Shown here piece by piece: positions 1 through 64,000 of a stretch of 64,000 nucleotides of DNA. Every line of letters starts with the position of its first letter. Within the stretch, counting starts at the first letter, position 1. The notes beneath the pieces are model-generated. The model worked only from the letters and a program-made list of their open reading frames with translations. It searched no databases and was not told the origin of the DNA. This DNA comes from Methanobacteriota archaeon (GTDB taxonomy: Archaea > Thermoplasmatota > Thermoplasmata > RBG-16-68-12 > JAFNFQ01): contig JAFNFQ010000032.1 in the NCBI GenBank assembly GCA_017885655.1, positions 1,258 through 65,257 of the forward strand, in the 5' to 3' direction. The position numbers and the translations under genes are program-made.

Positions 1-543
1 ATCGACACTGGCGGGGCAAAGGGCTATGATGAGAGCGAGCATTTCACTATCCAGCCTCCGCCAAACACACCTCCGGTCGCGGCTATCTATTCTCCCGAGA
101 CCGGTATGACGTGGACCCAAGGCAGCTCTCACTCTGTGATATTCTCAGCCTCTGACAACGAGGACCCGCCATACGATCTCCGCGTATGGATCAACTATAC
201 ATCGAGTGCAGGCGGCGGGAACATCTGCGGACTGCTCTCGGGTGGCTTCCACGAATGCGCCTGGACCTTGCCCGCCATCTCCGCCACAGACGTCGTTGTC
301 AACATCACGGTCATCGACCTCGGAGGCTTGAAAGGATACAACGAGACCGGCGCTTTCACAATCAAGGCATCAACCCTAAGCGACCGCCCGTCCGACTTCG
401 TCGCCAATTACTGGTGGCTCTTTGTTGTGCTACCCGTGGCGGTGTCTTTCATCATCCTGCTGCTATTGCTGACGAGGAGAAGGAAACCGGAGGAGAAGCA
501 ATTCCCTCCGTCCGGACAGCGGAATTCGCCTCCGCGCAGGTGA
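1..543 (+). CDS. 3' end of a surface protein gene (partial; start lies upstream of the window). Extracellular Ig-like repeat followed by a C-terminal TM anchor and a short basic tail
   Basis: The open frame runs from the window edge. The segment VIFSASDNEDPPYDLRVWINYTSS...VNITVIDLGG...GAFTIKAS is paralogous to repeats inside the giant protein at 26829-32285. It ends with the hydrophobic stretch WWLFVVLPVAVSFIILLLLL followed by RRRK. Confidence 0.55.
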   Translation: MDTGGAKGYDESEHFTIQPPPNTPPVAAIYSPETGMTWTQGSSHSVIFSASDNEDPPYDLRVWINYTSSAGGGNICGLLSGGFHECAWTLPAISATDVVVNITVIDLGGLKGYNETGAFTIKASTLSDRPSDFVANYWWLFVVLPVAVSFIILLLLLTRRRKPEEKQFPPSGQRNSPPRR

Positions 544-791
544 CAACAGTAGCGACATGATTCGCTCTAGCGATGGCGCCAGGCAGGCGAGCCATATAGT
601 CTTCCTCGCACAGGCTTTATCAGCTCCAATCACCATTCGTATAACTCGATGAGGACATGAGGGGGGGGAGGTCGAGGGTTACTGGTGCGCGTGTCTGCCA
701 TGGTCTGCTATGTCTTCCTGATGGGTGTGGGGGCCTGATTCAACTTGGGCGTGATGTTCTTGCTGTTCCATCATCATAGGAGGAGCCAGAA

Positions 792-983
792 ATGAGCTAC
801 TGGTGCAGTGTCTGCGATTCCGCAATCGTGGCAGGAGATGTGATCGTGGTCTGCGAGGGCAAGGCAAATGAGCAGATTCCCGACATGCACAAACAGATTC
901 GGGTGATGCATCGTCACTGTGCCGCCACTATCGGCATGGCCAAAGTCTATCCTGTCTATGATTGGGAGGCTGCGAGAAGCTGA
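792..983 (+). CDS. small Cys/His-containing protein (possible zinc-ribbon), 63 aa
   Basis: A GGAGG Shine-Dalgarno sits ~8 nt upstream of the ATG. Contains a CxxC pair plus H/C residues. No recognisable family. Confidence 0.35.
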   Translation: MSYWCSVCDSAIVAGDVIVVCEGKANEQIPDMHKQIRVMHRHCAATIGMAKVYPVYDWEAARS

Positions 984-1032
984 TGAAGCCGGGGACAGAT
1001 CCCAGCACGTGACACCACCGTCAAGAATCGAG

Positions 1033-1105
1033 TGCCCGGGGAGGGAGTTGAACCCCCAGGAAACGGATCTGCAGTCCGTCACATTGGCCGCTCTGTCACC
1101 CGGGC
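1033..1105 (-). tRNA. tRNA-Cys (anticodon GCA)
   Basis: The reverse complement gives acceptor stem GCCCGGG/CCCGGGC, anticodon stem ACGGA/TCCGT with loop CTGCAGA (U33, anticodon GCA), T-arm GGGGG-TTCAACT-CCCTC and discriminator A. No CCA is encoded. Confidence 0.75.
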
Positions 1106-1166
1106 AGCGCGCGAACGATTGGCGGTACGATAGTTAACCTTTTTTATCTCAGGACGACCTCGTCCG

Positions 1167-2282
1167 TCAGAACAGGCTCTCCTTTGCGAAAAACATGTCC
1201 AGCGCCTTGATTGCACCTTTCGCATTGCCGTCGGCACCGACACCTGCCAGAGCCTCCGGGCCGCTCCATGACTCGAAGCTCGCCAGCGCGTCCCTCATCT
1301 GCCTCCTGAGGAATTCGTTCTCCCTCCCCTTCAGAACGAGCGCGATGAAAGTGGAATTGCCCTTCTCGATGAGTATGCGCGTGTCCCCGTGGTCTATCGC
1401 CCTGAGAGAATCGCTCGAAGAAGCGGGGAAGGATGTCTTCACGTAGCTCTGGATCACCGCCAACGTCTTCGACAGCTTCTCGAAGTCGAAGCTCTTCGCG
1501 AAGAACAGCGACTTCGAGCCTATCAGAGTCCCGTCCTCGCGCATCAGGTTCACCGCCATGACCTCGTAGCGCCGCCCCTCAAAGCTCTTCAGGGCCTTCA
1601 CCCAGCGCTCCCACGTCTCCGGGAATATCAGGGGCATCGTCGCGAGCGCAGGCATGATGAGCGATACCGAGTAGGCGGGGAACGGCGGGGGGCGAGCGTT
1701 CCCGGCGATCAGAGCGACGGCCACGGCCGTGCCGACGAAGAACGCAAACGAGAGCATCAGCCACGATGTCTTCCTAGCGAGGGATTCGTTCGCAAGACTT
1801 ATCCTTCTCGAGGCCGCGAAGACGTGGACGCCCGCCGCGAGGAAGTAGAAGGATGCGTATATGTCAAAGGCAATCTTATACTCCGGTCTCGAGACCAACC
1901 CCCAGCCCCAGTATGTCCCGACAACATCGCTCATCGTCGGAATCCAGGTTACTATGAGGACCGCAGCGCTCATGGGCAGAAGCGTCAGCCACCTCCTGTT
2001 CGGGTTGCGGCGGAATGATACCGAGAAGAAGACAAGGGAGAGCATCGCCAGGTTCAACACGCTCATCCCGATCCTGCCCGCGAACAGGACGAGGGTCGAA
2101 TCGTCCGAATTGTAGCAGAGGAAGTCGGTGAGGGCGAAGATGCCGAGGCAGATAATCGAGAGCTCGAAGAATATCTCGGTCCAGGAGTTGACCCGCCTCT
2201 TGAGCAGCAGGACCGCCAGCATCGAGAAGTACAGTACCGCCACGAGGATTGGAATCCCCCTGATAATCTCCCCTAGGTTCAT
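1167..2282 (-). CDS. polytopic membrane protein (~6 TM) with a C-terminal cytoplasmic roadblock/LC7-like domain
   Basis: The N-terminal ~230 aa are hydrophobic helices. The C-terminal ~130 aa (GRRYEVMAVNLMREDGTLIG...TRILIEKGNSTFIALVLKGRE) resembles a roadblock/LC7 fold. The assignment is tentative. Confidence 0.55.
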   Translation of the reverse strand: MNLGEIIRGIPILVAVLYFSMLAVLLLKRRVNSWTEIFFELSIICLGIFALTDFLCYNSDDSTLVLFAGRIGMSVLNLAMLSLVFFSVSFRRNPNRRWLTLLPMSAAVLIVTWIPTMSDVVGTYWGWGLVSRPEYKIAFDIYASFYFLAAGVHVFAASRRISLANESLARKTSWLMLSFAFFVGTAVAVALIAGNARPPPFPAYSVSLIMPALATMPLIFPETWERWVKALKSFEGRRYEVMAVNLMREDGTLIGSKSLFFAKSFDFEKLSKTLAVIQSYVKTSFPASSSDSLRAIDHGDTRILIEKGNSTFIALVLKGRENEFLRRQMRDALASFESWSGPEALAGVGADGNAKGAIKALDMFFAKESLF

Positions 2283-2328
2283 CGGATTCCCGCCTTGGGT
2301 TCTCTATTGCTGACGAACTCCCTACCTT

Positions 2329-3738
2329 GTGCCCGAGCGCCGAGATAATCGTTTCGCCACGGTTATCATTCATAGAGTTGAACAGCCCCGGGAATCGCCA
2401 GCAAGGGACAATGTATATGCCGCCGTCCCCGAATCCCCCGCCGTGGCCCCGTTCAAGACCATCAACGACACGGTCCATGGAACCATCCGTCTCGAAGGGA
2501 TCGTCCTGGACCTCCTCGAGACCCTGGAGATACAGAGGTTGAACAGCATCAGGCAGCTAGGCCTCACGTACCTAGTGTTCCCCGGGGCGAACCATTCGCG
2601 GATCGAGCACGTCATAGGCGTCTCGCATGTGGCGGGGCAGATCGCCGACGCTTTCGACCTTCCCGAGGCTGAGAAGGACCTGGTCATGGCAGCGGGGCTC
2701 CTGCACGACGTCGGCCACGGGCCTTTCTCTCACACGCTCGAGCACGTGCTCAGCCACGAGCGCAGCCTGGACCACATGAAGCTGACTCAGCGGATAATCA
2801 AGGGGGACGAGGACAACGTCGCTCCTCAGGAGAGAGAGGAATTCCCCGACGTGCCGAGGATCCCTGAGGTCATCAGGGCGCACGGCCTGAAGCCAGCCGA
2901 GGTCGCATCCCTCGTCGAGGGCGTGCCGGTCATGCACGGGCTCAGGGGGCTCGGCGAGCCTGCGAAGTTGCGCGGGAAGCGATACCTGGCGCAGATCATC
3001 CACAGTACCGTCGACGCGGACCAGGTGGACTACCTGATGAGGGACGCGCACTACACCGGCGTCGCGCATGGGGCTTTCGACTTCAGGCGGCTGCTGCAGA
3101 CGATGATGCTCAAGGACGGCAGGATGGTCATAGACAAGAAAGGGCTCCCCGCGCTGGAGGGGATGCTGGTCGCGAGGGCGCTGATGTACTCCTCGGTCTA
3201 CTTCCATAAGACGGTCAGAATCGCGGAACAGATGATTGCACGGGCGGTCGAGCGATCGGAGAAGCCTGTCACGGAAGTGCAGAAGATGGTGGATGCCGAG
3301 CTGATCAACTGGCTCGTCGACCAGGGCGGGCTGCAGAGGGAGTTCGCCCTCCGCATCAAGTACAGGAAGCTGTTCAAGCGCGCGTGGCACAGGGGACGGG
3401 ACGACCTGTCGAAGGAGCAGTGCGACACGCTACTCGAGCTGGCGGACAGGGGGAAGAGGCGCAAGGCGGAGGATGCGATCTGCCGGAGGGCGGCAATAGA
3501 GGGGGGCAGGGTCCTGATCGACGTGCCAGCGCCGGAGCTGCTGCTCAGCGAGCCGAGGATCGCGGCGGTGGACATCGACGTCGTGGACGAAGACAGGCTC
3601 GTGCCCTTCAGGAAGTCGAGCCCGCTGAGCAGGGCGCTTCAGCTGAGAGAGGTTTCGGACTGGGTGGTGATGGTCGCCGCGGATCCGAAGTTGCTGGGAG
3701 AGGTCAGGGCTGCGGTGGAGCGAGTGCTGTTCGCATGA
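2329..3738 (+). CDS. HD-domain phosphohydrolase (dGTPase/SAMHD1-like dNTP triphosphohydrolase family, COG1078)
   Basis: Motifs VHGTIRL, HSRIEHVIGVSHVAG and LLHDVGHGPFSH. The start may lie downstream of the first ATG. Confidence 0.85.
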   Translation: MPERRDNRFATVIIHRVEQPRESPARDNVYAAVPESPAVAPFKTINDTVHGTIRLEGIVLDLLETLEIQRLNSIRQLGLTYLVFPGANHSRIEHVIGVSHVAGQIADAFDLPEAEKDLVMAAGLLHDVGHGPFSHTLEHVLSHERSLDHMKLTQRIIKGDEDNVAPQEREEFPDVPRIPEVIRAHGLKPAEVASLVEGVPVMHGLRGLGEPAKLRGKRYLAQIIHSTVDADQVDYLMRDAHYTGVAHGAFDFRRLLQTMMLKDGRMVIDKKGLPALEGMLVARALMYSSVYFHKTVRIAEQMIARAVERSEKPVTEVQKMVDAELINWLVDQGGLQREFALRIKYRKLFKRAWHRGRDDLSKEQCDTLLELADRGKRRKAEDAICRRAAIEGGRVLIDVPAPELLLSEPRIAAVDIDVVDEDRLVPFRKSSPLSRALQLREVSDWVVMVAADPKLLGEVRAAVERVLFA

Positions 3739-3771
3739 AGGCGGCGGGGCTGATGCGACAGGTTTCTCCCT

Positions 3772-3790
3772 CACCTTTTATATATCAGAC
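3772..3790 (+). promoter_or_regulatory. candidate archaeal TATA box (TTTTATATAT) upstream of ftsZ
   Basis: An AT-rich TATA-like element ~60 nt upstream of the ATG at 3845, in an otherwise GC-rich region. Confidence 0.3.
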
Positions 3791-3844
3791 TAACGATACA
3801 TCCGTAATCTGGGATGGGTATACCCAGCCGCGCAGGGTGAACGC

Positions 3845-4939
3845 ATGAAATCGATTATCGAAGACACGCTTTCTAGAGATGCTTCTGTCGTGCAGCCGGA
3901 GGACTCGAGGGTCGATCACGAGCTGGAGGACCTCCTCGCGAAGATGAGGACGAACATCAAGATCATCGGGGTCGGCGGTGGCGGGAGCAACACCATCGCG
4001 CGAATCACCGAGGAGGGGATAGTCGGCGCGGAGCTCATAGCCGCGAACACCGACGCACAGCACCTCTTCGCGATCAGGGTCCCGAAGAAGATACTCCTGG
4101 GCCGCAGGACGACTAAGGGCCTGGGTGCGGGCGCCCTTCCCCAGATAGGCGAGGAGGCTGCGAGAGAGGCGGAGGACGAACTCAAGGCGGCACTCCAGGG
4201 GGCCGACATGGTCTTCGTGACGTGCGGCCTCGGCGGGGGGACCGGCACGGGCAGCAGCGGCTACATCTCGAAGATGGCACGAGACCTGGGGGCGCTGACG
4301 ATTGGCGTGGTAACGATGCCCTTCAAGGGAGAAGGCAGGCTCCGCATGGAGAGCGCGGAGTGGGGGCTGGAGCGCCTCAGGAACTCCGCAGACACCGTCG
4401 TCACGATCCCGAACGACAGACTTCTCGATTTGGTGCCGCGCATGCCCCTCAATGCTGCATTCAGGTTCGCGGACGAGGTGCTGATGAGGTCGATCAAAGG
4501 CCTCACCGAGGTCATCACGAAGCCCGGCCTTGTCAACCTCGACTTCAACGACATCAAGACGATCATGAAGGGAGCCGGAGTGGCGATGATAGGCCTGGGC
4601 GAGAGCGAGGCGATGGGGGAGGAGAGGGCGATAGAGGCGATCGACGAGGCGATCAACTCGCCCCTGCTCGAGGTGGACATCAGCCAGGCGAACGGAGTCC
4701 TGGTGAACGTGATCGGCGGGAACGACATGACCGTGACCGAGGCCGAGCGCGTCGCCGAGGTGGTCCAGACGAAGGTGAGCCCGAACGCCAGGATAATCTG
4801 GGGCGCGACCGTCGACCCGACGCTGGAGCACAAGCTGCGCGTGATGCTGGTCGCCACGGGGGTCAAGAGCAAGCAGATCACGGGCCGCAGGGACCTCCCG
4901 CCGACCTCGCAAAGGATGGGCATGGACGTCGTGAGATAG
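3845..4939 (+). CDS. ftsZ: cell division GTPase FtsZ (tubulin/FtsZ family), paralog A
   Basis: KIIGVGGGGSNTI, the glycine-rich tubulin signature [11 protein letters not shown], and FtsZ C-terminal domain motifs. Confidence 0.9.
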   Translation: MKSIIEDTLSRDASVVQPEDSRVDHELEDLLAKMRTNIKIIGVGGGGSNTIARITEEGIVGAELIAANTDAQHLFAIRVPKKILLGRRTTKGLGAGALPQIGEEAAREAEDELKAALQGADMVFVTCGLGGGTGTGSSGYISKMARDLGALTIGVVTMPFKGEGRLRMESAEWGLERLRNSADTVVTIPNDRLLDLVPRMPLNAAFRFADEVLMRSIKGLTEVITKPGLVNLDFNDIKTIMKGAGVAMIGLGESEAMGEERAIEAIDEAINSPLLEVDISQANGVLVNVIGGNDMTVTEAERVAEVVQTKVSPNARIIWGATVDPTLEHKLRVMLVATGVKSKQITGRRDLPPTSQRMGMDVVR

Positions 4940-5084
4940 GAGTCTGGCCGTTCTGGGGACAGCCTCATCAGGCCAGCGCAGCCACCCAGGGCAGCAACCA
5001 TTCCGAAAAGCTTTATAGAGACCCTTGGTTACGTCCACCTAAACCTGACCAGGGTTTGCTCGTGATTCAGATGGAGGCATCTCC

Positions 5085-6191
5085 ATGCAATCTATTATCA
5101 AAGAATCGTTAATCAGGGCCGAGGACAAAACGCAGGCTCTCTCGGAGCCGCTCCAAGTCGGAGGATTCGCGGCGGACGACGCCGAGCTGGAGAAGATACT
5201 CGCCAGTCTCAGGACGAACATCAAGATCGTCGGGGTCGGTGGCGGCGGGACGAACACAATCGACCGCCTCGTGGAGGCGGGGATCGTCGGTGCCGAGCTG
5301 TATGCCTGCAACACGGACGCGCAGCACCTCCTCACGGTCCGTTCCCCCCATAAGATCCTCTTCGGGAGAAGGGTGACGCGGGGACTCGGGGCCGGCGCGC
5401 TGCCGCAGGTCGGCGAGGAGGCGGCGAGGGAATCTGACGAGGAGCTCAAGAAGGCGCTTCAGGGTGCTGACATGGTCTTTGTCACATGCGGGCTGGGCGG
5501 CGGGACGGGCACGGGCGGCGCTCCTGTCGTGGCGCAGATCGCGCACGAGCTGGGCGCCCTGACCATAGCGATTTGCACGCTCCCGTTCAAGGCGGAGGGG
5601 ATTATACGCGCGGAGAACGCCGAGTACGGGCTGGAGAAGCTGCGCAACTTCGCGGACACAGTCATCACCATACCAAACGACAAGCTGCTGGAGCTCGTGC
5701 CGAGGCTGGCGCTCAACGCTGCATTCAAGGTGGCGGACGAGGTCCTCATGAGGGCGATCAAAGGCATCACCGAGGTCATCACGAAGCCCGGCCTGGTCAA
5801 CCTGGACTTCAACGACATAAGGACGATCATGAAGGGCGGGGGAGTCGCGATGATAGGCCTCGGCGAGGGCGAGGACGACAGGCGGGCCGAGGACGCGATA
5901 GAGGCCGCGATCAACTCCCCGCTGATCGACGTGGACATTAGCATCGCAAACGGCGCGCTGGTCAATGTGACCGGCGGCAACGACATGACTGTGACGGAGG
6001 CCGAGAAGTGCGCCGAGATAGTCCAGAGCAGAATCAGCCCCAACGCGAGGATCATCTGGGGAGCCGCGGTGGACCCCGCGCTGCAGCACAGGATGAGGGC
6101 GCTCGTCATCCTCACTGGTGTCAAGAGCAAGCAGATCTACGGCAGGGGCGAGAGGCCGCCTCAGGCCCCCGGGCTCGAGGTCGTGCGGTGA
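5085..6191 (+). CDS. ftsZ: cell division GTPase FtsZ, paralog B (tandem to the first)
   Basis: [13 protein letters not shown] and [15 protein letters not shown]. About 60% identity to the upstream paralog. Confidence 0.9.
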
Positions 6192-6201
6192 GGAAATCGA
6201 G

Positions 6202-6441
6202 ATGAGCGGAATATTGGACAAGGGCTGGGAGACTCAGAGGCGCTTCGAGGAGAGGACGAAGAGGATCGGGAAGGGCAAGTACGGGCGCGTCCTGAGGATG
6301 GCGCGCAAGCCCACGGCCGAGGAGTACGCCAAGGTCGTGACCGTGACGGGCCTCGGCCTGATACTCATAGGAGCGCTCGGTTTCTTCATCTACCTCATGA
6401 TGACCGCGTTCCCCAGCTGGATCGGCGGCCTGTTCAAGTGA
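6202..6441 (+). CDS. secE: preprotein translocase subunit SecE / Sec61-gamma
   Basis: A 79-aa protein with a basic N-terminus and a single C-terminal TM helix (VTVTGLGLILIGALGFFIYLMM). It sits in the conserved archaeal position between ftsZ and spt5. GAGG SD upstream. Confidence 0.8.
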   Translation: MSGILDKGWETQRRFEERTKRIGKGKYGRVLRMARKPTAEEYAKVVTVTGLGLILIGALGFFIYLMMTAFPSWIGGLFK

Positions 6442-6456
6442 GAGGAGTTCGGATCC

Positions 6457-7536
6457 ATGGGACTACTCGACGACCTGGCAAAGAAACCGCCAACGCCGCC
6501 TTCCGCGGAGAGGCCGGCGGTCGTCGCCCGCGTGTCCATCGACATGAAGGAAGAGAAGATGGACATGACGGCGGGAGTGGGGAGGGAGTTCCCCGTCGTC
6601 GTCATGAACTCGGGCACCGAGGACGACACCGTCAGGATCAAAGTGGACATGATCTACAGCTACGAGACTCCGGACCCGCCCGAGTGGACCGTGAAGCTCG
6701 GGGGCGTGGAGGAGAAGGTCTGGGAGATAGGCACCTACGTCAGGCACCACCAGGAAGTCAAGACCCGCAAGGAGTTCGTGGACAGGCAGGTCAAGGAGTT
6801 CACGGACAAGGGTCAGCCTGTGCCGGAGGACCTGGCGAAGGAGCGCGACTCCCTCGCGGAGAAGTTCAGGGAGGCCGAGGAGGGCCTGTCGAGGTCGTTC
6901 ATCCTGGTCAGCGGCGGGAGGAGGGAGCTGACTCTCCTGGTGACCTGCCCCAAGGGCGCCAGGTACGGGGACAGCCTCAACGTCGTGGTCAACGCGATTT
7001 CGAAGAGCGACCCCGCGGCGAGGGACCACAAGAGCAGCGTGTTCATGGCGCGGCAGAGCGTGCTGGCCGTGAAGACGTCGATAGGGCACGAGAGGGCGGT
7101 GGCGGACTCACTATATTCCAAGGCGAAGGCCAGGGACATCGGCGTGTTCAGCATACTCGCGCCGGCGAACCTGAGGGGCTACCTCTTCATCGAGAGCATG
7201 AACCCCGACAGGCTGGAAGAGGCGGTCAGGGGGATCAGGCGCGCGCACGGCGTCGTCGGGCGGGGGAAGGGCGAGACGAAGGGCGACGAGGGGATCATCG
7301 CCATCAAGGACATGGACATCTACCTCGCGCCGAAGCCTATCGTGAGCGGCATCATGGAGGGGGACATCGTCGAGCTGATCTCCGGGCCGTTCAAGGGCGA
7401 GAAGGCGAGGGTGCTGAGGATAGACGAGGCGAAGGAGGAGATCACCGTCGAGCTGTTCGAGGCGATGGTGCCGATACCTGTGACCGTCAGGGGGGACGCG
7501 GTCAGGGTGCTGCAGAAGGAGCAGGAGCAGAAGTAG
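6457..7536 (+). CDS. spt5: transcription elongation factor Spt5 (NusG; NGN + KOW) with an unusual ~196-aa N-terminal extension. The conserved core starts at ATG 7045
   Basis: NGN domain (VLAVKTSIGHERAVAD...IFSILAPANLRGYLFIESM) and KOW domain (GDIVELISGPFKGEKARVLRIDE). The open frame continues upstream to 6457 with no stop. Confidence 0.8.
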   Translation: MGLLDDLAKKPPTPPSAERPAVVARVSIDMKEEKMDMTAGVGREFPVVVMNSGTEDDTVRIKVDMIYSYETPDPPEWTVKLGGVEEKVWEIGTYVRHHQEVKTRKEFVDRQVKEFTDKGQPVPEDLAKERDSLAEKFREAEEGLSRSFILVSGGRRELTLLVTCPKGARYGDSLNVVVNAISKSDPAARDHKSSVFMARQSVLAVKTSIGHERAVADSLYSKAKARDIGVFSILAPANLRGYLFIESMNPDRLEEAVRGIRRAHGVVGRGKGETKGDEGIIAIKDMDIYLAPKPIVSGIMEGDIVELISGPFKGEKARVLRIDEAKEEITVELFEAMVPIPVTVRGDAVRVLQKEQEQK

Positions 7537-7600
7537 GTCGTGGTCAGCGTTCGGTGCAATTAATCAGATAGGCCATTCCGGTCACTTTCGGACATCTATC

Positions 7601-7624
7601 AGTTATCCTTAGGTAAGGATAACC
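7601..7624. repeat. 24-bp repeat AGTTATCCTTAGGTAAGGATAACC, copy 1. It contains a perfect 20-bp palindrome TTATCCTTAGGTAAGGATAA
   Basis: Identical to the copy at 7889-7912. Self-complementary. Confidence 0.9.
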
Positions 7625-7637
7625 GCTCCATTTCTCC

Positions 7638-7880
7638 ATGCAAATCGGCTGTGGTCTCCGGGTGATGCGCGTGAAGGGCAGACGCTACATCTATGTCTGG
7701 CACTACGAATTGTCAGACGGAGGGAGGAGGCAGGTCTACGAATACATCGGATCCGTGGATGACCCAGAATCGGGACGGAAAGCAGCTGATGCAATGGAGG
7801 AATACGTCCAGAAAGCAATCGACGAAGCACGCCGACGGCTCCAGTCGGATAAGGCCAAGGCCATGGCGGCGGTCAGGTGA
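7638..7880 (+). CDS. hypothetical small protein (80 aa), bracketed by the two palindromic repeats
   Basis: ATG-initiated ORF between spt5 and rpl11. No recognisable family. Contains a beta-rich segment YIYVWHYEL...QVYEYIG and a basic/acidic C-terminal helix. Confidence 0.45.
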   Translation: MQIGCGLRVMRVKGRRYIYVWHYELSDGGRRQVYEYIGSVDDPESGRKAADAMEEYVQKAIDEARRRLQSDKAKAMAAVR

Positions 7881-7888
7881 GGGGGTCG

Positions 7889-7912
7889 AGTTATCCTTAG
7901 GTAAGGATAACC
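7889..7912. repeat. 24-bp repeat AGTTATCCTTAGGTAAGGATAACC, copy 2
   Basis: A perfect copy of 7601-7624, 9 nt downstream of the ORF stop. Confidence 0.9.
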
Positions 7913-8031
7913 TGGCAAACGTGGGCACCTGCCGCTGCGGTCTGTTCTTGCATCCATTCCAATCCTCATACTCGCCAAGTGCAAAGACTTATCAAGCCCA
8001 GCCACATCCGCATATCTCCAAGGTTGAGACA

Positions 8032-8517
8032 ATGCCAGAACGCCTAGAGGTTCTCGTCGACGCAGGCAAGGCGACTCCGGGCGCGCCGCTCGGCCCCGCG
8101 CTCGGCCCGCTCGGCCTGAACATCGTGCAGGTGTGCAAGGACATCAACGAGAAGACGAAGGACTTCGAGGGGATGAAGGTCCCCATCGTCCTGCTCATCG
8201 ACACCAAGACGAAGGAGTACACCATAGAGGTAGGCACGCCACCCGTGTCCGCGTTGATACTCAAGGAGGCGGGCGCGGAGAAGGGCTCCGGCGAGGCTGG
8301 CAAGACCATGGTGGGCAGCATCTCGATGAAGTCGGTGATCAGCGTCGCCGAGATGAAGAAGGACTCGCTCCAGGGCAAGGATCTCAAGAGGCGCGTCATG
8401 GAGGTCGTCGGGACGTGCGTCTCCATGGGCGTCAAGGTCGAGGGCAAGAACCCCAAGGAATTCATCAAGGAAATCAAGGACGGGAAGTGGAACGCCCAGC
8501 TCGAGAAGGCGCAGTAG
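8032..8517 (+). CDS. rpl11: 50S ribosomal protein L11 (archaeal uL11)
   Basis: LEVLVDAGKATPGAPLGPALGPLGLNIVQVCKDINEKTKDF is the archaeal L11 signature. 162 aa. Confidence 0.9.
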   Translation: MPERLEVLVDAGKATPGAPLGPALGPLGLNIVQVCKDINEKTKDFEGMKVPIVLLIDTKTKEYTIEVGTPPVSALILKEAGAEKGSGEAGKTMVGSISMKSVISVAEMKKDSLQGKDLKRRVMEVVGTCVSMGVKVEGKNPKEFIKEIKDGKWNAQLEKAQ

Positions 8518-8636
8518 GCAGAGCGAATTCGCCAACCCCGGCTAAATATTCTTAAATAGACAGAAGGCGCATTCGAGCACAGTTCCCGCAGGGAGGGGAA
8601 ATCACGAGAGTCGCTTCTGGCCTCAGATCTCTGCTT

Positions 8637-11600
8637 GTGTCCGGCGTCTTGCTCGCTTCATTAATCGGCTTCGCCAAGAATGTCTCGAGCATGGACGTGC
8701 CGCCAGAGGTCGTCTCCGTCTCGCCGGGAGTCGACGCGACGAACGTCTCTGTCCTCGCGAACATCTCCGTCGTCTTCAACAAGCCGATGAACGCGACGAG
8801 CGAGAAATGGAACATCACCCCATTCGTTCCTCTCAATTCCTCTTGGTGGGACACCTCGACGCTGAACCTGACGCACACAGTCCCGATGACGCCGGCGACG
8901 AGCTACGTGATCTGGGTCACGGCGAACAACACGGCGGGCACCCCGCTGAGGCGCTACTACCACAAGTACACTTGGCGGTTCACCACGGACTGCGGGGGCA
9001 CCTGCGTCGTGCAGACCTCGCCCGCCGACGGCGACAGGAATGTGGATCTCACCGCCGCAATCGTTGTCAAGTTCAGCCTCCCGGCGGATGTAGTCACCAT
9101 CTCGTTCTCGATCGTGCCGCTCGTTCCAGGCCTGACTTATGCATGGGCGCCTGGGAACACCATGGTTACGCTGAACCACCCCTCGCCTCTGGAGCTCTGC
9201 ACGGCGTACACGGTAACCATCGGCGGAGTCGTTCCCGGTTCAGTCCCGAACCCGTGGACTTTCACGACCGCCTGCCCCGGCGCCACCTTCATCGACGTCG
9301 CGGCGAGCAAGGGCTTCACGGGGATCGACGGGAGCTTCTACGCCTGGGGAGACTACAACCGCGACGGGAACGAGGACCTGCTAATCGACGGCAAGAGGCT
9401 GCTCAGGAACAACGGTCCGCCGAACTACGACTTCACCGAGGTGACCGGCGAGGCGGGCATCGGGGGCACATCAATCAACAACGGCGTCTGGGGCGACTAC
9501 AACAACGACGGCTGGCTCGACTTCTACGCCCCCGGCGGCGGTTGGAGCACCAACGCGGGTCCGAAGGCCCCCTGGGACATACTGTGGATGAACAACGGCG
9601 ACGGGACCTTCACCAACGTCACGGCTGCGGCGGGAAACGTCAAGGACATCTATCCCTCCGTTGCGGCGGGCTGGGGGGACTACGACAGAGACGGCTTCAT
9701 AGACCTCTATGTGGCGAACTACGAGAACGCCGCGATGACCTCGGGCTATCCCGACCGGCTCTGGCACAACGACGGCGATGGCACATTCACGGACGTGACG
9801 AGCTCTGCCCGCATCCTCGACTCGGGGCCGGTGAAGCCGGGGCGGGGAGTCGCCTGGGGCGATTACAACAACGACGGCTGGCTCGACGCCTACATCAGCA
9901 ACTACCGCATCACCGCCAACTATCTGTGGAAGAACCTGGGGAACGGCCAGTTCGTCGATGTCGCTCCTAGTCTGAACGCGACCGGCTGGTATCAGACCGA
10001 CAATCTCTGCTACGATTACAATTTGCACGCAACATATGGGCGGCAGTACGCGCACACGATCGGGTCCGCCTGGGCAGACTTCGACAACGACGGCGACCTG
10101 GACAACTTCAACGCGAACCTTGCGCACAAGTCCGTCGGGAACACGTCCATCCCTGGACTGCCGTACGACATGCGCGGCTACATCACTGACGATTCGCGCC
10201 TCTTCAGGAACGACGGCCCGCCGAACTACAACTTCACCGATGTCAGGGAGGCCGCGGGCATCACGCTCAAACCTGTCGGCGGCACGACCGCTGACCTCGT
10301 CGACAGCCCGCTGGCGCCCTGCATCCACAACCCCTACAAGGGGGACGAGCTGTTCAGCAACGTGATGTGGGCCGACTACGACCTCGATGGCTGGCAGGAC
10401 CTGTGGATACCGCAGGTCTACGACATCAGCTACGCGTACTCGTTCCTCTACCACAACAATGGCGACGGCACGTTCTCCGATGTCACCACAGCCGCAAACG
10501 TCCGGGTCTGGGTGGACGGCTATGCCGGCGCATGGGCGGACTACAACAACGACGGGTTCCCGGATCTTATCACGAGGGGGATTTACCCTGAATACAAGGC
10601 CCCCTACACGCGCGCGATCCGGCTGTTCGAGAATCAGGGAAACACGAACTCATGGCTGCAGGTGAAGCTCAACGGCTGCACCAGCAACGCCGCCGCGATA
10701 GGAGCCCGCATACTCGCCACCGCCAACGGCATGACCCAGATGAGGAATGTCGAGGCGGGCTCGGGCAGTCATTCGCAGATGAACTCCCTGGTGCAGGAGT
10801 TCGGGTTCGGCGATTATCACGGGACGGCCGACCTCCTGATTCGCTGGCCCAACAATAACACGCAGGCCATGACCGCCGTGACCCTCACCCAGCTGCTGCG
10901 CGTAAATGAACCCGGCTGCGACGTCCCCGCCAGGGTGCCCTATATATCTGCGGGGGTTTCCGCCGGGACGGGCGCAGACGTGGTCCTCACCTGGGATAAG
11001 GCGATGGGAGACGATCCCTGGGCCATGAACGTTACCGAGTACGCAGTCTACTACGGCCTCTCATACGACCCCAGCGCAACCTCATACAGCTTCCTGGGCA
11101 AGGTTCCCGCGGGGACGACGACCTTCACTCACGTAGGCGGCGGTGTCGGCGACACCAGGACCTACTATTACTCGATACAGACGAACGGCACGGGCGGCAC
11201 GATCCGCAGCACCGCGCAGGCGGTGAAGTTCGCTAAGCAGCTCTCGCCGGGCGAGCAGCTGCTCTCGATTCCGGTGCCGATCTCGAACTACTCTCTGGAG
11301 AGCGTGCTCAGGGGAGTCTCTTTCACCCATGTCCGCATCTATGACGGGACCATGCAGGACCCGTGGTTGTCCTACGCCCGAGGCCGCCAGTTCAACGACT
11401 TCGATTCGTTCGTCCCGTACCAAGCCTTCTGGATTGGCGTCGAGGTTGGACTTCTTCCGGGATATTTCACGGTGGCGGGTCCGATCATCCCGACAACTAC
11501 GATCCATCTGAGGGCCGGCTGGAACTTGGTTGGGTACACATCCACCCTGTCCAGGGATGTCGCGAGCGCGGTTGCGGGACTCGGCGGCAACTTCAGGGCG

Positions 11601-11735
11601 ATGGAGGGCTACGATTCCTTCGCAGCGCCGTACTTCCTCAAACGAATGGGGCCAACAGACTCCATGCTCGGCGGCGAGGGCTACTGGATCTATGTGGGCT
11701 CAGACGCTGACTGGACGCTCTCGTTCGCGCCATGA
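8637..11735 (+). CDS. large secreted protein with FG-GAP/VCBS-like repeats and an ASPIC/UnbV (CRTAC1-like) domain. GTG start
   Basis: Repeated motifs WGDYNNDGWLDFY / WGDYDRDGFIDLY / WADYDLDGWQDLW. A later segment NQGNTNSWLQVKLNGCTSNAAAIGARI is typical of ASPIC/UnbV. Hydrophobic N-terminus. Confidence 0.75.
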   Translation: MSGVLLASLIGFAKNVSSMDVPPEVVSVSPGVDATNVSVLANISVVFNKPMNATSEKWNITPFVPLNSSWWDTSTLNLTHTVPMTPATSYVIWVTANNTAGTPLRRYYHKYTWRFTTDCGGTCVVQTSPADGDRNVDLTAAIVVKFSLPADVVTISFSIVPLVPGLTYAWAPGNTMVTLNHPSPLELCTAYTVTIGGVVPGSVPNPWTFTTACPGATFIDVAASKGFTGIDGSFYAWGDYNRDGNEDLLIDGKRLLRNNGPPNYDFTEVTGEAGIGGTSINNGVWGDYNNDGWLDFYAPGGGWSTNAGPKAPWDILWMNNGDGTFTNVTAAAGNVKDIYPSVAAGWGDYDRDGFIDLYVANYENAAMTSGYPDRLWHNDGDGTFTDVTSSARILDSGPVKPGRGVAWGDYNNDGWLDAYISNYRITANYLWKNLGNGQFVDVAPSLNATGWYQTDNLCYDYNLHATYGRQYAHTIGSAWADFDNDGDLDNFNANLAHKSVGNTSIPGLPYDMRGYITDDSRLFRNDGPPNYNFTDVREAAGITLKPVGGTTADLVDSPLAPCIHNPYKGDELFSNVMWADYDLDGWQDLWIPQVYDISYAYSFLYHNNGDGTFSDVTTAANVRVWVDGYAGAWADYNNDGFPDLITRGIYPEYKAPYTRAIRLFENQGNTNSWLQVKLNGCTSNAAAIGARILATANGMTQMRNVEAGSGSHSQMNSLVQEFGFGDYHGTADLLIRWPNNNTQAMTAVTLTQLLRVNEPGCDVPARVPYISAGVSAGTGADVVLTWDKAMGDDPWAMNVTEYAVYYGLSYDPSATSYSFLGKVPAGTTTFTHVGGGVGDTRTYYYSIQTNGTGGTIRSTAQAVKFAKQLSPGEQLLSIPVPISNYSLESVLRGVSFTHVRIYDGTMQDPWLSYARGRQFNDFDSFVPYQAFWIGVEVGLLPGYFTVAGPIIPTTTIHLRAGWNLVGYTSTLSRDVASAVAGLGGNFRAMEGYDSFAAPYFLKRMGPTDSMLGGEGYWIYVGSDADWTLSFAP

Positions 11736-11923
11736 CCCATTGGGATTGGACGAGAACGGGTGGCCTGTTCGATGCTCGTGCCAAATCGGATATATCTAGA
11801 CGCCGAAATGCACGACCAAGAAGGTCTGAGGAGGGGACGAGGTCCCGCTGGCCCGTCAAGCGCTGGCGATGGGCGGGGGGAGTATCGCCTTCCTCTCTCC
11901 TTCCTAATTTCGGGTTGAGGACA

Positions 11924-13720
11924 ATGAAGAGGTTGACGAGAGGATCGCTGGCCGTACTTGTCGCGTTGGCGATGACCGTCCAGATTGGCGTCAGGTCGAT
12001 CCCCATGGTCGCGGCGAACGGAAACGAAGGCCACATCTGGCTCGATTGCGACCCCGGAGCGAGGGCGCGTGATGGAGGATGGCAGGCCGGCGGGATTGTA
12101 TGCCTACCTGGCCCGTATGAGCCCAACGCCGTTCTGGAGTTCGACCTGATCGTGATGAACAGGGCGAACGACGACCTCGCAAACCTCGAAGTATTCCTTG
12201 CGATTCATGGGCTGGGCACCGATGGTCCGCCGGAGAACCACCCCGAATTCGAGACGACCGCAGACGACATGGCCAGCGTTACGGTCGAGACTCAGAGCTT
12301 TGTCATCGCCGACTTCTCCAGCACACTGGAGAACCCGTTCGACGAGATGTGGGGCGGCCTGCACTCGGTCTACGTCGGCGACGACGCCATCTGGACCGCA
12401 TACTTGCATGCACCGGAGGTCCTGCTCGCCGGAGAGACAATCCGCCTGCATGTGACGGTTGTCCTCGGGCCGAACCCGAGCCCGCTCTTCGAGATTCACT
12501 TCGATGCATGGGACAAGGACGCGGACGAGAAGACGCCAAACGGTCACGATGTCACGCTCGCCTCGAGGGGTGTCCAGGGTAACCAACCGCCAGAGGCCTG
12601 CTTCACGTTCATCCCCGGCGACGTCGTTCATGAGGGCGACCTCGTCGCAATGGATGCGTCATGCTCGAGCGACCCGGACGGCAAGGACGACATCGTGAGC
12701 TACGAATGGGACTTCGATGTCGACGTGGACAGCGACGGCGACGGTATCACAGAAAACGACATCAACGCGGTCGGACCGCATGTGAGTTTCATCTGGTTCG
12801 ACGACTACAAGAGCACGGTCAAGCTCACAATCGCAGATTCAAACGGGAACGCTGACATCACTTATGGGACAGTCACGGTCTTGAACCTCCCGCCAGAGGG
12901 TACGTTCGAGGGCGGGCTCCTTGAGATCGAACTTTGCATCCGCATGGCGGGGAGCAAGTGGAGCAACGCCGAGGCGAAGATCTGGGAGAGCTACGACGAG
13001 ATCGCGGGCCATGGCGACAGGCTGATCGCGGACATAGAGGTGGAACGCTGGCCGGGCCCGCCAGACGAGAACCCGACGTCCACCAGCGATAGCTGCGTTC
13101 CTCTGATCCTGGACGTAACCGGGACGTACGACTACACGGCAGTTGTGACCTACGACCCGTTCCCCGACAATGGCGACGCGATCATGGGCGACCAACCGAA
13201 CAACGGCAAGGACCCGAACAACAACGCTGGGAATCCCCTGTGGCTGATCTGCAAGTTCCCCGATGGCACGGAGTGCAAGTGGCATCACACCTTCAACACG
13301 CAGCAGTCGATAATCAGGGACAGCAACCACTGGAACCACGTCGAACCGTGGATCGTCCCGCTGAACTTCGGACTGGTGGCGGGCGCGCCCATCAAGTTCA
13401 TGGCGAGCGCGACCGACCCCGGCACCGACGACCTGACGTTCGATTGGGATTGGGGGGACGGCTCCTCGGACAGCACGACTTACCTTTACGACGGTGTCAG
13501 AGGACCTGACCCCGCGTACCCGCCAGGCAGCCCGTATGAGCCTTACGCGCCGCCTCTCGGCCTGAACGACCCTGCTCCTCCGGTGTACGCGACGAACACG
13601 ATGTTCCACACCTACGCCACGCCGGGCGACTACACGGTCGCCCTGACGATGACTGATGACGACGGCGGAGTCTGGACGTACCAGACGACCCTGACGGTGG
13701 TAGACACCTTCTGCATGTAG
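11924..13720 (+). CDS. secreted PKD-domain protein
   Basis: Signal peptide MKRLTRGSLAVLVALAMTVQIGVRS. PKD-like units SCSSDPDGKDDIVSYEWDFD and TDPGTDDLTFDWDWGDGS...YATPGDYTVALTMTDDDGG. Confidence 0.75.
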   Translation: MKRLTRGSLAVLVALAMTVQIGVRSIPMVAANGNEGHIWLDCDPGARARDGGWQAGGIVCLPGPYEPNAVLEFDLIVMNRANDDLANLEVFLAIHGLGTDGPPENHPEFETTADDMASVTVETQSFVIADFSSTLENPFDEMWGGLHSVYVGDDAIWTAYLHAPEVLLAGETIRLHVTVVLGPNPSPLFEIHFDAWDKDADEKTPNGHDVTLASRGVQGNQPPEACFTFIPGDVVHEGDLVAMDASCSSDPDGKDDIVSYEWDFDVDVDSDGDGITENDINAVGPHVSFIWFDDYKSTVKLTIADSNGNADITYGTVTVLNLPPEGTFEGGLLEIELCIRMAGSKWSNAEAKIWESYDEIAGHGDRLIADIEVERWPGPPDENPTSTSDSCVPLILDVTGTYDYTAVVTYDPFPDNGDAIMGDQPNNGKDPNNNAGNPLWLICKFPDGTECKWHHTFNTQQSIIRDSNHWNHVEPWIVPLNFGLVAGAPIKFMASATDPGTDDLTFDWDWGDGSSDSTTYLYDGVRGPDPAYPPGSPYEPYAPPLGLNDPAPPVYATNTMFHTYATPGDYTVALTMTDDDGGVWTYQTTLTVVDTFCM

Positions 13721-13794
13721 AGGCACGAGCCCGCTCTCGGATGTCACCATTCCATGCGGCTGGCCGTAGGCTCCCCGCGGCCATCGGAGGTCAG

Positions 13795-15933
13795 ATGACC
13801 CGCAAATCCATAAATAGGCCATCGGAGAATCGAACAGCGGTGCAAGGCAAGGCAATCGCGCTCACGTTCTTGTTGGTCCTCGCGGCGTGCGCATACCTGA
13901 TGCCGAACCATGTTCGGGCGGCCCAAGCCGAGGTCAACGACATCTTCCTGATGATAGACGACTACACCAACGACTCGATCGTGGACGCTTGGGCAGCTCT
14001 CAACTTCACCAAGGCGCCAATACCGCCGCCGAGCCAAGTGGATGACATCCTCTTCGAGTGGTTCGCGCCGGGCGGGGCGATGGTGAACCGGGAGACCGTG
14101 GATCCGAACGACCAGGCTTGGGCCCCGAGCAGCTTCCGCGTGACGCAAATCGGGCTGTGGACGGTCAACGCCACGTACACCACGAACACGAGCGTCCACG
14201 AGAGCCTGAGCTTCAACGTCCTGCCGAAAGTTTGGGGTCCCGGACAGGTCATGCTCGGCCTCACGACGGTTGTCGGCAGGACCGGCGAGCTGACCATAGC
14301 TCCGGGGACGGACGTCCGGTTCCCGATAGGTGGGGCATTGCGTGTTCAAGGGAAAATCACCGCCATCGGGACCAGCGGCCAGCCCATCGTCTTCACGTCG
14401 AACGAGTCCGCTCCTGTTGCGGGAGACTGGAACGTCATCTCCTTCCTGGAGACAGCCGACAACTCATCGCGGATATCCGAGGCCCTGTTGAGTTACTCCA
14501 CCGGGGGAATCAGGATCAAAGGCGCCTCGCCTGCGGTGGACAACGTGACATTCTCGGACAACGTCGAGAGCAGCATAGACGCAGAATACTCGATGTCGTC
14601 ACTTCGCGACCTCACGATTGCGGGAGGCGCCTACGGCATCGACCTTGCAGGCTGCACACTGGATGTGACCTCCGTCACGATCACCGGTGCAAGCTACGGA
14701 TTGCGGTTCCAGGGGGGCGGCGGGCTCGTCTCGGACGTGACTGTCGCAGGGTCGGCGCAGACAGGATTGCTGGTCAACGGGGCAACGGTGTCCATCCGCG
14801 ATTCCGCATTCAGCGACAACCAGATCGGGATCAGGGCGGACGCCTCGACGGTCACCGCCGAAGCCATCTCAATCTCCCGCGGCTCTGTCGCGGTGCAGGC
14901 AGTGCAGGGCGCGAGCGTTTTCGTCTCGAACTCCTCGATAGTCGACGCGGGCCTTTGGCAATATTCGGCCTCGGGGTCCTCGAGGATTTTCGCGCGCAAC
15001 GTCCAGCTGAGCCCGCCGAGTCCGATTGAGCGGGACATCGCGGACACGTCCCTGCTCATCATCCAGAACTACCTCTGGGTGACGACGAGGTCGTTCGACA
15101 CCGGCCTCGTGCTCTCCGGAGCGACGGTCGAGGCCTTCGGAGACTCGGTCCTTGTCGCCACGCTCCGCACGGGAGCGAGCGGGGAAGCCGGACCAATCGC
15201 CCTCACATACGGCAGCTACGACGCAACGACTTTCATCAGGAAGACGACTGTCGTCTCGGTAAGCCTGGCCGGTTACGTTTTCGCGAACAATAGTCGGATA
15301 GTGAACATGGCATCGAGTCATTCCGAGACGTTCAACGGCAGCATCCACGACTACGACCGCGACGGGAACCCCGATTTCAACGACTCCGACGATGACAACG
15401 ACGGGCTGAGCGACCAGGTCGAGCTCCAGATAGGCACCGATCCCCGCAACGCAGACACGGATCACGACGGGATGCCGGACAAATGGGAGTACGACGAGGG
15501 GTTCGACCCGACGAATCCCGCAGACGGCAACTGGGACGCTGACGGGGACGGGCTGTCCAACAAGCGCGAGTACCAGTACGGGACCGACCCGAATAATCCG
15601 GACAGCGACGGCGACGGCATGCCGGACGGCTGGGAGGTCAGGTACGGCCTGAACCCGCTAGACCCGACAGACGCGAGCAAAGACTCGGACTTCGACGGCT
15701 ACTCGAACCTCGATGAGTACCTGAACGGAACGAATCCCCGGAGTGCTGAGTCCCGCCCGCCGTACAACCCGAACCTCGGCCTCCTCGGGGCCGGGGACTA
15801 CTGGCCCATCGCCCTGGTCCCCTTGATCGGACTCTGCCTGATGGTCGTCTTCATCGTGCTACTCTACCTCCTGTCAGTGCCGCGCAGGAGACGAGGAAAG
15901 TCACAACCGCCAGAGCTCGAAGGGGAGACCTAG
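13795..15933 (+). CDS. surface protein with a right-handed parallel beta-helix region, thrombospondin type-3-like calcium-binding repeats and a C-terminal TM anchor
   Basis: Signal peptide. Beta-helix repeats. Tandem DxDxDGxxD motifs (DSDDDNDGLSD, DTDHDGMPD, DADGDGLSN, DSDGDGMPD). C-terminal YWPIALVPLIGLCLMVVFIVLLYLL followed by RRRR. Confidence 0.7.
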   Translation: MTRKSINRPSENRTAVQGKAIALTFLLVLAACAYLMPNHVRAAQAEVNDIFLMIDDYTNDSIVDAWAALNFTKAPIPPPSQVDDILFEWFAPGGAMVNRETVDPNDQAWAPSSFRVTQIGLWTVNATYTTNTSVHESLSFNVLPKVWGPGQVMLGLTTVVGRTGELTIAPGTDVRFPIGGALRVQGKITAIGTSGQPIVFTSNESAPVAGDWNVISFLETADNSSRISEALLSYSTGGIRIKGASPAVDNVTFSDNVESSIDAEYSMSSLRDLTIAGGAYGIDLAGCTLDVTSVTITGASYGLRFQGGGGLVSDVTVAGSAQTGLLVNGATVSIRDSAFSDNQIGIRADASTVTAEAISISRGSVAVQAVQGASVFVSNSSIVDAGLWQYSASGSSRIFARNVQLSPPSPIERDIADTSLLIIQNYLWVTTRSFDTGLVLSGATVEAFGDSVLVATLRTGASGEAGPIALTYGSYDATTFIRKTTVVSVSLAGYVFANNSRIVNMASSHSETFNGSIHDYDRDGNPDFNDSDDDNDGLSDQVELQIGTDPRNADTDHDGMPDKWEYDEGFDPTNPADGNWDADGDGLSNKREYQYGTDPNNPDSDGDGMPDGWEVRYGLNPLDPTDASKDSDFDGYSNLDEYLNGTNPRSAESRPPYNPNLGLLGAGDYWPIALVPLIGLCLMVVFIVLLYLLSVPRRRRGKSQPPELEGET

Positions 15934-16760
15934 GCGAATTCCTGGAGCAGACCCTCAACAGTGTCCGGCCCGGCCTTCTTCGCTTTCACGGCTAGTGAGT
16001 CAAGCAGCTCGTGCAATGTCGGTGCCTCGATGTCATAGAGCACGCCCGTATAGGGGGTCTCCGACCACGCGAGCTTGAGAGCCGCGAGCCTGTCCTTCTT
16101 GTCGTGCTCGGCAGGGACCTCCTTCGCGTTCTGCTTGAGCTCGGGGTAGGTGTTGTGGAATGTCACGCACGGGCTCAGAACCTGGACGAACGAGAATCCC
16201 TTGTGAATCATCGCATTGAGCACGATCTGCCTCAGCTGGCGGGGATTGCCGCTGAATCCCCGCGCGACGAACGTGGCGCCGACGGTTATCGCGAGAGCGG
16301 CAGGGTCGACTGGGGTCTCGATGCTCCCGTAAGGCGTGGATTTCGACACGAGGCCGGGAGCCGCGGTCGGGGACGCCTGCCCCCTCGTCATCCCGTAGAC
16401 CCCGTTGTCAGTCATGAGGTAGAGGATTTGCGGGTTGCGCTTCAGGGTGTGCAGGAAATGGTTGCCGCCAATCGCCAGGCCGTCTCCGTCACCGCCGACG
16501 GCGATGACCGTGAGCGCGGGGTTCGCGACCTTCGCCCCAAGCGCGGCGGGAAGAGCACGCCCGTGCACCGTGTGCAGCCTGAACGACTTCAGGTAGCCGG
16601 GGAGCCTGCTCCCGCAGCCGATACCCGCCACGAGCACGACGTCCTGCGGCCTCGGCTTCGTGGTCTCGAGCGCCTTGGCGAGCGCGTCCAGGGCGGCGAA
16701 ATTGCCGCAGCCCTCGCACCACACAGGCTTCAGTTCGCTCCTGAATCCGCCTTCAGCCAT
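15930..16760 (-). CDS. korB: 2-oxoacid:ferredoxin oxidoreductase beta subunit (TPP-binding)
   Basis: WCEGCGNFAALDA and VGGDGDGLAIGGNHFLH...LYLMTDNGVYGMTRGQ. Confidence 0.85.
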   Translation of the reverse strand: MAEGGFRSELKPVWCEGCGNFAALDALAKALETTKPRPQDVVLVAGIGCGSRLPGYLKSFRLHTVHGRALPAALGAKVANPALTVIAVGGDGDGLAIGGNHFLHTLKRNPQILYLMTDNGVYGMTRGQASPTAAPGLVSKSTPYGSIETPVDPAALAITVGATFVARGFSGNPRQLRQIVLNAMIHKGFSFVQVLSPCVTFHNTYPELKQNAKEVPAEHDKKDRLAALKLAWSETPYTGVLYDIEAPTLHELLDSLAVKAKKAGPDTVEGLLQEFA

Positions 16761-18459
16761 TGCGAGTCACCCCCCTCAGATGATCAGCGATTTCCCCCGC
16801 GGTGAACGGCAGGCCGATGTACTTGTCGATGGCCTTCGTCGAAATGCCCAGCTCGGAACGGATGAGCCTCGCGCACTGCCCCGTCCGATTGAGCTCCGCA
16901 ACGAACACGTTCTTCTTCCATTCGAGGAACTTCATTATGGGATCCACGGGCAGAGGCCACAGCATCTTCAGCTGCATTCCGTGAACAGGCAGGCCTTCTT
17001 TCGCGAGGCGATCCACCGCCTCCATTATCACACCCTCGGTCGATCCCCAGCCGATGATGCCCGTCGACGCCTCCGTGTCTCCGAAAGTCCTGACGAACCT
17101 GTTCGCGTCGACCTGAGCTAGCTTGCGGAACCTCTTCTCCGTCATCTTTAATCGGGTCTCCGGCGTGTACGAGGGGAAGCCTCTCTCGTCGTGCTCGATG
17201 CCCATCGCCGCGTACATTCCGTTCTGGCCGGGGATGGCCATCGGCGAGACTCCGGTCTCGGTCACTCTGAATCGCCGGTACTCCCCGAGCGCCGTTTCGT
17301 CGGGGATGAGACGGTTCCTGACCGGGACCCGATCCATTTCGAGGGCGGGCACCGCCTCCAGTCTATGCGAGAGGGCTAGATCCGCCAGCAGGATGACAGG
17401 CATCTGACACTCCTCCGCGAGGTTGAACGCTTCAATCGTCATGTAGAAACAATCCTCGACGCTGGACGGTGCGAGCACTATCCGCGGCGATTCCCCGTGG
17501 CTCGCGTGCACCGCAAGAAGCAGGTCAGATTGCTCCGTCGCGGTGGGTATTCCCGTGCTCGGCCCGACGCGCTGCGAGTCGACGATGACGCAGGGGACTT
17601 CCGCCATGCTCGCGTAGCCGATCAGCTCCCCCATGAGCGAGAAACCCGGACCCGAGGTGGCCGTCATCGCCTTCGTCCCGGTGAATGATGCACCGATCAC
17701 AGCTGCGAGGGCTGCCATCTCGTCCTCGACCTGCAGCACCCTCCCGCCGAACCGAGGGAGCGTCTCAGAGAGATATTCCAATATCTCGGAGGCCGGGGTT
17801 ATCGGATACCCGGCGAAGAACCTGCACCCTGCAACAATAGCCCCGAGAGAGATCGCCTCGTTGCCGGAGAGAAGCAGCCTTGCAGGCGCGGAAAGAGCAG
17901 GCGCGATCTGATTGACATGCCGCCAGCCCTTCTCCCCGCAGAAGTCCCAGCCCGCCTCGAACGCTCCGACGTTCATCTTCAGGGCCTCGTCCCTCTTCGC
18001 GTATCGCTCCTGGAGCAGTCCCTGGAGGACGTCCTTGTTCACGCCGAGATATCGGGCGCATACTCCGAGGACCGCCATGTTCCTCCTATCCGCCCCGAAG
18101 CGCCGCGACAGCTCTGAAATTGGCGTGGGAAGGACACTCTTCGCGGCTTTTGCGAATTGGGCCGCCTCGGCATCGACGAGTATCACACCATCCGGAGCCA
18201 GGTCTCCCTGGTTGTTCTCCAGCTCCTTCTTGCTGAATACCGCCAGGAACTCAGGCCTGTCGCCCTGGCTCAGGGCGGGGCCCGAGCATATCCTCGCCTG
18301 GTACATGACGCTCCCGCCGCGCACCTCCGTCGGGTACGAGCGGAATGTGAAGACGTTCAGGCCGATCCTGACGCATGCCTTGATCAGCGTGTCACCCAGG
18401 GTGTTCACTCCATCGCCCGCCTCCCCTGCGAAGCGGACGACGATGTCGGTGTCTGCCAT
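16753..18459 (-). CDS. korA: 2-oxoacid:ferredoxin oxidoreductase alpha subunit (fused gamma/alpha type)
   Basis: VVRFAGEAGDGVNTLG at the N-terminus, then the pyruvate-flavodoxin oxidoreductase core domain. 4-nt overlap with the beta subunit. The likely start is Met21 of the ORF (18459). Confidence 0.85.
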   Translation of the reverse strand: MADTDIVVRFAGEAGDGVNTLGDTLIKACVRIGLNVFTFRSYPTEVRGGSVMYQARICSGPALSQGDRPEFLAVFSKKELENNQGDLAPDGVILVDAEAAQFAKAAKSVLPTPISELSRRFGADRRNMAVLGVCARYLGVNKDVLQGLLQERYAKRDEALKMNVGAFEAGWDFCGEKGWRHVNQIAPALSAPARLLLSGNEAISLGAIVAGCRFFAGYPITPASEILEYLSETLPRFGGRVLQVEDEMAALAAVIGASFTGTKAMTATSGPGFSLMGELIGYASMAEVPCVIVDSQRVGPSTGIPTATEQSDLLLAVHASHGESPRIVLAPSSVEDCFYMTIEAFNLAEECQMPVILLADLALSHRLEAVPALEMDRVPVRNRLIPDETALGEYRRFRVTETGVSPMAIPGQNGMYAAMGIEHDERGFPSYTPETRLKMTEKRFRKLAQVDANRFVRTFGDTEASTGIIGWGSTEGVIMEAVDRLAKEGLPVHGMQLKMLWPLPVDPIMKFLEWKKNVFVAELNRTGQCARLIRSELGISTKAIDKYIGLPFTAGEIADHLRGVTRNG

Positions 18460-18552
18460 CGACTCTCTCTCCGAGTGCGGCAAGTCGGACATTCTCATAA
18501 GACTATGCCGTGAGCACAATCCGTGCGGTCCCGAGACGAACCGCTGACGATT

Positions 18553-19059
18553 TCACTTCAGAAGGTCGACTCGTGCGACTCTCTCCAGCACGAGGTCACA
18601 AGCCTTCTCCTTGCCGACGGTCTCGATTTCCTCTTTGGCGATCCCAAAGGCGGCGAGCTTGGAGATATCTCCTTCGAGGACGCCGTCGTCCCTTTCGATG
18701 TCGAGAGACTGGAAGACATCCGCCAATTTGGACTGTTCCGATACGACGACGGCTACGCGTGTAGTCGCTGCCTTGACCCCCATTTTCTCAATCGCGCTGG
18801 AGAGCTGCCTTTCTCCCGAGGCATAGAGCATGACCTCGAGCATCTTTGTCGTTGCAGCGTTCCCTCCTCGCTCGAACGCCCGAGAAGCATGCTCCAGCGC
18901 GCTCTCGATGTGGACCTTGCCGAGAATCAAGTCAGCGTCCATGAGCAATGTCTCTATCCCGAGTCTGGCGGCAAGCACCTTTGATTCTGAGAGCAATCCA
19001 TCAGCTTTCCCGGCCGGTATCCTGCCCCCGCCAATGCCCGCGCCCGCCACGTCTATCAC
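18553..19059 (-). CDS. cgi121: KEOPS complex subunit Cgi121 (probable GTG start overlapping the stop of the upstream gene)
   Basis: KMLEVMLYASGERQLSSAIEKMGV...LAAFGIAKEEIETVGKEKACDLVLERVARVDLL aligns with archaeal Cgi121 (e.g. MJ0187). The long ORF's N-terminus overlaps the neighbouring gene, so a shorter GTG start is proposed. Confidence 0.6.
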   Translation of the reverse strand: MIDVAGAGIGGGRIPAGKADGLLSESKVLAARLGIETLLMDADLILGKVHIESALEHASRAFERGGNAATTKMLEVMLYASGERQLSSAIEKMGVKAATTRVAVVVSEQSKLADVFQSLDIERDDGVLEGDISKLAAFGIAKEEIETVGKEKACDLVLERVARVDLLK

Positions 19060-19433
19060 TTCGCCCCCATCTCGTCCCAGGCGTCGTACAGTCTCCTGAT
19101 GTGCGGAATCGTAATCGACCCGCCAACGATCAGCCCTAAGTTGACGAGCTCCTCCAGTTCCTTCTCGGTGATCCCCTCTTCCCTGCAGCGAATCAGGTGA
19201 TAGAGTATGCAGTCGTCGCACCGCAGCACCAGAGACGCCACGAGTTCCATCATCTCCTTCGTCTTGGCGGGGAGCGCGCCTTTCCTGTACGCCTCGCTGT
19301 CGAGCGCGTAGAACCTCTTGATCTTCAGGCTCGCGTGCCTCATCACGATCTTGTTGAGCCTCTCCCTCTCTTTCTGGAACTCCTCGACCCGGTGCCTATG
19401 CCCGCCCTTTCCTGCCTCTTCCTTCATCTTCAT
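19056..19433 (-). CDS. carboxymuconolactone decarboxylase (AhpD-like) family protein
   Basis: CDDCILYH motif characteristic of the CMD/AhpD fold. ~125 aa from MKMKEEAGKG. Confidence 0.65.
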   Translation of the reverse strand: MKMKEEAGKGGHRHRVEEFQKERERLNKIVMRHASLKIKRFYALDSEAYRKGALPAKTKEMMELVASLVLRCDDCILYHLIRCREEGITEKELEELVNLGLIVGGSITIPHIRRLYDAWDEMGAK

Positions 19434-19441
19434 TCCTCCGC

Positions 19442-22400
19442 TCAATTGAAATCGGTCAGCCCGGACTGGCCGATGAGCGGTCCCTTCACCGCCTCCTCGC
19501 CAGCTCCGAGCTGCTCCTTGATCTTCCTCGCGACGGCGGGTCCGATGCTCGGTATCCTCGCGATGTCCCCCGCCTCCGCCTTCTGAAGGTCCCGCAGGGT
19601 CTTGTACCCTCTGGAGAACAGCGCCCTGCCCCTCACCCGCCCGACGCCCCGCAGCTCCACCAGGGGCAGCAGCTCCTCCTTCACGCCGTACGTCTCCCGC
19701 AGCACGAGGCGGCTCACCGGTCTGACCCGCGCCTTGTTGAATATCCGCGCTAGCTCCTGCATTGAGTAGAGGAGCCACCTAGCCTGCTCCGTCATCCGCC
19801 TGATGTCACCAGGCCCGATGCTGAACCTCTTTGTGATGTCGTTCTCCGGCCTCTCGTCCATCCAGTCTTCTAGGAGCGCGGCGGTCTTGACCTCCGCCAT
19901 CATGAAGTCGTAGTCGTCCACAGGGAAAGTCAATCCCTCGAAGACTATCTTCTCGTCGACCCACTGGTAGTCCCCTCGCCTCAGGTAGAGCTTGGGCATG
20001 TCAGGCGTGGAGCAGACCGCCCATAGATGTGCGAAGTTGCTCTCCAGCTCGCTCTCGAGGTGGTCCCTCATCTTCACCGCAGACAGGGGATCGATGTAGA
20101 GGTCGGAGGTCCTCTTGCCGAAGAGCGTCGCCCTGAGCGTGTCCTTGGCGGTGATGAAGCCCTCGCGTTCCAGGAAGCTGAGCACCCCCACGACCTTGTC
20201 CCTGATGTTCTCGATGTCCTCGCAGTGCGCGAAGAATGTGGAACCTATGAAGTCGAATATCTCCCGCTCGGTCTTTGTGTGCTCGGTCGCGATGCTCGCG
20301 AGGATGTGCACTCTGAGCGCAGGTTCGGTCCCGAGCTTGGAGACTATCGCCTCCGGCTTGCTCAGGAAGTACGCGTCCGTGAGTTCCTTGATGTCCTCCT
20401 CCTTCTTGGCGATGAGGATGGCCTCTCCGAACTTGTCATATCGGGGTCTCCCAGCGCGGCCGCACATCTGCTTAATCTCGAGCACGGGGATTGGCGCGTT
20501 GCCGTAGGTCACGTCGAACCTGCTGAGGTCTCTGACGACGACACGCCGAGCAGGCAGATTGATGCCTGCCGAATTGTGCACCGAGAAGGCGAAAGAGCAG
20601 ACGTAACTCTCATCGCCCTCAACATGGAGATTGAAGACATCGCCATCATATGGAACGCGCCTAATCCTGCGAATCGGCGACCTAAATGACATGCCGACGA
20701 GGTTCTTGGTATTGTAGGTCCGATTCCCCTTTTGAATCTCGTCAGGACTCACGCCCATTATTTCAACCAGAAACCGGGCACCTTGCGTTCCTGCAATGGC
20801 GAGGAGGTACTGTGTGTTCTTCCCCATACCTCGAGGTTTGCTGGTGCGTGTCGAAGGCATGTATCCGAGCCGCCTGAGCATTCTTGACATCTGTTCGGCT
20901 AGCCTCGGAGAGACTGTCGAGAACCTGGATACTGCCCAGCGTCGAGGATCAATCGTGCCATCTCCCTCCCAAGCCCCCCTAACGAGTCCCTTGATTGCAT
21001 CGAGCGGAGCCCGAACCATGTACTCTGGGAAATGCTTCTTTGTGGCTCCTCTGCCGAACGATCTATCGAGGAACTGGGCCAGAGCTTTGGAGCATGCCCC
21101 CACAATCCTGCGATGTCTGGAATGATCCTTGACTTTCGGCACGAGATGAAACGAATCCCTCATGCAGCGGGATATGAAGTCAGTCAAGTCCTGCTCGTAG
21201 GTCGCGATGGCGAAACCAATCCCACCGTTTCGTGCAGTAAATCCTTCAGCCACATAGAGTCCGAAGAATCGAGCGTGGTCCTCGCTTAACTCGAGCAGAT
21301 GCGGGACGGGTCTGGCTGAAGGATGCGGGAAGACAGAGCCGAATTGGTTGCGACCCACGAAATTCATGTCATGAATCGGGAGGACGAGCGTCCCTCCGTC
21401 GGGGAGAAATTCGGGAACCTCGAGAGGTACTTGCACCTCATCGTCAATCTTCAATTCCTTGGCTTGGACCCACTCAGGTTCACTTCGAACAATCTTGTGC
21501 CAAACGCCATCTTTCCCATGGTGGCCAAACCTATAGCGCGTGTTCCTGAGGACCTTGTGTTCTGGGGTCATCAGGACTGGCAGCATCCCGTCGGCTTTCA
21601 CTTCCATCAAGTTCCCATCGAAATGGCGCTTGGATGTTCCAATGACCTTTCGGAATCGGCCGCGATGTGTGAGGACTTCATCGCCTTTCTTGAGATCTGA
21701 GATCTTGATTGGGCCACGTAATGTTGTGATCCGGGTATCAGGATGAAGGCAGAGAGTAGGGGTCGCAACGATGCACTTGATCTTGCCTTTCTTGAAGTTC
21801 GTCTCCACCATCCGTCTCTGGTCGTTTGTCAAGCCAGCGTTGTGGAACGCAGCTCCGCCCTCGACGCACTTCGCGAGGCGCGCGACCATCGACGTCGGCT
21901 CATCCTGCCGCTTCGATAGGTCCTCTGCCATCTCGGCAAGTTTCTCCCGCTCCTTAGGCTCGATGGCCTGCTTCAGGCGGGAGGCCAGGCTCGTTGCGAG
22001 AGCCTCCGTCGATCTCCGTGTGTTCACGAAAATCAGGCACTGCCCGCCCTCTCTGACCGTGTCCATCACCAGGGCAAGGAGCTCCTCGCCCTCTGGCGGG
22101 ACCGGTCTCGACGAGCCATCGGTGAAGTGGATCTTGTCGTTCCAGCAGATGCCTTGTTTCAAAGGGACTGGCCGCCACTCGCTCCTGAAATGCTCCGCCT
22201 CCAGCCAGTCGGCGAGCTCGTCGGAGTTCCTGATGGTTGCTGAGAGAGCTATGATCTGCGCGCGCGGGTTGACCTGCCTCATCTTGGCCAGGGTCACCTC
22301 GAGGGTTGGCCCCCGGTCGCCGTCGTTGATGAGATGCACCTCGTCTGCGACGACCGTGGTCAGCCTCTTCAGCCAACTCGTCTTGTGCCGGAGGAGAGAG

Positions 22401-22798
22401 TCCGCTTTCTCCGATGTCGCGATGATGATGTCGTATCGTTCCAGAGTCGGGTCGGGAGTGTCGTAGTCCCCGACGGCGAGGCCCGTCTTGATCCCGAGCG
22501 AGTCGAACTCCTTCAGGTCATCATACTTCTCTGACGCGAGGGCTCTGAGAGGGACGATGTAGAGCGCCTTGCCTCCCGCCATGACAGACTTGACGGCGGC
22601 TAGGTAGGCGATTAGCGACTTGCCTGCTGCGGTGGGAATGGCCAGTACTATATTCTTTCCCGCCAGAGCGGCACCAATAGACTCGGCCTGCGGCGGGTAC
22701 AGCTCCTCTATTCCCTGCTTGAAGAGAATCGAGACAATCCTTTCGTCGAGACCGAGGTCCGAGACCTTCATCTGGCGAGGGATTATGGCGGGTGTCAA
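19442..22798 (-). CDS. hel308: Hel308/Hjm Ski2-type DNA helicase, interrupted by an in-frame intein
   Basis: N-terminal ELYPPQAESIGAALAGKNIVLAIPTAAGKS (motif I) and DEVHLI (motif II). C-terminal winged-helix, ratchet and HhH domains. Helicase motif VI ATPTL|SAGINLPARRV is split by a ~393-aa insertion. Confidence 0.85.
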   Translation of the reverse strand: MTPAIIPRQMKVSDLGLDERIVSILFKQGIEELYPPQAESIGAALAGKNIVLAIPTAAGKSLIAYLAAVKSVMAGGKALYIVPLRALASEKYDDLKEFDSLGIKTGLAVGDYDTPDPTLERYDIIIATSEKADSLLRHKTSWLKRLTTVVADEVHLINDGDRGPTLEVTLAKMRQVNPRAQIIALSATIRNSDELADWLEAEHFRSEWRPVPLKQGICWNDKIHFTDGSSRPVPPEGEELLALVMDTVREGGQCLIFVNTRRSTEALATSLASRLKQAIEPKEREKLAEMAEDLSKRQDEPTSMVARLAKCVEGGAAFHNAGLTNDQRRMVETNFKKGKIKCIVATPTLCLHPDTRITTLRGPIKISDLKKGDEVLTHRGRFRKVIGTSKRHFDGNLMEVKADGMLPVLMTPEHKVLRNTRYRFGHHGKDGVWHKIVRSEPEWVQAKELKIDDEVQVPLEVPEFLPDGGTLVLPIHDMNFVGRNQFGSVFPHPSARPVPHLLELSEDHARFFGLYVAEGFTARNGGIGFAIATYEQDLTDFISRCMRDSFHLVPKVKDHSRHRRIVGACSKALAQFLDRSFGRGATKKHFPEYMVRAPLDAIKGLVRGAWEGDGTIDPRRWAVSRFSTVSPRLAEQMSRMLRRLGYMPSTRTSKPRGMGKNTQYLLAIAGTQGARFLVEIMGVSPDEIQKGNRTYNTKNLVGMSFRSPIRRIRRVPYDGDVFNLHVEGDESYVCSFAFSVHNSAGINLPARRVVVRDLSRFDVTYGNAPIPVLEIKQMCGRAGRPRYDKFGEAILIAKKEEDIKELTDAYFLSKPEAIVSKLGTEPALRVHILASIATEHTKTEREIFDFIGSTFFAHCEDIENIRDKVVGVLSFLEREGFITAKDTLRATLFGKRTSDLYIDPLSAVKMRDHLESELESNFAHLWAVCSTPDMPKLYLRRGDYQWVDEKIVFEGLTFPVDDYDFMMAEVKTAALLEDWMDERPENDITKRFSIGPGDIRRMTEQARWLLYSMQELARIFNKARVRPVSRLVLRETYGVKEELLPLVELRGVGRVRGRALFSRGYKTLRDLQKAEAGDIARIPSIGPAVARKIKEQLGAGEEAVKGPLIGQSGLTDFN
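20573..21751 (-). mobile_element. intein (Hint domain + LAGLIDADG homing endonuclease) inserted in hel308 motif VI
   Basis: Begins with Cys right after ATPTL and ends in VHN followed by Ser, the +1 extein residue. LAGLIDADG-like blocks FFGLYVAEGF and GLVRGAWEGDGTI. Confidence 0.75.
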
Positions 22799-22988
22799 TA
22801 AAGGTTCTCGGTGGCGGGTGTGAAAGTGACATGCGCGGGATGGAATGTTTCCCCGTGCGAATCAAGGACCCTTACATTGAATGCGACCTCCTCTGCACAC
22901 GGACCGGTCTCCTCCAAGCCGGATTGGACGATTTCCATGTTGGGGTGCCTCGCATCGTGGCAGACTTGTCTTGCGCAACATATGGCGG

Positions 22989-23329
22989 GACTTCCGCTGA
23001 TCACAGCGGAGTCTCCGAAGAACACAACGGAGTTGCCGCTGAATGCAGCGGACTCTGCGCTGAACGGGGCGCATCTTCCGCTGATCACAGCGCACATTGC
23101 GCTGAACAGGGCGGAACTTGCGCTGATACATCGGACTTCACGCTGGTTTCGGCGGGGTTTCCGCTGAACGCGGCGGAGTCTCCGCTGATTGCAGCGCACT
23201 TTCCGCGGAACAGGGCGGAACTTGCGCTGAACGCAGCGGACCTCGCGCTGAATTCAGGGGGTTTCCGCTGAACACAGCGCACTTTCCGCTGGACCGGGCG
23301 GGCTTTCCGCTGGGTGAGGCGGACTTCTC
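22989..23329. repeat. tandem array of ~16 degenerate 21-bp units (consensus ~CCGCTGAACGCAGCGGACTTC). Each unit carries a short inverted repeat (CGCTG-N4-6-CAGCG) able to form a hairpin
   Basis: CCGCTGA/GCGCTGA recurs at 22994, 23015, 23036, 23057, 23078, 23099, 23120, 23141, 23161, 23182, 23203, 23224, 23245, 23266, 23287 and 23308. The period is exactly 21 nt, with one 20-nt unit. Confidence 0.85.
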
Positions 23330-23558
23330 GACGAATACCGAGAATGCGTGTATCGAATCGCCGAAATCATCCCCATCATTGGCGTTCACCCTGACTCGGG
23401 TCCTCAAAATCCTCCCGCCCAAGCTCTGCGGGCCTCACCATAGCTCCTTCCATGTCCGGAGGGACGCAGTTCCACGCTCGCGGGAGACGAATCCATATGC
23501 GCGTTCTTTTGCGTGCAAAGCGAACGGGTCTTCGGTGGGTGTCAGAGCGTTAGCTGAG

Positions 23559-26500
23559 CTACGTTGGCGGTGGCTGTGGCCCTTCGTCCTCTTCCTCGAT
23601 CGGCTCTTGGTGCTTCCTTCGCCGGAGGACCAGGAAAAACACGATCGCCAGGACGACACCAATCAACAAGACGACACCGAATACGACTGCGATGGTGCCG
23701 AAATCCAAGCCAGCCGGGACGACCTGGAACTTGTGGGTCACGGTCGGCGCATTTGGCGGGCTCTTGGCGACATTGCCATAGATATCCACCGCCTCGATGA
23801 AGTACTCCACCGTCCCGGGATTCTGGCCGACATTGTAGCTGAAAATGAACTGACCGCCAGGGGCGGGAGTATGTTCGATTGCCGGGTTGAAGTACGATGC
23901 ACCGATCGGCTTGACGTACAACTTGACCACCGCAACGCCGGAGTCGTCGGTGGCCGTGCCTGTTATGGCCACGGTCTCCCCGGTCTTCATGTCCCCTGGT
24001 GGTGTATGTGTGATTATCGGCAATATCATGTCGGACGCGATGAAGTCCATCCAAGAGTACATCTCCGGGCGTGCTCCTCCGAGCAGATCGGTGAATCTCA
24101 AAGTCCCCGTCGTCCTGACGACGGTGCTGAGAGGCAATGTGGCGTTCACCTTCGCTCCGATGACTATCTTCTCGAACGCCAGGGAAGACATGAAACTGAG
24201 ATTCCACCACCGCTGTTGCCCGATGGTCTGATTTGGCGCGGGATCCGAGGAGACGAATTCGAGACCGGCAGGGAACACGTTGCTGACGTTGACCGCCTTG
24301 GCGGCGACCTGCCCGATGTTCCTCACCCAGATACTGCAGCTGACATTCCCGCCGGGTTCCGCCCTGTTCTGGTCGGTCTCCATGTAGAACGCCATAGACG
24401 GGCCGTAACCGTTGATTGCTTCTATCGGCGTCGTGGCGGCGTAGATGTCCGAACCGCCCGGGCGCCTCCAGTCCTGCCAGATCGCGGTGATATAACCGAA
24501 CGGATTGAGCACGATGCGCGGCATGAAATGATTGTTCCCCGGCTCGTTCACGGGGAACGGGTTGAACAGAGTCCGCCATGACGGCCCGTCCGCTCTCTGC
24601 AACACCTCGTCGGCCGGCTGAAGGTTGCCTCCGGCCCCCGTAATCGCTGAGGTGCGTATGATCGGCTCCCCCCTCATGTAATGCCCGGTCATGTTCACAT
24701 CGACGAATACGATTTTATCGAGCGGGGAAAACGTCGCGAGAGATGAGCCAAGCGCGGTCGCCGAAGTGCCGTTGTAGACGATGGTGTCCGCGTTATCATA
24801 TACATCGACGACTCCCTTGGTGACATTCAGGGCCACTCTGTCGAACGATACGTTGCCTGCGCCGTTGTTCAGGAAGGAGACGTTGAGGTCGCGGACATCC
24901 GGGACCGTCGTCACCCCCTGCGCGTACAGGTCGACGCTCGCGTTCGTCCATGCATCCCCCGTGTCCGACGGGACGAACCAGGAGTTGTTCGCGCCGCGCT
25001 CGAGTGACCAGTTCACGGTGCCTGTTCCTGTGTATGTGCTGTTCGCCCTAAATGTGATCTCCAGGCGGACGCTGGAAATCACATCCCCTGTCTTCAATCC
25101 AATCTTGGCTGGGTCGAAGGGCGACGTCGTGGCACCGTCTGTGTCGAACCCTTCAAGAGCGAGAGTCTTGCTAGGTCCGACACTCATCGAGAAAGTGTCG
25201 AAAAAGTAGAGGAGAGATATCTGCGCAACAGTGTATCCCGTGGTGTCCCACGGCGCGATGAGATTCGGCTTCACTCCCGGGTACGTGTCGCGCGACCCGC
25301 TCATGACTATGTCCTCGTCCCTGTCCCAGGAGTTGTTCAAGTTCGCATCGAAGTACCTCAGGTCGTCTCCTGTCAGGTCCTGCTGGAGGTTCGCCCTCCC
25401 TGGATTCACGACGCGGTCGGGGGAACCGTCGAGAATGCCTGGATCGAGGACATCGTTCCCGTTGTCGAGTATCGCAGCTTCTCCCGCATCCCAGACCCCG
25501 TTGTAGCTCGACACGTCGTCGATGAAATAGTTCGCGCCCGATGTCGCGATGTTGGCGGGAAGAAAGGTCGTCCCGCCATCCGTGGACTTTGCGACATACA
25601 CATTATGGTTCGTGCTCCGGTCGTCCACCCAAGCGATGTAGATGAACTGCCCCGTCGGGTCGACCTGTACCCAGGGCTGCTGGTGGGTAGTCCTTCTAAG
25701 CGACATCGATATAGGCGAGGAGTCGTTCACCGGCAGATTCGTGCTGAAGTGAACCCCATCATCCGAGTGCGCGTAGAAGATGTCCGTGCATTCGTTCGGC
25801 TCGAACCGTTCGTCCTTCCAGGCGACGTGCAGCCGCCCGTAGGCATCTATCGCGATCGAGGGCGAGCTCTGCACCTTGCCCGTGATGACATCGTTCACCG
25901 GCGTGTTCGGTCCGAAAGTTCTCCCGCCATCGGTCGAGTTGGCGATGTAGACATCGTCGTCTTCAACTTGCATGCCGCTGGGGCGGACGATCATGCCGCT
26001 GCGCCCGTCCCGCCATGTGACGTACACCTTGCCATGAGTGTCTACGGCGACTCTCTGCTCGCTCCTCGTGTTCACCGTGCTCGTTGACACGAGACTGTGA
26101 TTCGTCCACGTCTCCCCGCCATCGTAAGAAGCAACGAGCTTGATGTCATCGAAGTTCTCGCTGTAGGCAACATAGATTGTGCCGTTCGGCCCGACGGCCA
26201 TGGATGGTGCGTAGGCGGATATCCCCTCCATTGGCGTGGTGGCTATCCGCTTCGCGAAATGCGGCAGTCCGCTCGGCATGGGTATCAATGTGAACATTAT
26301 CACGTCGCCCCGCATCAAAGCGCTTTCCTGCCAGACGATGTAGACTGTCTCGTTCCAGTACGCGATGTCGGGGGACTGCTGGATGGCGTCGTTCATGGAA
26401 GGGACCGAGACCTGGACATGGCCCGTGAACGTCCCGCCGCTCCGGGGTGCATGAGCGAACATTATCCGCCAATATCCGGAGCTCTTGTCCTGCCAGGCGG

Positions 26501-26669
26501 CGTAGACCGTCCCGTCCCATCCGACCGCCAAGGTCGGGACGTTCCGTTCAGGAGTGGAGTCGATGTTGACTCGGACATTCGGTCCGAATTTCTCGCCCCT
26601 GGATGAAGGCGCGAGCTGAACCGCGAACCCGACTACTAGCACCCCGACGACCAACGCTGCGAGTCTCAT
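23559..26669 (-). CDS. cell-surface protein with BNR/Asp-box (sialidase-like beta-propeller) repeats, a DUF11-like domain and a C-terminal TM anchor
   Basis: Signal peptide MRLAALVVGVLVVGFAVQLA. Asp-box motifs YDGGETWTN, STDGGRTFGP and STDGGTTFLP. C-terminal IAVVFGVVLLIGVVLAIVFFLVL followed by RRRK. Confidence 0.7.
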   Translation of the reverse strand: MRLAALVVGVLVVGFAVQLAPSSRGEKFGPNVRVNIDSTPERNVPTLAVGWDGTVYAAWQDKSSGYWRIMFAHAPRSGGTFTGHVQVSVPSMNDAIQQSPDIAYWNETVYIVWQESALMRGDVIMFTLIPMPSGLPHFAKRIATTPMEGISAYAPSMAVGPNGTIYVAYSENFDDIKLVASYDGGETWTNHSLVSTSTVNTRSEQRVAVDTHGKVYVTWRDGRSGMIVRPSGMQVEDDDVYIANSTDGGRTFGPNTPVNDVITGKVQSSPSIAIDAYGRLHVAWKDERFEPNECTDIFYAHSDDGVHFSTNLPVNDSSPISMSLRRTTHQQPWVQVDPTGQFIYIAWVDDRSTNHNVYVAKSTDGGTTFLPANIATSGANYFIDDVSSYNGVWDAGEAAILDNGNDVLDPGILDGSPDRVVNPGRANLQQDLTGDDLRYFDANLNNSWDRDEDIVMSGSRDTYPGVKPNLIAPWDTTGYTVAQISLLYFFDTFSMSVGPSKTLALEGFDTDGATTSPFDPAKIGLKTGDVISSVRLEITFRANSTYTGTGTVNWSLERGANNSWFVPSDTGDAWTNASVDLYAQGVTTVPDVRDLNVSFLNNGAGNVSFDRVALNVTKGVVDVYDNADTIVYNGTSATALGSSLATFSPLDKIVFVDVNMTGHYMRGEPIIRTSAITGAGGNLQPADEVLQRADGPSWRTLFNPFPVNEPGNNHFMPRIVLNPFGYITAIWQDWRRPGGSDIYAATTPIEAINGYGPSMAFYMETDQNRAEPGGNVSCSIWVRNIGQVAAKAVNVSNVFPAGLEFVSSDPAPNQTIGQQRWWNLSFMSSLAFEKIVIGAKVNATLPLSTVVRTTGTLRFTDLLGGARPEMYSWMDFIASDMILPIITHTPPGDMKTGETVAITGTATDDSGVAVVKLYVKPIGASYFNPAIEHTPAPGGQFIFSYNVGQNPGTVEYFIEAVDIYGNVAKSPPNAPTVTHKFQVVPAGLDFGTIAVVFGVVLLIGVVLAIVFFLVLRRRKHQEPIEEEDEGPQPPPT

Positions 26670-26828
26670 GGCAGAATCGAGATGGTCCGAGGGATTAATA
26701 AATCGGAGGTTACTGCTGACAGGTTCCCACCGGTTGACGGCGTAGCTCCGGCAACATTGAAATACCGGTAAAACGCAGTTCAACAATTCACATCTAGTAT
26801 CCCCCGCCCTGAGAGTTCGGGGATTGCG

Positions 26829-29800
26829 TTGAAGCGCGTTAGCACGTCGGCAGTCGGGCTAGTCCTTCTGATCGTACAGCTTGCCGTCCTTGTGTCGATT
26901 CCGCGGGGCGTCTCGGCATACACTTTTCACACTCCGATATACATCGACGGCAACGGCGGGTTCAACGCGAGCAACGGCGTCACCGGGGGAAGCGGACTTC
27001 CGGGTGACCCGTATGTGATCGAGGGTTGGGACATCAACTCCACGGGGACTGGTGGAATGGGCATTGAGAATACCGATGCCCACTTCGTTATCCGCAACGT
27101 GTACGTGCATTCTGACCCAATCTCACCGCAAGGCATCGCATTCAGAAACGTCAAGAACGGCCGCATAGAAGGGTCGACAATCTCAAACCACTATGTTGGA
27201 ATATTAATCGATAGGTTCACGCAGAATGTGAGCATCATCGGCAACCAGATATCCTCCAACTGGGAGGGATTGTATTCGGAATCAAACGTGACTGTCGAGG
27301 GCAACACCTTCAACGACAACCGCCGTGGCCTCTTCCTCTACTCCGGCGCAACCGTAAGGAACAACGACTTCGTTTCGAACACACATATAGGGATTGACCT
27401 CTCCTGGAGCGCCTTTGGCGGCACAATATCGGAGAACAGGATAGAAGGGAACGGCAACGGTGGCTGGGTAGGAGGCATAGTCTTCGAGAACAACTCTGCC
27501 CATTGGACGGTGTCCCACAACCAAATCAGGTACAACAACGCCAGCGGTATATTCATGGTCTGGGGCCCCAGCAACATCACGGTTGAGTACAACGACATAT
27601 CCTACAACGTTGGGGAAGGCGTCCACTTCGAAGACGCCCGCGATGTCACGGTGGCTCACAACAACTTCATCGGAAACGCTGTGCCCCAGGCATACGACGC
27701 TAACGGAGCTGTGAACCGTTGGGACAGCGGCTGCTCCGGTGGCGGGAACTACTGGTCCGACTACACCGGATCTGACAACATCGACTGCCGCAGCGGTTCC
27801 GCAGGGAGCGACGGAATGGGAGACTCGCCGTATGTCATAGACGCTGATTCGCAGGACAACTACCCGTTCATGCACCCGTTGATTCTGGATAACTGGACCT
27901 ACACGCCTCATCCACCGATACTCATCACAAGCAATGCTGGGTTCAACGCGAGCAACGGCGTCACGGGGGGAAGCGGACTTCCGGGCGACCCGTACATCAT
28001 CGAGGGGTGGGAGATCGACGCGTCGGCGGGCGTCGGCATCAAGATCTGGTATACAGACGCGCGATTCACCATCCGCAACGTGTACGTGCACTCCAATCCT
28101 CAGGTTTTCACTGGCGCCATCAATCTTCGTAGCGCGCAGCATGGACTTGTCGAGAACTCGCTCGTCACGGGGAGCAATAGTGGCCTCTTCATCGACTCCT
28201 GTTATGATATCGCCATGGCCGGCAACGTGATCTCCGGCAACAGTGTCGGCATAGACTCCTTCTGGTCCGATTACGTCATCATGACAGGCAACAACGTGAC
28301 GTCAACGGCGGGAATCGGCATATACACCGGTTCGACGAATACGACCGTCGAGGGCAACACGTTCTCGGGCAACGGCCGAGGCCTCTATGTCGACGGAGGC
28401 GCCACTGTGAGGAACAACCGATTCCTGTCGAACTGGGGAACCGGGATAAATCTCGGACACGCATCATACGGCGGTCTCATCTCGGGGAACGCAATCAACG
28501 GGAACGGGTTGGGAAGCGGAGCGGGAATCTACATCGGAAACACGTCCGCGCAGTGGACGATATCCAACAACCGGATAACGTCAAACAACGTAAGCGGGAT
28601 ATCAGTGGTCAGCCCCGCTAACAACATCACGATCGACCACAATGAAATCAGCTACAACTTGGGCTACGGGATCTCTCTTGCTGCGAACGACATTCTGGTG
28701 CACAGCAACAACTTCAGAGGCAATGGGATTCAGGCATATGACATCGGGGCCAACCGCTGGGACGACGGATGTGCTTATGGCGGTAACTACTGGTCGGATC
28801 ACTCCGGGGTGGACGCCGTAGACTGCAGCACGGGAGGAGCAGGCAGCGACGGATTCGTCGATGCGCCCTATGTCATAGACGCCAACTCGCAGGACAACTA
28901 TCCGCTGATGGGACCGTTGTCGTTCAACAACACGCCTCCCGATGTCACGGTTGTCATCCCGGACGGCGGGGAGGACTGGACCGGGAACACTGTGCACGAT
29001 ATCGAGTGGACGATGTATGACGACTATGATGTCAACCTGACCGTCTGGATCTACTGGTCGACCAATGCGTCGTGGAACCCGATCCCCAGTGCTCAGGGCA
29101 TCGCTAGGCAGGTCGGCTACAATACGTTCTCGTGGACATTGCCCGGCATCGACTCGACCTCTGTCAGGGTCAAGGTTGAGGCAGAGGACTCGAACGGGAC
29201 CTGGGGCAGCGACACCAGCGATGACTTCTTCACTATTGACTCCACACTACCGACCGTTCTGAGCACCGATCCACCGGACGGGGCGACCGACGTCCTCATC
29301 CTGGTTCCATTGACGATTAACATCACATTCTCCGAGAGCATGAACCCTGGGTCCTCCGCAGGATTCTCGATATCACCTTACGTTCCCGGGAGCCTCAGCT
29401 GGCCAGCCCCGAACGTCCTCCGCTTCTACCCCTATCAGACACTCAGCCAGTGCACCATGTACACCGTGACCCAAGGCGCGAACGCGACGCTGGACGGTTC
29501 CGACCCGGGCAACTCGCTCGACGGGAACGGCAACGGTCAGGAGGAAGGCTCCCCGACAGATGACTACTCCTTCAGCTTCACGACACAGTGCTTCGGAAAC
29601 GAGCCGACGGCCACAGTCACGAGCCCCGTTGGCGGGGAGGACTGGACCGGAGGCTACAGCAAGCAGATCTCCTGGGATGTCTCGGACCCTCAAGACCCGC
29701 CGTCTCTCCTCAACGTCAGCATCTATTACTCGACCGATGGCGGGCAGACATGGATTCTGATCGTGACCGGGCTCTCCGGCAATGACACCCCATACTCATG

Positions 29801-32285
29801 GCAAGTGCCTTTCGTGAACACGACTGCCGCGAAGGTGAAGGTTTGCGCGACGGACACTTCGAACCTGACGGGCTGCGGCATCAGTGGAGCCTTCACGATT
29901 GATTCAACATCGCCTCAAGTCACCTCAACGGTGCCGCCGGACGGTGCAGTCGATGTCCCTCTGAACGCGACTCTGGTGGTGACTTTCGATGAATGGATGG
30001 ACAACTCCTCGGGCAGCGTCATGCTCATCCCGTCCATCACCGGAAGCATCGTCTGGCCGAATCCCACGACCATGTATTTCATCCCAGGCAATCTGTGGAC
30101 CGGGTGCACGGTCATCACAGTCGGGCTGATGGGGTTCAAAGACGACAGCGACCCTGGCAATACCATGGGCGGGACCTACACGTTTTCCTTCACGACCGTC
30201 TGCCCCGGACCGCCGCATGTGGCGCTGATAAGACCCGTCGGCGGCGAGTACTGGCGTGGCGGCTCCTCGCAGTTGATCAACTGGACCGCCTTCGACTCGG
30301 AGACTTCGTTCAAGAATCTCACCTTCATAGTGAATTACTCGAGCGGCGTCTCCTCCGGGACTATTGTCGGTCCAGTCAAGATGCTGACCGCTTACCTCTG
30401 GACCGTCCCGTCCATCGACGCCGCCGATGTGAGAATCAACGTCACCGTGATCGACCTCGACTCGATGAGCGGCTTCGCGGAGAGCGGTGCATTTACAATC
30501 GACTCGACCCCGCCATCGTTGTCAAGCCATATCCCGACAGGCTGGAATGTTCCGGTCGACTCCAGCGTCAGCGTCACATTTTCGGAGCCCGTGGTGGCTA
30601 TAATGAACAGAACGGACCTCGCAATCGCATTGCGCGATGGGGGGACAGGTCAGTGGGTTCCTGCATCACGGGCTCCATCAGGCTTCACGGGCTTCATGCA
30701 GCTTGTCCCCGGCCAACCTCTGAAGCAGTGCACAGCATACGAGGCGTTCGTGAATGACACCTTCATAGACAGGGCTTTGTGGACGCTGACCAATCCCGCC
30801 TCGTGGACATTCCACACGGTGTGCCCGCCCTCGCTATCCTTCCAGACCGCCGTGGCCGGGAAGGACTGGACCGGTGGCTCCAGTCACAGCCTCGCCTGGA
30901 CCATGGGCGACGAGATCGATACTCAGTTGAAAGTCTGGATCAACTACTCTAGAAACGACGGAGTAGACGGCTACCCGTATGCGGCATACTCAGGCGCGAG
31001 GCCGACGGGCGCGAACGCTTACGCATGGACGCTGCCGCTTATCGACACGGAGAAAGCGCGCATCAAGATCACCGTCGCGGACAGTTCCGGCATGGTTGCG
31101 TCCGCAATCACCGCCAACTTCACGATAGACTCGACGCCGCCATCGATCCTGAGCAGTGTGCCAAGTGGCGGTTCGCATGGCATCAAGATCACTGACGTCA
31201 TCCAGGTTGTATTCACGGAGGCCATCGTAAGGACATCCGCTGAGCAGTCGTTCTCCCTGTCTCCGAATCCAGGAGGTTTGGGGTTCTCTTGGCAGCGCAC
31301 CACTTTGGGCAAGGACATTATGATCGTCGACCACAAGCCGCTGAGCCAGAAAACGGACTACACGATGACGTTCTCCACGACGATGCGCGACGATAGCGAT
31401 CCCGGCAACCATCCCGCCAGCGCCCTCACGATACAATTCAGCACCAAGCCCCCGCCGCCGGTGAACCCACCGGTGGCAATGGCGGTCGGGCAAAACCAGA
31501 TAGCTGTCGGAGAGGAGACTACATTCGACGGCAGCCAATCGACAGGCAACATCACCAAGTACGTCTGGACAATCACCGACAACCAGGACAACATCGTCGA
31601 GGTGCTCGAGGGGAAGGTGGTGAACTACACCTTCAGCCAGAACGGGCGGTACAGGGTGACGCTCAGGGTGATAGACGAACCCAGCGGCGTCTGGGACGAG
31701 GACTACATCGAGATCAACGTCACCAGCAGCGTGAATGCGGGCGCGATCATCCTGCTGAGCTCGGCCCTCATCATCGCAGCCGCGGTAGGCGGCACCGAGG
31801 TCGGCCGCGTCGCACTCTTTATGCTCCTGGCGGTCCCTGTGTACAAGCGGAAGATGAAAGGGAAGGACGACGTCGAGACTCGCGGCATGGTCATAGGGTA
31901 CGTCAGAGTCCATCCTGGAGACACCTTCACTGACATCAAGACCAACCTCGGGCTGCACAATGGCTCTGCAACCTGGCACCTGATGAAGCTCGAGAAGGAT
32001 GGTATCATCAAGTCACAGATCCGGGGTTCAAGGAGGCTCTACTTCCCGGCGAACATGCCGCTGCCTTTCGAGGACGGCGGGGACCTTCACGAGATCGAGA
32101 AGCGGATGCTACACATGGTGAAGTCCGACCCCGGGATGACCGTGAAGGTGCTGGCGGAGGAACTCGGCGTATCAAGTCAGCTCGCGCTCTACCACATGAG
32201 GAAGCTGTCACAAAAGGGGCTGGTTTCCCTTGAGAGACGAGGACTGCGTCTGAAGGCCTATCCCCCGTCAAAGCGCGCGACCTAG
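26829..32285 (+). CDS. giant (1818 aa) surface protein. Signal peptide, two NosD-like right-handed beta-helix modules, ~8 Ig-like domains and a PKD domain, then one TM helix and two C-terminal cytoplasmic winged-helix (HTH) domains. TTG start
   Basis: Beta-helix repeats (NVYVHSD..., NxxxxN ladders). Repeated GGEDWTG Ig-like units. PKD-like VWTITDNQDNIVEV...YRVTLRVIDE. TM helix AGAIILLSSALIIAAAVGG. Tail RGMVIGYVRVHPGDTFTDIKTNLGLHNGSATWHLMKLEKDGIIKS ... VKVLAEELGVSSQLALYHMRKLSQKGLVSLERRG. Confidence 0.8.
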   Translation: MKRVSTSAVGLVLLIVQLAVLVSIPRGVSAYTFHTPIYIDGNGGFNASNGVTGGSGLPGDPYVIEGWDINSTGTGGMGIENTDAHFVIRNVYVHSDPISPQGIAFRNVKNGRIEGSTISNHYVGILIDRFTQNVSIIGNQISSNWEGLYSESNVTVEGNTFNDNRRGLFLYSGATVRNNDFVSNTHIGIDLSWSAFGGTISENRIEGNGNGGWVGGIVFENNSAHWTVSHNQIRYNNASGIFMVWGPSNITVEYNDISYNVGEGVHFEDARDVTVAHNNFIGNAVPQAYDANGAVNRWDSGCSGGGNYWSDYTGSDNIDCRSGSAGSDGMGDSPYVIDADSQDNYPFMHPLILDNWTYTPHPPILITSNAGFNASNGVTGGSGLPGDPYIIEGWEIDASAGVGIKIWYTDARFTIRNVYVHSNPQVFTGAINLRSAQHGLVENSLVTGSNSGLFIDSCYDIAMAGNVISGNSVGIDSFWSDYVIMTGNNVTSTAGIGIYTGSTNTTVEGNTFSGNGRGLYVDGGATVRNNRFLSNWGTGINLGHASYGGLISGNAINGNGLGSGAGIYIGNTSAQWTISNNRITSNNVSGISVVSPANNITIDHNEISYNLGYGISLAANDILVHSNNFRGNGIQAYDIGANRWDDGCAYGGNYWSDHSGVDAVDCSTGGAGSDGFVDAPYVIDANSQDNYPLMGPLSFNNTPPDVTVVIPDGGEDWTGNTVHDIEWTMYDDYDVNLTVWIYWSTNASWNPIPSAQGIARQVGYNTFSWTLPGIDSTSVRVKVEAEDSNGTWGSDTSDDFFTIDSTLPTVLSTDPPDGATDVLILVPLTINITFSESMNPGSSAGFSISPYVPGSLSWPAPNVLRFYPYQTLSQCTMYTVTQGANATLDGSDPGNSLDGNGNGQEEGSPTDDYSFSFTTQCFGNEPTATVTSPVGGEDWTGGYSKQISWDVSDPQDPPSLLNVSIYYSTDGGQTWILIVTGLSGNDTPYSWQVPFVNTTAAKVKVCATDTSNLTGCGISGAFTIDSTSPQVTSTVPPDGAVDVPLNATLVVTFDEWMDNSSGSVMLIPSITGSIVWPNPTTMYFIPGNLWTGCTVITVGLMGFKDDSDPGNTMGGTYTFSFTTVCPGPPHVALIRPVGGEYWRGGSSQLINWTAFDSETSFKNLTFIVNYSSGVSSGTIVGPVKMLTAYLWTVPSIDAADVRINVTVIDLDSMSGFAESGAFTIDSTPPSLSSHIPTGWNVPVDSSVSVTFSEPVVAIMNRTDLAIALRDGGTGQWVPASRAPSGFTGFMQLVPGQPLKQCTAYEAFVNDTFIDRALWTLTNPASWTFHTVCPPSLSFQTAVAGKDWTGGSSHSLAWTMGDEIDTQLKVWINYSRNDGVDGYPYAAYSGARPTGANAYAWTLPLIDTEKARIKITVADSSGMVASAITANFTIDSTPPSILSSVPSGGSHGIKITDVIQVVFTEAIVRTSAEQSFSLSPNPGGLGFSWQRTTLGKDIMIVDHKPLSQKTDYTMTFSTTMRDDSDPGNHPASALTIQFSTKPPPPVNPPVAMAVGQNQIAVGEETTFDGSQSTGNITKYVWTITDNQDNIVEVLEGKVVNYTFSQNGRYRVTLRVIDEPSGVWDEDYIEINVTSSVNAGAIILLSSALIIAAAVGGTEVGRVALFMLLAVPVYKRKMKGKDDVETRGMVIGYVRVHPGDTFTDIKTNLGLHNGSATWHLMKLEKDGIIKSQIRGSRRLYFPANMPLPFEDGGDLHEIEKRMLHMVKSDPGMTVKVLAEELGVSSQLALYHMRKLSQKGLVSLERRGLRLKAYPPSKRAT

Positions 32286-32362
32286 ATACATTGAAATAAG
32301 CGTAAAAGGCGCGTACAGCAACTTACTTCTATCCAGCGAACCCTGTCTTCTCCGGGATTGTC

Positions 32363-35300
32363 TTGAGAAAAGCGGGAGCGCTCGAGATGGTCAGCATCGT
32401 CCTGGCGGTGCAACTAGTGCTTCTGCTCCCTTCTCCGCGTGTCATGGGATGGATACCGGAGCCGTACGAGCTCTACGGAACCGCACATGATGAGGCCGGG
32501 GTCGTTCTTCTCGATGGTGAGCCGATCAGGACGTTCATCGATGGAGTCGAATACTCTAACAAGACCTCTGTGTACAGCCGCCCGGGATACTTCGACGGAT
32601 ATTTCGACGTCGACACCTACGGCAACTACAGAAGCAACCGCACGGTCCCCGGCACGCCGTGGATAAAGGAGGGCGGCGACGACGGGGAGCCGATCATGTA
32701 CGTTTGGGGGGACATGAGCAACAACACTCCGATCGGAGGGCCCACGCAGCCGTGGAAGACCGGCGTGGTTTTCAAGGAGAACCACACGTGGCAGACGGGG
32801 CTCCCGCCTGAGGCCGGAGACCTGAACGCCGCGCTTGGCGCGCTGCAGCCGCCGCTCGTCAAGATATACAGCATCGTCACGAACAGCACCCTCAATCCTT
32901 ACACGGATTTCGTCCAGCTCTGCAATCCAACGCCATACCCAGCGGAGGTTTCGACACTATATATCCAGAAGGACGTTCCGGGGAATATCAATGGGCCGAT
33001 TGTCCAGATACCGTCCGGTACGATCAAACCATACGGGCGCTACTACGTCAACACGGGGATGCTGAACTACTTTGTCGAGACTGGAGACGCCGTGAAACTG
33101 GTATGGAAGAACAACGCCTCCAACCCTCAGGCGCCCTTTGGCGGGAAGGACGTGATTCTGGACAGGATCGAGTTCAACAGGACCGGCGGGACCGGGACCC
33201 TTAACTGGGAGCCGGGCAACACGATTATGAACAACGAACCCGCGCCGGATAGGGGCTTCCAGATCAACAGATCCGAAACCTGCCGCGACACGAATTCGAT
33301 GCAGAAGGACTTCTTTGTCAATTTCGAACTTATCGATGATGTTCGACCCTTTCCACCAGATCCGGTCTGCATCCAAGGCCTGTGCAACTGGGACCTCGGC
33401 AATCCGACGCTGGATCACATCACCGTCCTGAGCAACTTCAGGATAAATTGGACGCACCAGGATCCTTACCTGAATCCGCAGATGGCGGCATCTGTCTATA
33501 TATCGACCATGCCGAATGGCAGCCTCAAGATATGGACGGGTTCCATCGGATCCGCTCAGGAACTGACCTACAGTGGCCTGCCGCTGCTCAAATGCGCTGA
33601 TTATTGGCTTGGGGTGAGCACGAAAAATGCTGGTCCGCTTTATGGTGATATCACCGAGCTGAAATTCCACACGAACTGTCCCCCGGCGTGGCCACCGAAG
33701 GTGTGGCCGCTCATGGGTGCCATCGTTCCTGCAGGGACGCAGATGGTGTGGTGGTCAGAGGTCGTCGACAGCGACCCCGGGGATACCGTCAATTACACCT
33801 GGGTGGTGGACGACTCTCCAGTCCTCTCGCTGCCATATGTGAGCACCGGCACGACGACGAGCAACCACTCAAATGCTTTCATGACGAATCCGACAATGAC
33901 GTACTACTGGTGTGTCGATGCGTCGGACGGGTGGTCATACACGAATTGCACGGGCTCTTGGTTCTTCAAGACTTCGGGGAACCCAGTGGTATCTGTTTCG
34001 GTTCCTGTGGGAATTGAGGACTGGACCGGCGGTTCGGATCATTATATTGTCTACTCGCTCTCCGATGATCTCGACTCGCAACTTGCAGTCGAGGTGAACT
34101 ATTCACTCGATGGCGGCAACGACGGATATCCATACCAGGTCTTCGCAGGCCTCAAAGATGTAGGAACGATCAACCATCAGTGGACCCTGCCGGTTGTCGA
34201 TTCGAAGGCGGTACGCCTTAGAATCACCGCAACTGACAGCACGAATCTCTCCGCTGTGGCATACAGCGTTTCCTTCGAGATCGACTCGACCGCGCCAATC
34301 CTTCTGACGACCGTACCCGCAAATAACTCCTCAGGTGTGACGATCACGGATGACGTCCAAGTCGTCTTCGACGAGCCCGTCAACAAGACATCGGCTGAGC
34401 AGGCTTTCTCCATCAGTCCTGACCCGGGAGACATCCAATTCGATTGGACCGTGACCGGCCAAGGCAAAGACGTTCTCGTCGTGAGTCATAAGCCGTTCAG
34501 ATCGGAAACGGAGTATGTCGTCGCGTTCGGCCCGGTGCTGCGCGACATCAGCGACCCGGGAAACCATCCCTCCATCTCCCTCACGTTCAACTTCACGACC
34601 AAACCTCCGGTGGTAATCCAGCCGCCTGTCGCGAAAGCGGTGGGGAAGAATCAGGTCCAGGTAGGTGAGGAAGTCACTTTCTACGGCAATGAATCGATGG
34701 GCAACATCACGAGATACGTCTGGACCATCACGGACAACCAGAATCACATCGTCGAGGTGCTCACCGGAGTGATTGTCAACTACACGTTCAATCAACAGGG
34801 GCGGTACTCTGTCACCCTGACCGTTTATGACGACACGACCGGGTTGAGCGATGGCGATACGATGGAGATCGTCGTAACAAGCAATCCGAAGGAGGGCCTC
34901 GACCTCACGTGGCTCATCGTGCTCATTGCGATTCTCTTCATGTGCGTTTTCATCGGCGGGACCGAGATCGGCCGCGTCGCGCTGCTGACACTTTTGGTCG
35001 CCCCCATGCACGGCAGAAGGACGAAGGACAAGGATGAGGCGGAGACTCGGGGGATGATCCGCGGCTTCATCCTGGGCAATCCCGGGGAGTGCTATACTTC
35101 CATCAGGCAGAACCTCGGGCTGAAAAACGGAACGCTGTCCTGGCACCTGATGAAGCTCGAGAAGGAGGGCATCATTAAGTCCAGGGTGCAGGGCACGAGG
35201 AGGAGGTACTACCACAAGGGGGCGGCCATTCCCGCCGAGAACGGCGGCGAGTTGCGCGAAATCGAGCAGCGGCTGCTGAAGGTCGTCGAGGAGGATGTGG

Positions 35301-35455
35301 GCAGGTCTGTGAAAGAGCTGGCTGAAGAACTGGGGGTCTCCAGCCAGCTCGCTCTATATCACATCAGGCGACTATCGCAGAAGGGGTTCGTCATTCTCGA
35401 GAGGAAGGGATTGCGGCTGCGGGTCTACATGCCCTCGGAGAATCGCAACACATAG
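32363..35455 (+). CDS. paralogous 1030-aa surface protein. Extracellular N-terminal region, Ig-like and PKD domains, then TM helix and tandem cytoplasmic wHTH domains. The start is TTG 32363 or ATG 32387
   Basis: The C-terminal ~230 aa (PKD-TM-wHTH-wHTH) are ~70% identical to the preceding protein. TM helix WLIVLIAILFMCVFIGG. Tail RGFILGNPGECYTSIRQNLGLKNGTLSWHLMKLEKEGIIKS ... VKELAEELGVSSQLALYHIRRLSQKGFVILERKG. Confidence 0.8.
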   Translation: MRKAGALEMVSIVLAVQLVLLLPSPRVMGWIPEPYELYGTAHDEAGVVLLDGEPIRTFIDGVEYSNKTSVYSRPGYFDGYFDVDTYGNYRSNRTVPGTPWIKEGGDDGEPIMYVWGDMSNNTPIGGPTQPWKTGVVFKENHTWQTGLPPEAGDLNAALGALQPPLVKIYSIVTNSTLNPYTDFVQLCNPTPYPAEVSTLYIQKDVPGNINGPIVQIPSGTIKPYGRYYVNTGMLNYFVETGDAVKLVWKNNASNPQAPFGGKDVILDRIEFNRTGGTGTLNWEPGNTIMNNEPAPDRGFQINRSETCRDTNSMQKDFFVNFELIDDVRPFPPDPVCIQGLCNWDLGNPTLDHITVLSNFRINWTHQDPYLNPQMAASVYISTMPNGSLKIWTGSIGSAQELTYSGLPLLKCADYWLGVSTKNAGPLYGDITELKFHTNCPPAWPPKVWPLMGAIVPAGTQMVWWSEVVDSDPGDTVNYTWVVDDSPVLSLPYVSTGTTTSNHSNAFMTNPTMTYYWCVDASDGWSYTNCTGSWFFKTSGNPVVSVSVPVGIEDWTGGSDHYIVYSLSDDLDSQLAVEVNYSLDGGNDGYPYQVFAGLKDVGTINHQWTLPVVDSKAVRLRITATDSTNLSAVAYSVSFEIDSTAPILLTTVPANNSSGVTITDDVQVVFDEPVNKTSAEQAFSISPDPGDIQFDWTVTGQGKDVLVVSHKPFRSETEYVVAFGPVLRDISDPGNHPSISLTFNFTTKPPVVIQPPVAKAVGKNQVQVGEEVTFYGNESMGNITRYVWTITDNQNHIVEVLTGVIVNYTFNQQGRYSVTLTVYDDTTGLSDGDTMEIVVTSNPKEGLDLTWLIVLIAILFMCVFIGGTEIGRVALLTLLVAPMHGRRTKDKDEAETRGMIRGFILGNPGECYTSIRQNLGLKNGTLSWHLMKLEKEGIIKSRVQGTRRRYYHKGAAIPAENGGELREIEQRLLKVVEEDVGRSVKELAEELGVSSQLALYHIRRLSQKGFVILERKGLRLRVYMPSENRNT

Positions 35456-35487
35456 GCTTTTCTTCAGGCTCGCGACGCCAAGTTTGG

Positions 35488-36045
35488 TCAATGGCTGGCC
35501 GCCGCGGCCCCCATGGCCGCAGCTTCCTCTTTTCTCAGGACCATCACGTACCACCCGAGAATCATCATTATCGCGAGATGAGGGGAGTCCCTCACCGCGG
35601 TGTCTATCGTCACCTCGCAGCCCTTCAATGTGTCTTTGACCGTGCAGAGCAACTTCTTGCCCACATCGGTGAATCCCCAATGCATCTTCCAGAAGCTCAG
35701 CTTCTGAAACTGGAAGGTCCGACCGTCGATGAACTGGAGGACCCCGTTGTACCCCAAGTCGAGCTGCAGCTTCCCGTAGTCCGTGTCGAAGGCCATCTTC
35801 CTCACGGTCACGTACGGGTGCAGGAAGCCGCCTCTTTTGAAGCTGAACTTGCCATCGGCGCATTCGCCGATTGCGAGCGAGCCGAACGCACCCTGCCAAG
35901 TCAGTGTTGCATAGATGTCGTTCTCCGATCTCAGTTCGTAATGGCGGCGGAGCAGTTTCGGATGCACCCACTTCAGGATCTTCCCGCGGTAGTCCTTGAT
36001 GGGCCTCATGGCAATCCGCTCTTCTTCGCACCTTGATGCGGACAA
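35488..36045 (-). CDS. hypothetical protein (possible tubby/LURP-one-like beta-barrel with a C-terminal hydrophobic helix)
   Basis: ORF with the likely start at MRPIKDYRGKIL. No confident family. Confidence 0.45.
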   Translation of the reverse strand: MSASRCEEERIAMRPIKDYRGKILKWVHPKLLRRHYELRSENDIYATLTWQGAFGSLAIGECADGKFSFKRGGFLHPYVTVRKMAFDTDYGKLQLDLGYNGVLQFIDGRTFQFQKLSFWKMHWGFTDVGKKLLCTVKDTLKGCEVTIDTAVRDSPHLAIMMILGWYVMVLRKEEAAAMGAAAASH

Positions 36046-36080
36046 AGGAATTTAAGGTGAGGGTCGCTTAACGTTGCGGC

Positions 36081-36989
36081 ATGACAGACCTCGCCGTGAA
36101 GCTGGCGGGCCTGAGTCTGCGGAACCCGACCCTGCTCGCCTCTGGGATACTCGACGAAACCGGCGGTTCTCTTCTGCGCGTTTTCAAGAGCGGAGCGGGC
36201 GCAGTAGTGTCGAAGTCGATCTGTCTTCTTCCTCGAGATGGCTACAAGAATCCGACCATCGTGGAGCTTGAAAACGGCATGATCAACGCGATGGGCTTGC
36301 CGAATCCAGGAATCGAGGAATATGTCGCCGAGGTCGCGAAGGCCGTGAAGGCGGGCGCGATCCTCGTCGGAAGTGCTTTCGGGAAGGACGAGCAAGAGTA
36401 CGCCTCAGTCGCGAAGGAATTCGAAAAGCATGGTGCCGCGGCGGTCGAACTGAACCTGAGCTGCCCGCACGCTAAAGGATTGGGTCTCGATATCGCGCAG
36501 AGCGCCGGGGCTGTCGAGGGGTTCACGCGCGCTGTCAAAGGTGTCGTGAAGATTCCGGTGATGCCCAAGCTGTCCCCCAACGTCACGAACGTGGCGAACC
36601 TGGGGCTTGCTGCCGAGCGTGGCGGCGCCGATGCGATAGTCGCAATCAATACGGTCAAGGCGATCGCTATATCCACCGAGCTGAGGATGCCTATTCTCTC
36701 GAACAAATATGGCGGACTGAGTGGCCCAGCGATCAAACCGATCGGGTTAAGATGCGTCTACGACCTCTACGCGGCGGTGGACATCCCGATAATCGGGGTT
36801 GGCGGCGTAACCACTGGTCTGGACGCTGTGGAGTATTTCATGGCGGGAGCGAGCGCGGTCCAGATAGGCACCGCTCTCAGGACGCGCGGATACAGCGCGT
36901 TCCGTCTGATCTGCAAGGAGATTCAGCAGTTCATGGAGAAAGAGGGATTCAAGACAATCGGGGAAATGGTCGGGCTTGCCCATGAGTAA
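36081..36989 (+). CDS. pyrD: dihydroorotate dehydrogenase catalytic subunit (class 1B)
   Basis: LAGLSLRNPTLLASGILDETG, NAMGLPNPGIEEY and a TIM-barrel FMN site. Confidence 0.9.
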   Translation: MTDLAVKLAGLSLRNPTLLASGILDETGGSLLRVFKSGAGAVVSKSICLLPRDGYKNPTIVELENGMINAMGLPNPGIEEYVAEVAKAVKAGAILVGSAFGKDEQEYASVAKEFEKHGAAAVELNLSCPHAKGLGLDIAQSAGAVEGFTRAVKGVVKIPVMPKLSPNVTNVANLGLAAERGGADAIVAINTVKAIAISTELRMPILSNKYGGLSGPAIKPIGLRCVYDLYAAVDIPIIGVGGVTTGLDAVEYFMAGASAVQIGTALRTRGYSAFRLICKEIQQFMEKEGFKTIGEMVGLAHE

Positions 36990-37761
36990 TCTCCATATCG
37001 TCAAGATAGAGAAGATAGCCGTCGAGTGCCACCACACCAAGACTTTCCGATTCCACGCTCCTTTCGAGGCGGAGCCGGGCCAGTTCATTATGGTCTGGGT
37101 CCCCCGCCACGATGAGGTGCCGATGGCGCTCTCATACATCGATGGCCTGAAGGGATTCACTTCGCACGCTCAGGGCGAAACGACAAACGCGCTTGCGGGT
37201 TTCGAAGTGGGCGATCGCCTTGGGATTCGGGGCCCGTTGGGCAACAGCTTCGACATCAGGGGTAAGAGAATCCTCTTCGTTGCCGGCGGAACAGGGATGG
37301 CTTCGGTCGCCGCCGCGATGGAAGCTGCCGCCAAGAGTGGGAGGAAAGTGGTCACCGCGCTCGGAGCGAAGACCAAGGATGAAATCATCTTCGTGAAGCG
37401 CGCAGAGAAGGTCGGAGAGGTCCACCTAGCCACAGACGATGGCTCCGAGGGGTATGACGGCTTCGCGAGCGCGCTGGCGGAGAGATTGCTCGAGTCGTAC
37501 AAGTTCGACCAAATCATCACTTGCGGACCCGAAGCGATGATGAAGAAGGTCGTTGGAGCCGCCACGAAGAAAAGGATACCGGTTCAAGCATCCGTCGAGC
37601 GATATATGAAATGCGGTATCGGAATCTGCGACGCCTGCGCCTTCGGCGATAGGCTGGTCTGCGTCGACGGCCCTGTCTTCGATGGTGAGTATCTTGCGGT
37701 GTGCGAGGACTTCGGGCGCTACCGCCGAGACGAGAGCGGGCGCAGAGTACCCATCAAGTAG
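36976..37761 (+). CDS. pyrK: dihydroorotate dehydrogenase electron transfer subunit (FAD/2Fe-2S)
   Basis: FNR-like fold plus a C-terminal CGIGICDAC cluster. 14-nt overlap with pyrD. Confidence 0.85.
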   Translation: MPMSNLHIVKIEKIAVECHHTKTFRFHAPFEAEPGQFIMVWVPRHDEVPMALSYIDGLKGFTSHAQGETTNALAGFEVGDRLGIRGPLGNSFDIRGKRILFVAGGTGMASVAAAMEAAAKSGRKVVTALGAKTKDEIIFVKRAEKVGEVHLATDDGSEGYDGFASALAERLLESYKFDQIITCGPEAMMKKVVGAATKKRIPVQASVERYMKCGIGICDACAFGDRLVCVDGPVFDGEYLAVCEDFGRYRRDESGRRVPIK

Positions 37762-37795
37762 CAAGGTTAAACTGCCTTCCGACGATTCCACGTGC

Positions 37796-39427
37796 ATGCT
37801 CGATCAGGCAATGGATGCGCTCGCCGAGGAAATCGTGCGATGGTATGCGCAGTGGAATCCCGTCTATGGCACGTATCTGGGCATACATGACTACGACCAC
37901 ATGCTGCCCGACTCCTCTCTGTCAGCATTGAAAGAGGAGATCCGCCGCACAAAGGAGTTCAAGGCACGGCTCCAAGCACTCAAACCGGAGGAGCTCTCGC
38001 CCGCCAGACAGATTGACAGGCGCACCCTCCTGAGCGCCATGGATCTGAGCCTGTTCGACGAGGAGGTGCTCCACAGGTCTGAGATGTACCCTGCGGCACC
38101 GGGAGAGTTCGGGACTTCCATCATGCTCCTTTACCAGAGAGAGTTCGCGCCGCTGCCTGAAAGACTGCAGTGCATCTCAGCGCGATTTGCCGCAGCCCCG
38201 AAATATCTCGGCGATGCGAAGGAGCGGCTCACCAGACCAGTCAAGCTCTGGACGACAATCGGGATCGAGTCCTGTTCGCAACTCCAAGGCCTGCTCAAGA
38301 TGATAGAGGGAATCGGCAGGGGCGCACTGCCTCCTTCTGACGCGGAATCATTGGCCGACTCGTCTGCAAAAGCGTCGAAGGCGCTGAACGACCACGAGAA
38401 ATGGCTGAGGGAGGATGCGTTGCCGAGGGCGACAGACAAGATCGGGATAGGCGCACGCGACTTCGACAGATTAATCAAGCTCAGGGGACTCGGTCTGACG
38501 GCGGACGAGATCTACTCCCTTGGAAATAACTACCTCGCATCCGCGAAGAAGCAACTCAGCATCCTCGCCGGGCAGATCAGGCCGGGGTCTTCGGTCGAAG
38601 ATGTCAAGGAACTCGTGCAGTCGAAGCATCCGAAGGACTTCGCAGAAGCGCTGTCAATGACGGTAAAAGCGATGAACGAGGCGAAGGAGTTCGTCGCGAA
38701 GAGGGACATAGCCACCTTCCCGCCAAACGAGGAGCTCAAAGTGATCGAGACCCCTGAATACCTGAGGCACGTGATGCCGATCGCCGCCTACATGCCCTCC
38801 GCTCCTTTTGACGCGATTCAACAGGGCATCTATATGGTCACGCCCGTGCAGGAGGACTCGAACGAGCTGAAGAAGCACAGCTACGCGAAGAACTGGATAA
38901 CCGCCATCCACGAGGGTTACCCGGGGCACCACCTGCACAACAGCTGCGCTGCCGTGAACAAGTCGTACGCCAGGGCATACGTGTGGTCCATAGAAACCGT
39001 GGAAGGCTGGGCGTTGTACTGCGAGGAGATGATGCCCGAGCATGGATTCCACAACGAGCCCGAGGTGAGGTTCTCGCAGACCCTCGACCTTATCTGGCGG
39101 GCGTGCAGGGTCATCATAGACGTGGACATGCACCGCCGCAAGATGACCTTCGACCAGGCGGTGGACATGCTCATGAGAGAGGCGGGGCTGGACAAGGCGA
39201 CCGCGGCCTCGGAGGTCAAGAGATACACCTATACCCCGGGATATCCGCTGTCCTACCTGATCGGCAAGCACATGATCATGGAGCTTAAGAATCAGGCGAA
39301 GAAGGAGCTCGGGCCGAAATACAGCGACAAGCTGTTCCACGACACATTCCTCTACGCCGGCCTGGTCCCGATGGCGCTTATCAAGGAAGTCTTCGAGCAG
39401 AAGTTCAAAGAGATGAAGTCCGCCTGA
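37796..39427 (+). CDS. DUF885 family protein (putative metallopeptidase-like)
   Basis: HEGYPGHHLHNSCAAVN signature. ~540 aa. Confidence 0.7.
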   Translation: MLDQAMDALAEEIVRWYAQWNPVYGTYLGIHDYDHMLPDSSLSALKEEIRRTKEFKARLQALKPEELSPARQIDRRTLLSAMDLSLFDEEVLHRSEMYPAAPGEFGTSIMLLYQREFAPLPERLQCISARFAAAPKYLGDAKERLTRPVKLWTTIGIESCSQLQGLLKMIEGIGRGALPPSDAESLADSSAKASKALNDHEKWLREDALPRATDKIGIGARDFDRLIKLRGLGLTADEIYSLGNNYLASAKKQLSILAGQIRPGSSVEDVKELVQSKHPKDFAEALSMTVKAMNEAKEFVAKRDIATFPPNEELKVIETPEYLRHVMPIAAYMPSAPFDAIQQGIYMVTPVQEDSNELKKHSYAKNWITAIHEGYPGHHLHNSCAAVNKSYARAYVWSIETVEGWALYCEEMMPEHGFHNEPEVRFSQTLDLIWRACRVIIDVDMHRRKMTFDQAVDMLMREAGLDKATAASEVKRYTYTPGYPLSYLIGKHMIMELKNQAKKELGPKYSDKLFHDTFLYAGLVPMALIKEVFEQKFKEMKSA

Positions 39428-39477
39428 GGGCTCGGTCCCGAGGCGGGGTTGCCCCCGTCATCGGTCGAAATGCGATC

Positions 39478-39726
39478 TCAGGGACTCAGCCCTAGCTGAC
39501 CCTGCCCGGTGTCGTTCCCTTCGTCGCCTTCGCAGCAGTGACAGTGGCCATGGTTGCCGCCGCCACCGTATGTGCCGTTGTTTCCGTAGTGCATTCCGCC
39601 GCCATTCCCCTGGTCACCCATCATCGGGTGGTCGCTCATCATGTGGCCGCCTGACACGGCCACCGCCGTCGTGCCGACGCCCGCCATGGACAGAGCCGAA
39701 AGCAGGGCGATTACCGCAGTGTTCAT
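39478..39726 (-). CDS. small secreted Gly/Met/His/Cys-rich protein (possible metal-binding peptide)
   Basis: Signal peptide MNTAVIALLSALSMAGVG, then GGHMMSDHPMMGDQGNGGGMHYGNNGTYGGGGNHGHCHCCEGDEG. Confidence 0.45.
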   Translation of the reverse strand: MNTAVIALLSALSMAGVGTTAVAVSGGHMMSDHPMMGDQGNGGGMHYGNNGTYGGGGNHGHCHCCEGDEGNDTGQGQLGLSP

Positions 39727-39836
39727 TGTTGTGTCTCCTCGGCCCGCGGAACCCGCAGGCCTCAGGCATCATTATGGCTGAAACAGCATATGTCACTGAC
39801 CTGAAACGACGTGAAATGCATTTCAGAAGGATGAAA

Positions 39837-40418
39837 TCAGGCGGGTTCTGAGGGTTTTGGCGGCATTGTCCTTAGGCGGATCTTGTTCGTCATGCCGTGC
39901 CTTTCGCGGGCCACGATTTCCTTGCTCTCGAGCTTGTCCAGCAGGCGAGTGACCTTCGCCTTGGAGAACGAGCCAGACGCCACGATGTCCTTCTGGAGCA
40001 TCTCTCCGCCCCTTTCGCGGATGAGCGCGTAGAGACGCTTTTCGTCTTCATCCAGCATCTTGAAGAACGCCGCCTCCTGATTGCGGGACACATGCTGAGC
40101 TTCCTGTTCAGGAACTGAAGTGACGGCGTATGAGACTGGGTATGTCGGGGTCATCGTTCCGACGGCTGGAGCCTGATTGACTATGGGGACATCCTGGCGG
40201 GAAGACATCAGGGAGAAGACCACGGCTATCAGGACAACCGCCAACAGCAGGGTTACTGCAAGCCAGCCAAGGTTGAAGCTTCCACCTCCGCCGCCCATCA
40301 TGCCTCCACCCATCATCCCGTTTGACATGAACATCGCGCCGGCGGATCCTACGAGAAGGAGTGCCACGAACACCGCCAGTATCACAAGGATAACGGTCAT
40401 CTCCTGGCTTCTCGCCAT
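39837..40418 (-). CDS. membrane-anchored winged-helix transcription regulator (COG2512-like). Two TM segments separated by a Met/Gly-rich loop, then a cytoplasmic wHTH
   Basis: TM1 VILVILAVFVALLLVG. Loop MFMSNGMMGGGMMGGGGGS. TM2. C-terminal EDEKRLYALIRERGGEMLQKDIVASGSFSKAKVTRLLDKLESKEIVARER. Confidence 0.7.
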   Translation of the reverse strand: MARSQEMTVILVILAVFVALLLVGSAGAMFMSNGMMGGGMMGGGGGSFNLGWLAVTLLLAVVLIAVVFSLMSSRQDVPIVNQAPAVGTMTPTYPVSYAVTSVPEQEAQHVSRNQEAAFFKMLDEDEKRLYALIRERGGEMLQKDIVASGSFSKAKVTRLLDKLESKEIVARERHGMTNKIRLRTMPPKPSEPA

Positions 40419-40500
40419 CTGCTTTCGAGCTCCTGCTGTGCGAATGACCTACTCACCGCCATTGTTTAATGTTTGGCAATTCCTGGCGGGAAAAACCAGT

Positions 40501-41229
40501 CTAGATCAGATCGCCCCGGAAGAATGCAGCTGTCCTTTCGTCATCGAGGCGGCTGACTTCGTCAACCGGTCCACTACCCAGCACCTCGCCCTGATACAGG
40601 AACAGACAGCGCTTCGCGAGCCTCTGCGCCTGGAACGGATTGTGCGAGACCATGACGACCGTGCATCCCGTCTTCTGGCGGTACGCGGCCAGGGCGGACT
40701 CGAGCATCTTGATGTTTGGCGGGTCCAGGTTCGCGGTGAATTCGTCGAGGAACAGCACCTCGGGCTCAATCGCAATCGCGCGGGCGAACGCGACTCTCTG
40801 TGCTTCCCCGCCCGAGAGCGTCAAAGCCTTCCTGCGCTCGAACCCCTGCAGCCCGACATCCCCGAGGGCATTGAGCACGCGATCTCGGATTTCACGCTCT
40901 TGCATCGCCCTCAGCCGCAGACCGTAAGCCACGTTCCCAAAAACCGTGTCCCTGAACATCACAGACCTCTGGAGGAGCATGGTCATCCTCCGCCTCAGCC
41001 GCTGACCATCCTGCAGAACTGGTTCGGGGCCGCCATAAGTCACCTCCCCCTGGTCCGGCTGCTCCAGGAGGTTCAGTATGCGGAGCAGGGTGCTCTTGCC
41101 GCTCCCGCTCGGACCCATTATGGCGAACAGCTCGCCAGCATCGATCTTGAGGCTGATTCCGGAGAGGACCGCCGACCCGCCATAGGATTTCGATATCCCC
41201 GCCGCCTCGACCGCGAGCCCCAAGGTCAA
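40501..41229 (-). CDS. tupC: ABC transporter ATP-binding protein (tungstate/molybdate type)
   Basis: Walker A GPSGSGKST, ABC signature LSGGEAQR and Walker B LFLDE. Located in an operon with tupB and tupA. Confidence 0.7.
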   Translation of the reverse strand: MTLGLAVEAAGISKSYGGSAVLSGISLKIDAGELFAIMGPSGSGKSTLLRILNLLEQPDQGEVTYGGPEPVLQDGQRLRRRMTMLLQRSVMFRDTVFGNVAYGLRLRAMQEREIRDRVLNALGDVGLQGFERRKALTLSGGEAQRVAFARAIAIEPEVLFLDEFTANLDPPNIKMLESALAAYRQKTGCTVVMVSHNPFQAQRLAKRCLFLYQGEVLGSGPVDEVSRLDDERTAAFFRGDLI

Positions 41230-41867
41230 CCCCTCTCCTGGATTTCCCGTATCACAAAGAACACAATGAATGCGATGATCAGCAGGATTCCCGCCAACGC
41301 AAACGAGGTGCCGAAATCGCCCATCTGGGTGTGCTGCATGATTGCCGTCGTGATAACCTGCGTCGACCCTTCGATGTTGCCGCCGACCATCCAGACCGCG
41401 CCGACCTCGCTGATCGCCCTTCCGAAACCGACCATCACCGCCCCGAAAATCCCGAACCTGGCCTCGTGCATCACCCTCATCATGAGCTGCCTGTTGCTCG
41501 CGCCAAGCGTCCTGATGGTGAGACGCACGCTCTCGTCGACGTCAGAGACGGCCGACATGGTGAGTCCGGTCACGAGCGGGAAGATGAGCACCGACTCGGC
41601 GAGCACCATACCTATAGGCGTCCAGAGCCAGTCCAGGAAACCGAGCGGTCCACTGTGCGAAAGCGTCGTGTAGATGACCAGACCGACGACGACTGAAGGG
41701 AGCGCGAAGAGCGTGTAGACGCCTGTCCTCATGAGCCAGCTGCCGCGGAATCTCTTCAAAGCGAGGAATGCGCCAAGCGGCAATCCGACCAGCGAAGTCA
41801 GGACGGTTGCGGTAATCGACACGTAGAGAGAAAGCGCAACGACCTGAGCGATGTCAAGTCCGCCCAA
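41226..41867 (-). CDS. tupB: ABC transporter permease (tungstate type)
   Basis: About 6 TM helices and an EAA-like loop. 4-nt overlap with the ATPase gene. Confidence 0.65.
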   Translation of the reverse strand: MGGLDIAQVVALSLYVSITATVLTSLVGLPLGAFLALKRFRGSWLMRTGVYTLFALPSVVVGLVIYTTLSHSGPLGFLDWLWTPIGMVLAESVLIFPLVTGLTMSAVSDVDESVRLTIRTLGASNRQLMMRVMHEARFGIFGAVMVGFGRAISEVGAVWMVGGNIEGSTQVITTAIMQHTQMGDFGTSFALAGILLIIAFIVFFVIREIQERG

Positions 41868-41886
41868 GTGAGGAATCCTCCATCGA

Positions 41887-42750
41887 TCAGGGCTCCGCGT
41901 TCGGGAAGAAGAGTTGGTGGCCGTTGGCCGTGTATGATGCCATCAGCTCCTGCGTCTCCGGGCTCACAATCCATTCCGCGAACAGCACTGCGTACTTCAC
42001 GTTGACGTTCAGGTTCTTCGCGGGATTGACGGGGATCACGCTGTACTGGTTGAAGAGCGCGGTATCGTTTCGGAAGAGCTCGACGATGCTGAGCATCTGG
42101 ATGAGCGTGAAGTACGTCCCCTCGTCAGTCAGGGTATAGCCCCCCAGTCCGTCAGTCATCATGAGCGTGTCCTCCATACCCTTTCCGACCTTCATGTACC
42201 AGGAGCCGAACTGACTCGTGTTCAATCCCGCCAGGCCCCATATCTGCATCTCTTTCGTGTAGGTCCCAGAGTTGTCCGACCTCGAGAGGAACGTGGAGGA
42301 GTTATCTGCGATTTTCTTGAACGCCACGGTCACGTTCCAGGCACTCCCCACGCCGGCGGGATCGCCCGAGGGGCCGACTATCGCGAACTGGTTGTGCATC
42401 ACTTGCCATTTGAAGATGCCGTACCCCTGGTCCATGAATGGCGCCTCCAGCGAAGGCGCGTGCGAGAGAACGACATCTGCATCCCCCCTCTTTGCGGTCT
42501 CGAGCGCCTGGCCTGACCCGACGGCCACAACATCGACCTTGACGCCGTACTTCGATTTGAAGTCGGGCAGCATGTAGTCCAGAAGCCCGGAGTTCTGCGT
42601 GCTCGTCGTCGTGGCAAGGATCAGCCTCGATTCGGCGGGAGAGAAGGCGCCTGAGATGGCGAGACCCGCCGCCACAAGGACGACCGCGACAACGACAACT
42701 GCCAGCATCAACCACTTCGTCTTGTTCATGGGAGTTGCCAACCCGGGCAT
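41887..42750 (-). CDS. tupA: tungstate ABC transporter substrate-binding protein
   Basis: Signal/TM anchor, then LATTTSTQNSGLLDYMLPDFK...VDVVAVGSGQALE...DADVVLSHAP, which is TupA-like. Confidence 0.65.
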   Translation of the reverse strand: MPGLATPMNKTKWLMLAVVVVAVVLVAAGLAISGAFSPAESRLILATTTSTQNSGLLDYMLPDFKSKYGVKVDVVAVGSGQALETAKRGDADVVLSHAPSLEAPFMDQGYGIFKWQVMHNQFAIVGPSGDPAGVGSAWNVTVAFKKIADNSSTFLSRSDNSGTYTKEMQIWGLAGLNTSQFGSWYMKVGKGMEDTLMMTDGLGGYTLTDEGTYFTLIQMLSIVELFRNDTALFNQYSVIPVNPAKNLNVNVKYAVLFAEWIVSPETQELMASYTANGHQLFFPNAEP

Positions 42751-42858
42751 CGCCGTTCGCTAGATAATCTTGATGACCCGCCGCGAAAGGAGCACTCCCA
42801 CGGCGGCACTTCTCGCAAAACTTAATAGAGGAAGTCAGGATACGAGGCGCGGTGGAAC

Positions 42859-43452
42859 ATGAAGAGCATTGACGCCCTCGTGAAGAAGGCGATGGATTAC
42901 AAAAAGAAAGGCCTGAAGGAGGACGAAATAGCAGACGAGCTGCACCTCTCGAAGGACACGATCATCTGGCTGCTGACCCGCGGCCTGAAGGGCGGCGAGC
43001 CGCCTAAGGACGTCAAGATCGGCTGGCGCTCCATCGGTGTCATGGGCAACAGGATAGCGGCGATGGCTTCCTCCATGACCGACATCATCCTCGAGGAGAC
43101 GGAGAAGAGCGGCAACGAGCCGCAGTGCGTCGCCGGCATTGCGATCAACGGCATACCTTATGCCACATGCATATCCGAGGAGCTGGGGGGCGAGCTGGCG
43201 ATATACAGGCCCCCGAGCGAGAGAGGGAAGGCGGGCGGTCATTTCTCCAGCAACTACGCCGCGGTTCAAAATAAAAAAGTGATCTTCGTTGATGACGTCG
43301 TGAGCACCGGTGAAACGATGAAGGGCGCGATAGCGGACGCGCGAGCTTCCGGCGGCACTCCGATCCTCGCGGTCGTCTTGGTGAACAAGACGGGACAGGA
43401 CGAACTGGACGGCGTCCCCCTGCGAGCGCTCATCCGCGCCAGGTCAATCTAG
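42859..43452 (+). CDS. orotate phosphoribosyltransferase-like regulator (GfcR family: N-terminal HTH + PRTase domain)
   Basis: N-terminal HTH (EDEIADELHLSKDTIIWL) and a PRPP-binding motif VIFVDDVVSTGETM. Confidence 0.65.
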   Translation: MKSIDALVKKAMDYKKKGLKEDEIADELHLSKDTIIWLLTRGLKGGEPPKDVKIGWRSIGVMGNRIAAMASSMTDIILEETEKSGNEPQCVAGIAINGIPYATCISEELGGELAIYRPPSERGKAGGHFSSNYAAVQNKKVIFVDDVVSTGETMKGAIADARASGGTPILAVVLVNKTGQDELDGVPLRALIRARSI

Positions 43453-45062
43453 TGGTGCAGATGCACTGGTTCGACGAGCTCCTCGGGAAGGCGGAGGAGT
43501 TCCTTCATGGGCGTGAGAGAGTCCTCTGCAACGCGGGTCTGAGCGTCTCCGGTCTGCAGCATGTAGGTCGTCTCAGAGGCGAAATCGCGCTCAACCATGC
43601 GATAGTCAGAGCATTGAGATTGAAAGGAAAGAAGGCCTCTCAGAACCTTGTACTATACACCCAAGACCAATGGAAGGGCAAGGAGGGCCAGCTGAGCAGG
43701 TTCAAGGCCGGAGAAGGGAACGAATACGTCGGCCAGAAGTTGATAGATGTCCCGGATCCTGAGGGCTGCCACAAGAACTGGGTGGAGCACTACTGGATCG
43801 ACTTCGGGGACTATCTGGACAGGTTCGCCCCCGGGATAAGCGTGATCAGCACGACGGAAGTCTACTCCCGCCAAGACATGAAGGACCTCGTCATCGAGCT
43901 CGTGGGTAAGAAGGAGGCCGTGCGGGAGGTGGTGAATAAATACCGCAGCAGGAAGCCCTACCCGCCGGACTGGATTCCATTCGAGGCCTATTGCGAGAAG
44001 TGCCAGCGCGTCGGCAGCGCCAAGACGCTGGAGCTCCTTCCCGATTACAGGGTGCGTTACGAGTGCGAATGCGGCAACTCCGGGGATTCCCCCATCGAGA
44101 AGGGGAAGCTGAACTGGCGGCTCGAATGGCCGGCCCTGTGGAAGGTCCTGAAGGTCGATGTCGAGCCTTTCGGGAAGGACCACGCCGCTCCTGGCGGGTC
44201 AAGGGACAGCTGCAAGGAAATCGCGCAGAAGATCATGGGGATGGAGGCGCCGTTCCCGATCCCTTACGAGTGGGTCGGGCTGGGGCGGGGAGGGAAGGAC
44301 CTCGGGGACATGGGCTCGTCAGACTTCATCGGTTTCACTCCGAAACAATGGCTGGAAATCGGCGACCCGGAGGTCATCCGCTACATCTACTTCGTCAATC
44401 CAATCTCGAGGCGGGTGATCCTCGACATGAGCAAGGTGGACTCATATCACGATCTCTACGATTCCGCAGAGAGGGCGTATCATTCCGCGAAGAGGAACGA
44501 GGAAGAGGAGGTCGCGGCTCGGAGCTTCGAACTCGCGCTCGTCGAGAAGACGATGGAGGAGATGCCGTTCCAGCTCTCATACCGCCACGCGGCATACCTG
44601 TCGCAGATCTCACCGGCAGAGCACAAGGTGAGCTGGTGCATCCAGCGACTGAGGGACACCGGCATGCTTTCCCTGCCTTTGACGCCGTTCGAGGAGGGCA
44701 GGATAGAGAGAAGGCTGATGCACGCGATGAAATGGGTGGAGCTCTATTCACCCGAGAACAAGGTCACGCTTCTGCAGGAGTTGACAAAGGAAGTGGGGGA
44801 GCAGCTCGACGATATGGACAGGGGAGCGCTTTCGATGTACCTCAGGGCGGCTACGCCGACCGAATGGCGGGAGGATGCGATAAAGGAGTCCATGGTCGCG
44901 CTCACAAAGAGCGGGAAATTGCCGGTCGAGACTCCTCGCTTCTTCAGAGATCTGTATCTGGTGCTCCTCGGACAGGAGAGGGGCCCGCGCGCTGCACCTT
45001 TCCTGGCGGTGCTGAAGAAGGAATGGGTCCTGGAGAGGCTGAAGGAATCAGCAAAAGCCTAG
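43452..45062 (+). CDS. lysK: lysyl-tRNA synthetase, class I (archaeal type)
   Basis: VPDPEGCH, GKDHAAPGGS, KMSKS-equivalent GDMGSSD and C-terminal LYLVLLGQERGPRAAPFLAVL all align with Pyrococcus class I LysRS. Confidence 0.75.
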   Translation: MVQMHWFDELLGKAEEFLHGRERVLCNAGLSVSGLQHVGRLRGEIALNHAIVRALRLKGKKASQNLVLYTQDQWKGKEGQLSRFKAGEGNEYVGQKLIDVPDPEGCHKNWVEHYWIDFGDYLDRFAPGISVISTTEVYSRQDMKDLVIELVGKKEAVREVVNKYRSRKPYPPDWIPFEAYCEKCQRVGSAKTLELLPDYRVRYECECGNSGDSPIEKGKLNWRLEWPALWKVLKVDVEPFGKDHAAPGGSRDSCKEIAQKIMGMEAPFPIPYEWVGLGRGGKDLGDMGSSDFIGFTPKQWLEIGDPEVIRYIYFVNPISRRVILDMSKVDSYHDLYDSAERAYHSAKRNEEEEVAARSFELALVEKTMEEMPFQLSYRHAAYLSQISPAEHKVSWCIQRLRDTGMLSLPLTPFEEGRIERRLMHAMKWVELYSPENKVTLLQELTKEVGEQLDDMDRGALSMYLRAATPTEWREDAIKESMVALTKSGKLPVETPRFFRDLYLVLLGQERGPRAAPFLAVLKKEWVLERLKESAKA

Positions 45063-45141
45063 ATCGCCTTGGTGAGCTCGCGCCCCGCCGGAATATCATG
45101 GAAAAGCGCAAATAACGCGTGTGATGTCCTTCCGAGACGAT

Positions 45142-45247
45142 AGCCCCGTGGGGTAGCGAGTCCGATGGGCTTCGCGCCCTCGGACCTACAAGCCAGGCCT
45201 TCGAGGTTCTGGGCCTCGCGACGGCAGTTCGAATCTGCCCGGGGCCA
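45142..45247 (+). tRNA. tRNA gene with a probable ~33-nt intron at a non-canonical (D-loop) position. The anticodon stem-loop CGAGG-TTCTGGG-CCTCG suggests Gln(CUG)
   Basis: Acceptor AGCCCCG/CGGGGCC (6/7 pairs; A1 opposite C72). T-arm GGCAG-TTCGAAT-CTGCC. Length is 106 nt against a normal ~73. The isotype is uncertain. Confidence 0.5.
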
Positions 45248-45346
45248 TACTTCCCCTCCATCATGTTTTCAGGATTTCAGCTCATGGTCGAGGTCGCCAT
45301 TCAAAGGAATGTGGCAGAAGGGAAACGCTTAAGGCTAGTGTAACAC

Positions 45347-45598
45347 ATGTACTACTTGAGTGAAGAAATGGACACGACAATCCGCGAACTCGACGACGAC
45401 CTCTACCGGCAGGCCAAGGCCAAGGCGGCCCTCATGGGGATCTCCATCGGACGCGCGATGAACGAGGCCCTGCGGAAGTGGATTTCAGAAGGCAGCGGAC
45501 CTAAGAAGGGGAGCATCCTCGATCTGAAACCGGTGAGATTCGGGAAGGGAAGCGAGCATCTCAGCGAGGAGATCGACAAGGTCCTGTATGGGGAGTGA
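45347..45598 (+). CDS. vapB: antitoxin VapB (ribbon-helix-helix/CopG-like)
   Basis: An 83-aa protein whose stop overlaps the start of the PIN-domain gene. Confidence 0.65.
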   Translation: MYYLSEEMDTTIRELDDDLYRQAKAKAALMGISIGRAMNEALRKWISEGSGPKKGSILDLKPVRFGKGSEHLSEEIDKVLYGE

Positions 45599-46005
45599 AA
45601 ATGCTACTGTTGGACGCTAGCGTGATAGTCGCTTTCAGGAATGCCGACGATGTGAACCACGAGAGGAGCGTGCGGGTGTTCGAGGACCTGGCGAATGGCA
45701 AGTATGCGAACGGCCTCGTTAGCGAATATGTGCTTCTTGAGACTGTGACAGTATTGAAGAGGAAGTGTGGGCCGACGATCGCAATCGAAACCGGCGAGGC
45801 GCTTCTCGACTCGAAGGAAATCAAAGTCCTCCCATCTGGAGACCTGTTCGATGCCTCCTGGAAGGAATTCGTGAACCTTTCGAAGACGAAGCTGAGCTTC
45901 GTCGATGCCTCCAATCTCGTTGCCATGCGGATGTACGGGACTCGGGAGATAGCGACATTCGACCAAGAATACCGCAAAATCAGGGGCATAGAAGTCGTAG
46001 GATAG
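45595..46005 (+). CDS. vapC: PIN-domain toxin VapC
   Basis: N-terminal LLDASVIVAF, a PIN acidic motif. 136 aa with a conserved Asp pattern. Confidence 0.7.
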   Translation: MKMLLLDASVIVAFRNADDVNHERSVRVFEDLANGKYANGLVSEYVLLETVTVLKRKCGPTIAIETGEALLDSKEIKVLPSGDLFDASWKEFVNLSKTKLSFVDASNLVAMRMYGTREIATFDQEYRKIRGIEVVG

Positions 46006-46121
46006 ACTGCGCAACCCCGCGTCGAGGTAGGATGGCGCCTCATTTCCGAGCTTTTTCTGGGCATCCTTTTGTCAGGTGCCTGTCGAAAATGCTTATACGG
46101 AGACGCGGCTTGACGGAACGT

Positions 46122-46192
46122 AGCCCCGTGGTGTAATGGCAGCATAAGAGGCTCTGGACCTCTTGGCATCGGTTCGAATCCGGTCGGGGCTG
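46122..46192 (+). tRNA. tRNA-Gln (anticodon CUG)
   Basis: Acceptor AGCCCCG/CGGGGCT. D-stem GTGT/GCAT. Anticodon stem AGAGG/CCTCT with loop CTCTGGA. T-arm ATCGG-TTCGAAT-CCGGT. Discriminator G, no CCA. Confidence 0.8.
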
Positions 46193-46221
46193 CATCTCCA
46201 TTGAAGACTTGGTGAAAGAAG

Positions 46222-47907
46222 GTGGAATCCAAGGAAGCGCCTCGCGACTTCATCAGGAAGATCATCGACGAGGACAACAAGAGCGGGCGGTTCGGCGGCA
46301 GAGTGCACACACGCTTCCCGCCGGAGCCCAACGGCTTCCTCCACATCGGCCACGCCAAGTCCATCTGCCTTAACTTCGGGATCGCAAAGGAGTACGGCGG
46401 CCTCTGCAACCTGCGCTTCGATGACACGAACCCATTGAAGGAGGAGCAGGACTACGTCCGCGCGATTGAGGAGGATGTCAAGTGGCTCGGGTTCGACTGG
46501 GAGGACAGATTGTTCTTCGCATCGGACTATTTCGGGAAGATGTATGAGCATGCCGTCCAGCTCGTGAAGGCCGGGAAGGCCTATGTGGATGACCTGACGG
46601 CTGACGAGATCCGCGACTACAGGGGGACTCTGACTACGCCCGGGCGGGATAGCCCCTTCCGGAACCGTTCGGCAGATGAGAATCTGAACCTGCTCGAGCG
46701 CATGCGGGCGGGCGAATTCGCGGACGGAGCGAAGGTGCTCCGAGCGAAGATCGACATGGCGCATCCCAACCTGAACATGCGCGACCCCGTGATGTACCGC
46801 ATACTCCACGCCAAGCACCACAACACCGGGGACAAGTGGTGCATCTACCCCATGTATGATTGGGCCCATGGATTGGAGGATTCGATAGAGGGGATCACGC
46901 ATTCCATATGCACACTGGAGTTCGAGGACCATCGCCCTCTGTACGACTGGTATCTTGACGCGCTCGGGGTCTACCACCCGCAGCAGATAGAGTTCGCTCG
47001 CCTTGCCCTCACGTATACTGTCATGAGCAAGAGGTTCCTCCTGCAGCTCATCGAGAAGGGCTATGTCCGCGGGTGGGACGATCCACGCCTGCCGACATTG
47101 CGCGGGCTGAGGCGGCGAGGCTACCCGCCTACGGCAATCCGCACCTTATGCGAGCGCATCGGCGTCGCGAAGGTGAACAGCACGGTTGACATCGAGTTCC
47201 TGGAGCACTGTGTGAGGGAGGATCTCAACAAGACGGCCCCACGGTTCAGTGGCGTCCTCCGACCCCTCCGTATCGTCATCGAGAACTACCCAGAGGACAA
47301 GATGGAGGAGTTCGAAGCTGTGAACAATCCGGAGGACCCCGCCGCCGGGAAGAGGAAAGTGCCTTTCTCCCGCGTCCTATACATCGAGCAAGAGGATTTC
47401 ATGGAGAACCCTCCACCAAAGTACTACAGGCTCGCCCCGGGAAGAGAGGTCCGTTTGCGCTACGCGTATCTCATCACCTGCAAAGAAGCGGTCAAGGAGA
47501 ACGGGAACCTCGTGGAGCTCAGGTGCACGGTGGATCCGGATACGCGCGGAGGGAACGCGCCGGAAGGACGGAAGGTGAAATCCACGCTGCACTGGGTGTC
47601 AGCTGCCCACGCTGTCGACGCAGAAGTCCGTCTGTACGACAAGCTGTTCACAGTCCCGGACCCCCTCGCTCAGGAAGGCATGGATTTCAAGGACCTCATC
47701 AACCCGAAATCGAAGGAGGTCATCACAGCCTGCAAGGCCGAGCCAGCCGTGCGGGGCCTCAAGCCATACGACCGGTTCCAGTTCGAGCGGATAGGATATT
47801 TCTGCGTGGACCCGGACACGACCAACGACCACCTCGTGCTGAACAGGACCGCGACCCTCCGCGACCAATGGGCCGCCATTCAGGAGCGTGGCCAATCAGG
47901 AAAATAG
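46222..47907 (+). CDS. glnS: glutaminyl-tRNA synthetase (bacterial/eukaryotic-type class I GlnRS)
   Basis: The N-terminus [63 protein letters not shown] is near-identical to the E. coli GlnS signature. 561 aa, full length. Confidence 0.9.
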
Positions 47908-48033
47908 AGAAACCGACGCCATCTTCGCTTGCCTGGGCCCATGGAGATGTGGTCACTTCTTTCCGCCAATTCGAACCAGGGCAGATAGCCTATCAATAAA
48001 TACCTCATCCGCTTTCGGTGCGCCGGGGATAGA

Positions 48034-48462
48034 ATGGTCCGAGAGGTTGACTATAAACCGAAGCCCATAGACGCCGAATTCCTGAACAAGCCCGGTGACT
48101 ACCCTGTGACAGGCAAGCACGTCGAGCACGAGATCAGGGGAGAGGGCAAGCAGCGCATGGACGCTGAGAACAAGCCCTACCCGACCAAGCTCGGCATCCA
48201 CGGCCATCATGTGGCTGTCGATTTCGAGACATGCGTCGCCGACGGAGCATGCCAAGACGTATGCCCAGTCGATGTCTTCGAGTGGCTGCTGAACTCGGGG
48301 AACAAGGGGACAGGCAATGACAAGGTCCTGGAGAAGGGCTCGCCGGACTGGCAGAAGTACAGGACCGACAAGGCCGATCCCGTCCGAGAGGGCGACTGCA
48401 TCGACTGCATGGCGTGCGAGACGGCCTGCCCTGTGCTGGCGATAAAGATTACGCCTGGCTAA
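48034..48462 (+). CDS. 4Fe-4S dicluster ferredoxin-domain protein
   Basis: Two cluster motifs, CVADGACQDVCP and CIDCMACETACP. Confidence 0.7.
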   Translation: MVREVDYKPKPIDAEFLNKPGDYPVTGKHVEHEIRGEGKQRMDAENKPYPTKLGIHGHHVAVDFETCVADGACQDVCPVDVFEWLLNSGNKGTGNDKVLEKGSPDWQKYRTDKADPVREGDCIDCMACETACPVLAIKITPG

Positions 48463-48718
48463 GCAGGAATCGGGGTCCTCTGGGCGCAGGACTCCTTCGC
48501 CGCGAATCAGCTGTGGCAAGTGTGACCGGGAAAGCTCCCTCGATCACGTGCACTGGACAACGGCCGCCCTTCCCCTCAAATCGTTATCGCGGCTGATATC
48601 CGCGCCGAAACCGGCTTGAAGCCTGGCTTGACCTTTGGCTGGCAATGGTGTTCGTTTTAACAGTTGGGGGAATCGTGGCATTTGGACGTCTCGCTGAACG
48701 ACAGGGTGGTGGCCCCCC

Positions 48719-49165
48719 TTGATGCCCGTGAACGAGCGAGGGGTGAACAAGGTGCTTGGCTGCAGCTTGTTCCGGACTGGAGACGAGGAGCCGATGACAG
48801 TCGTGTCCGAGATACTCAGACGGAGCGGCGTGAAGGTCGGGAAGGTCGATAAGAAGATCAAACAAATCACGGGGAGAATCGGGTCGTTCCTCGACCCATA
48901 CGCGTGCAAGGTTACCGCCCATATCTACAATCAGAAATCGATGAGCTTCGTCGAACTTGTCTGCGGGGGGACATGGGGCAGACCGGGGGAAAAGGTTCTG
49001 TCCACCTACATCAAGATCCTCTGTCACAACTTCGATGACCTTTCGCTCGACAACATCGAAAGGTCGATTGACTGGGAGCGGAGCGATTTGAAGGGATTGG
49101 AATCTCGCAGGGCTCGCACACAAGCCGTTGCGCTCATCAAGAACATCGAGGCGGAAATGAGGTAG
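48719..49165 (+). CDS. hypothetical protein immediately upstream of the small GTPase (possible GTPase partner)
   Basis: A 148-aa ORF co-directional with and 19 nt upstream of the GTPase gene. No confident family. Confidence 0.4.
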   Translation: MMPVNERGVNKVLGCSLFRTGDEEPMTVVSEILRRSGVKVGKVDKKIKQITGRIGSFLDPYACKVTAHIYNQKSMSFVELVCGGTWGRPGEKVLSTYIKILCHNFDDLSLDNIERSIDWERSDLKGLESRRARTQAVALIKNIEAEMR

Positions 49166-49184
49166 AAAGGGGGCCTGCATACCC

Positions 49185-50000
49185 TTGATAGAGAAAACGA
49201 GCAAGACCAAGCTCAAGATCTGCATCGTCGGGGAGAAGTCGGTAGGCAAGACGTCGCTTCTCGAGAGGTATGTCTTCGGCACCTTTGGCGGTGACTCAGG
49301 GGCCTCTTCCGGCACGAAGATGTCTCTAATGAGTTCCAGGAACGTCGAGGCGGGCGGCAAGGTGGTCGACGTTGATGTGGCCTTCTTCGACCTCATGGGT
49401 GCGACGGCGGTTAGGGATTCCTTCAAGGAGGTGTTGTTCTGGGGCGCACACGGTTTCTTGGCGGTGGCGGACATGACGAGGTCGGAAACGATCCGCGCTC
49501 TCCCTGCCTGGGTGAAGGTCGTGAGGTCTATTGCGGGGGAGATTCCGTTCCAAGTGCTCCTCAATAAAGCCGACCTGGCACCTGGAGGCGAAATGAATTC
49601 TGAGGACAATGGTTGGTTCAATTCACGGTTCCCCAAGACGCGGTATCATCTCGTCAGCGCAAAAAGCAGCGTCGGAGTCGAGGACGGCATCGACGCGCTC
49701 TTGAAGGCCGTCATCGAAAGCATCCTCGCAAAAGCCGCCGAGAAGAATGAGACACCCGTTCGAGTCGGCGAGATCAGCAGGAAGATCCTATCCTTCGCCA
49801 AGAGGAGGAGCCCCATAGGCGTCCCCAAGAAAGACCTCCTGATGGTCATCAAGAACGTGGACCACGATTCCTTGATGGCGGAGATCGAAGAGCTCAGGAA
49901 GAACGGGCTTGTGACGATCGAGCTGACGGGGCCGGCGTCGTTCCTCGTCAAGATCACCGAGAAGGGGGAGAAGCATCTAGAGCTGGCCGCGAAGCACTGA
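49185..50000 (+). CDS. Ras-like small GTPase with a C-terminal winged-helix-like extension
   Basis: G1 GEKSVGKTS, G3 DLMG, G4 NKAD and G5 SAK. The C-terminal ~90 aa (VIKNVDHDSLMAEIEELRKNGLVTIE) look HTH-like. Confidence 0.8.
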   Translation: MIEKTSKTKLKICIVGEKSVGKTSLLERYVFGTFGGDSGASSGTKMSLMSSRNVEAGGKVVDVDVAFFDLMGATAVRDSFKEVLFWGAHGFLAVADMTRSETIRALPAWVKVVRSIAGEIPFQVLLNKADLAPGGEMNSEDNGWFNSRFPKTRYHLVSAKSSVGVEDGIDALLKAVIESILAKAAEKNETPVRVGEISRKILSFAKRRSPIGVPKKDLLMVIKNVDHDSLMAEIEELRKNGLVTIELTGPASFLVKITEKGEKHLELAAKH

Positions 50001-50139
50001 ATCCGAGTCGAGTGCGGCAGCAAAACTGGCGACCTAATGGACAAGGGCCTCGAACGTCGCAGAATTCGAACACCAAGTTCCTTACGTGTCCTCCTCACAG
50101 GCGGGCATCTGTCTATTCATTCCGCATCCGTTGAAGCAG

Positions 50140-50700
50140 CATGCGCCCCGCCATCGCCCAAGTCGGGCCGGATTGAACGGGATGGCGCTTTCTCGGCGGC
50201 AACCCGCGCGCAATCCTCCGTCTCCACTCCTTGGGCTCCTTAGATTTGCGAACGGTTGTGGTGAGGGTCGGCAGCTCCTCCCGCCATCGTCGGGCGGTCG
50301 CCCCGAGACTCCGCTCGGTTGCCCGGGGATTTTTCTCGATCCCTCGGGATGTTCGCTCAATCTTCCTCGGCCCGCGGGCGGTTGCGCGGAGGTTCCGCGC
50401 AGGTCTCTCGGGCATCAGACGGTGTTCCGGGACTATCGCTCGGTCGCCCGGGGCCTTCGAGCGGTCGTCCGGGGTCGTCGCGGGATTGCCCCGGGACGTA
50501 GGGCGGTTGCGCGGAGGTTCGGGACGTTTGTCCGGAAGCTCGGCGGAGCGTTCGAGGGTGTCCGACGGCTGGTCTGGACCTTCGAAGAGCCTTCCGGCCT
50601 CTCCGTGCGATTGCGCGGGACTTCTGAGCGTTTGTCCGAGAATCCCTCTCGGTTGCGCGTAATTTCGAGGCGACCGCCCTGAAGCGCCGCTCTATCGCCC
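50140..50700. repeat. GC-rich degenerate tandem repeat block with ~125-bp higher-order periodicity
   Basis: GGGCGGTTGCGCGGAGGTTC occurs at 50376 and 50500. CTCGGTTGCCCGGGG at 50313 matches CTCGGTCGCCCGGGG at 50438. Many shorter CGGG/TTCG-containing subrepeats are present. Confidence 0.6.
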
Positions 50701-50715
50701 CGAGCCTCGGGACGA

Positions 50716-52229
50716 TTGGCTGGTTATCGACCGCGTCTGCAGTCTCCTGGCGCGCATTCGCCTGGCCCAGCTCCCTCCACCTGGTGGGACTTCCCCTTCA
50801 CCGCCACGGACTCTACGACTCACGCCTTCGCTTTGCCGGGCACGCACACGGTCCACACTAACCGTGACCGACGACGATGGCGGTTCTTCCTCGTATACGA
50901 CCGACATCACTGTCCTGAACCTCCCACCGAGCATCGAACCTTTCGGGCCGTTCAGCGTGGACGAGGGTGGCGCCCTCACCGTGGCTGCAAACGCCACGGA
51001 CCCGGGCAGCGACGACCTCACCTTCCTCTGGGAGTTCGAGCTGGGACCAGCCGTCGAGAACATTCACTACGATGACGGGGTGAGCCCTGATCCAGCGAAA
51101 AGCCCATGGGGCATGTTCCCGTTCACCGCCCTGGACTCCGCGACTGACATATACGGAGATAACGCGGTCTACGGCCTCGTGCTGACAGTGACCGACGATG
51201 ATGGCGGTTCCGCCGTGTACGAAACAAACGTCACGGTGGAAAACCTGCCGCCTATCATCAAGCCATTCGGTCCGTTCGAGCTCAACGAAGCCAACCCGCT
51301 GTCGGTCATCGCTAACGTTACTGATCCGGGCAGCGACGACCTGACGTTCGATTGGGCCTTCGAGTACGGACCCGTGACTCGGAGCGTGCATTACAATGAC
51401 GGCGTTGGGCCCGATCCGCAGAAGAGCCCCTGGGGGACGTTCCCGTTCTCCGCCGAGGACGTGGCGGCGCACACCTACGGAGACGACGGGGTGTTCGAGA
51501 TCACCCTAACGGTCACGGACGACGATGGCGGCATGGCGTCATACAGCACGACCGTGACGATGCACAACGTCCCGCCGGCGATCGTCGACTCCAGGGTCTT
51601 CATGCGCGCGGACATAACCCTCCGCGTGGCGGGGGAGAAGTGGCACGACGTCATCCTCAGGTTGTACGATGGCGGGCAGGAGGTAGGCTGGGCGCAGGTC
51701 ATCAGGTACCCCGGCAGCCCGAACAACCAGACGGTCACCGTGCACGATGTCGAGATAACGCTTGACAGGAGCTTCTCCGTGGTCGCCTACTACACGCCTG
51801 ACGACGATCCGGTCAACGGGCAGATCAACGGCGCTAACCCCGCCTGGCTCATCATCGACTGGGAGAATGGCATGGAGACCACCTCGCACCACACATTCAA
51901 CGTCCAGCACAACGACAGCTGGGTCTGGACCGTGGACGACTTCAATATCTACGCGGTCAACCAGACTATTCACTTCACCGCCACGGACCCGGGGAGCGAC
52001 GACCTTACATTCACTTGGGAATGGGGGAACGGGACTCCCGCCACCGCCACGACATACTATAATGATGGGACCGGACCCGTACCCGAGCCCTGGCGGGACA
52101 TTCCCGTTCACCGCCCCGGACTCGAAAACTCACTTGTATCTGATGGCCGGGACTTATGCAATCTCTCTGACCGTAACGGATGACGATGGCGGGATCATGT
52201 CGCTCGCCTTCAATCTGATAATCGGCTAG
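50716..52229 (+). pseudogene. PKD-repeat surface protein gene, apparently disrupted. It lacks an N-terminal signal peptide, and the frame changes at least twice (~50850 and ~52080)
   Basis: Consecutive PKD units (FPFTALDSAT...LTVTDDDGGS) continue across three different reading frames (ORFs 50716-51075, 50864-52183 and 51762-52229). Confidence 0.55.
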
Positions 52230-53001
52230 CCGAATGCGCTGCATTACGTGCGAGATGGTCTGGAGGGTGTCCGCGCTCTATTGAATCTTGCTCTGTGCCT
52301 CACTGATCCCTTCTCCCCATACGGTCCTCTGGCGGCGAAGGAGCATTCCGAGGATGCCTTAACTGAACCCCCAGCCGCGATATCGTTTGGGGATTTCCCG
52401 GTCCATGAGCGTTCCCGCCACGCGTTTTCGAATCAATCCGAGCACGGTCCGCGGTCATCCCGGAACGACCCGCGTTGATCGTTTTCTCCCTTACGCGGCA
52501 TGATTCACCATTCGAACGGGACATTTCTAAACGTGAATGGAGATTTTCTCAACCGGAATCGACTCGATCCAGATGTAGAAGGAAGTGTGTCACACCTGAG
52601 AAGTATATATTCGGGGTCGAAACGCACCTCCTCAATCGCGAAACCTCTTATTCCCAACCGAGACTGAACCCGTTCGCATGCAGAAGGACTCCGTTCGCGT
52701 TGAGATGAGCATTTTCCTGATGGAGAAGTGCCCTATTCAGGCTATCGAGTATCTATTCGAGCGTGAATGAGATCGGTTCAGACTGAGAAACACTTCATTC
52801 CATGATCGTGAGAGTTGACTCGATTTGTCATACAGTCGAGGTCGGTGGGGACCGCAGATTCGCGGCAATGCACCAATGCGACGACGGGACCATTCCTGTC
52901 TGAGAACCTGTCCCTGCGGCAGCTCAGTTGGGTCCCCCTTGGTATTTGTTGCATAAGATTCGGGAAGAACGTTCCCAGGCGAATCCTCCTGAGTAATATA
53001 G

Positions 53002-53086
53002 TGCGGCGGCCAGGATTTGAACCTGGGGACCCCTTCGAGACGAGGACCTAAACCTCGCGCCGTTGGCCGAGCTTGGCTACCGCCGC
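53002..53086 (-). tRNA. tRNA-Leu (anticodon UAG), class II with a long variable arm
   Basis: Reverse complement: acceptor GCGGCGG/CCGCCGC, anticodon stem CGAGG/CCTCG with loop TTTAGGT, a 14-nt variable arm and T-arm CCAGG-TTCAAAT-CCTGG. Discriminator A. Confidence 0.75.
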
Positions 53087-53252
53087 GGCCCGCCAATGAG
53101 GGCGTCCCGCTATAAAGCTCACTTCGCGATTCCATTGTGGACATATGTGGAATACGAAGGTCGCTTCAAATACTGCCACCGAGATGCGAATCTCGGTAGA
53201 GTATTAATAGACCGAACTGCACTCAGTCTCAAAATCGAGAGGAAGGCGTCAA

Positions 53253-53627
53253 ATGAGCGCACCACAACCGCAGATGAGTCAGCCGCCGATGACTGCCGCA
53301 TATGATCAAGGCCAGAATCCCGGGCAAACCTGGGGGCCTCCAATGATGAGCCAGCCGTTCATGGCGCCGCCTCGGGGTGGGATGCCACCAAAGGCTGGAC
53401 ATGTGCTCGTCCTCATCGGCAATATCCTCGTGGCGACAGGTGTGATAATCTTGGCGTTTTCATTGTCAACGGTGACCTTCGCCATTAAGGACAACCCCAA
53501 CCCCGACCAGGTTTCGTTAGGCATAGGAGCGATCTTCCTCACGGTTGGTGGACTGCTTGCCGGCATAGGCTTCCTCGTCAGAAGCTTCGGTGCTTACATG
53601 GCCGCAGTCATGACCCAAGTCCGGTAG
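53253..53627 (+). CDS. small membrane protein with a Pro/Gln/Met-rich N-terminus and two TM helices
   Basis: Low-complexity N-terminus MSQPPMTAAYDQGQNPGQTWGPPMMSQPFMAPP, then two hydrophobic helices. Confidence 0.45.
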   Translation: MSAPQPQMSQPPMTAAYDQGQNPGQTWGPPMMSQPFMAPPRGGMPPKAGHVLVLIGNILVATGVIILAFSLSTVTFAIKDNPNPDQVSLGIGAIFLTVGGLLAGIGFLVRSFGAYMAAVMTQVR

Positions 53628-53782
53628 CTCAATGGAAAAACGTCGAGAAGCAATCCGACAACTCAAGATCGAGATGTTCGAGCAGACTGATTGCCTTCGA
53701 TTTGCTCGTTCCCCGAAGCCGGCAGCGGGGCATTGCCCTGCAAACCCTTTTGCGGCCGACCGCCTTCCCGCCATGGGAGAGC

Positions 53783-54697
53783 ATGTCTTTCCATCCACTC
53801 GACTGGGACAAGTCGACACTGATCACCGACTCGGGCATGTTCCACACGAAGGAGTTCGGCGCCATCTACCTCATCGAGGACGACAAAGTCACGATGGTGG
53901 AATCAGGCACATCTTTCGATGCCGAGCGCATACTGTCGGCGGTCAGGGAATTCGGTCACGCGCCCGGCGACATAGACAACCTGATCGTCTCGCATATTCA
54001 CCTGGATCATGCCGGTGGCGCAGGCTTTCTACTGCAGGAGATGAAGAAAGCCAAGGTATTCGTCCATGAAAGAGGCTACAAGCACCTTGTCGATCCGACT
54101 CGACTGCTCGCGAGCGCGCGGGCGGCGCTGGGGGCCTCCGCGAACGAGTTCGGCACGATGAGGCCGATACCTGCTGAGAGGCTCGTGGCGGTGAGGGATG
54201 GTGACCGTTTGGAGCTGGGCAAGCGCGAACTCGTCTTCTATGATTCGCCCGGACATGCACCGCACGAGCTCACGATATTCGATACGTACAACAAGGGCAT
54301 CTACACGGGGGATGCTGCGGGTCTCTATTTATCCAGAGACGAGGTCCTGATGCCGATAGCTCCAGCGCCCGCGTTCAGCCTCGAGGACAACATCAGGAGC
54401 TTGGACAGGATGCTCACTCTCCAGCCGCGCGCGCTTTTCTTCAGTCACTATGGGCCGCACACAAACCCGAAGGCGGTCGTCACCATCCAGAAGATACAGT
54501 ACAACGAATGGGCTGACTTCGTGCGGAGACGAAGAGGCTTGGACTCGGAGGAATCGATGACGGAGGAACTCTTCAGGGACTATGGCATCCGCATCAAAGC
54601 CTACGAGCCGGGTTTCGTCAAGAAGAGGATCAGAGACAGCGTCGAGGGGCTGATCGTGTACCACCAGAGGCTGGAGGATGCTGCCCGCAAGATTTAG
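53783..54697 (+). CDS. MBL-fold metallo-hydrolase
   Basis: HxHxDH motif (SHIHLDHAGGAG) and downstream His/Asp ligands. Confidence 0.75.
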   Translation: MSFHPLDWDKSTLITDSGMFHTKEFGAIYLIEDDKVTMVESGTSFDAERILSAVREFGHAPGDIDNLIVSHIHLDHAGGAGFLLQEMKKAKVFVHERGYKHLVDPTRLLASARAALGASANEFGTMRPIPAERLVAVRDGDRLELGKRELVFYDSPGHAPHELTIFDTYNKGIYTGDAAGLYLSRDEVLMPIAPAPAFSLEDNIRSLDRMLTLQPRALFFSHYGPHTNPKAVVTIQKIQYNEWADFVRRRRGLDSEESMTEELFRDYGIRIKAYEPGFVKKRIRDSVEGLIVYHQRLEDAARKI

Positions 54698-55568
54698 GTC
54701 GCGAATTCACAGGATCGCCGCTGACAGGAAGTCCGGCGCGATCGAGCTCGCATTGGCGGTTGTCGAGGCCTTCGAGGGGTTGTCGAACTCACGCCCGCTG
54801 CCGGAGAAAAAGGAGATGATGGCGGCGGTGAAGTTCCTCTCGAATTCCCAGCCATCAATGGTCCCCATCCGCAATTCGGCAGAGATGTGCGCGCGGATAC
54901 TGGCGGGCGGCGGTGAGTCGGCATTCCGGTTGAGACTTCTCTGGACACTCGTCGAAAGCTCTCGCGAAAGGGTCGCGATGAATTCCCAGGCTATCTTCGG
55001 CAAAAATGCGGCGGTGCTCACGCTCAGTCGAAGTTCAACGGTGCTGCCTGCCCTCCAAGTGGCTGCAAGGTCGGGGATGCTCGGAAAGCTATTCATCATG
55101 GAGTCCAGGCCACGGCTTGAAGGGAGGACGACGGCAAAGATGGTGGCCGAAATGGGAGTGGAATGCACATTGGTAGCAGACGCCATGGGGCCTTCGCTCG
55201 TCGAGGACGTGGACCTGGCGGTAGTCGGTGCCGACGCGATCCTCAAAGATGGCGGCGTGGTGAACAAGGTGGGGACCTATCCGCTTGCGCTCGCCTGCAC
55301 TGATAATGGGAAGCCCCTCTGCGTGCTCGCCGAATCGATAAAGCTTGACCGGCGATTTAGCTCAACGACTTGGCCAGGGTCTGAGGAGAGAGACGAGTTC
55401 GAGCTTCTCCCCCGACCGCCACGCGGCCTGAGAGCGCTCAACCGCTACTTCGACCTCACTCCCCCCGCCAACGTCAGCTGCGTCGTGCATGAGGATGGTA
55501 TATCCAGACAAGGATGGGCGAAGACTATGGGGAAAATACTCGACCGTCTGATGGACGAGAGCGCATAG
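54678..55568 (+). CDS. eIF-2B alpha/beta/delta family protein (translation initiation factor 2B-like / ribose-1,5-bisphosphate isomerase family)
   Basis: IMESRPRLEGRTTAKMVAEMGVECTLVADAM...AVVGADAILKDGGVVNKVGTYPLALAC is typical of the IF-2B family. Confidence 0.75.
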   Translation: MLPARFRSRIHRIAADRKSGAIELALAVVEAFEGLSNSRPLPEKKEMMAAVKFLSNSQPSMVPIRNSAEMCARILAGGGESAFRLRLLWTLVESSRERVAMNSQAIFGKNAAVLTLSRSSTVLPALQVAARSGMLGKLFIMESRPRLEGRTTAKMVAEMGVECTLVADAMGPSLVEDVDLAVVGADAILKDGGVVNKVGTYPLALACTDNGKPLCVLAESIKLDRRFSSTTWPGSEERDEFELLPRPPRGLRALNRYFDLTPPANVSCVVHEDGISRQGWAKTMGKILDRLMDESA

Positions 55569-55635
55569 AGCCGGCTCTAGCTTACTTACAGAATATAGTC
55601 AACCGTTATCTAGCCAGCTCGGGAAAACCCTCTCG

Positions 55636-56991
55636 ATGTCCGCTCCAGCTGCGAAGCCGAAACCGCGCCTCAACCCGGTGAGAGTCAAGGTCAAGGAAGT
55701 CGAGCCGAGCCAGAGGGTGAAGGGCTTCGGCGAGGTCATCATCCCCTATACGCGCGAGGAGGCGATCGCCGAGGCGCAGCGCTGCATACAGTGCGGCAAA
55801 CCCTACTGCAACGAGGCGTGCCCGATCGGCCAGGACGCCCGCGGATACATCAAGCTCATGGCTCAGGGCAACTTCGACGAGGCGGCTGCCAGGATCGTCT
55901 GGGACAACCCCCTGGCCGAGTGCCTCGGCAAGGTGTGCTACCACTTCTGCGAGCAGGCCTGCACGATCGGAAAGAAAGGCGAGCCGATCGCGATCAGGCA
56001 GCTCAAGAGGGCGGCGCTGGAGTTCGGCAAGACGCCCGCACCCTACGATGCCGTGCCTAAGAACGGGAAGAATGTTGCCATAATCGGCGCCGGTCCGTCA
56101 GGCATAATGGCGGCCTGGAGCCTCGGCAAGATGGGCTACGACATCACAGTGTTCGAGGGCACGAAGAATCTCGGCGGGCTCATGACCATGAGCATACCCG
56201 GTTACCGCCTGACGAAGGGCACCTTCCAGAAGGACCTGGAACGCATGAAGAACCTCGGCATCGACTACAGACTCGGGGTCCGGGTCGGCCGCGACAAGAA
56301 CTTCGAGGACCTGTTCAATAACGGGTATGACGCGGTGTTCGTGGCTATAGGGACGATGGAGCCTCAGGGCATCAAGATCCCAGGCACACAGCTTCCCGGA
56401 GTGCTCAGCGCACTCGACATGCTGATTAACATCAACACCGGCCAGAAGGTCACCATGGGGAAGAGAGTGGCGGTGATAGGCGGCGGCGACGTCGCAATGG
56501 ACTCCGTCCGGAGCGCCCTGCGGTTCGGAGCGGAGAAGGTGACCCTGGTCTATCGCAGGAGCCGCGAGGAGATGCCCGCCAGCGACGATGAGATCGCGGA
56601 GACGCAAGCGGAGGGCATCGAGTTCATGTTCCTGACAGCACCGCTGGAGGTCTTGGGGAAGGACAGAGTCGCCGGCCTCAAGTGCCAGAAGATGCAGCTG
56701 GGCGAACCCGACGAGAGCGGCAGGAGGAGGCCCGTCCCGATCCCGGGCTCGGAATTCGTGCTCGACGTTGATACCGTCATCCTCGCGATCGGCCAGCAGC
56801 CCAGCCTCAAAGGCATACCCGACATAGGGATAGTCGTGAACAAGAAGGGAGTCATCGAGGGCGACCCCGAGACGGGCGGCACGAAGCAGCCCGGAGTGTA
56901 CGTTGGTGGCGGCGCTTCGGTCGTCCATGCCATGGCGGCAGGGAGGAAGGCGGCACTATCAATCGATAAGTTCCTGCGCCCCGCAAGCTGA
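55636..56991 (+). CDS. GltD-family NAD(P)H-dependent oxidoreductase (glutamate synthase small-subunit-like / sulfide dehydrogenase SudA-like)
   Basis: N-terminal Cys cluster CIQCGKPYCNEACP...CEQAC, then FAD/NAD Rossmann motifs VAIIGAGPSG and VAVIGGGDVAMD. Confidence 0.8.
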   Translation: MSAPAAKPKPRLNPVRVKVKEVEPSQRVKGFGEVIIPYTREEAIAEAQRCIQCGKPYCNEACPIGQDARGYIKLMAQGNFDEAAARIVWDNPLAECLGKVCYHFCEQACTIGKKGEPIAIRQLKRAALEFGKTPAPYDAVPKNGKNVAIIGAGPSGIMAAWSLGKMGYDITVFEGTKNLGGLMTMSIPGYRLTKGTFQKDLERMKNLGIDYRLGVRVGRDKNFEDLFNNGYDAVFVAIGTMEPQGIKIPGTQLPGVLSALDMLININTGQKVTMGKRVAVIGGGDVAMDSVRSALRFGAEKVTLVYRRSREEMPASDDEIAETQAEGIEFMFLTAPLEVLGKDRVAGLKCQKMQLGEPDESGRRRPVPIPGSEFVLDVDTVILAIGQQPSLKGIPDIGIVVNKKGVIEGDPETGGTKQPGVYVGGGASVVHAMAAGRKAALSIDKFLRPAS

Positions 56992-57013
56992 GTGGACAGA
57001 CCTATCGAGACAC

Positions 57014-57880
57014 TCACATCGCTTCTTCGATCAGCTCTCTGGGATCTGTGATCCCGAGCTTCTGCTTCAGCGGCATTCCCTGTCTATACGCCGGTTCCAG
57101 ATCCTCGTAGGTGGGCACGCCCTCGGCGACGTAGAATATCCCCAGCGGTATCTTCTCGCCCCACTCCAGCGCTTTCTTCCAGGCAGCCCCCATGTCCTTT
57201 GTATCGTGGTTCTCCTTCTGGAGGCTGTAGACCTTCGGTCGGAAGTAGTCATAGGTGTTGTATTTGTTGTAGGTCACGCAGGGAGAGAAAACGTCGACAA
57301 GAGAGAAGCCCTTGTGCTTTATCCCCGCCTCTATGAGCTCCGCAAGGCCTTTCGGGTCCCCGGAGAATCCGCGCGATATGTAAGTCGCTCCAGAAGCGAG
57401 CGCGAGCGCGATCGGGTTGACAGGGTTCTCGATGACTCCTTCCGGCGTCGATTTCGTCTTCATCTCCTTCAACGACGTGGGAGATGCCTGTCCGGTCGTG
57501 AGACCGTATATCTGGTTGTCCATGACGATGTAGGTGATGTCGAGGTTCCTCCTCATCGCGTGGATGAAGTGACCAACGCCGATGCCGTATCCATCTCCAT
57601 CTCCTCCTGTTCCGATGACAGTCAGCTCGGGGTTCGCGAGCTTCAGTCCGGTGGCTATCGGCATGACCCTCCCGTGAATGCCGTGCACGCCGAATGCCGT
57701 GAGGAAGTGAGGCAGGTTCGATGAGCACCCGATGCCTGAGATGATCGCCACCCGCCAAGGCTCCAGCTTCAGGTTGGTCAGCGCCTTGTGCACCGCATTC
57801 AGGACGGCGTAGTCCCCGCAACCGGGGCACCACATCGGCTTTATCCCCGATTTGAACTCGTAGACCTCCTCGTCAGGCAA
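57014..57880 (-). CDS. 2-oxoacid:ferredoxin oxidoreductase beta subunit (second paralogous pair)
   Basis: WCPGCGDYAVLNA and TGGDGDGYGIGVGHFIH...YIVMDNQIYGLTTGQ. Confidence 0.85.
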   Translation of the reverse strand: MPDEEVYEFKSGIKPMWCPGCGDYAVLNAVHKALTNLKLEPWRVAIISGIGCSSNLPHFLTAFGVHGIHGRVMPIATGLKLANPELTVIGTGGDGDGYGIGVGHFIHAMRRNLDITYIVMDNQIYGLTTGQASPTSLKEMKTKSTPEGVIENPVNPIALALASGATYISRGFSGDPKGLAELIEAGIKHKGFSLVDVFSPCVTYNKYNTYDYFRPKVYSLQKENHDTKDMGAAWKKALEWGEKIPLGIFYVAEGVPTYEDLEPAYRQGMPLKQKLGITDPRELIEEAM

Positions 57881-59627
57881 GCTTCATCACCTCCTTGATC
57901 TTCGAGACGATGTGGCGGGGCTCGAAAGGCTCGCCATCGTACTTGTGCAGGTGATGGTTCATCTCGATGCTGGTCTCCGCCCTCAGCAGACGGGCGAACT
58001 GCCCAGTGTAGTTGCCCTCCACCGCCATCGTCAAGCTCGCGCTCTTCAGTATATTCTTTGTCTCGTCCGTATGGAATGGGAAGACGTAGCAGTATTCCAG
58101 CGAGTTGACCTTGATGCGGTTCTCTGCGTTCACCCTTGAGATTGCCTCCCTGAGAGGACCTTGAGTAGATCCCCAACTGACCAGGGTAAGGTCTGCCCGC
58201 TCTGGCCCCCAAAGCTCCGGACCGGAAGTGTCCTTGAGCATGCCATTGAGCTTTCTCATACGCTTGTCGTGCATCTTCACCCTTTCCTCGAGGGAATTGG
58301 GCAGGCCCGCCAAGACGTCGCTGATGAGCGTCCCGTCCTCCATGTGCTCGTCGCTACCGGCGATGTGCTGGAATCCCTTCTGGCCGGGGATGGCGCGCGG
58401 CGAGACTCCGGATTCGGTCACGAGGTACCGCTTGAATTCCTCGGGCTTCGACTCGTCCGCCATCATCCCGCGGTTAATCGGGACGTTAAAATCGAATGTG
58501 TTGACCGTGCCGTAGCTCTCACTCAGCACAAGGTCCGTCATTAGAATAATCGGTGTTTGATAGACGTCCGCCAAGTTGAACGCCTTCACCGTCATGTCGA
58601 AGCACTCTTGCTGGTTTCTCGGGGCAATGATCGCACGCGGCCAGTCCCCCTGTCCCGCACCCATCGCGAGGTTCAGATCGCCCTGCTCGGTCTTCGTCGG
58701 AAGGCCGGTCGAAGGCCCGCCGCGCTGGGCGAGCACGACGACCACTGGGACCTCCAGCATTCCCGCCAGTCCGAGCCCTTCGACCATCAGCGAGAAGCCG
58801 CCGCCTGAAGTCGCCGTCATCGCCCTGACCCCGCCAAACCCAGCGCCGATTGCCATATTGATCGAGGCCAGCTCATCCTCCGACTGCTTGACCACCACGC
58901 CGTGCCTCGGCCCGTGGGCGGCGAGGTAATGGAGAATGCTGGACGAGGGTGTCATTGGATATTGGGCATGGAACTTCACTCCGGAAGCGAGTGCCCCCAT
59001 CGCGATCGCTTCATTCCCGGTCACTAGCATCCTCCTCACCTTCGTGTACCTAGCCGGGTGCTGCAATCTCCCATTCCCCTTCGCGACGAAATCGTGACCC
59101 GCCTTCGCCGCTCCGACATTGGCGTCGATCACGTCCTGCTTCTTGGTCCCGAACTGGCTCTTGACGACGCTGACGAAGACATCGAAGTCCATATCCAGGA
59201 GGCCCACGACCGCGCCCAGAGCCACGGTGTTCTTCATGATTTGCGCGGTGCTGTAGGTCCGCGACAATTCCAAAAGAGGAATCTCGACCAGAGTCACGCC
59301 TTTCTTCAGTTCGTTCTTCTCGACCTTGACTGCGTTCGGGTCGACGATTATCGCTCCGCCCTCCGTGACGTTCTTCGCGTGGAAGTCGGCGGTGTCCTGA
59401 TTCAGGCAGATAAGGACATCGGGGTCCTCGCCATGGCAGTTCACCGGGGACTCGCTAGCCCGAACCTGGGTCCAGACGTGACCGCCGCGAATCACGGACT
59501 GATAGAACGAATAGGTAGAGACATAGAGGCCACTCCTCGTGCAGGTCCTCGCGAACGTCTCTGCGCTTGAGGCGACTCCGTCGCCAGCCGCCCCGCCAAT
59601 GCGGAATGATACCTCGCCTTTCTTCAT
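57873..59627 (-). CDS. 2-oxoacid:ferredoxin oxidoreductase alpha subunit (second pair)
   Basis: FRIGGAAGDGVASSAETFA at the N-terminus. Overlaps the beta-subunit start. ~45% identical to korA at 16753-18459. Confidence 0.85.
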   Translation of the reverse strand: MKKGEVSFRIGGAAGDGVASSAETFARTCTRSGLYVSTYSFYQSVIRGGHVWTQVRASESPVNCHGEDPDVLICLNQDTADFHAKNVTEGGAIIVDPNAVKVEKNELKKGVTLVEIPLLELSRTYSTAQIMKNTVALGAVVGLLDMDFDVFVSVVKSQFGTKKQDVIDANVGAAKAGHDFVAKGNGRLQHPARYTKVRRMLVTGNEAIAMGALASGVKFHAQYPMTPSSSILHYLAAHGPRHGVVVKQSEDELASINMAIGAGFGGVRAMTATSGGGFSLMVEGLGLAGMLEVPVVVVLAQRGGPSTGLPTKTEQGDLNLAMGAGQGDWPRAIIAPRNQQECFDMTVKAFNLADVYQTPIILMTDLVLSESYGTVNTFDFNVPINRGMMADESKPEEFKRYLVTESGVSPRAIPGQKGFQHIAGSDEHMEDGTLISDVLAGLPNSLEERVKMHDKRMRKLNGMLKDTSGPELWGPERADLTLVSWGSTQGPLREAISRVNAENRIKVNSLEYCYVFPFHTDETKNILKSASLTMAVEGNYTGQFARLLRAETSIEMNHHLHKYDGEPFEPRHIVSKIKEVMKLA

Positions 59628-59769
59628 AGCGTGCCTCTTAAGTCATCGACTGCTTGACCGGTTTCAAAGGCAGGGAAACTTAAATAGTTTCACAATGGCG
59701 CGCCTCCAGAACGCTAAGCCTTATGACGTGATTGGCGATTCGGTCGGCCGAAAAGAAGGAGGTTCCGTG

Positions 59770-60165
59770 ATGTCTCCAAAGAGCGCTCCCAGAATCGAAG
59801 GATACTACACGCCGCTCGGTCCATACTCGCATGTGGTCGCCGCCAACGGTTTCATTTTCCTTTCAGCCCAGACCCCCCTGAAACCTGATGGCTCGTCGAA
59901 GGAATTCATCGGTTCAGACGTCAAGGAGCAGACCCGCCAAGTCCTGTCAAACGTGAAGCTGCTGCTGGAGAAGGCAGGCAGCTCTCTGGAAGATGTGGTG
60001 AAAGTCACAGTGTACTTGACCAACCCGAAGGACTCGGGGGCCATGAACGAGGTCTACAAGGAATTCTTCCCGAAAGACCCGCCCGTGAGATCCCTCGCCA
60101 GAATCGGATTGGAGCCACCGGGCCTTCTGGTCGCGGTCGACGTCATCGCGGTCCAGAAGAAGTGA
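59770..60165 (+). CDS. RidA/YjgF (Rid family) reactive intermediate deaminase
   Basis: APRIEGYYTPLGPYSHVV...VKVTVYLTN...ARIGLEP. ~131 aa. Confidence 0.75.
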   Translation: MSPKSAPRIEGYYTPLGPYSHVVAANGFIFLSAQTPLKPDGSSKEFIGSDVKEQTRQVLSNVKLLLEKAGSSLEDVVKVTVYLTNPKDSGAMNEVYKEFFPKDPPVRSLARIGLEPPGLLVAVDVIAVQKK

Positions 60166-60399
60166 CTAGAAGACCATCTTCGCGAGCGTCTTCGTGGCCT
60201 TGATGCCCTCTATCGCCCGGACTTTGGAAACAACTATCTCGCCTATCTTGTCGTACGTCTCAGCCTCGACCTTGGCGATCAGGTCGTACTCGCCGAAGAG
60301 CGGGTAGAGCTCAACCACCTCCTCGATCTTGAGGAGACGCTGGTAGACGTCTCTCTCCATGGAGGGCTCCACGCTTATGAGCACGAATCCTACCGCCAA
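60166..60399 (-). CDS. stand-alone Lrp/AsnC C-terminal (RAM) domain protein
   Basis: A 77-aa protein. VLISVEPSMERDVYQRLLKIEEVVELYPLFGEYDLIAKVEA is a typical RAM/ACT-like fold. Confidence 0.65.
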   Translation of the reverse strand: MAVGFVLISVEPSMERDVYQRLLKIEEVVELYPLFGEYDLIAKVEAETYDKIGEIVVSKVRAIEGIKATKTLAKMVF

Positions 60400-60514
60400 A
60401 TCGTCACCGATTTTTGCGGATGCGGGGGCCGTAGTTAAGGTTGTCGGTATGGTTCCGATTCACGCCATCATCCTTTTCCACCAGGCCCGGCGAGACCCGA
60501 CAGTGTGGTTGTCT

Positions 60515-62287
60515 TCAACTCGGGTCGAATTCATGGCTGAAGGTTGCGTATCCCCAGAGGACGCTTATTTCGATTTCATAGCTGGCGTGGGGATTTCCAT
60601 GAAGGATGAAATAATCCCCAGAAGAAAGGAACCCATCTGAATCGCCGTCGACGAAGGTCAGATTGCCTCCCGGGAAGGAACTTGCTGAGCCGTTGACCAG
60701 AGTGACATTATCGAGAACCAAGGTCGAATTCTCCCAGAGGGACATGGTCAAATGCCCACTCAGGTTGATCTCCGGATGCCGCCAAGACACGCTCACGTTG
60801 ATCGTCAATGGCATTTGCGTATCACTGGTTGCGAACCTCATGTAAGGCATATTGCCGACAATGTGACCGTAACCCGCTATCCAAGTGAGACTCGTTTCAC
60901 CGTCCCCAATCTGTTGGATTCCGAAAGTCAATGTCGTCCTATTGTCGATACCACCAATCGTGAAGCGGTCGCCCGCATCGAGCAGACCGTTCACATCGGT
61001 GTCTAGGTAGACAATGGACACGCCGTCTGCAGTCGTCACTGGCAAATCCCCCATGTTGCCCTTGATCGTCCCATCACGTCCCTTGATGTCGAGAGTGAAA
61101 TTCAACTGAGAAAGCGGGATAGCTGAAGCGTACCCTTCCTGCACCATTTCAAGCGTTGATGTGACGTTTAGACCGACTTGGTCCCCGACGTGGCGAATCC
61201 TCATCGCGGCATGGTCATTGGCATTGTAACCGGGAATGAGAAGTTGATACGGACCGTGGGCACCGACCATGATGTGCTTGAAGCCGCAAATGTAGCCACA
61301 ATCCGACAAGGCGCCTCCCAAGGACAGCACGTACGTCTGGTGTCCAAAACCATCCTGCACGGCGACATCGTCAAGGTGCACGCGTATCTGATCACCGTCG
61401 TCGAGGAGCCCGTTGCCATTCACGTCGACATAGCGCATCGTCCCATTCTGTGAGGTTCCATCCTCCAATGAATGCATCTCATCGATGATCGGATTTCCCG
61501 CATATCCACCGCTCAATATCACGTATTCGAGAGCTGCCACGACAATCCAGGCGGCAGCCACATCTATTGACGGGAGTTCTTCATGGAAATCATAGAATCC
61601 CTTGATCAATGACGCGTTTACAAGATACAATGGATATTTATCGCCATCTCGGGTGATGACCGCATAAGACATCCATCCGGTTTCATTCCTCTCCAAAGGC
61701 GCGAGCATGAACCCCGACACCAATGAAACCGCGTCGAACACGTGTTCAATCGCCTGGTAGATGATTGGAATTGGGCAAATGAGCTCCTCTGCCCAGACGC
61801 CCTTCAGGTTGTTCAGACTATAGTTCTTGAAGTGAAGGGTTGTCCTGAATCGTTCTCCGACGACGTAATGCTTATTGATATCTCCGCGGACGAGACCAGA
61901 ACCATTGCACATTGAAGACCATTGACCCTTGAGCTGCAGGTACACCTCGCGACCATAGGTCGTGTTGAAGTAGTTGACCTCCGTGATTATGCCCTCGACG
62001 TCTCTCACCTCTCCGGGTTTCCAATGCATATGGAGAAGAACCTCGTCCGGAGTATATGGTCTGTAATAGGCATACCATAGGCCATAGGATGCACTCGACA
62101 CAACAGCGAATGCGATTAGAGCGGCAATGGCGGCGCCCCACTTTCCGATTCGCAACCTCTTTCTCACCAGATATGATGATAACCCTTCGTCATCTTTAAA
62201 ACTATTCCCGAGGCGGATGGCGGTCAAGTCAAGAGTGATTATCACGTAAGACAACGCGGAAGCAACCATGAATACCGTCCACGTCAA
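60515..62287 (-). CDS. large membrane-anchored extracellular protein (N-terminal TM segments; no recognised domains)
   Basis: A 590-aa ORF with hydrophobic N-terminal helices and N-glycosylation sequons, typical of an archaeal surface protein. Confidence 0.5.
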   Translation of the reverse strand: MTWTVFMVASALSYVIITLDLTAIRLGNSFKDDEGLSSYLVRKRLRIGKWGAAIAALIAFAVVSSASYGLWYAYYRPYTPDEVLLHMHWKPGEVRDVEGIITEVNYFNTTYGREVYLQLKGQWSSMCNGSGLVRGDINKHYVVGERFRTTLHFKNYSLNNLKGVWAEELICPIPIIYQAIEHVFDAVSLVSGFMLAPLERNETGWMSYAVITRDGDKYPLYLVNASLIKGFYDFHEELPSIDVAAAWIVVAALEYVILSGGYAGNPIIDEMHSLEDGTSQNGTMRYVDVNGNGLLDDGDQIRVHLDDVAVQDGFGHQTYVLSLGGALSDCGYICGFKHIMVGAHGPYQLLIPGYNANDHAAMRIRHVGDQVGLNVTSTLEMVQEGYASAIPLSQLNFTLDIKGRDGTIKGNMGDLPVTTADGVSIVYLDTDVNGLLDAGDRFTIGGIDNRTTLTFGIQQIGDGETSLTWIAGYGHIVGNMPYMRFATSDTQMPLTINVSVSWRHPEINLSGHLTMSLWENSTLVLDNVTLVNGSASSFPGGNLTFVDGDSDGFLSSGDYFILHGNPHASYEIEISVLWGYATFSHEFDPS

Positions 62288-62305
62288 TAATCATAGTTCA
62301 AGACG

Positions 62306-62776
62306 ATGAGAAAAGAGACGCGCCACAAGAGATGCACGCAGAGCTGCGTCCCCTATCCATTTGAAACCCTGAGACGCTGCTACGTCACATTGTTTGGCGG
62401 CGTCTCACCCGACCTGCAGGCATATCAGGTCGGGATTAACAGAGAGGCGCTCGCCGGCAATACAGAGCTGGACAGTCTTGACAGAGTGGCGGTGGGCGTC
62501 TTGGGGGAAGGTCGGACGCGCCCCTTCTTCATGGAAAGGCTCTACGATGTTGCAGCTCTCGATGACACGACGCCGGATGCGATGGCGAAGTCTGCATTCG
62601 GCGAGGCGGTGTTTTCGGTTGAGCTGGACAGGGGAAGAAGGCCGTTCGACTCCCTCAGGGAAGGCAGATTGATCGTACTAAGTGCGGTCCTGGCCGACCC
62701 GGAGGCGGAGGGCAGGGGATGGCGGTTGGATTTGCTTGCCAAGGCACTCCGCGAACTCCGGATCCTGGAATCCTAG
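62306..62776 (+). CDS. hypothetical protein
   Basis: A 156-aa ORF with no family assignment. Confidence 0.35.
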   Translation: MRKETRHKRCTQSCVPYPFETLRRCYVTLFGGVSPDLQAYQVGINREALAGNTELDSLDRVAVGVLGEGRTRPFFMERLYDVAALDDTTPDAMAKSAFGEAVFSVELDRGRRPFDSLREGRLIVLSAVLADPEAEGRGWRLDLLAKALRELRILES

Positions 62777-62824
62777 GCGCCGCGCGCATCTTGAAAAACC
62801 TTATCTCGCACTCCCTTCTATTCA

Positions 62825-63421
62825 TTGTCGATGCGCATCGGAGTCGTCGGTTTGCAGGGAGACGTCAGCGAGCATGTCGAAGCGGTCAAGCTCGCGTTGA
62901 AAAAATCAGGTCGGCATGGCGATGTGGTTCTCCTCCGCCGCCCGGAAGACTTGGAGAAGGCCGACGCCGCCACGATTCCCGGCGGGGAGAGCACGACGAT
63001 TTCGAAGCTGTTGATCAAGTCTGGTCTCTTCGAGCCTCTCAGGCGTAGGGGGCAGGAGGGTATGCCAATACTGGGCACGTGCGCGGGCTGCATCCTTCTT
63101 TCGAAGGAAGCGGGGAATCAGGCTGAGAAGACAAAGACTACCCTACTTGCCCTGATGGACATGGAGGTTGACCGCAATGCATTCGGAAGGCAGAAGGAAA
63201 GCTTTGAGGCCCCGCTGACCATCGAAGGACTGGATGGACCGTTCAAAGGCGTCTTCATCAGAGCCCCTGCCATCGTGAAGGTCTGGGGCGAATGCAGGGA
63301 GCTGGCCAGGTTCGGCGACTCGATAGTACTGGCAAGACAAGGCAACCTCATCGGTGCGGCGTTCCATCCGGAGCTTGGCGGGGACACGCGGTTCCATGAG
63401 TGGTTCCTCGGCCTGATCTAG
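62825..63421 (+). CDS. pdxT: pyridoxal 5'-phosphate synthase glutaminase subunit PdxT
   Basis: RIGVVGLQGDVSEHV and the catalytic Cys in ILGTCAGCILLS. Confidence 0.85.
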   Translation: MSMRIGVVGLQGDVSEHVEAVKLALKKSGRHGDVVLLRRPEDLEKADAATIPGGESTTISKLLIKSGLFEPLRRRGQEGMPILGTCAGCILLSKEAGNQAEKTKTTLLALMDMEVDRNAFGRQKESFEAPLTIEGLDGPFKGVFIRAPAIVKVWGECRELARFGDSIVLARQGNLIGAAFHPELGGDTRFHEWFLGLI

Positions 63422-64000
63422 GGAATCAGGAACAATGCCAGCAGGGAGAGCGCCACCGCCAGCGAGACGCTCAGGGCCAGGGCGGGCTTGAGGATGGCCA
63501 CCGTGAGATTGATTCCTGTGGTCAACCGTGCAGAAGACTCAGGACCGAAGATCCTCAAGTCGTCGATGTGGCCGGTGGCGGCGGCTGATTGGGAGAAGGA
63601 TAAGTCCCTGACCGCGAGTTCAGTCAACTCCTTCGCATTACCGACAAGCCGGGCCCGTTCCATCTTCATCCCGGCGGGGTTGAAACCGCCCATAGTCATG
63701 TTCACGGAATGATCATCCGATGTGAGGACCTCGGCGACATCGACCATGCCCTTGACGGCCCCGATAATCTCTTCTCTCAGGCCGCAGACCATGTTGTTGC
63801 TGTCGAAGAGGATGTATGCCGTCTTCTGGCCCCCCGCCTCCACTACGAGCACCTGTATCCCCAAGGGGCCGAGGCCGTCATCCGGATTGCCGGTATACGG
63901 CATCGAAGCGAAGCCGACACCGATCGTGTCGAAACGAAGGTCCTTGGCCGACTCGACGGCTTTCCTTGACGCGGCGATGATGTCGTGCGATGCGCGGCTC
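63418..64000 (-). CDS. partial CDS (continues past the window end). Membrane-associated hypothetical protein
   Basis: The frame is open to the window edge. C-terminal TM helix ALALSVSLAVALSLLALFLIP. Confidence 0.4.
   Translation of the reverse strand, partial: SRASHDIIAASRKAVESAKDLRFDTIGVGFASMPYTGNPDDGLGPLGIQVLVVEAGGQKTAYILFDSNNMVCGLREEIIGAVKGMVDVAEVLTSDDHSVNMTMGGFNPAGMKMERARLVGNAKELTELAVRDLSFSQSAAATGHIDDLRIFGPESSARLTTGINLTVAILKPALALSVSLAVALSLLALFLIP

What the first reader, a model, noticed from the sequence alone, without database searches (positions are those of the whole stretch)
7598..7915. 80-aa ORF bracketed by identical 24-bp palindromes, inserted inside the conserved secE-spt5-rpl11 cluster
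AGTTATCCTTAGGTAAGGATAACC occurs twice, at 7601-7624 and 7889-7912. It includes the perfect 20-bp palindrome TTATCCTTAGGTAAGGATAA. The two copies lie 14 nt before the start codon and 9 nt after the stop codon of a single small ORF (7638-7880). Because the repeat is self-complementary, the copies act at once as direct and inverted terminal repeats. The module separates spt5 from rpl11, which are normally adjacent in archaea. Two explanations are possible. It may be a tiny insertion cassette. Or it may be a palindromic operator pair recognised by a dimeric factor, perhaps the encoded small protein itself, giving autoregulation or attenuation of rpl11 transcription.
Basis: seen in the sequence. 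Interest (0 to 1): 0.65.

Follow-up and report, generated by a model that had tools for sequence, protein, structure and literature searches.

The report
Small archaeal gene bracketed by own operators
An 80-residue protein of a previously undescribed family in uncultured Thermoplasmata archaea sits between two copies of a 22-bp inverted repeat that it most likely binds itself, so this is probably a self-regulating small gene and not a transposon or a control element for the neighbouring ribosomal gene.

Summary
The repeat is real. The 24-bp exact repeat lies at 7601-7624 and 7889-7912 and brackets ORF 7638-7880. It is not a perfect 20-bp palindrome: it has 10-bp arms (GTTATCCTTA/TAAGGATAAC) around an asymmetric GG.

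The ORF is a real gene (dN/dS 0.1-0.3). It belongs to an unannotated family confined to Thermoplasmata MAGs: about 100 clusters at 50% identity and 335 metagenome loci. It has no Pfam, NCBIfam or PHROG match and no phage or plasmid hit.

Nearly every family member examined has a 22-bp inverted repeat just upstream of its start codon. Four of five clades have a second, co-evolving copy at the stop codon. The arms keep their symmetry through compensatory changes.

Residue 10 (strand β1) predicts base pair 5/18 of the half-site perfectly: Met with T:A in 21/21, Lys with C:G in 27/27, with at least two independent switches. Residue 32 tracks base pair 8/15.

In the window's clade the repeat centre is 25.5 nt upstream of an ATG with no Shine-Dalgarno sequence. 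That is where TATA boxes of leaderless genes sit in this window.

Best reading: a dimeric autoregulator bound to operators at both ends of its gene.

The gene occurs in many genomic contexts and is absent from a close relative's spt5-rpl11 spacer. It was inverted once exactly at the repeats. A recombination role stays open. Control of rpl11 is not supported.

The parts
7584..7594 (+). Conserved upstream box ACTTTCGGACA (family consensus TTTCGG-N-CA-Y-C), 7 nt 5' of repeat copy 1. Role unknown.
   Evidence: Conserved in clades A, B and D in unrelated genomic contexts. It stays with the flank, not the ORF, in the L104/L108 inversion. It is still present in the cassette-less spacer of L101. It is not a common motif in the window: 3 matches with up to 1 mismatch against about 4 expected.
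7602..7623 (.). Inverted repeat copy 1 (GTTATCCTTA-GG-TAAGGATAAC). Proposed operator overlapping the core promoter. Its centre is 25.5 nt upstream of the A of the ATG.
   Evidence: exact. Present at the same 14-nt (13-14) distance from the ATG in all 43 unique clade A/B upstream regions. Information content is near maximal although synonymous sites are saturated. TATA-like boxes of other genes in this window are centred at -27 to -29 from their ATG.
7624..7637 (+). 14-nt pyrimidine-rich spacer (CGCTCCATTTCTCC) with no Shine-Dalgarno sequence. Constant length and variable sequence, with a conserved C at -1.
   Evidence: The inference of a leaderless mRNA rests on archaeal promoter geometry and has no transcription start data.
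7638..7880 (+). ORF80, a member of a new Thermoplasmata-only small protein family. Predicted three long antiparallel β-strands (5-12, 15-26, 29-39) followed by one long helix (43-79).
   Evidence: homologues, all 'hypothetical'; dN/dS 0.08-0.27. AlphaFold2 pLDDT 94.6; no family match; residues 10 and 32 covary with half-site base pairs.
7890..7911 (.). Inverted repeat copy 2, identical to copy 1, 9 nt after the stop codon. Proposed second operator (looping, roadblock or insulation). Also the kind of site at which the cassette was inverted in another clade.
   Evidence: A co-varying second copy at or over the stop codon is found in clades A, C, D and E but not B. No T-run follows it, so it does not look like an intrinsic terminator. 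Inversion breakpoints at the repeats in L104 versus L108.

Best explanation
ORF80 encodes a small sequence-specific nucleic-acid-binding protein. It most likely binds as a dimer to the two copies of the 22-bp inverted repeat that bracket its own gene.

Each half-site (GTTATCCT, arm positions 1-8) would be read by the β-sheet, with residue 10 on β1 facing base pair 5 and residue 32 on β3 facing base pair 8.

Copy 1 lies over the core promoter of a probably leaderless transcript: its AT-rich centre is 25.5 nt upstream of the ATG. Binding there would compete with TBP/TFB and give negative autoregulation.

Copy 2, right after the stop codon, would be a second operator. It could strengthen repression by looping the 288-bp gene, or act as a protein roadblock that insulates the gene from neighbouring transcription.

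Shown here: the association of gene and repeat, the spacing, the symmetry, the co-evolution of both copies, and the covariation between amino acids and base pairs.

Inferred, not shown: binding itself, DNA rather than RNA as the target, dimerisation, the transcription start, the sign of regulation, and the role of copy 2.

The location between spt5 and rpl11 is incidental.
For: 1. Real gene under purifying selection: dN/dS 0.08-0.27 with dS saturated at 1.3-2.0 against most relatives.
2. Association across the family: 101 representative clusters, 136 clusters at 90% identity and 335 metagenome loci. Every examined member of clades A-E has a 22-bp inverted repeat just upstream of the start codon. 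One distant member (L015) has none.
3. The repeats are almost invariant where synonymous sites are saturated.
4. Arm symmetry is kept by compensatory changes: position 5/18 is T:A, C:G or A:T; 7/16 and 8/15 also vary in step. The central 6 nt vary freely. Mismatches in the arms are not enriched for G-U type pairs: 6 of 21 in upstream copies.
5. The two copies in one locus always carry the same variant.
6. Of 80 alignment columns, residue 10 is the only one that predicts bp 5/18 perfectly. Lys goes with C:G in 27/27 and Met with T:A in 21/21 unique loci of clades A and B. Arg goes with C:G in clade C.
7. At least two independent switches are seen on a tree built without that column. L014 has Met/T:A inside the Lys clade and in the orthologous genomic context. 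L033 and L036 have Lys/C:G at the base of the Met clade.
8. Residue 32: Pro goes with A:T at bp 8/15 in 4/4.
9. The spacer to the ATG has a fixed 14-nt length, variable sequence and no SD. Other genes in the window have TATA-like boxes centred at -27 to -29 from their ATG.
10. The repeat is rare, not a dispersed element: 2 copies in 64 kb and 5 exact loci in 185,579 species genomes.
11. Solo copies lie in intergenic, promoter-proximal DNA of related MAGs, one upstream of an ArsR-family gene.
Against: - There are no binding data.
- The high-confidence model has no significant structural neighbour. The best Foldseek hits are PC4/Sub1 ssDNA binders at E 0.1-0.2. Profile comparisons with PC4 and with the lambda Int arm-binding domain are negative. 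A DNA-binding fold is therefore not established.
- The transcription start is unknown.
- The distance from repeat to start codon differs between clades: 3-6 nt in C, 14 nt in A/B, 38-40 nt in D/E. One promoter geometry cannot hold for all.
- In clade C the right arm contains a GAGGT Shine-Dalgarno-like sequence, which fits an RNA-level role.
- Clade B has lost copy 2, so the pair is not essential.
- Covariation of a residue with a base pair would also arise if the protein bound the stem of an RNA or ssDNA hairpin.
- The sequences are phylogenetically related, so counts of loci overstate the number of independent events.
Confidence: 0.55

Rival explanations
1. The repeats act as RNA hairpins at the 5' and 3' ends of the ORF80 mRNA. 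They would either stabilise it or be bound by ORF80 itself for translational autoregulation.
For: - Each copy folds into a 9-10 bp hairpin, -9.9 to -14.5 kcal/mol, z -2.9 to -4.1.
- Copy 2 overlaps the stop codon in clades C and E and part of A, so it is certainly transcribed.
- In clade C the right arm of copy 1 carries a GAGGT SD-like sequence 7-9 nt from the ATG, so a hairpin would mask it.
- Compensatory arm changes fit a stem.
Against: - In clades A and B the 14-nt spacer has no SD, and the repeat centre sits at the TATA position of a leaderless gene. Copy 1 would then not be in the mRNA (inference).
- Non-Watson-Crick positions in the arms show no preference for G-U on the coding strand: 6 of 21 in upstream copies.
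- Stability alone does not require the two hairpins to be identical or to co-vary with the protein.
Confidence: 0.15
2. The unit is a minimal mobile or rearrangeable cassette. The two copies of a self-complementary site would be recombination substrates (deletion, inversion, integration at a solo site) for a host recombinase. ORF80 would be a passenger or an architectural specificity factor.
For: - The cassette lies in at least six unrelated contexts.
- It is absent from the spt5-rpl11 spacer of a relative whose Spt5 is 88% identical.
- L104/L105 and L108 share both flanking genes but carry the cassette in opposite orientation, with breakpoints at the repeats.
- Solo repeats exist in related MAGs.
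- The upstream TTTCGGNCAC box behaves like flank or target DNA.
Against: - One inversion among 102 loci.
- Each context is stably inherited over large divergence of the neighbours: BNR 54-100%, ApbA 81-100%.
- One copy per locus and per window.
- No target-site duplication.
- No invariant catalytic His, Tyr or Ser set in the family.
- No relatives in viral contigs, phages or plasmids.
- Only this one gene family is ever found between the repeats.
- L101 retains no clean solo repeat.
- Clade B has only one copy.
Confidence: 0.12
3. The repeats are generic cis signals read by general host factors and unrelated to ORF80's own activity: a symmetric bidirectional TATA-type promoter element upstream and a termination or pause element downstream.
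For: - TTATC-type TATA-like boxes occur at other promoters in the window, for example upstream of rpl11 (GACTTATCAAG) and of the gene at 55636.
- The repeat centre is AT-rich in clades A and B.
Against: - The element is found only with this gene family. There is no other copy in 64 kb.
- Its sequence changes with the protein clade and with residue 10. General factors would not track this.
- Clade D has a GC-rich centre, GCAGTACTGC.
- No T-run follows copy 2.
Confidence: 0.07
4. The module regulates rpl11 by attenuation or operator control of the ribosomal protein gene downstream.
For: Copy 2 lies 120 nt upstream of the rpl11 start, on the same strand.
Against: - The same module precedes apbA, a BNR-repeat gene, hisS or eamA, or faces convergent genes.
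- The rpl11 promoter-like region (GCAAAGACTTATCAAG...) is conserved and sufficient in L101, which lacks the module.
Confidence: 0.03

Closest known systems
Small autoregulatory repressors with palindromic operators over their own promoter (bacterial and archaeal ribbon-helix-helix proteins such as Arc, MetJ and CopG; controller C-proteins of restriction-modification systems)
   Same: A protein of about 80 residues. A symmetric operator overlaps the promoter region of its own gene. Base reading is apparently by β-strand side chains. A helix is available for oligomerisation.
   Different: No sequence or fold relationship was detected. The topology is β-β-β-long helix, not β-α-α. A second identical operator sits at the stop codon, so the sites bracket the whole gene.
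Dual-operator looping systems (lac O1/O2, gal OE/OI, deo, lambda OL/OR)
   Same: Two copies of the same operator, a few hundred bp apart, one of them downstream of the promoter. This is a plausible basis for cooperative repression.
   Different: Here the loop would enclose exactly one tiny gene. The copies are identical and co-evolve. The spacing (255-338 bp between clades) keeps no helical phase. Looping is inferred only.
PC4/Sub1-type ssDNA-binding domain
   Same: Curved antiparallel β-sheet followed by a helix, in a dimeric nucleic-acid binder. It is the top-ranked solved fold in both Foldseek searches.
   Different: E-values of 0.1-0.2, TM 0.3-0.5, rmsd about 6 Å. Three strands instead of four. 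hhalign probability 0.2%. PC4 is not sequence-specific.
Three-stranded β-sheet DNA-binding domains (lambda Int and Tn916 Int arm-binding domains, AP2/ERF)
   Same: β-β-β-α order with an aromatic-rich β2. Recognition through the sheet would fit the covariation at residues 10 and 32. The resemblance was recalled from memory.
   Different: hhalign probability 0.3% against lambda Int 1-64. Not returned by Foldseek. The strands here are much longer (8-12 residues) and there is no recombinase domain.
Invertible DNA segments flanked by inverted repeats (Hin, Gin, Fim switches), and hairpin-ended IS200/IS605 elements
   Same: The segment is bounded by sequences that can pair in inverted orientation. 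One inversion has its breakpoints at them. A short conserved box lies next to the left end and stays with the flank.
   Different: No recombinase or HUH transposase. The end repeats are identical and fully self-complementary. Single copy. Inversion is seen only between species, once in 102 loci.

Membership tests
Autoregulated transcription factor with palindromic operator (generic kind) | The cis site co-evolves with the protein that is encoded next to it | tested here: met
   The repeat variant tracks the protein clade. Residue 10 predicts bp 5/18 in 48/48 unique clade A/B loci, with at least two independent switches. Residue 32 tracks bp 8/15.
Autoregulated transcription factor with palindromic operator (generic kind) | The operator overlaps the core promoter or transcription start of its own gene | tested here: inconclusive
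   The centre is at -25.5 from an SD-less ATG in clades A and B, matching the TATA position of leaderless genes in this window. The spacing differs in clades C, D and E, and no start-site data exist.
Autoregulated transcription factor with palindromic operator (generic kind) | A recognised DNA-binding fold and dimerisation | tested here: inconclusive
   Confident model (pLDDT 94.6), but no structural neighbour at E<0.001. Dimer prediction was not possible with the tools.
Integron gene cassette / attC | attC of 55-141 bp with R''/R' core sites (RYYYAAC ... GTTRRRY), and different ORFs in the cassettes | tested here: not met
   The site is 22 bp. GTTATCC does not fit GTTRRRY, and the order of the boxes is reversed. 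Only one protein family is ever found between the sites.
Integron gene cassette / attC | An IntI integrase and attI nearby | not tested
   The window was not scanned systematically for integrases. None lies within the loci inspected around the cassette.
IS200/IS605-type hairpin-ended transposon | Y1 HUH transposase (invariant His-hydrophobic-His and a catalytic Tyr) | tested here: not met
   Invariant residues are G4, G6, Y17, W21 and G38. H22, E24 and Y56 are replaced in many members. No Pfam or PHROG transposase match.
IS200/IS605-type hairpin-ended transposon | Several copies per genome | tested here: not met
   One gene and two repeats in 64 kb. One family ORF per locus in 102 loci. Five exact repeat loci in 185,579 genomes.
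MITE / REP-type dispersed palindromic repeat | High copy number, non-coding, target-site duplication | tested here: not met
   (rare). The unit is coding. No duplication at the borders.
Intrinsic terminator | A hairpin followed by a T-run | tested here: not met
   No T-run follows copy 2. The scan found no terminator-like site at either copy.
PC4/Sub1 fold family | Significant structural or profile similarity to the PC4 C-terminal domain | tested here: not met
   Foldseek E 0.11-0.19, TM 0.32-0.48. hhalign probability 0.2%. The PC4 query sequence was verified against 1pcf.
Site-specific invertible switch | Both orientations within a population, and a dedicated recombinase | not testable with these tools
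   Only a between-species inversion was seen. Read-level data are not available. No recombinase gene lies in the cassette.

The most novel reading that the evidence does not exclude
The repeat-ORF-repeat unit would be a new kind of minimal rearrangeable gene cassette. A sequence-specific 80-residue protein marks two copies of its own self-complementary site, and host recombination at these sites inverts, deletes or re-integrates the gene.

This would account for the many genomic contexts, the inversion with breakpoints at the repeats (L104 versus L108), the solo repeats (L010, L011), the cassette-less spt5-rpl11 spacer of L101, and the flank-associated TTTCGGNCAC box as a preferred target.
Probability: 0.12. 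Interest if true: 0.85.

Novelty: new variant of a known kind. Interest (0 to 1): 0.55.

Why it matters
If the reading is right, this is an uncharacterised, lineage-wide family of very small sequence-specific regulators in uncultured soil and sediment Thermoplasmata. Its fold has no recognisable relative.

The recognition rule can be read directly from natural covariation: residue 10 Met or Lys/Arg goes with T:A or C:G at half-site position 5, and residue 32 goes with position 8. That makes a concrete specificity-swap experiment possible without a cultured host.

The arrangement of identical operators at both ends of a 243-bp gene is unusual. It offers a compact natural example of gene insulation or looping in archaea. 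The same sites also mark the breakpoints of a gene inversion, which links regulatory palindromes to genome rearrangement.

For the scan itself, the result shows that the feature is not a peculiarity of the spt5-rpl11 cluster.

Tried and rejected
- Chance repeat: rejected.
- tRNA-linked integration of the cassette: rejected. The tRNA 3' fragment upstream of the cassette in L001 is the far end of a different small insertion. That insertion holds a 215-aa ORF, lies between the tRNA at 3897-4003 and its duplicated 3' end, and is absent from L022 and L024.
- SSV-type split integrase N-fragment: rejected. The ORF does not overlap the tRNA fragment and is complete in all contexts.
- Known RNA family: none at the site.
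- Pfam, NCBIfam and PHROGs: only sub-threshold noise. PADLOC was not run.
- PDB by sequence: nothing.
- Foldseek on PDB with the full model and with a model truncated to residues 1-56, and on BFVD: nothing below E 0.01.
- hhalign against the PC4 C-terminal domain and lambda Int 1-64: negative.
- Viral contigs, phage and plasmid collections: no relatives.
- Literature search: nothing relevant.
- Helical phasing of the two sites: not conserved (255-338 bp).
- Further inversions: a search by blastn and tblastx of the flanks found only the L104/L105 versus L108 case.
- Tracing the source record of the window through P0001: failed.
- L101 as a clean excision scar: not supported. It has no family-type repeat, only the upstream box and a different 20-bp palindrome.

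Full report
**Observation.**
The 24-mer AGTTATCCTTAGGTAAGGATAACC occurs at 7601-7624 and 7889-7912 and nowhere else in the window. No shuffle produced a match. The 20-mer is not a perfect palindrome, because its central GG is asymmetric. The element is a 22-bp inverted repeat with 10-bp arms, at 7602-7623 and 7890-7911. It ends 14 nt before the ATG of ORF 7638-7880 and starts again 9 nt after the stop. The centres are 288 bp apart. The surrounding genes are ftsZ, secE, a 359-aa Spt5 and rpl11. Named relatives of several proteins are all from Thermoplasmata or 'Methanobacteriota' MAGs from soils and sediments.

**The ORF is a gene of an undescribed family.**
- A word-based search gave only 5 clusters.
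- A profile search of 1.84 billion representatives gave 101 proteins, nearly all 70-125 aa.
- A second profile search gave 136 clusters, named at most 'hypothetical protein'.
- A metagenome scan gave 335 loci.
- dN/dS against relatives is 0.08-0.27, while synonymous sites are saturated.
- There is no match in Pfam, NCBIfam or PHROGs. There is no sequence match in the PDB. There are no relatives in viral contigs, phages or plasmids.
- AlphaFold2 with a 63-sequence alignment gives a confident model (pLDDT 94.6). It has three long antiparallel strands (5-12, 15-26, 29-39) and one long helix (43-79).
- Foldseek finds no significant neighbour. PC4/Sub1 ssDNA-binding domains rank first in both the full and the truncated search, but only at E 0.1-0.2.
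- hhalign against PC4 and against the lambda Int arm-binding domain is negative.
- The invariant residues (G4, G6, Y17, W21, G38) look structural. No His, Tyr or Cys set is invariant. I therefore read the protein as a binding module, not an enzyme.

**The repeat belongs to the gene, not to the spt5-rpl11 cluster.**
Cassettes with the same architecture occur in several contexts:
- between spt5 and rpl11 (window, L004, L021);
- between a tRNA cluster and apbA (L001, L005, L022, L024);
- upstream of a BNR-repeat gene (L007, L029, L032-L043);
- in several other contexts.

Each context is inherited over large divergence of the neighbours.

Five clades can be told apart.

| Clade | Repeat | Distance to start codon | Second copy |
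|---|---|---|---|
| A (window) | GTTATCCTTA..TAAGGATAAC | 14 nt | 6-12 nt after the stop, or over it |
| B | GTTACCCTTAAGTAAGGGTAAC | 14 nt | none |
| C | TATACCTCTACTTAGAGGTATA | 3-6 nt | over the stop codon |
| D | GTTATCGCAGTACTGCGATAAC | about 39 nt | about 35 nt after the stop |
| E | GTTAACCTTGTTTGAGGTTAAC | 38 nt | over the stop codon |

One distant member (L015) has no clear repeat. The two-copy layout is therefore ancestral and was lost in clade B.

**Constraint on the repeat.**
- In 26 unique upstream and 29 unique downstream copies, arm positions 3-6 are always complementary.
- Positions 5/18, 7/16 and 8/15 change by compensatory substitutions.
- The central 6 nt vary.
- Arm mismatches show no excess of G-U type pairs on the coding strand.
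- The repeat has near-maximal information content, while the 14-nt spacer is variable.
- Both copies of a locus carry the same variant.

**Protein-site covariation.**
- Among 48 unique clade A/B pairs, residue 10 on strand β1 is the only one of 80 columns that predicts base pair 5/18 perfectly. Lys goes with C:G in 27/27 and Met with T:A in 21/21. Clade C has Arg with C:G.
- I built a neighbour-joining tree without that column. L014 (Met, T:A) branches with the Lys clade B, and its flanking genes are orthologous to clade B loci. L033 and L036 (Lys, C:G) branch at the base of the Met clade A. At least two coupled switches therefore occurred.
- Residue 32 on β3 is Pro in the four loci with A:T at 8/15, and Gln otherwise.
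- Lys or Arg facing G, and Met facing T, is what direct major-groove readout would give. That last step rests on general knowledge of protein-DNA recognition.

**Where the site sits.**
In clades A and B the spacer is pyrimidine-rich, lacks a Shine-Dalgarno sequence and ends in a conserved C before the ATG. Other genes in this window have TATA-like boxes centred 27-29 nt upstream of their ATG, which is the geometry of leaderless transcripts. The AT-rich centre of copy 1 lies at -25.5. I infer that copy 1 overlaps the core promoter and that binding represses the gene. In clade C the repeat would lie around the start site and contains a GAGGT. In clades D and E it lies about 25 nt further upstream, and GGTG-like sequences precede the start. 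No transcript data were available, so this part is inference.

**Copy 2.**
It is not followed by a T-run, and the terminator scan finds nothing there. In L013 and in most clade C loci the next gene is convergent, so copy 2 cannot be that gene's promoter element. A second operator for looping, or a roadblock and insulator, is my best guess. Centre-to-centre distances of 255-338 bp keep no helical phase.

**Rearrangements.**
- L101, whose Spt5 is 88% identical to the window's, has spt5 and rpl11 separated by 190 bp with no ORF and no family-type repeat. It does keep the box ACTTTCGGCCAC, which precedes copy 1 in all clade A, B and D loci. It also carries a different 20-bp palindrome.
- More distant relatives have other genes after spt5.
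- L104/L105 and L108 share both neighbours (eamA, hisS; 62-73% protein identity) but carry the cassette in opposite orientation. Flank homology ends at the repeats.
- No other inversion was found among 102 loci.
- Solo repeats occur in two related MAGs. One is upstream of an ArsR-family gene. The other is in the MAG that also has a full cassette.
- These facts fit occasional recombination at a self-complementary repeat and keep a mobile-cassette reading alive. Against that reading stand the single-copy state, the stable contexts, the lack of target duplications and the lack of any catalytic signature.

**Verdict.**
The operator-pair and autoregulation idea is the best-supported explanation (about 0.55). 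The RNA-hairpin reading (0.15) and the recombination-cassette reading (0.12) remain possible and are not mutually exclusive with protein binding. Control of rpl11 is not supported. The kind of system, a small autoregulator with a palindromic operator, is known. The protein family, its fold and the gene-bracketing pair of co-evolving operators are new.

Noticed in passing
window 6457-7536: Spt5 is 359 aa. About 200 residues with no Pfam match precede the NGN (203-267) and KOW (301-332) domains. Relatives in this Thermoplasmata lineage are 308-382 aa, about twice the usual archaeal Spt5.
   Followed up: partly
window about 3845-4940 and 5085-6191: Two FtsZ-family genes lie in tandem directly upstream of secE-spt5. 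The arrangement is conserved in L004 and L101-L103.
   Followed up: no
L001 3897-4907: An intron-containing tRNA (3897-4003) has its 3' ~40 nt duplicated at about 4868-4907. The two copies bracket a 215-aa ORF with no Pfam match that is absent from the orthologous loci L022 and L024. This looks like a small element integrated at a tRNA gene, unrelated to the ORF80 cassette just downstream.
   Followed up: partly
window 7584-7594; L101 3601-3612; L104 about 1400-1413: A conserved box TTTCGG-N-CA-Y-C lies 7-10 nt upstream of repeat copy 1 in clades A, B and D. It stays with the flank in the inversion and persists in the cassette-less L101 spacer. A related box lies 17-45 nt after copy 2 in some loci, for example GGAATTCGGCCACGG in L025. 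Its function is unknown.
   Followed up: partly
L101 3639-3658: The cassette-less spt5-rpl11 spacer carries its own 20-bp palindrome, TTGCTTCAA-TC-TTGAAGCAA. It has the same arm+2+arm geometry as the family repeats but a different sequence.
   Followed up: no
L007 430-451 (= L029): A third, degenerate repeat copy (GCTATCCTCACGCGAGGATAAC) lies 41 nt after the second one in the BNR-context loci.
   Followed up: no
L012 7092-7113: An exact match to the repeat pattern (GTTATCCTTATGTAAGGATAAC) occurs in an alphaproteobacterial MAG. By my own rough estimate, not a tool result, about 0.3 such matches are expected by chance in 596 Gb, so it may be coincidence.
   Followed up: no
window 8637-11735: rpl11 is followed by a 1032-aa Big_5 / FG-GAP / ASPIC-UnbV repeat protein, apparently secreted, and not by rpl1-rpl10-rpl12. 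The ribosomal cluster is broken on both sides of rpl11 here.
   Followed up: partly
window 53001-53086 (-): ARAGORN calls a tRNA-Leu (tag) that the Rfam gathering-threshold scan does not report.
   Followed up: no
window 22771 (-), 26669 (-), 55636 (+): Several genes have TATA-like boxes (TTTATT, TTATTAAT, GTTATCTAG) centred 27-29 nt upstream of their ATG and no Shine-Dalgarno sequence. This suggests that leaderless transcripts are common in this organism.
   Followed up: partly

Follow-up and report, generated by a model that had tools for sequence, protein, structure and literature searches.

Between the gene of a BNR/CLIPPER-domain surface protein and the gene of the helicase Hel308, an uncultivated Thermoplasmata archaeon carries an array of 21-bp tandem units that is probably a lineage-specific, non-coding minisatellite (VNTR-like), neutral or nearly neutral and with at most a weak constraint on the core of its unit. 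The array has the features by which minisatellites are recognised, as its units follow each other in tandem without spacers, it is non-coding, its copy number varies by whole units, and concerted evolution has taken place with formation of higher-order repeats. It can be said to behave like a minisatellite because it originated recently at this junction, because insertions and deletions comprise whole units, because blocks of units have been duplicated and unit variants replaced, because substitutions outside the core of the unit occur at a near-neutral rate, and because the hairpins have been lost in sister arrays.

The array and its locus

In the window, which is the whole 64,000-nt stretch of DNA that was analysed, the array lies where the initial annotation had placed it, between the BNR gene and hel308, both of which are encoded on the minus strand (Table 1). 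It is co-oriented with the BNR gene and lies downstream of its stop codon, and the further genes of the neighbourhood encode CMD, CGI-121, KorAB and surface proteins. The distance to hel308 had to be corrected: the 190-530 bp given before rests on a TTG at 22798, whereas the start codon that is conserved across relatives is the ATG at 22771, and the array is found 218-558 nt upstream of it. The promoter module of hel308 contains a TATA-like TTTATT (22797-22802) between two copies of ACACCCGCCA (22786-22795 and 22812-22821). This module is near-invariant in the array-bearing clade, with single substitutions in the loci L082 and L095, and it is still recognisable in the outgroups. That the array units are copies of the promoter motif ACACCCGCCA was considered and rejected, as no unit comes within one mismatch of it.

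Table 1. Features at the BNR-hel308 junction, in coordinates of the window.
Feature	Position	Strand	Remarks
hel308 helicase gene, 1109 aa	19442..22771	-	Hint/LAGLIDADG intein at ~20567-21755
hel308 promoter module GTCACTTTCACACCCGCCACCGAGAACCTTTATTGACACCCGCCATAATCCCTCGCCAG	22772..22830	-	59 nt; conserved in relatives
Unique spacer, array to hel308 promoter module	22831..22967	-	absent from L001-type loci
Promoter-proximal edge unit CGCCATATGTTGCGCAAGACA	22968..22988	-	sister (L001-type) unit family
21-bp tandem array, ~18 units, two of them 20 bp	22968..23343	.	TRF and units read in register
Higher-order repeat within the array	23037..23310	.	104-105-bp period (5 units), ~2.6 copies, TRF
Unique non-repetitive spacer, BNR stop to array	23344..23558	-	only the last ~25 nt have an L001-type counterpart
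BNR/CLIPPER-domain surface protein gene	23559..26669	-	C-terminal transmembrane helix; stop 215 nt from array

TRF detects a period of 21 at 22988-23312, with 15.6 copies, 65% matches and a score of 167. When the units are read in register, 16 clear units are found at 22989-23322, with degenerate edge units on either side (22968-22988 and 23323-23343). The 16 units initially reported at 22989-23329 are thus real, but the array extends further and comprises about 18 units when its degenerate edges are included. Also the 21-nt period was correctly recognised, except that there are two 20-nt units (near 23115-23134 and 23261-23280) where only one had been noticed, and that the last CCGCTG is at 23307 and not at 23308. 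The units abut head-to-tail and there are no cas domains among the neighbouring genes, which agrees with the earlier view that this is not a CRISPR array.

The periodic signal is strong. At a lag of 21 nt, the self-identity of the array is 0.59 in comparison to a maximum of 0.37 in shuffled sequences, and the phased skeleton CGC-N8-GCG-N7-CGC-N8-GCG occurs 10 times in the array, where 0.06 occurrences are expected, and not once elsewhere in the window. The full palindrome motif, with up to two mismatches permitted, is found 11 times in the array and at chance level in the rest of the window. There is no second copy of the array in the window, and further copies, as would be expected for a dispersal of the REP/BIME type, were found neither in the window nor in about 0.8 Mb of related loci. 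The independent Logan assembly L081 is identical to the window across 9.3 kb, array included, and the array is therefore not an assembly artefact.

On the hel308-sense (minus) strand, the consensus of the unit is CGCTGTGTTCAGCGGAAAGTC. Positions 1-3 (CGC), 10-14 (CAGCG) and 16-17 (AA) are nearly fixed and the rest is variable. The dyad is centred between positions 7 and 8, the CGC and GCG half-sites are about 11 bp apart from centre to centre, and the left arms tend to alternate between a CGCTG type and a CGCCC type. Across the array, 12 dyad centres are counted versus 6.1 +/- 2.5 in shuffles. An inverted repeat had been ascribed to each unit, which is overstated, as a good one (5 or more of the 7 pairs around the centre of the unit being of the Watson-Crick type) is present in only 8 of the 18 units. 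The promoter-proximal edge unit, which by its sequence belongs to the sister family, is a likely relic of a shared ancestral unit.

Distribution and turnover among relatives

Orthologous loci were obtained by three routes, namely by scanning the species genomes of GTDB with the hel308 N-extein, by a scan of metagenomes with a 24-mer from the conserved promoter, and by collecting contigs that encode homologues of the neighbouring CMD protein. With the hel308 N-extein as query, a first protein search gave no relative above 74% identity, and it was the CMD-protein search that yielded the close relatives. Eight loci form a tight clade (L081, which represents the window, L082, L083, L001, L084, L086, L088 and L095), in which the hel308 N-exteins are 97-98% identical at the amino-acid level and fourfold sites have diverged by 0.15-0.30. 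Each of the eight carries its 21-bp array at this BNR-hel308 junction, with homologous flanks, and the arrays comprise 17-20 units (L083 is partial, its contig beginning inside the array). A collapsed array was not found among the recovered members of the clade.

The two syntenic outgroups L099 and L098 (81% and 76% amino-acid identity) keep the gene order BNR-hel308-CMD-CGI121-Kor and have no array between BNR and hel308. In both, the BNR stop and the hel308 ATG are separated by only 66 nt, and the promoter module begins a few bases past the stop. It follows that the array is a recent insertion or expansion into a spacer that once was minimal, and hel308 is evidently expressed without any array in these sister lineages. 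In L089/L090 (86% amino-acid identity), where the upstream gene is a different one and the spacer consists of about 700 nt of non-repetitive sequence, there is no tandem repeat upstream of hel308 either, and 79 further hel308 loci with at most 70% amino-acid identity show no periodic signal upstream. The initial annotation had itself stated that absence from close relatives or variability among them would speak against its functional reading if no gene content correlated with it, and this is largely what is seen, as the array is absent from the syntenic outgroups, variable in unit sequence and copy number within the clade, and not conserved in its hairpin potential.

The turnover of the arrays is rapid. 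The flanking genes of the window and of L001 are 88-92% identical at the DNA level, whereas the intergenic regions do not align by blastn. In L001, L084/L086 and L095, the units begin with CGCWACATGTT, followed by a variable remainder (consensus CGCTACATGTTGCGCAAACCC), and the promoter-proximal units of L001-type arrays form a sub-family, CGCTGAGTGTTGCG, which the window-type unit resembles. Common to all array types are the position, the 21-bp period, the number of about 17-20 units, the CGC at the unit start, the dyad centre and the AA at positions 16-17, but not the unit sequence, the half of the unit that is constrained, the local hairpin stability, or the distances to the promoter and to the BNR stop. 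The conserved core is type-specific: units of the window type have CGC..CAGCG.AA, and those of the other arrays have CGCwACATGTT. Measured from the array, the promoter and the BNR stop lie at distances that differ by about 115-190 nt between the types: in L001-type loci, the array directly adjoins the hel308 promoter, with no counterpart of the spacer at 22831-22967, and the spacer from the BNR stop to the array measures only about 25-35 nt. Such a variable position argues against a precise role in promoter architecture. A 47-aa ORF that was called in L081 within the promoter-side spacer is not conserved.

Copy number changes by whole units, as the arrays of L001 and L084 differ by a 63-bp indel that corresponds to three units, and one perfect 21-bp unit of L084 is missing from L086 and L088. 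The higher-order periods, 104 bp in the window and in L001 (five units) and 125 bp in L095 (six units), reveal block duplications. When orthologous units of L001 and L086 are compared, non-core positions differ by 19.4%, which is close to the 18.6% at the fourfold sites of hel308, and core positions differ by 11.8% (p = 0.06), i.e. the core evolves at about 0.6 of the neutral rate. A much sharper contrast between the core and the rest in L001 versus L095 (p = 4.5e-10) was discounted, since the alignment may have paired units that are not true orthologues. The variation within the unit is non-uniform, with a chi-square p of about 0.006 in each of three arrays in a test that assumes independent units, which they are not. 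The pairs 5-10 (A-T versus G-C) and 4-11 (A-T versus T-A) have been changed on both sides between the types, and G.T intermediates at these pairs occur in the proximal units of L001. In every array type, the strongest Fourier component of the AT/GC composition is at 10.5 bp.

The arrays of the window and of L082 differ by only 4.5% and have no indel, as compared to 25.6% at fourfold sites. Purifying selection was rejected as the cause, because L082 is a recombinant mosaic: its BNR gene is L001-like up to about position 23680 of the window, the spacer is window-like, and hel308 is L001-like again, with the left boundary of the exchanged tract inside the BNR coding region. L083 and L082 share an identical array segment, and this on a hel308 background that has diverged by 24% at fourfold sites. 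The low divergence is thus due to a recent exchange of the array-bearing segment and reveals no demonstrable constraint.

Alternative readings of the array

As the period of 21 is divisible by three and long frames stay open across several of the arrays, a protein with 7-residue repeats could be encoded on either strand, but this is extremely improbable. The earlier statement that TGA codons break every frame is inaccurate, as a plus-strand ORF (22792-23271, 159 aa) stays open through about 283 nt of the array, an antisense frame is fully open across the arrays of both L001 and L084, and in L088 a gene of 165 aa was called over the array. That the array is non-coding nevertheless holds, now on a comparative basis: none of the frames has an excess of synonymous change, non-synonymous changes prevail in every one of them, and the ORFs are not conserved. 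In the 159-aa antisense ORF, the 26 nucleotide changes that separate L082 from the window lead to 18 amino-acid changes, and in L001 its translation is unrelated except for the initial 13 residues, which simply reflect the conserved promoter read in antisense. In addition, the 20-nt units shift the register of the repeat, and the translation of the array ORF has no match in Pfam.

An RNA function also is improbable, though less so than a coding one. The array could be part of the 3' UTR of the BNR mRNA or a separate RNA, with GC-rich hairpins that would stabilise the transcript or stall or terminate transcription, as in the case of REP/BIME elements. Its location downstream of the BNR gene in the same orientation, with no T5 terminator tract in between, is compatible with this, and so is the folding of the whole array of the window, which relative to shuffles has z values of -7.7 to -9.3 on the hel308-sense strand and of -10.5 on the antisense strand. 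However, the predicted minimum-free-energy folds consist mostly of long-range pairings between units, as any array of quasi-palindromes would give. When the pairing span is restricted to at most 25 nt, z values of -5.3 to -7.5 are reached in window-type arrays, while they are about 0 on both strands of the homologous L001/L084-type arrays, and the proposed multi-hairpin RNA is therefore unsupported. On the sense strand, G.T mismatches outnumber A.C mismatches in L001-type units (15:3) and in L095 units (19:6), as would suit a transcript, but there is no such wobble bias in the window type (11:9). Nor are stems spared by the substitutions that distinguish the window from L082, as 7 of 17 fall into them, with 8.1 expected (a manual tally from the alignment). 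A known family of structured RNAs was likewise dismissed, as the hairpin energy is not conserved and Rfam gave no match to the array at the gathering threshold or even at E <= 1.

For a chromosomal replication origin with a cluster of mini-ORB-like initiator sites, one could refer to the origins of Methanothermobacter, which contain many tandem 13-bp mini-ORBs (PMC1904270), and to the ORB core consensus GTTCCAGTGGAAA of Methanomassiliicoccales and other archaea (TTCC...GAA; PMC4153887), which the minus-strand unit GTTCAGCGGAAA superficially resembles. Such an origin is nevertheless very improbable, as the mini-ORB occurs within three mismatches in one unit only, with 23 such sites in the whole window versus 23.1 expected, and as the invariant TTCC motif is missing from window-type units. 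No orc1/cdc6 gene is present in the 64 kb, no Orc1/Cdc6 or AAA+ initiator domains were detected among the scanned ORFs of the window or the called neighbours, the array has a GC content of 62% and no AT-rich unwinding element, and the outgroups have the same gene order without the array. A mobile element, such as a MITE with an internal minisatellite, has at best an equally small chance: the region 22780-23560 contains no inverted repeats of at least 14 bp and hence no candidate terminal inverted repeats, IMG/VR contains no counterpart apart from one chance match of two units inside a coding region, and no match to the array exists among the plasmids of PLSDB. Also a Rep or partition gene, which would be expected with iterons or a centromere-like site, is not among the genes that neighbour the array.

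The least improbable of these alternatives, although unlikely as well, is a platform of repeated sites at which double-stranded DNA would be bound or wrapped. Such a platform would modulate how much transcription runs on from the BNR gene, or how active the hel308 promoter is. Either a dimeric (winged-)helix-turn-helix protein might bind cooperatively to the CGC-N8-GCG dyads on one helical face, or a chromatin protein might wrap the DNA, following its AT/GC alternation every 10.5 bp. The period of 21 bp and the AT/GC periodicity are retained in all array types, half-sites are spaced by about one helical turn, each unit has a conserved core besides its variable remainder, the core evolves at about 0.6 of the neutral rate (p = 0.06), the dyad centre is kept with double changes at two pairs, and all members of the clade maintain 17-20 units. 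On the other hand, the core differs between genomes that are only about 8-12% apart, and a sequence-specific binder would need a switch of specificity over this distance, which makes a role that depends on geometry more plausible than a classical operator array. Good palindromes are formed by just 5-8 of 17-18 units, there are no dispersed sites in the window, among the genes called within about 6-9 kb there is no dedicated soluble DNA-binding one, the types differ in the offset of the array from the promoter, and the syntenic outgroups run hel308 from a spacer of 66 nt. The cooperative binding of a dimeric protein that had been proposed initially is not supported, given the absence of the array from syntenic outgroups and the variable unit sequence among close relatives.

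A selected architectural DNA element, in which geometry would matter and not the exact sequence, is more doubtful still. The relevant geometry would be that of 21-bp units with CGC/GCG dyads one helical turn apart and an AT/GC alternation of 10.5 bp over about 360 bp, and as only this geometry would count, nothing would hinder the replacement of one unit sequence by another. The array would nucleate a nucleoprotein complex, wrapped or filamentous, by which the promoter of hel308 would be insulated against transcription that reads through from the upstream surface-protein gene. A chromatin protein would be the candidate binder or, more speculatively, the tandem cytoplasmic winged-helix tails, at the C-termini, of giant membrane proteins that are encoded 3.5 kb away, at 26829-32285 and 32363-35455. 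If the array indeed binds or wraps a protein, it would represent a rare case, for archaea, of an architectural repeat with a freely drifting sequence, but nothing in the present data requires this. The minisatellite reading leaves room for weak selection, for example by protein binding or wrapping, because 17-20 units have been kept, the variation within the unit is non-uniform, and the dyad centre and the 10.5-bp periodicity have been retained. The same features can, however, also stem from a palindromic ancestor in combination with templated correction between the arms of the palindrome.

Origin of the minisatellite and comparison with known repeats

For the minisatellite, the data show the anatomy of the array, how it is distributed and how it turns over, that it is non-coding and that no structure is conserved, and from them we infer both the mutational mechanism and the lack of function. 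The array would have arisen in a recent ancestor of one tight Thermoplasmata clade, within the short stretch that separated the BNR stop from the hel308 promoter, and a quasi-palindromic founder unit of about 21 bp was presumably amplified there by replication slippage or unequal recombination. Later evolution would have proceeded by point mutation, by gain and loss of whole units, by duplication of blocks of 5-6 units and by the spread of variant units, i.e. by concerted evolution, and homologous recombination seems to carry the array-bearing segment from strain to strain. Hairpin potential and same-face geometry would then be properties of the unit variant that has spread in the genome of the window and not conserved features. 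The palindromic character of the array would go back to the founding unit, and templated correction between the arms may have strengthened it. The array is probably dispensable for hel308 expression in general, and any function is likely weak and independent of the exact sequence, such as that of a spacer or of bendable DNA upstream of the promoter.

The locus is a clean and well-bounded case of minisatellite birth and rapid turnover in an archaeal genome, as the ancestral 66-nt spacer is visible in syntenic outgroups and several "alleles" of the array are available from close relatives, the recombinant L082 included. The array is useful as a strain-typing marker for this Thermoplasmata lineage, and it calls for caution in annotation, as gene callers place ORFs on it.

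Several known systems resemble the array in part. Like archaeal mini-ORB clusters (PMC1904270, PMC4153887), it is made up of several short repeats that are partly dyad-symmetric, and there is a superficial likeness in GTTC..GGAAA. In contrast to them, it fails the consensus test, lacks orc1/cdc6 and an AT-rich unwinding element, and is absent from syntenic relatives. Bacterial REPs are dispersed in hundreds of copies, usually singly or in alternating orientation. With REP/BIME elements the array shares GC-rich imperfect palindromes that lie downstream of a gene and can form hairpins in the transcript, but it is a single locus of direct tandem units, of which 8 of 18 are good palindromes, and its hairpin stability is not conserved in sister arrays. 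Centromere-like arrays of plasmids, such as sopC of F (12 x 43 bp), parC of R1 (10 x 11 bp) and parC of pSK41 (20-bp repeats), and iteron arrays, such as oriV of RK2, also have many abutting repeats, each with dyad symmetry, and a period of a nearly integral number of helical turns that would put bound dimers on one face. Unlike these, the array is chromosomal, lies between core genes with no adjacent gene for partition or replication initiation, and has a unit sequence that is not conserved between close relatives.

The likeness is closest to prokaryotic minisatellites, of which the intergenic MIRU-VNTR loci of mycobacteria are an example. Like them, the array is composed of head-to-tail units of tens of bp and lies in an intergenic region between co-oriented genes, close strains differ in copy number by whole units, there are higher-order repeats, the units evolve in concert, its distribution is restricted to a lineage, and it has no demonstrated function. 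It differs from them in that its unit derives from a 14-16-bp palindrome with a 10.5-bp alternation of AT and GC, and in that it occupies one locus in the sequence examined, with no sign of a dispersed family. Minisatellites are already known, if sparsely, in prokaryotes, and in a survey of prokaryotic satellites most archaea were found to have very few (PMC6749651). The host of the present array is an uncultivated Thermoplasmata archaeon.

Conservation of the hel308 promoter

In the array clade, i.e. the relatives that share the 21-bp array between hel308 and the BNR-protein gene, fourfold-site divergence amounts to 15-30%, and against this background the hel308 promoter module is near-invariant, with only one substitution each in the orthologous loci L082 and L095. 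The module contains two exact copies of ACACCCGCCA that lie 26 nt apart, one on either side of the TATA-like TTTATT, and there are no further exact copies elsewhere in the 64-kb window. The paired copies look like an operator pair for a putative regulator. Gene callers and ORF lists place 'genes' of 47-165 aa on the spacer and the array, here as well as in the relatives L088 and L001, but these ORFs have no conservation among relatives and no coding signature, and it is likely that they are annotation artefacts in public records.

Features considered in this part (window coordinates unless a locus is named)
Feature	Position	Strand	Remarks
hel308 promoter module	22772-22830	minus	
ACACCCGCCA, two exact copies	22786-22795; 22812-22821	minus	in promoter module
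Intein (Hint + LAGLIDADG)	20567-21755	minus	~396 aa; inside hel308
ORF call	22795-22938	minus	
ORF call	22792-23271	plus	
ORF call	L088:3-500		
ORF call	L001:5564-5977		
Giant surface protein	26829-32285	plus	1818 aa
Giant surface protein	32363-35455	plus	1030 aa; adjoins 1818-aa protein gene
Tandem duplication	50427-50473		TRF; 21 bp x 2.2; inside long ORF 50086-50682
Tandem duplication	9476-9522		TRF; 24 bp x 2.0; inside long ORF 8637-11735

Recombination around hel308

When L082:1-2160 was compared with window 21752-23900 and with L001, it turned out to consist of a window-type segment of ~0.9 kb that is set in an L001-like background and comprises the array and the spacer together with the final ~100 nt of the BNR gene. 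L082 is a recombinant mosaic, with a chimeric metagenome assembly as a less likely alternative. The array segment is common to L083 and L082, and the hel308 genes of these two are 24% diverged at fourfold sites. Presence of the intein in hel308 varies between close relatives: the window and its independent assembly L081, L083, L089/L090 and L099 carry it, and L001, L082, L086, L088, L095 and L098 lack it. Intein homing could have contributed to the mosaic recombination around hel308.

Neighbouring surface proteins and composition of the arrays

Both giant surface proteins, the larger of which contains NosD/beta-helix repeats, have a transmembrane helix near the C-terminus. Beyond this helix, each has a cytoplasmic tail that harbours a pair of winged-helix DNA-binding domains, HTH_HVO_0163_N and HTH_24, so that the architecture is one of membrane-tethered DNA binding.

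The two other short tandem duplications that were detected in the window have no sequence relation to the 21-bp array. When the arrays of the window, L001, L086 and L095 were compared for AT/GC periodicity, the composition signal at the second harmonic, 10.5 bp, by far exceeded that at 21 bp in every array type (8.5 versus 0.33 in the window array). This 10.5-bp signal would match the pattern of anisotropically bendable DNA.

Follow-up and report, generated by a model that had tools for sequence, protein, structure and literature searches.

A bacterial-type glutaminyl-tRNA synthetase gene linked to archaeal-type tRNA-Gln genes: a likely resident module of an uncultured Thermoplasmatota lineage

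Review articles published between 2016 and 2022 hold that glutaminyl-tRNA synthetase (GlnRS) is encoded by no archaeon (PMC5388404, PMC7373986, PMC8007984, PMC9499178), the reason given being that archaeal tRNA-Gln, with A73 and A1-U72, is incompatible with bacterial or eukaryotic GlnRS. Archaea are presumed to make Gln-tRNA-Gln by transamidation, through a non-discriminating GluRS and GatDE, whose recognition rests on the D-loop and A1-U72 and not on the anticodon (PMC9499178; PMC8007984). For another amide amino acid, a synthetase has been transferred: the AsnRS that some archaea acquired horizontally, replacing GatCAB-dependent Asn-tRNA synthesis, offers a direct route beside or instead of the tRNA-dependent one (PMC9499178). 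Archaeal tRNA-Asn, however, already has the identity elements G73 and GUU, whereas for glutamine the tRNA mismatch is argued in reviews to have blocked transfer. A GlnRS gene next to coxABC has also been described in archaeal MAGs, those of Heimdallarchaeia (bioRxiv 10.1101/2024.07.04.601786).

Here we describe a bacterial-type GlnRS gene, glnS, in a 64-kb stretch of archaeal DNA that was analysed as a whole (the window). It differs from the Heimdallarchaeia gene in phylum, in genomic context and in a tRNA linkage that is not described there. It differs from the AsnRS case in that here the tRNA seems to have altered, by way of a paralogue and the discriminator that this carries. With the GluRS and GatDE route it shares the end, Gln-tRNA-Gln, and the domain of life, but the synthetase is predicted to charge directly, and the canonical tRNA copy appears to be decaying in the window's subclade. 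We consider it likely that an uncultured Thermoplasmatota lineage carries the locus as a resident module for direct glutaminylation. That such a GlnRS exists was already known, since it is annotated in public MAG records; the tRNA story and the evolutionary reading are the new part. Our literature search found no published description of a Thermoplasmatota GlnRS; Di Giulio 2020 may list an archaeal GlnRS. The features are as follows.

43452..45062, plus strand: archaeal class I lysyl-tRNA synthetase (LysRS) gene (Pfam tRNA-synt_1f, 291 bits; NCBIfam lysS_arch equivalog, 303 bits, cut-off 148)
45142..45247, plus strand: tRNA 1, a family II archaeal-type tRNA-Gln(CUG) with A73 (from sequence, fold, and ARAGORN after removal of the insert)
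45159..45191, plus strand: 33-nt D-loop insertion in tRNA 1, a putative archaeal intron bounded by a bulge-helix-bulge (BHB) motif (manual reading and MFE fold)
45347..45598, plus strand: vapB-like ribbon-helix-helix (RHH) antitoxin gene, 83 aa (FitA-like RHH, 21.8 bits, below the gathering score of 27)
45595..46005, plus strand: vapC PIN-domain toxin gene (Pfam PIN, 50.8 bits, cut-off 23.6)
46085..46098, plus strand: TATA-like box GAAAATGCTTATAC, about 27 nt upstream of tRNA 2, the putative tRNA-glnS promoter
46122..46192/3, plus strand: tRNA 2, a family I archaeal-type tRNA-Gln(CUG) (ARAGORN; Rfam tRNA, 59.7 bits)
46211..46215, plus strand: Shine-Dalgarno-like GGTGA, 7 nt upstream of the glnS GTG start
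46222..47907, plus strand: glnS, an ORF of 561 aa with a GTG start, bacterial-type glutaminyl-tRNA synthetase

The tRNA-Gln(CUG) that a first-pass annotation had placed just upstream of glnS is present: tRNA 2 ends 29 nt before the GTG start. Its cloverleaf, CUG anticodon, A1-U72 pair and 4-nt variable loop are of archaeal type; the D-loop is short, CCA is not encoded, and the discriminator is G73 instead of the reported A73. In tRNA-Gln, A73 is reported as the archaeal norm, here a literature value for archaea without GlnRS, and G73 as the bacterial one (PMC9499178). The E. coli glutamine identity set includes the discriminator (PMC9976931), and tRNA 2 resembles that set in its G73, G2-C71, G10 and weak 1-72 pair. 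It departs from bacterial tRNA-Gln in A1-U72 rather than U1-A72, C3-G70 rather than G3-C70, G37/A38 rather than A37/U38, the 4-nt variable loop and the lack of an encoded CCA. Co-transfer of a bacterial tRNA was ruled out, since tRNA 2 is archaeal in type and shares only 52-58% identity with the tRNA-Gln genes beside bacterial glnS, which have U1-A72 and encode CCA, as against 79-85% with archaeal CUG orthologues.

The linkage of this tRNA to glnS is widespread in the lineage. A family I tRNA-Gln(CUG) lies 4-80 nt 5´ of glnS at 14 of 16 archaeal loci (the copy at locus L174 is degenerate), and the pairing persists where the flanking genes differ. tRNA 2 itself is 100% identical in five genomes, among which dS of glnS reaches 0.47-0.99. 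By alignment, the TATA-like box is conserved in the window and at three relatives' loci (L083, L085, L086), GGTGAA 5´ of glnS is conserved in L083-L087, and neither a T-run nor a TATA box was found in the 29-nt spacer between tRNA 2 and glnS. From this arrangement, tRNA 2 and glnS are probably transcribed together from the TATA box.

We suggest that G73 of tRNA 2 marks a native tRNA paralogue adapted to a foreign enzyme, a suggestion weakened by four sublineages (L168, L170, L171, L172) whose family I tRNAs carry A73 on the same tRNA body. These four loci likewise weaken the idea that the archaeal GlnRS requires G73. At a fifth locus, L082, the sole tRNA-Gln is family II-like, has A73 and lies downstream of glnS. 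Because A73 occurs at all five, the enzyme may not need G73, or these A73 tRNAs may serve another route. The pairing of GlnRS with A73 tRNAs in several archaeal sublineages is a difference from the bacterial system, as is the archaeal host.

The other tRNA, described in the first-pass annotation as intron-bearing with a CUG anticodon, is a tRNA-Gln(CUG) with an insertion, but the insertion lies in the D-loop, not in the anticodon loop. The T-arm of tRNA 1 is perfect (GGCAG/CUGCC), its acceptor stem (AGCCCCG/CGGGGCC) contains an A1xC72 mismatch, its anticodon loop UUCUGGG reads CUG, and its discriminator is A73. Unspliced, it is called neither by ARAGORN nor by Rfam, even at permissive thresholds; with about 30-36 nt taken out of the D-loop, ARAGORN calls it tRNA-Gln(CUG). 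In intron mode ARAGORN read 45141-45248 as tRNA-Gly(CCC), its anticodon loop interrupted by a 19-nt intron and its cloverleaf poor; this call was rejected. The D-loop insertion is preferred to it because the resulting tRNA-Gln(CUG) is clean and because the orthologues at L169 and L171 are intact and intron-less (84% identity to L169).

The insertion has the features of an archaeal BHB intron: a 4-bp central helix (GUAG/CUAC), two 3-nt bulges (CGA and AAG) and an excision that restores a tRNA, together with an inner helix, GUCCGA/UCGGAC. The MFE fold of tRNA 1 contains these helices (12-15/45-48 and 19-24/39-44), and the motif is kept in L087. As in archaeal BHB introns at non-canonical positions, the 4-bp helix sits between two 3-nt bulges, and a cut after the second bulge nucleotide is predicted to yield a normal cloverleaf. 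The differences are an outer helix of only 2 bp, a D-loop site in a Thermoplasmatota genome, and a host gene that shows signs of decay and whose L169 and L171 orthologues have no insertion.

Full-length and set between a TATA-like box and a T-run, which resemble a promoter and a terminator, the window copy of tRNA 1 may still be expressed. In sister genomes the gene is 5´-truncated (L083, L085, L086), and in L087 it has a T-stem mismatch, C51xA63. Because of the A1xC72 mismatch and the truncation in sister genomes, we regard tRNA 1 as probably a decaying paralogue of tRNA 2. The 11-mer TAGCCCCGTGG, which had been noticed as common to the two genes, does stand at both 5´ ends; it reflects paralogy, identity between the two genes being about 70-75% over their whole length.

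The two tRNA-Gln families differ mainly in the D-arm: family I has a short D-loop and G12-C23, family II A73 and a long D-loop, with C12-G23 in L169. Both occur together, family II intact, in L169, L171 and L160, which represent both main GlnRS subclades, and family II tRNAs (A73, A1-U72; C12-G23 in L169) fit the GatDE substrate of the reviews (PMC9499178). These observations would suit a dual pathway in which family I is charged by GlnRS, and family II, including spliced tRNA 1, by a non-discriminating GluRS followed by GatDE. The preference of GatDE for the D-loop and A1-U72 over the anticodon would allow such a partition, and the well-formed BHB, TATA-like box and T-run of tRNA 1 fit it as well. 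However, within the window's subclade constraint on tRNA 1 appears relaxed, with a mismatch in the window, another in L087 and loss of the 5´ half in L083, L085 and L086, whereas tRNA 2 does not vary there. We judge a dual pathway in this form to be unlikely. Neither gatD, gatE nor a GluRS gene was found within the 64-kb window, and no gatD or gatE is encoded in the flanks of the relatives' loci retrieved.

The first-pass annotation took the layout to suggest a tRNA-targeted integration, or a horizontally acquired cassette of glnS with its cognate tRNA. Several observations lend themselves to this: the enzyme is bacterial in type, two tRNA-Gln(CUG) genes sharing their first 11 nt surround a toxin-antitoxin pair, and about 12 of some 156 bacterial loci (among the matches listed) have a tRNA-Gln(CUG) beside glnS. 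The vapBC pair reported between the tRNA genes is present, a PIN toxin gene following a small ORF that it overlaps by 4 nt, as in type II toxin-antitoxin systems, with the RHH match below threshold and the match of vapC to an NCBIfam VapC subfamily (44.9 bits) below that model's cut-off. It varies independently of its neighbours. vapB is 95% identical in L083 and L085 and missing from L087 and L168-L172; in GlnRS, L087 stands nearest to the window of all relatives sampled (91% identity), and L168-L172 are more distant. The L087 alignment bounds an indel of about 0.8 kb (about 45253-46052), and GC3 of vapC is 0.69 as against 0.80 for glnS. Among the relatives compared, glnS is always present and vapBC alone varies, and we interpret vapBC as an independent, lineage-specific indel between two tRNA genes.

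Other evidence also argues against recent arrival. The LysRS gene, conserved upstream of glnS and syntenic with it in L083-L087 and L168-L172, serves as a vertical marker; the order DUF885-PRT-LysRS-tRNA-glnS is kept down to 53% LysRS identity. That the setting is archaeal is shown by the class I LysRS, an archaeal equivalog, by a Hel308 domain of archaeal kind and by tRNAs of archaeal type. No compositional anomaly of glnS in GC or GC3 was found relative to its neighbours (GC3 0.80 against 0.79-0.82). The hallmarks of a tRNA-targeted integrative element or genomic island are missing: Pfam searches found no integrase gene among the flanking genes, and there are no near-identical att-like repeats, the tRNA repeats being just 74-75% identical, as befits paralogues rather than att duplicates. 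As for a cassette of glnS with its cognate tRNA, the adjoining tRNA is, as described above, archaeal and not bacterial.

The phylogeny of the enzyme bears on the same question. The suggestion that the GlnRS is bacterial or eukaryotic in type, and horizontal in origin, held up for the bacterial side. Against PDB chains the glnS product scores 719 bits with P. aeruginosa GlnRS (5bnz) and 683 with E. coli, but 480 with human GlnRS, 401 with yeast and 184 with archaeal GluRS. Its alignment with E. coli GlnRS begins at residue 2 of the latter; it lacks the eukaryotic N-terminal extension and is 60-70% identical to GlnRS of many bacterial phyla (among the matches listed). Contig searches with GlnRS in genomes and metagenomes returned almost solely bacterial loci (60-72% identity, among the matches listed), which were used as outgroup. 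A neighbour-joining (NJ) tree was built over 542 columns from 207 sequences, all of them top database matches and none of them a eukaryotic or Asgard GlnRS; in it, all 49 sampled archaeal GlnRS form one clan (bootstrap 100/100). A sister position of Chloroflexi/Dehalococcoidales has only 16% support. The archaeal clade comprises many Thermoplasmatota MAGs and two complete genomes (CP070798.1, CP070739.1). One of its members carries the label 'Petrotogales bacterium'.

These results support horizontal transfer from Bacteria as the ultimate source of the gene; it looks like an old, single transfer rather than an integration scar. The first-pass annotation had itself named what would speak against its reading: a GlnRS within a vertically inherited archaeal clade, ordinary duplicates for tRNAs, and no compositional anomaly. 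Essentially this was found, so a recent cassette is unsupported, and we consider it very improbable, as we do an element with the two tRNAs as the ends of its insert.

The sequence of glnS looks like that of a working GlnRS. The canonical N-terminal signature reported earlier is present in the 561-aa ORF, which shows full-length matches to PF00749, PF03950 and PF20974 (tRNA-synt_1c at 347 bits, and two C-terminal anticodon-binding domains). NCBIfam models place it above cut-off for GlnRS (TIGR00440 glnS, 703 bits against 426; NF011291, 844 against 681) and below cut-off for archaeal gltX, the GluRS model (343 against 402). The resemblance to bacterial GlnRS (E. coli and P. aeruginosa; PDB 1gsg/1qtq, 5bnz) extends to 55% identity with E. 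coli over 547 aligned residues, the three-domain layout and the HIGH and KMSKS motifs. In E. coli numbering, for which the reference is an exact match to PDB 1gsg, all 49 archaeal GlnRS retain R30, H40, H43, D66, Y211, C229, Q255, K270, R341, R402, R410, Q517 and R520. Among these are the glutamine-pocket residues R30, Y211, C229 and Q255 and the anticodon readers R341, R402, R410, Q517 and R520; the acceptor wedge, L136, is present in 46 of the 49. The score, the core with its two beta-barrel anticodon-binding domains and the pocket and anticodon residues are those of a class Ib GlnRS. Because the catalytic, glutamine-specific and C34/U35/G36-binding residues are fully conserved, we infer that glnS encodes a complete GlnRS that charges tRNA-Gln with glutamine.

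Might the product instead be a GlnRS-derived paralogue with another activity, for example tRNA-modifying or regulatory, and not the cellular GlnRS? The presumed transamidation route of archaea would leave room for one, and among close relatives dS of glnS is 2-3.4 times that of lysS. Faster or relaxed evolution of glnS was ruled out, however, by a dN/dS (0.10-0.11) equal to that of lysS (0.11-0.13), and mosaic recombination of the flanks could explain the higher dS. Together with full-length architecture, invariant catalytic, glutamine-binding and anticodon-binding residues, scores beyond the equivalog cut-offs and tight linkage to tRNA-Gln genes, a dN/dS of about 0.1 makes such a paralogue highly improbable. 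Adaptation of the GlnRS protein to the archaeal acceptor stem likewise found little support: merely two substitutions are clade-specific (E. coli positions 326 and 510), neither among the tRNA-contact residues examined.

An artefact of assembly or binning, in which a piece of bacterial glnS was fused to archaeal sequence, might be suspected from the high identity of bacterial GlnRS to the glnS product and from the bacterial label of one clade member, but it is refuted by the same gene order in more than 12 independent assemblies (NCBI, ENA, JGI), including two closed genomes of 1.9 and 3.2 Mb, by codon composition like that of the archaeal neighbours and by the clade of their own that the archaeal copies form, and we give it almost no credence.

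We therefore return to the resident module as the likely explanation. In this model, an ancestor of the lineage would have gained a bacterial-type GlnRS gene once from Bacteria and handed it down within the lineage, where it stays physically linked to a family I archaeal-type tRNA-Gln(CUG) and, in one large subclade, adjoins the archaeal class I LysRS gene. Co-transcription from the TATA box near -27 would yield one transcript of tRNA 2 and glnS, tRNA end-processing would split it, and GlnRS would charge tRNA-Gln directly with glutamine. G73 on the linked tRNA would represent a native paralogue adapting to the bacterial enzyme. tRNA 1, a canonical A73 family II tRNA, would have gained its BHB-bounded 33-nt D-loop insertion and its 1-72 mismatch and be in the course of loss in sister genomes, and vapBC would be an unrelated small insertion between the tRNA genes. 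More tentatively, and with rather more doubt than belief, we propose that the lineage passed the tRNA-incompatibility barrier by way of a linked tRNA-Gln paralogue family, with a short D-loop and usually G73, dedicated to the bacterial GlnRS. The lineage would now be at different stages of replacing GluRS and GatDE, some genomes having both families and the window's losing the A73 tRNA and perhaps GatDE.

At this locus and in its relatives, a bacterial-type GlnRS has become fixed in an archaeal lineage, where it is passed on vertically and kept under purifying selection; its partners are tRNA-Gln genes of archaeal type, many of them with the bacterial discriminator G73. The idea of an orthogonality barrier thereby becomes testable, both as to which tRNA features (G73, D-loop size) suit a bacterial GlnRS and as to whether GatDE is retained, partitioned or lost. 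The lineage may thus offer a natural case of a synthetase-tRNA pair re-engineered after inter-domain transfer, with relevance to the design of orthogonal pairs.

The window is archaeal DNA, and the archaeal markers in it include a class I LysRS (lysS_arch equivalog, 303 bits), a Hel308 helicase with the archaeal domain 4 and HVO_0163-type regulators. The region around glnS is laid out as follows:

43452-45062 (+): lysS, gene for an archaeal class I LysRS
45142-45247: tRNA 1, the upstream tRNA-Gln(CUG) gene
about 45253-46052: vapBC indel, in which an 83-aa RHH-like ORF shares 4 nt with a PIN/VapC ORF
46122-46192: tRNA 2, the glnS-adjacent tRNA-Gln(CUG) gene, called by both ARAGORN and Rfam
46222-47907 (+): glnS, a 561-aa ORF

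The first-pass annotation had reported a canonical GlnRS signature in this ORF, a tRNA-Gln(CUG) just upstream and a vapBC pair between two tRNAs, and all three are borne out. In Pfam, the glnS product matches the class I Glu/Gln catalytic domain along with the two beta-barrel anticodon-binding domains; it exceeds the NCBI GlnRS equivalog cut-offs (TIGR00440, 703 bits vs 426; NF011291, 844 vs 681) and falls under the cut-off of the archaeal GluRS model (NCBIfam). Against solved structures it scores 719 bits with P. aeruginosa GlnRS, 683 with E. coli GlnRS, 480 with human GlnRS, 401 with yeast GlnRS and 184 with archaeal GluRS. Together with 60-70% identity to the GlnRS of many bacterial phyla, these scores identify a bacterial-type GlnRS. 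When aligned to E. coli GlnRS (sequence exactly matching PDB 1gsg, whose numbering is used), all 49 sampled archaeal GlnRS keep catalytic H40, H43, D66 and K270, glutamine-pocket R30, Y211, C229 and Q255, and anticodon-reading R341, R402, R410, Q517 and R520; 46 of the 49 also have L136, the acceptor-stem wedge. Given these residues, and a glnS dN/dS (0.10-0.11 against three close relatives) close to that of the adjoining lysS (0.11-0.13), glnS looks fully functional.

The first-pass annotation had further read the locus as a recently acquired glnS plus tRNA cassette, or as a tRNA-targeted integration. The latter is not supported, as no integrase gene lies nearby and the tRNA-derived repeats are paralogous segments of 74-75% identity rather than att sites. 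The recent cassette is contradicted by conserved synteny, by composition, by the single archaeal clan and by the archaeal type of the tRNA. The expected compositional anomaly is absent: glnS has a GC3 of 0.80 vs 0.79-0.82 in its neighbours, with no GC step. The DUF885-PRT-LysRS-(tRNA)-glnS order is kept in one of the two main archaeal subclades, even at a LysRS identity of 53-55%. In a protein search, the glnS product matched more than 100 clusters, with identities of 75-91%; their source names, as given by depositors, are Thermoplasmata, Thermoplasmatales, Methanomassiliicoccales or Thermoplasmatota archaeon and Euryarchaeota archaeon RBG_16_68_12. Two archaeal GlnRS genes come from closed genomes (CP070798.1 and CP070739.1), one of 1.9 Mb and the other of 3.2 Mb. 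The GlnRS phylogeny that had been named as a check, run by neighbour joining on top hits only (207 sequences, 49 archaeal and 158 bacterial or metagenomic; 542 columns), places all 49 archaeal copies in one clan (bootstrap 100/100). Its nearest bacterial GlnRS are from Chloroflexi/Dehalococcoidales, with three metagenome sequences; since this grouping has only 16% support, we do not name a donor group. Overall, the pattern looks like one old bacterium-to-archaeon transfer of glnS followed by vertical descent.

Two of the protein matches deserve comment. P0061, labelled "Petrotogales bacterium" and on a 6-kb contig, nests within the archaeal GlnRS clade and probably derives from an archaeal contig that was mis-binned; P0002, a gene call of 832 aa, contains GlnRS. 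Nucleotide identity over 41800-50100 is mosaic against L083, L085 and L087, three of the glnS loci compared from other genomes: over 43001-43400 the PRT gene shares 100% identity with L085, and the adjoining PBP gene is 71-84% identical. Against the same three loci, the dS of glnS is 2-3.4 times that of the adjoining lysS at equal dN/dS. The mosaic identity and raised dS suggest frequent homologous recombination among these populations.

The tRNA genes at archaeal glnS loci fall into two structural families, assigned from short alignments. Family I, to which tRNA 2 belongs, has a GUGU/ACAU D-stem and a 7-8-nt D-loop. Among 16 distinct archaeal loci, 14 have a family I tRNA-Gln(CUG) that precedes glnS by 4-80 nt in the same orientation (the copy in L174 is degenerate), and the linkage also occurs in subclade A, where the flanking genes differ. 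Five loci (L081, L088, L160, L168 and L170) have a tRNA-Gln(UUG) just downstream of glnS. These family I and UUG genes are all of archaeal type: they have A1-U72 and a variable loop of 4 nt, and do not encode CCA. By contrast, tRNA-Gln(CUG) genes that lie beside glnS in bacteria have U1-A72 and often an encoded CCA, and the archaeal-locus tRNAs are only 52-58% identical to them. The linked tRNA was therefore not brought in together with the enzyme. About 12 of 156 bacterial glnS loci (L009, L015, L016, L028, L063-L065, L071, L127, L156, L161 and L167) have a bacterial-type tRNA-Gln(CUG) within about 1 kb of glnS on either strand, and thus the linkage arises independently in Bacteria too.

tRNA 2 is 100% identical across five genomes in which glnS dS is 0.47-0.99, which implies very strong constraint. 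At the discriminator position it has G73. The norm for tRNA-Gln, here a literature value for the archaeal baseline, is A73 in archaea and G73 in bacteria (PMC9499178), and the discriminator is counted among the identity elements of E. coli GlnRS (PMC9976931). G73 is found in 10 of the 14 upstream family I genes, with both subclades represented, and is a probable adaptation to the bacterial enzyme. Evidently it is not obligatory for the pairing, since the other four genes (L168, L170, L171 and L172) have A73.

Several compared loci have features of their own. At L160 (3886-6067) the order is tRNA-Gln(CUG, G73), glnS, tRNA-Gln(UUG, A73), tRNA-Gln(UUG, G73) and tRNA-Glu(UUC), and thus both discriminator types occur for one anticodon. 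The CUG and UUG genes flanking glnS differ only at anticodon position 34 in L168 (9858-9928 and 11737-11807), and also in nucleotides just 5´ of the anticodon stem in L170 (9926-9996 and 11766-11837); all four have A73, and the pairs suggest recent duplication or gene conversion between isoacceptors. In L174 (about 2145-2205), the upstream tRNA-Gln(CUG) has an internal D-arm deletion and a changed 5´ end, and yields no ARAGORN call; a pseudogene or a mistake in assembly could account for this. A tRNA-Glu with a 55-nt intron is called by ARAGORN intron mode in L088 (5796-6014).

For tRNA 1, a second CUG tRNA with an intron had been proposed; the gene and its CUG anticodon stem-loop stand, with a flawless T-arm, but the insertion interrupts the D-loop rather than the anticodon loop. 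The unspliced sequence gives no call with standard ARAGORN or with Rfam, even at permissive Rfam thresholds. The precursor can form a bulge-helix-bulge motif with a central 4-bp helix (GUAG/CUAC), 3-nt bulges CGA and AAG, an inner helix of 6 bp and an outer one of 2 bp; its two main helices are both found in the minimum-free-energy fold. In archaeal splicing, each bulge is cut between its second and third nucleotides. By this rule, predicted splicing removes 45159-45191 and leaves a 73-nt tRNA-Gln(CUG) with A73, which ARAGORN then recognises as tRNA-Gln(CUG). The tRNA-Gly offered by ARAGORN intron mode is implausible, as excision from the D-loop yields tRNA-Gln(CUG).

tRNA 1 is a member of family II, whose hallmarks are a long GGUCAAU-type D-loop and an invariable A73, and which matches the canonical archaeal tRNA-Gln. 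Orthologues that are intact and have no intron follow LysRS in L169 (84% identity) and glnS in L171, with related family II copies in L082 and L160. The window copy has an A1xC72 mismatch and that of L087 a T-stem mismatch (C51xA63), while L083, L085 and L086 have lost the entire 5´ half and carry further stem-breaking changes. Because of this deterioration, we consider tRNA 1 a paralogue under relaxed constraint and quite probably a pseudogene. It may still be expressed, since a TATA-like box and a T-run are kept in the window.

The toxin-antitoxin pair is a small insertion in its own right. It is absent from L087, the closest sampled GlnRS (91%), where about 110 nt separate the two tRNAs, and from the more distant L168-L172; the GC3 of vapC (0.69) is lower than that of glnS.

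Elsewhere in the window, an intein-interrupted gene for an archaeal Hel308-type helicase (19442-22798, minus strand) has Hint_2 and LAGLIDADG_3 between the helicase domains. Between it and the gene for a 1075-aa BNR/DUF11 protein, an intergenic array (22988-23326) comprises about 16 tandem 21-nt units, each with a CCGCTG-N4-CAGCGG hairpin; it holds nine of the ten matches to this pattern in the window (3.8 expected by chance) and, having no spacers, is not CRISPR-like. The gene at 49185-50000 (plus strand), for a small GTPase of the Ras/Roc family that is extended at its C-terminus, is conserved downstream of the locus in L083 and L085. In the GC-rich segment 50086-50700 (GC 0.646), arginine-rich ORFs overlap on the two strands, and a short repeat of 21 nt lies at 50427-50473. 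The tRNA-Leu(CAG) that ARAGORN intron mode places at 4295-4975, with an intron of 589 nt, is probably spurious.

A conserved TATA-like box that precedes tRNA 2 by about 27 nt, a 29-nt spacer to the glnS GTG start with no T-run or promoter, and a GGTGA 7 nt ahead of that start suggest that tRNA 2 and glnS are co-transcribed. A single transcript would start from the TATA-like box and be parted by tRNA processing, and GlnRS would then charge the family I tRNA-Gln directly with glutamine. CAG is the dominant Gln codon (192 vs 51 CAA in 15 genes). No gatD, gatE or GluRS gene lies within the 64-kb window.

Reviews state that no archaeal genome has GlnRS, and give tRNA incompatibility as the reason (PMC5388404, PMC7373986, PMC8007984, PMC9499178); one paper has the milder "almost all archaea", and a 2024 preprint mentions GlnRS for Heimdallarchaeia (bioRxiv 10.1101/2024.07.04.601786). 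Our literature search found no description of a Thermoplasmatota GlnRS clade or its tRNA linkage; the annotation of these proteins as GlnRS is already in NCBI and JGI. The enzyme itself is an ordinary bacterial-family GlnRS, and it is the host and the tRNA partner that are unusual. A bacterial GlnRS working with an archaeal-type tRNA-Gln, as the sequences suggest, would be a new aspect of a known enzyme family.
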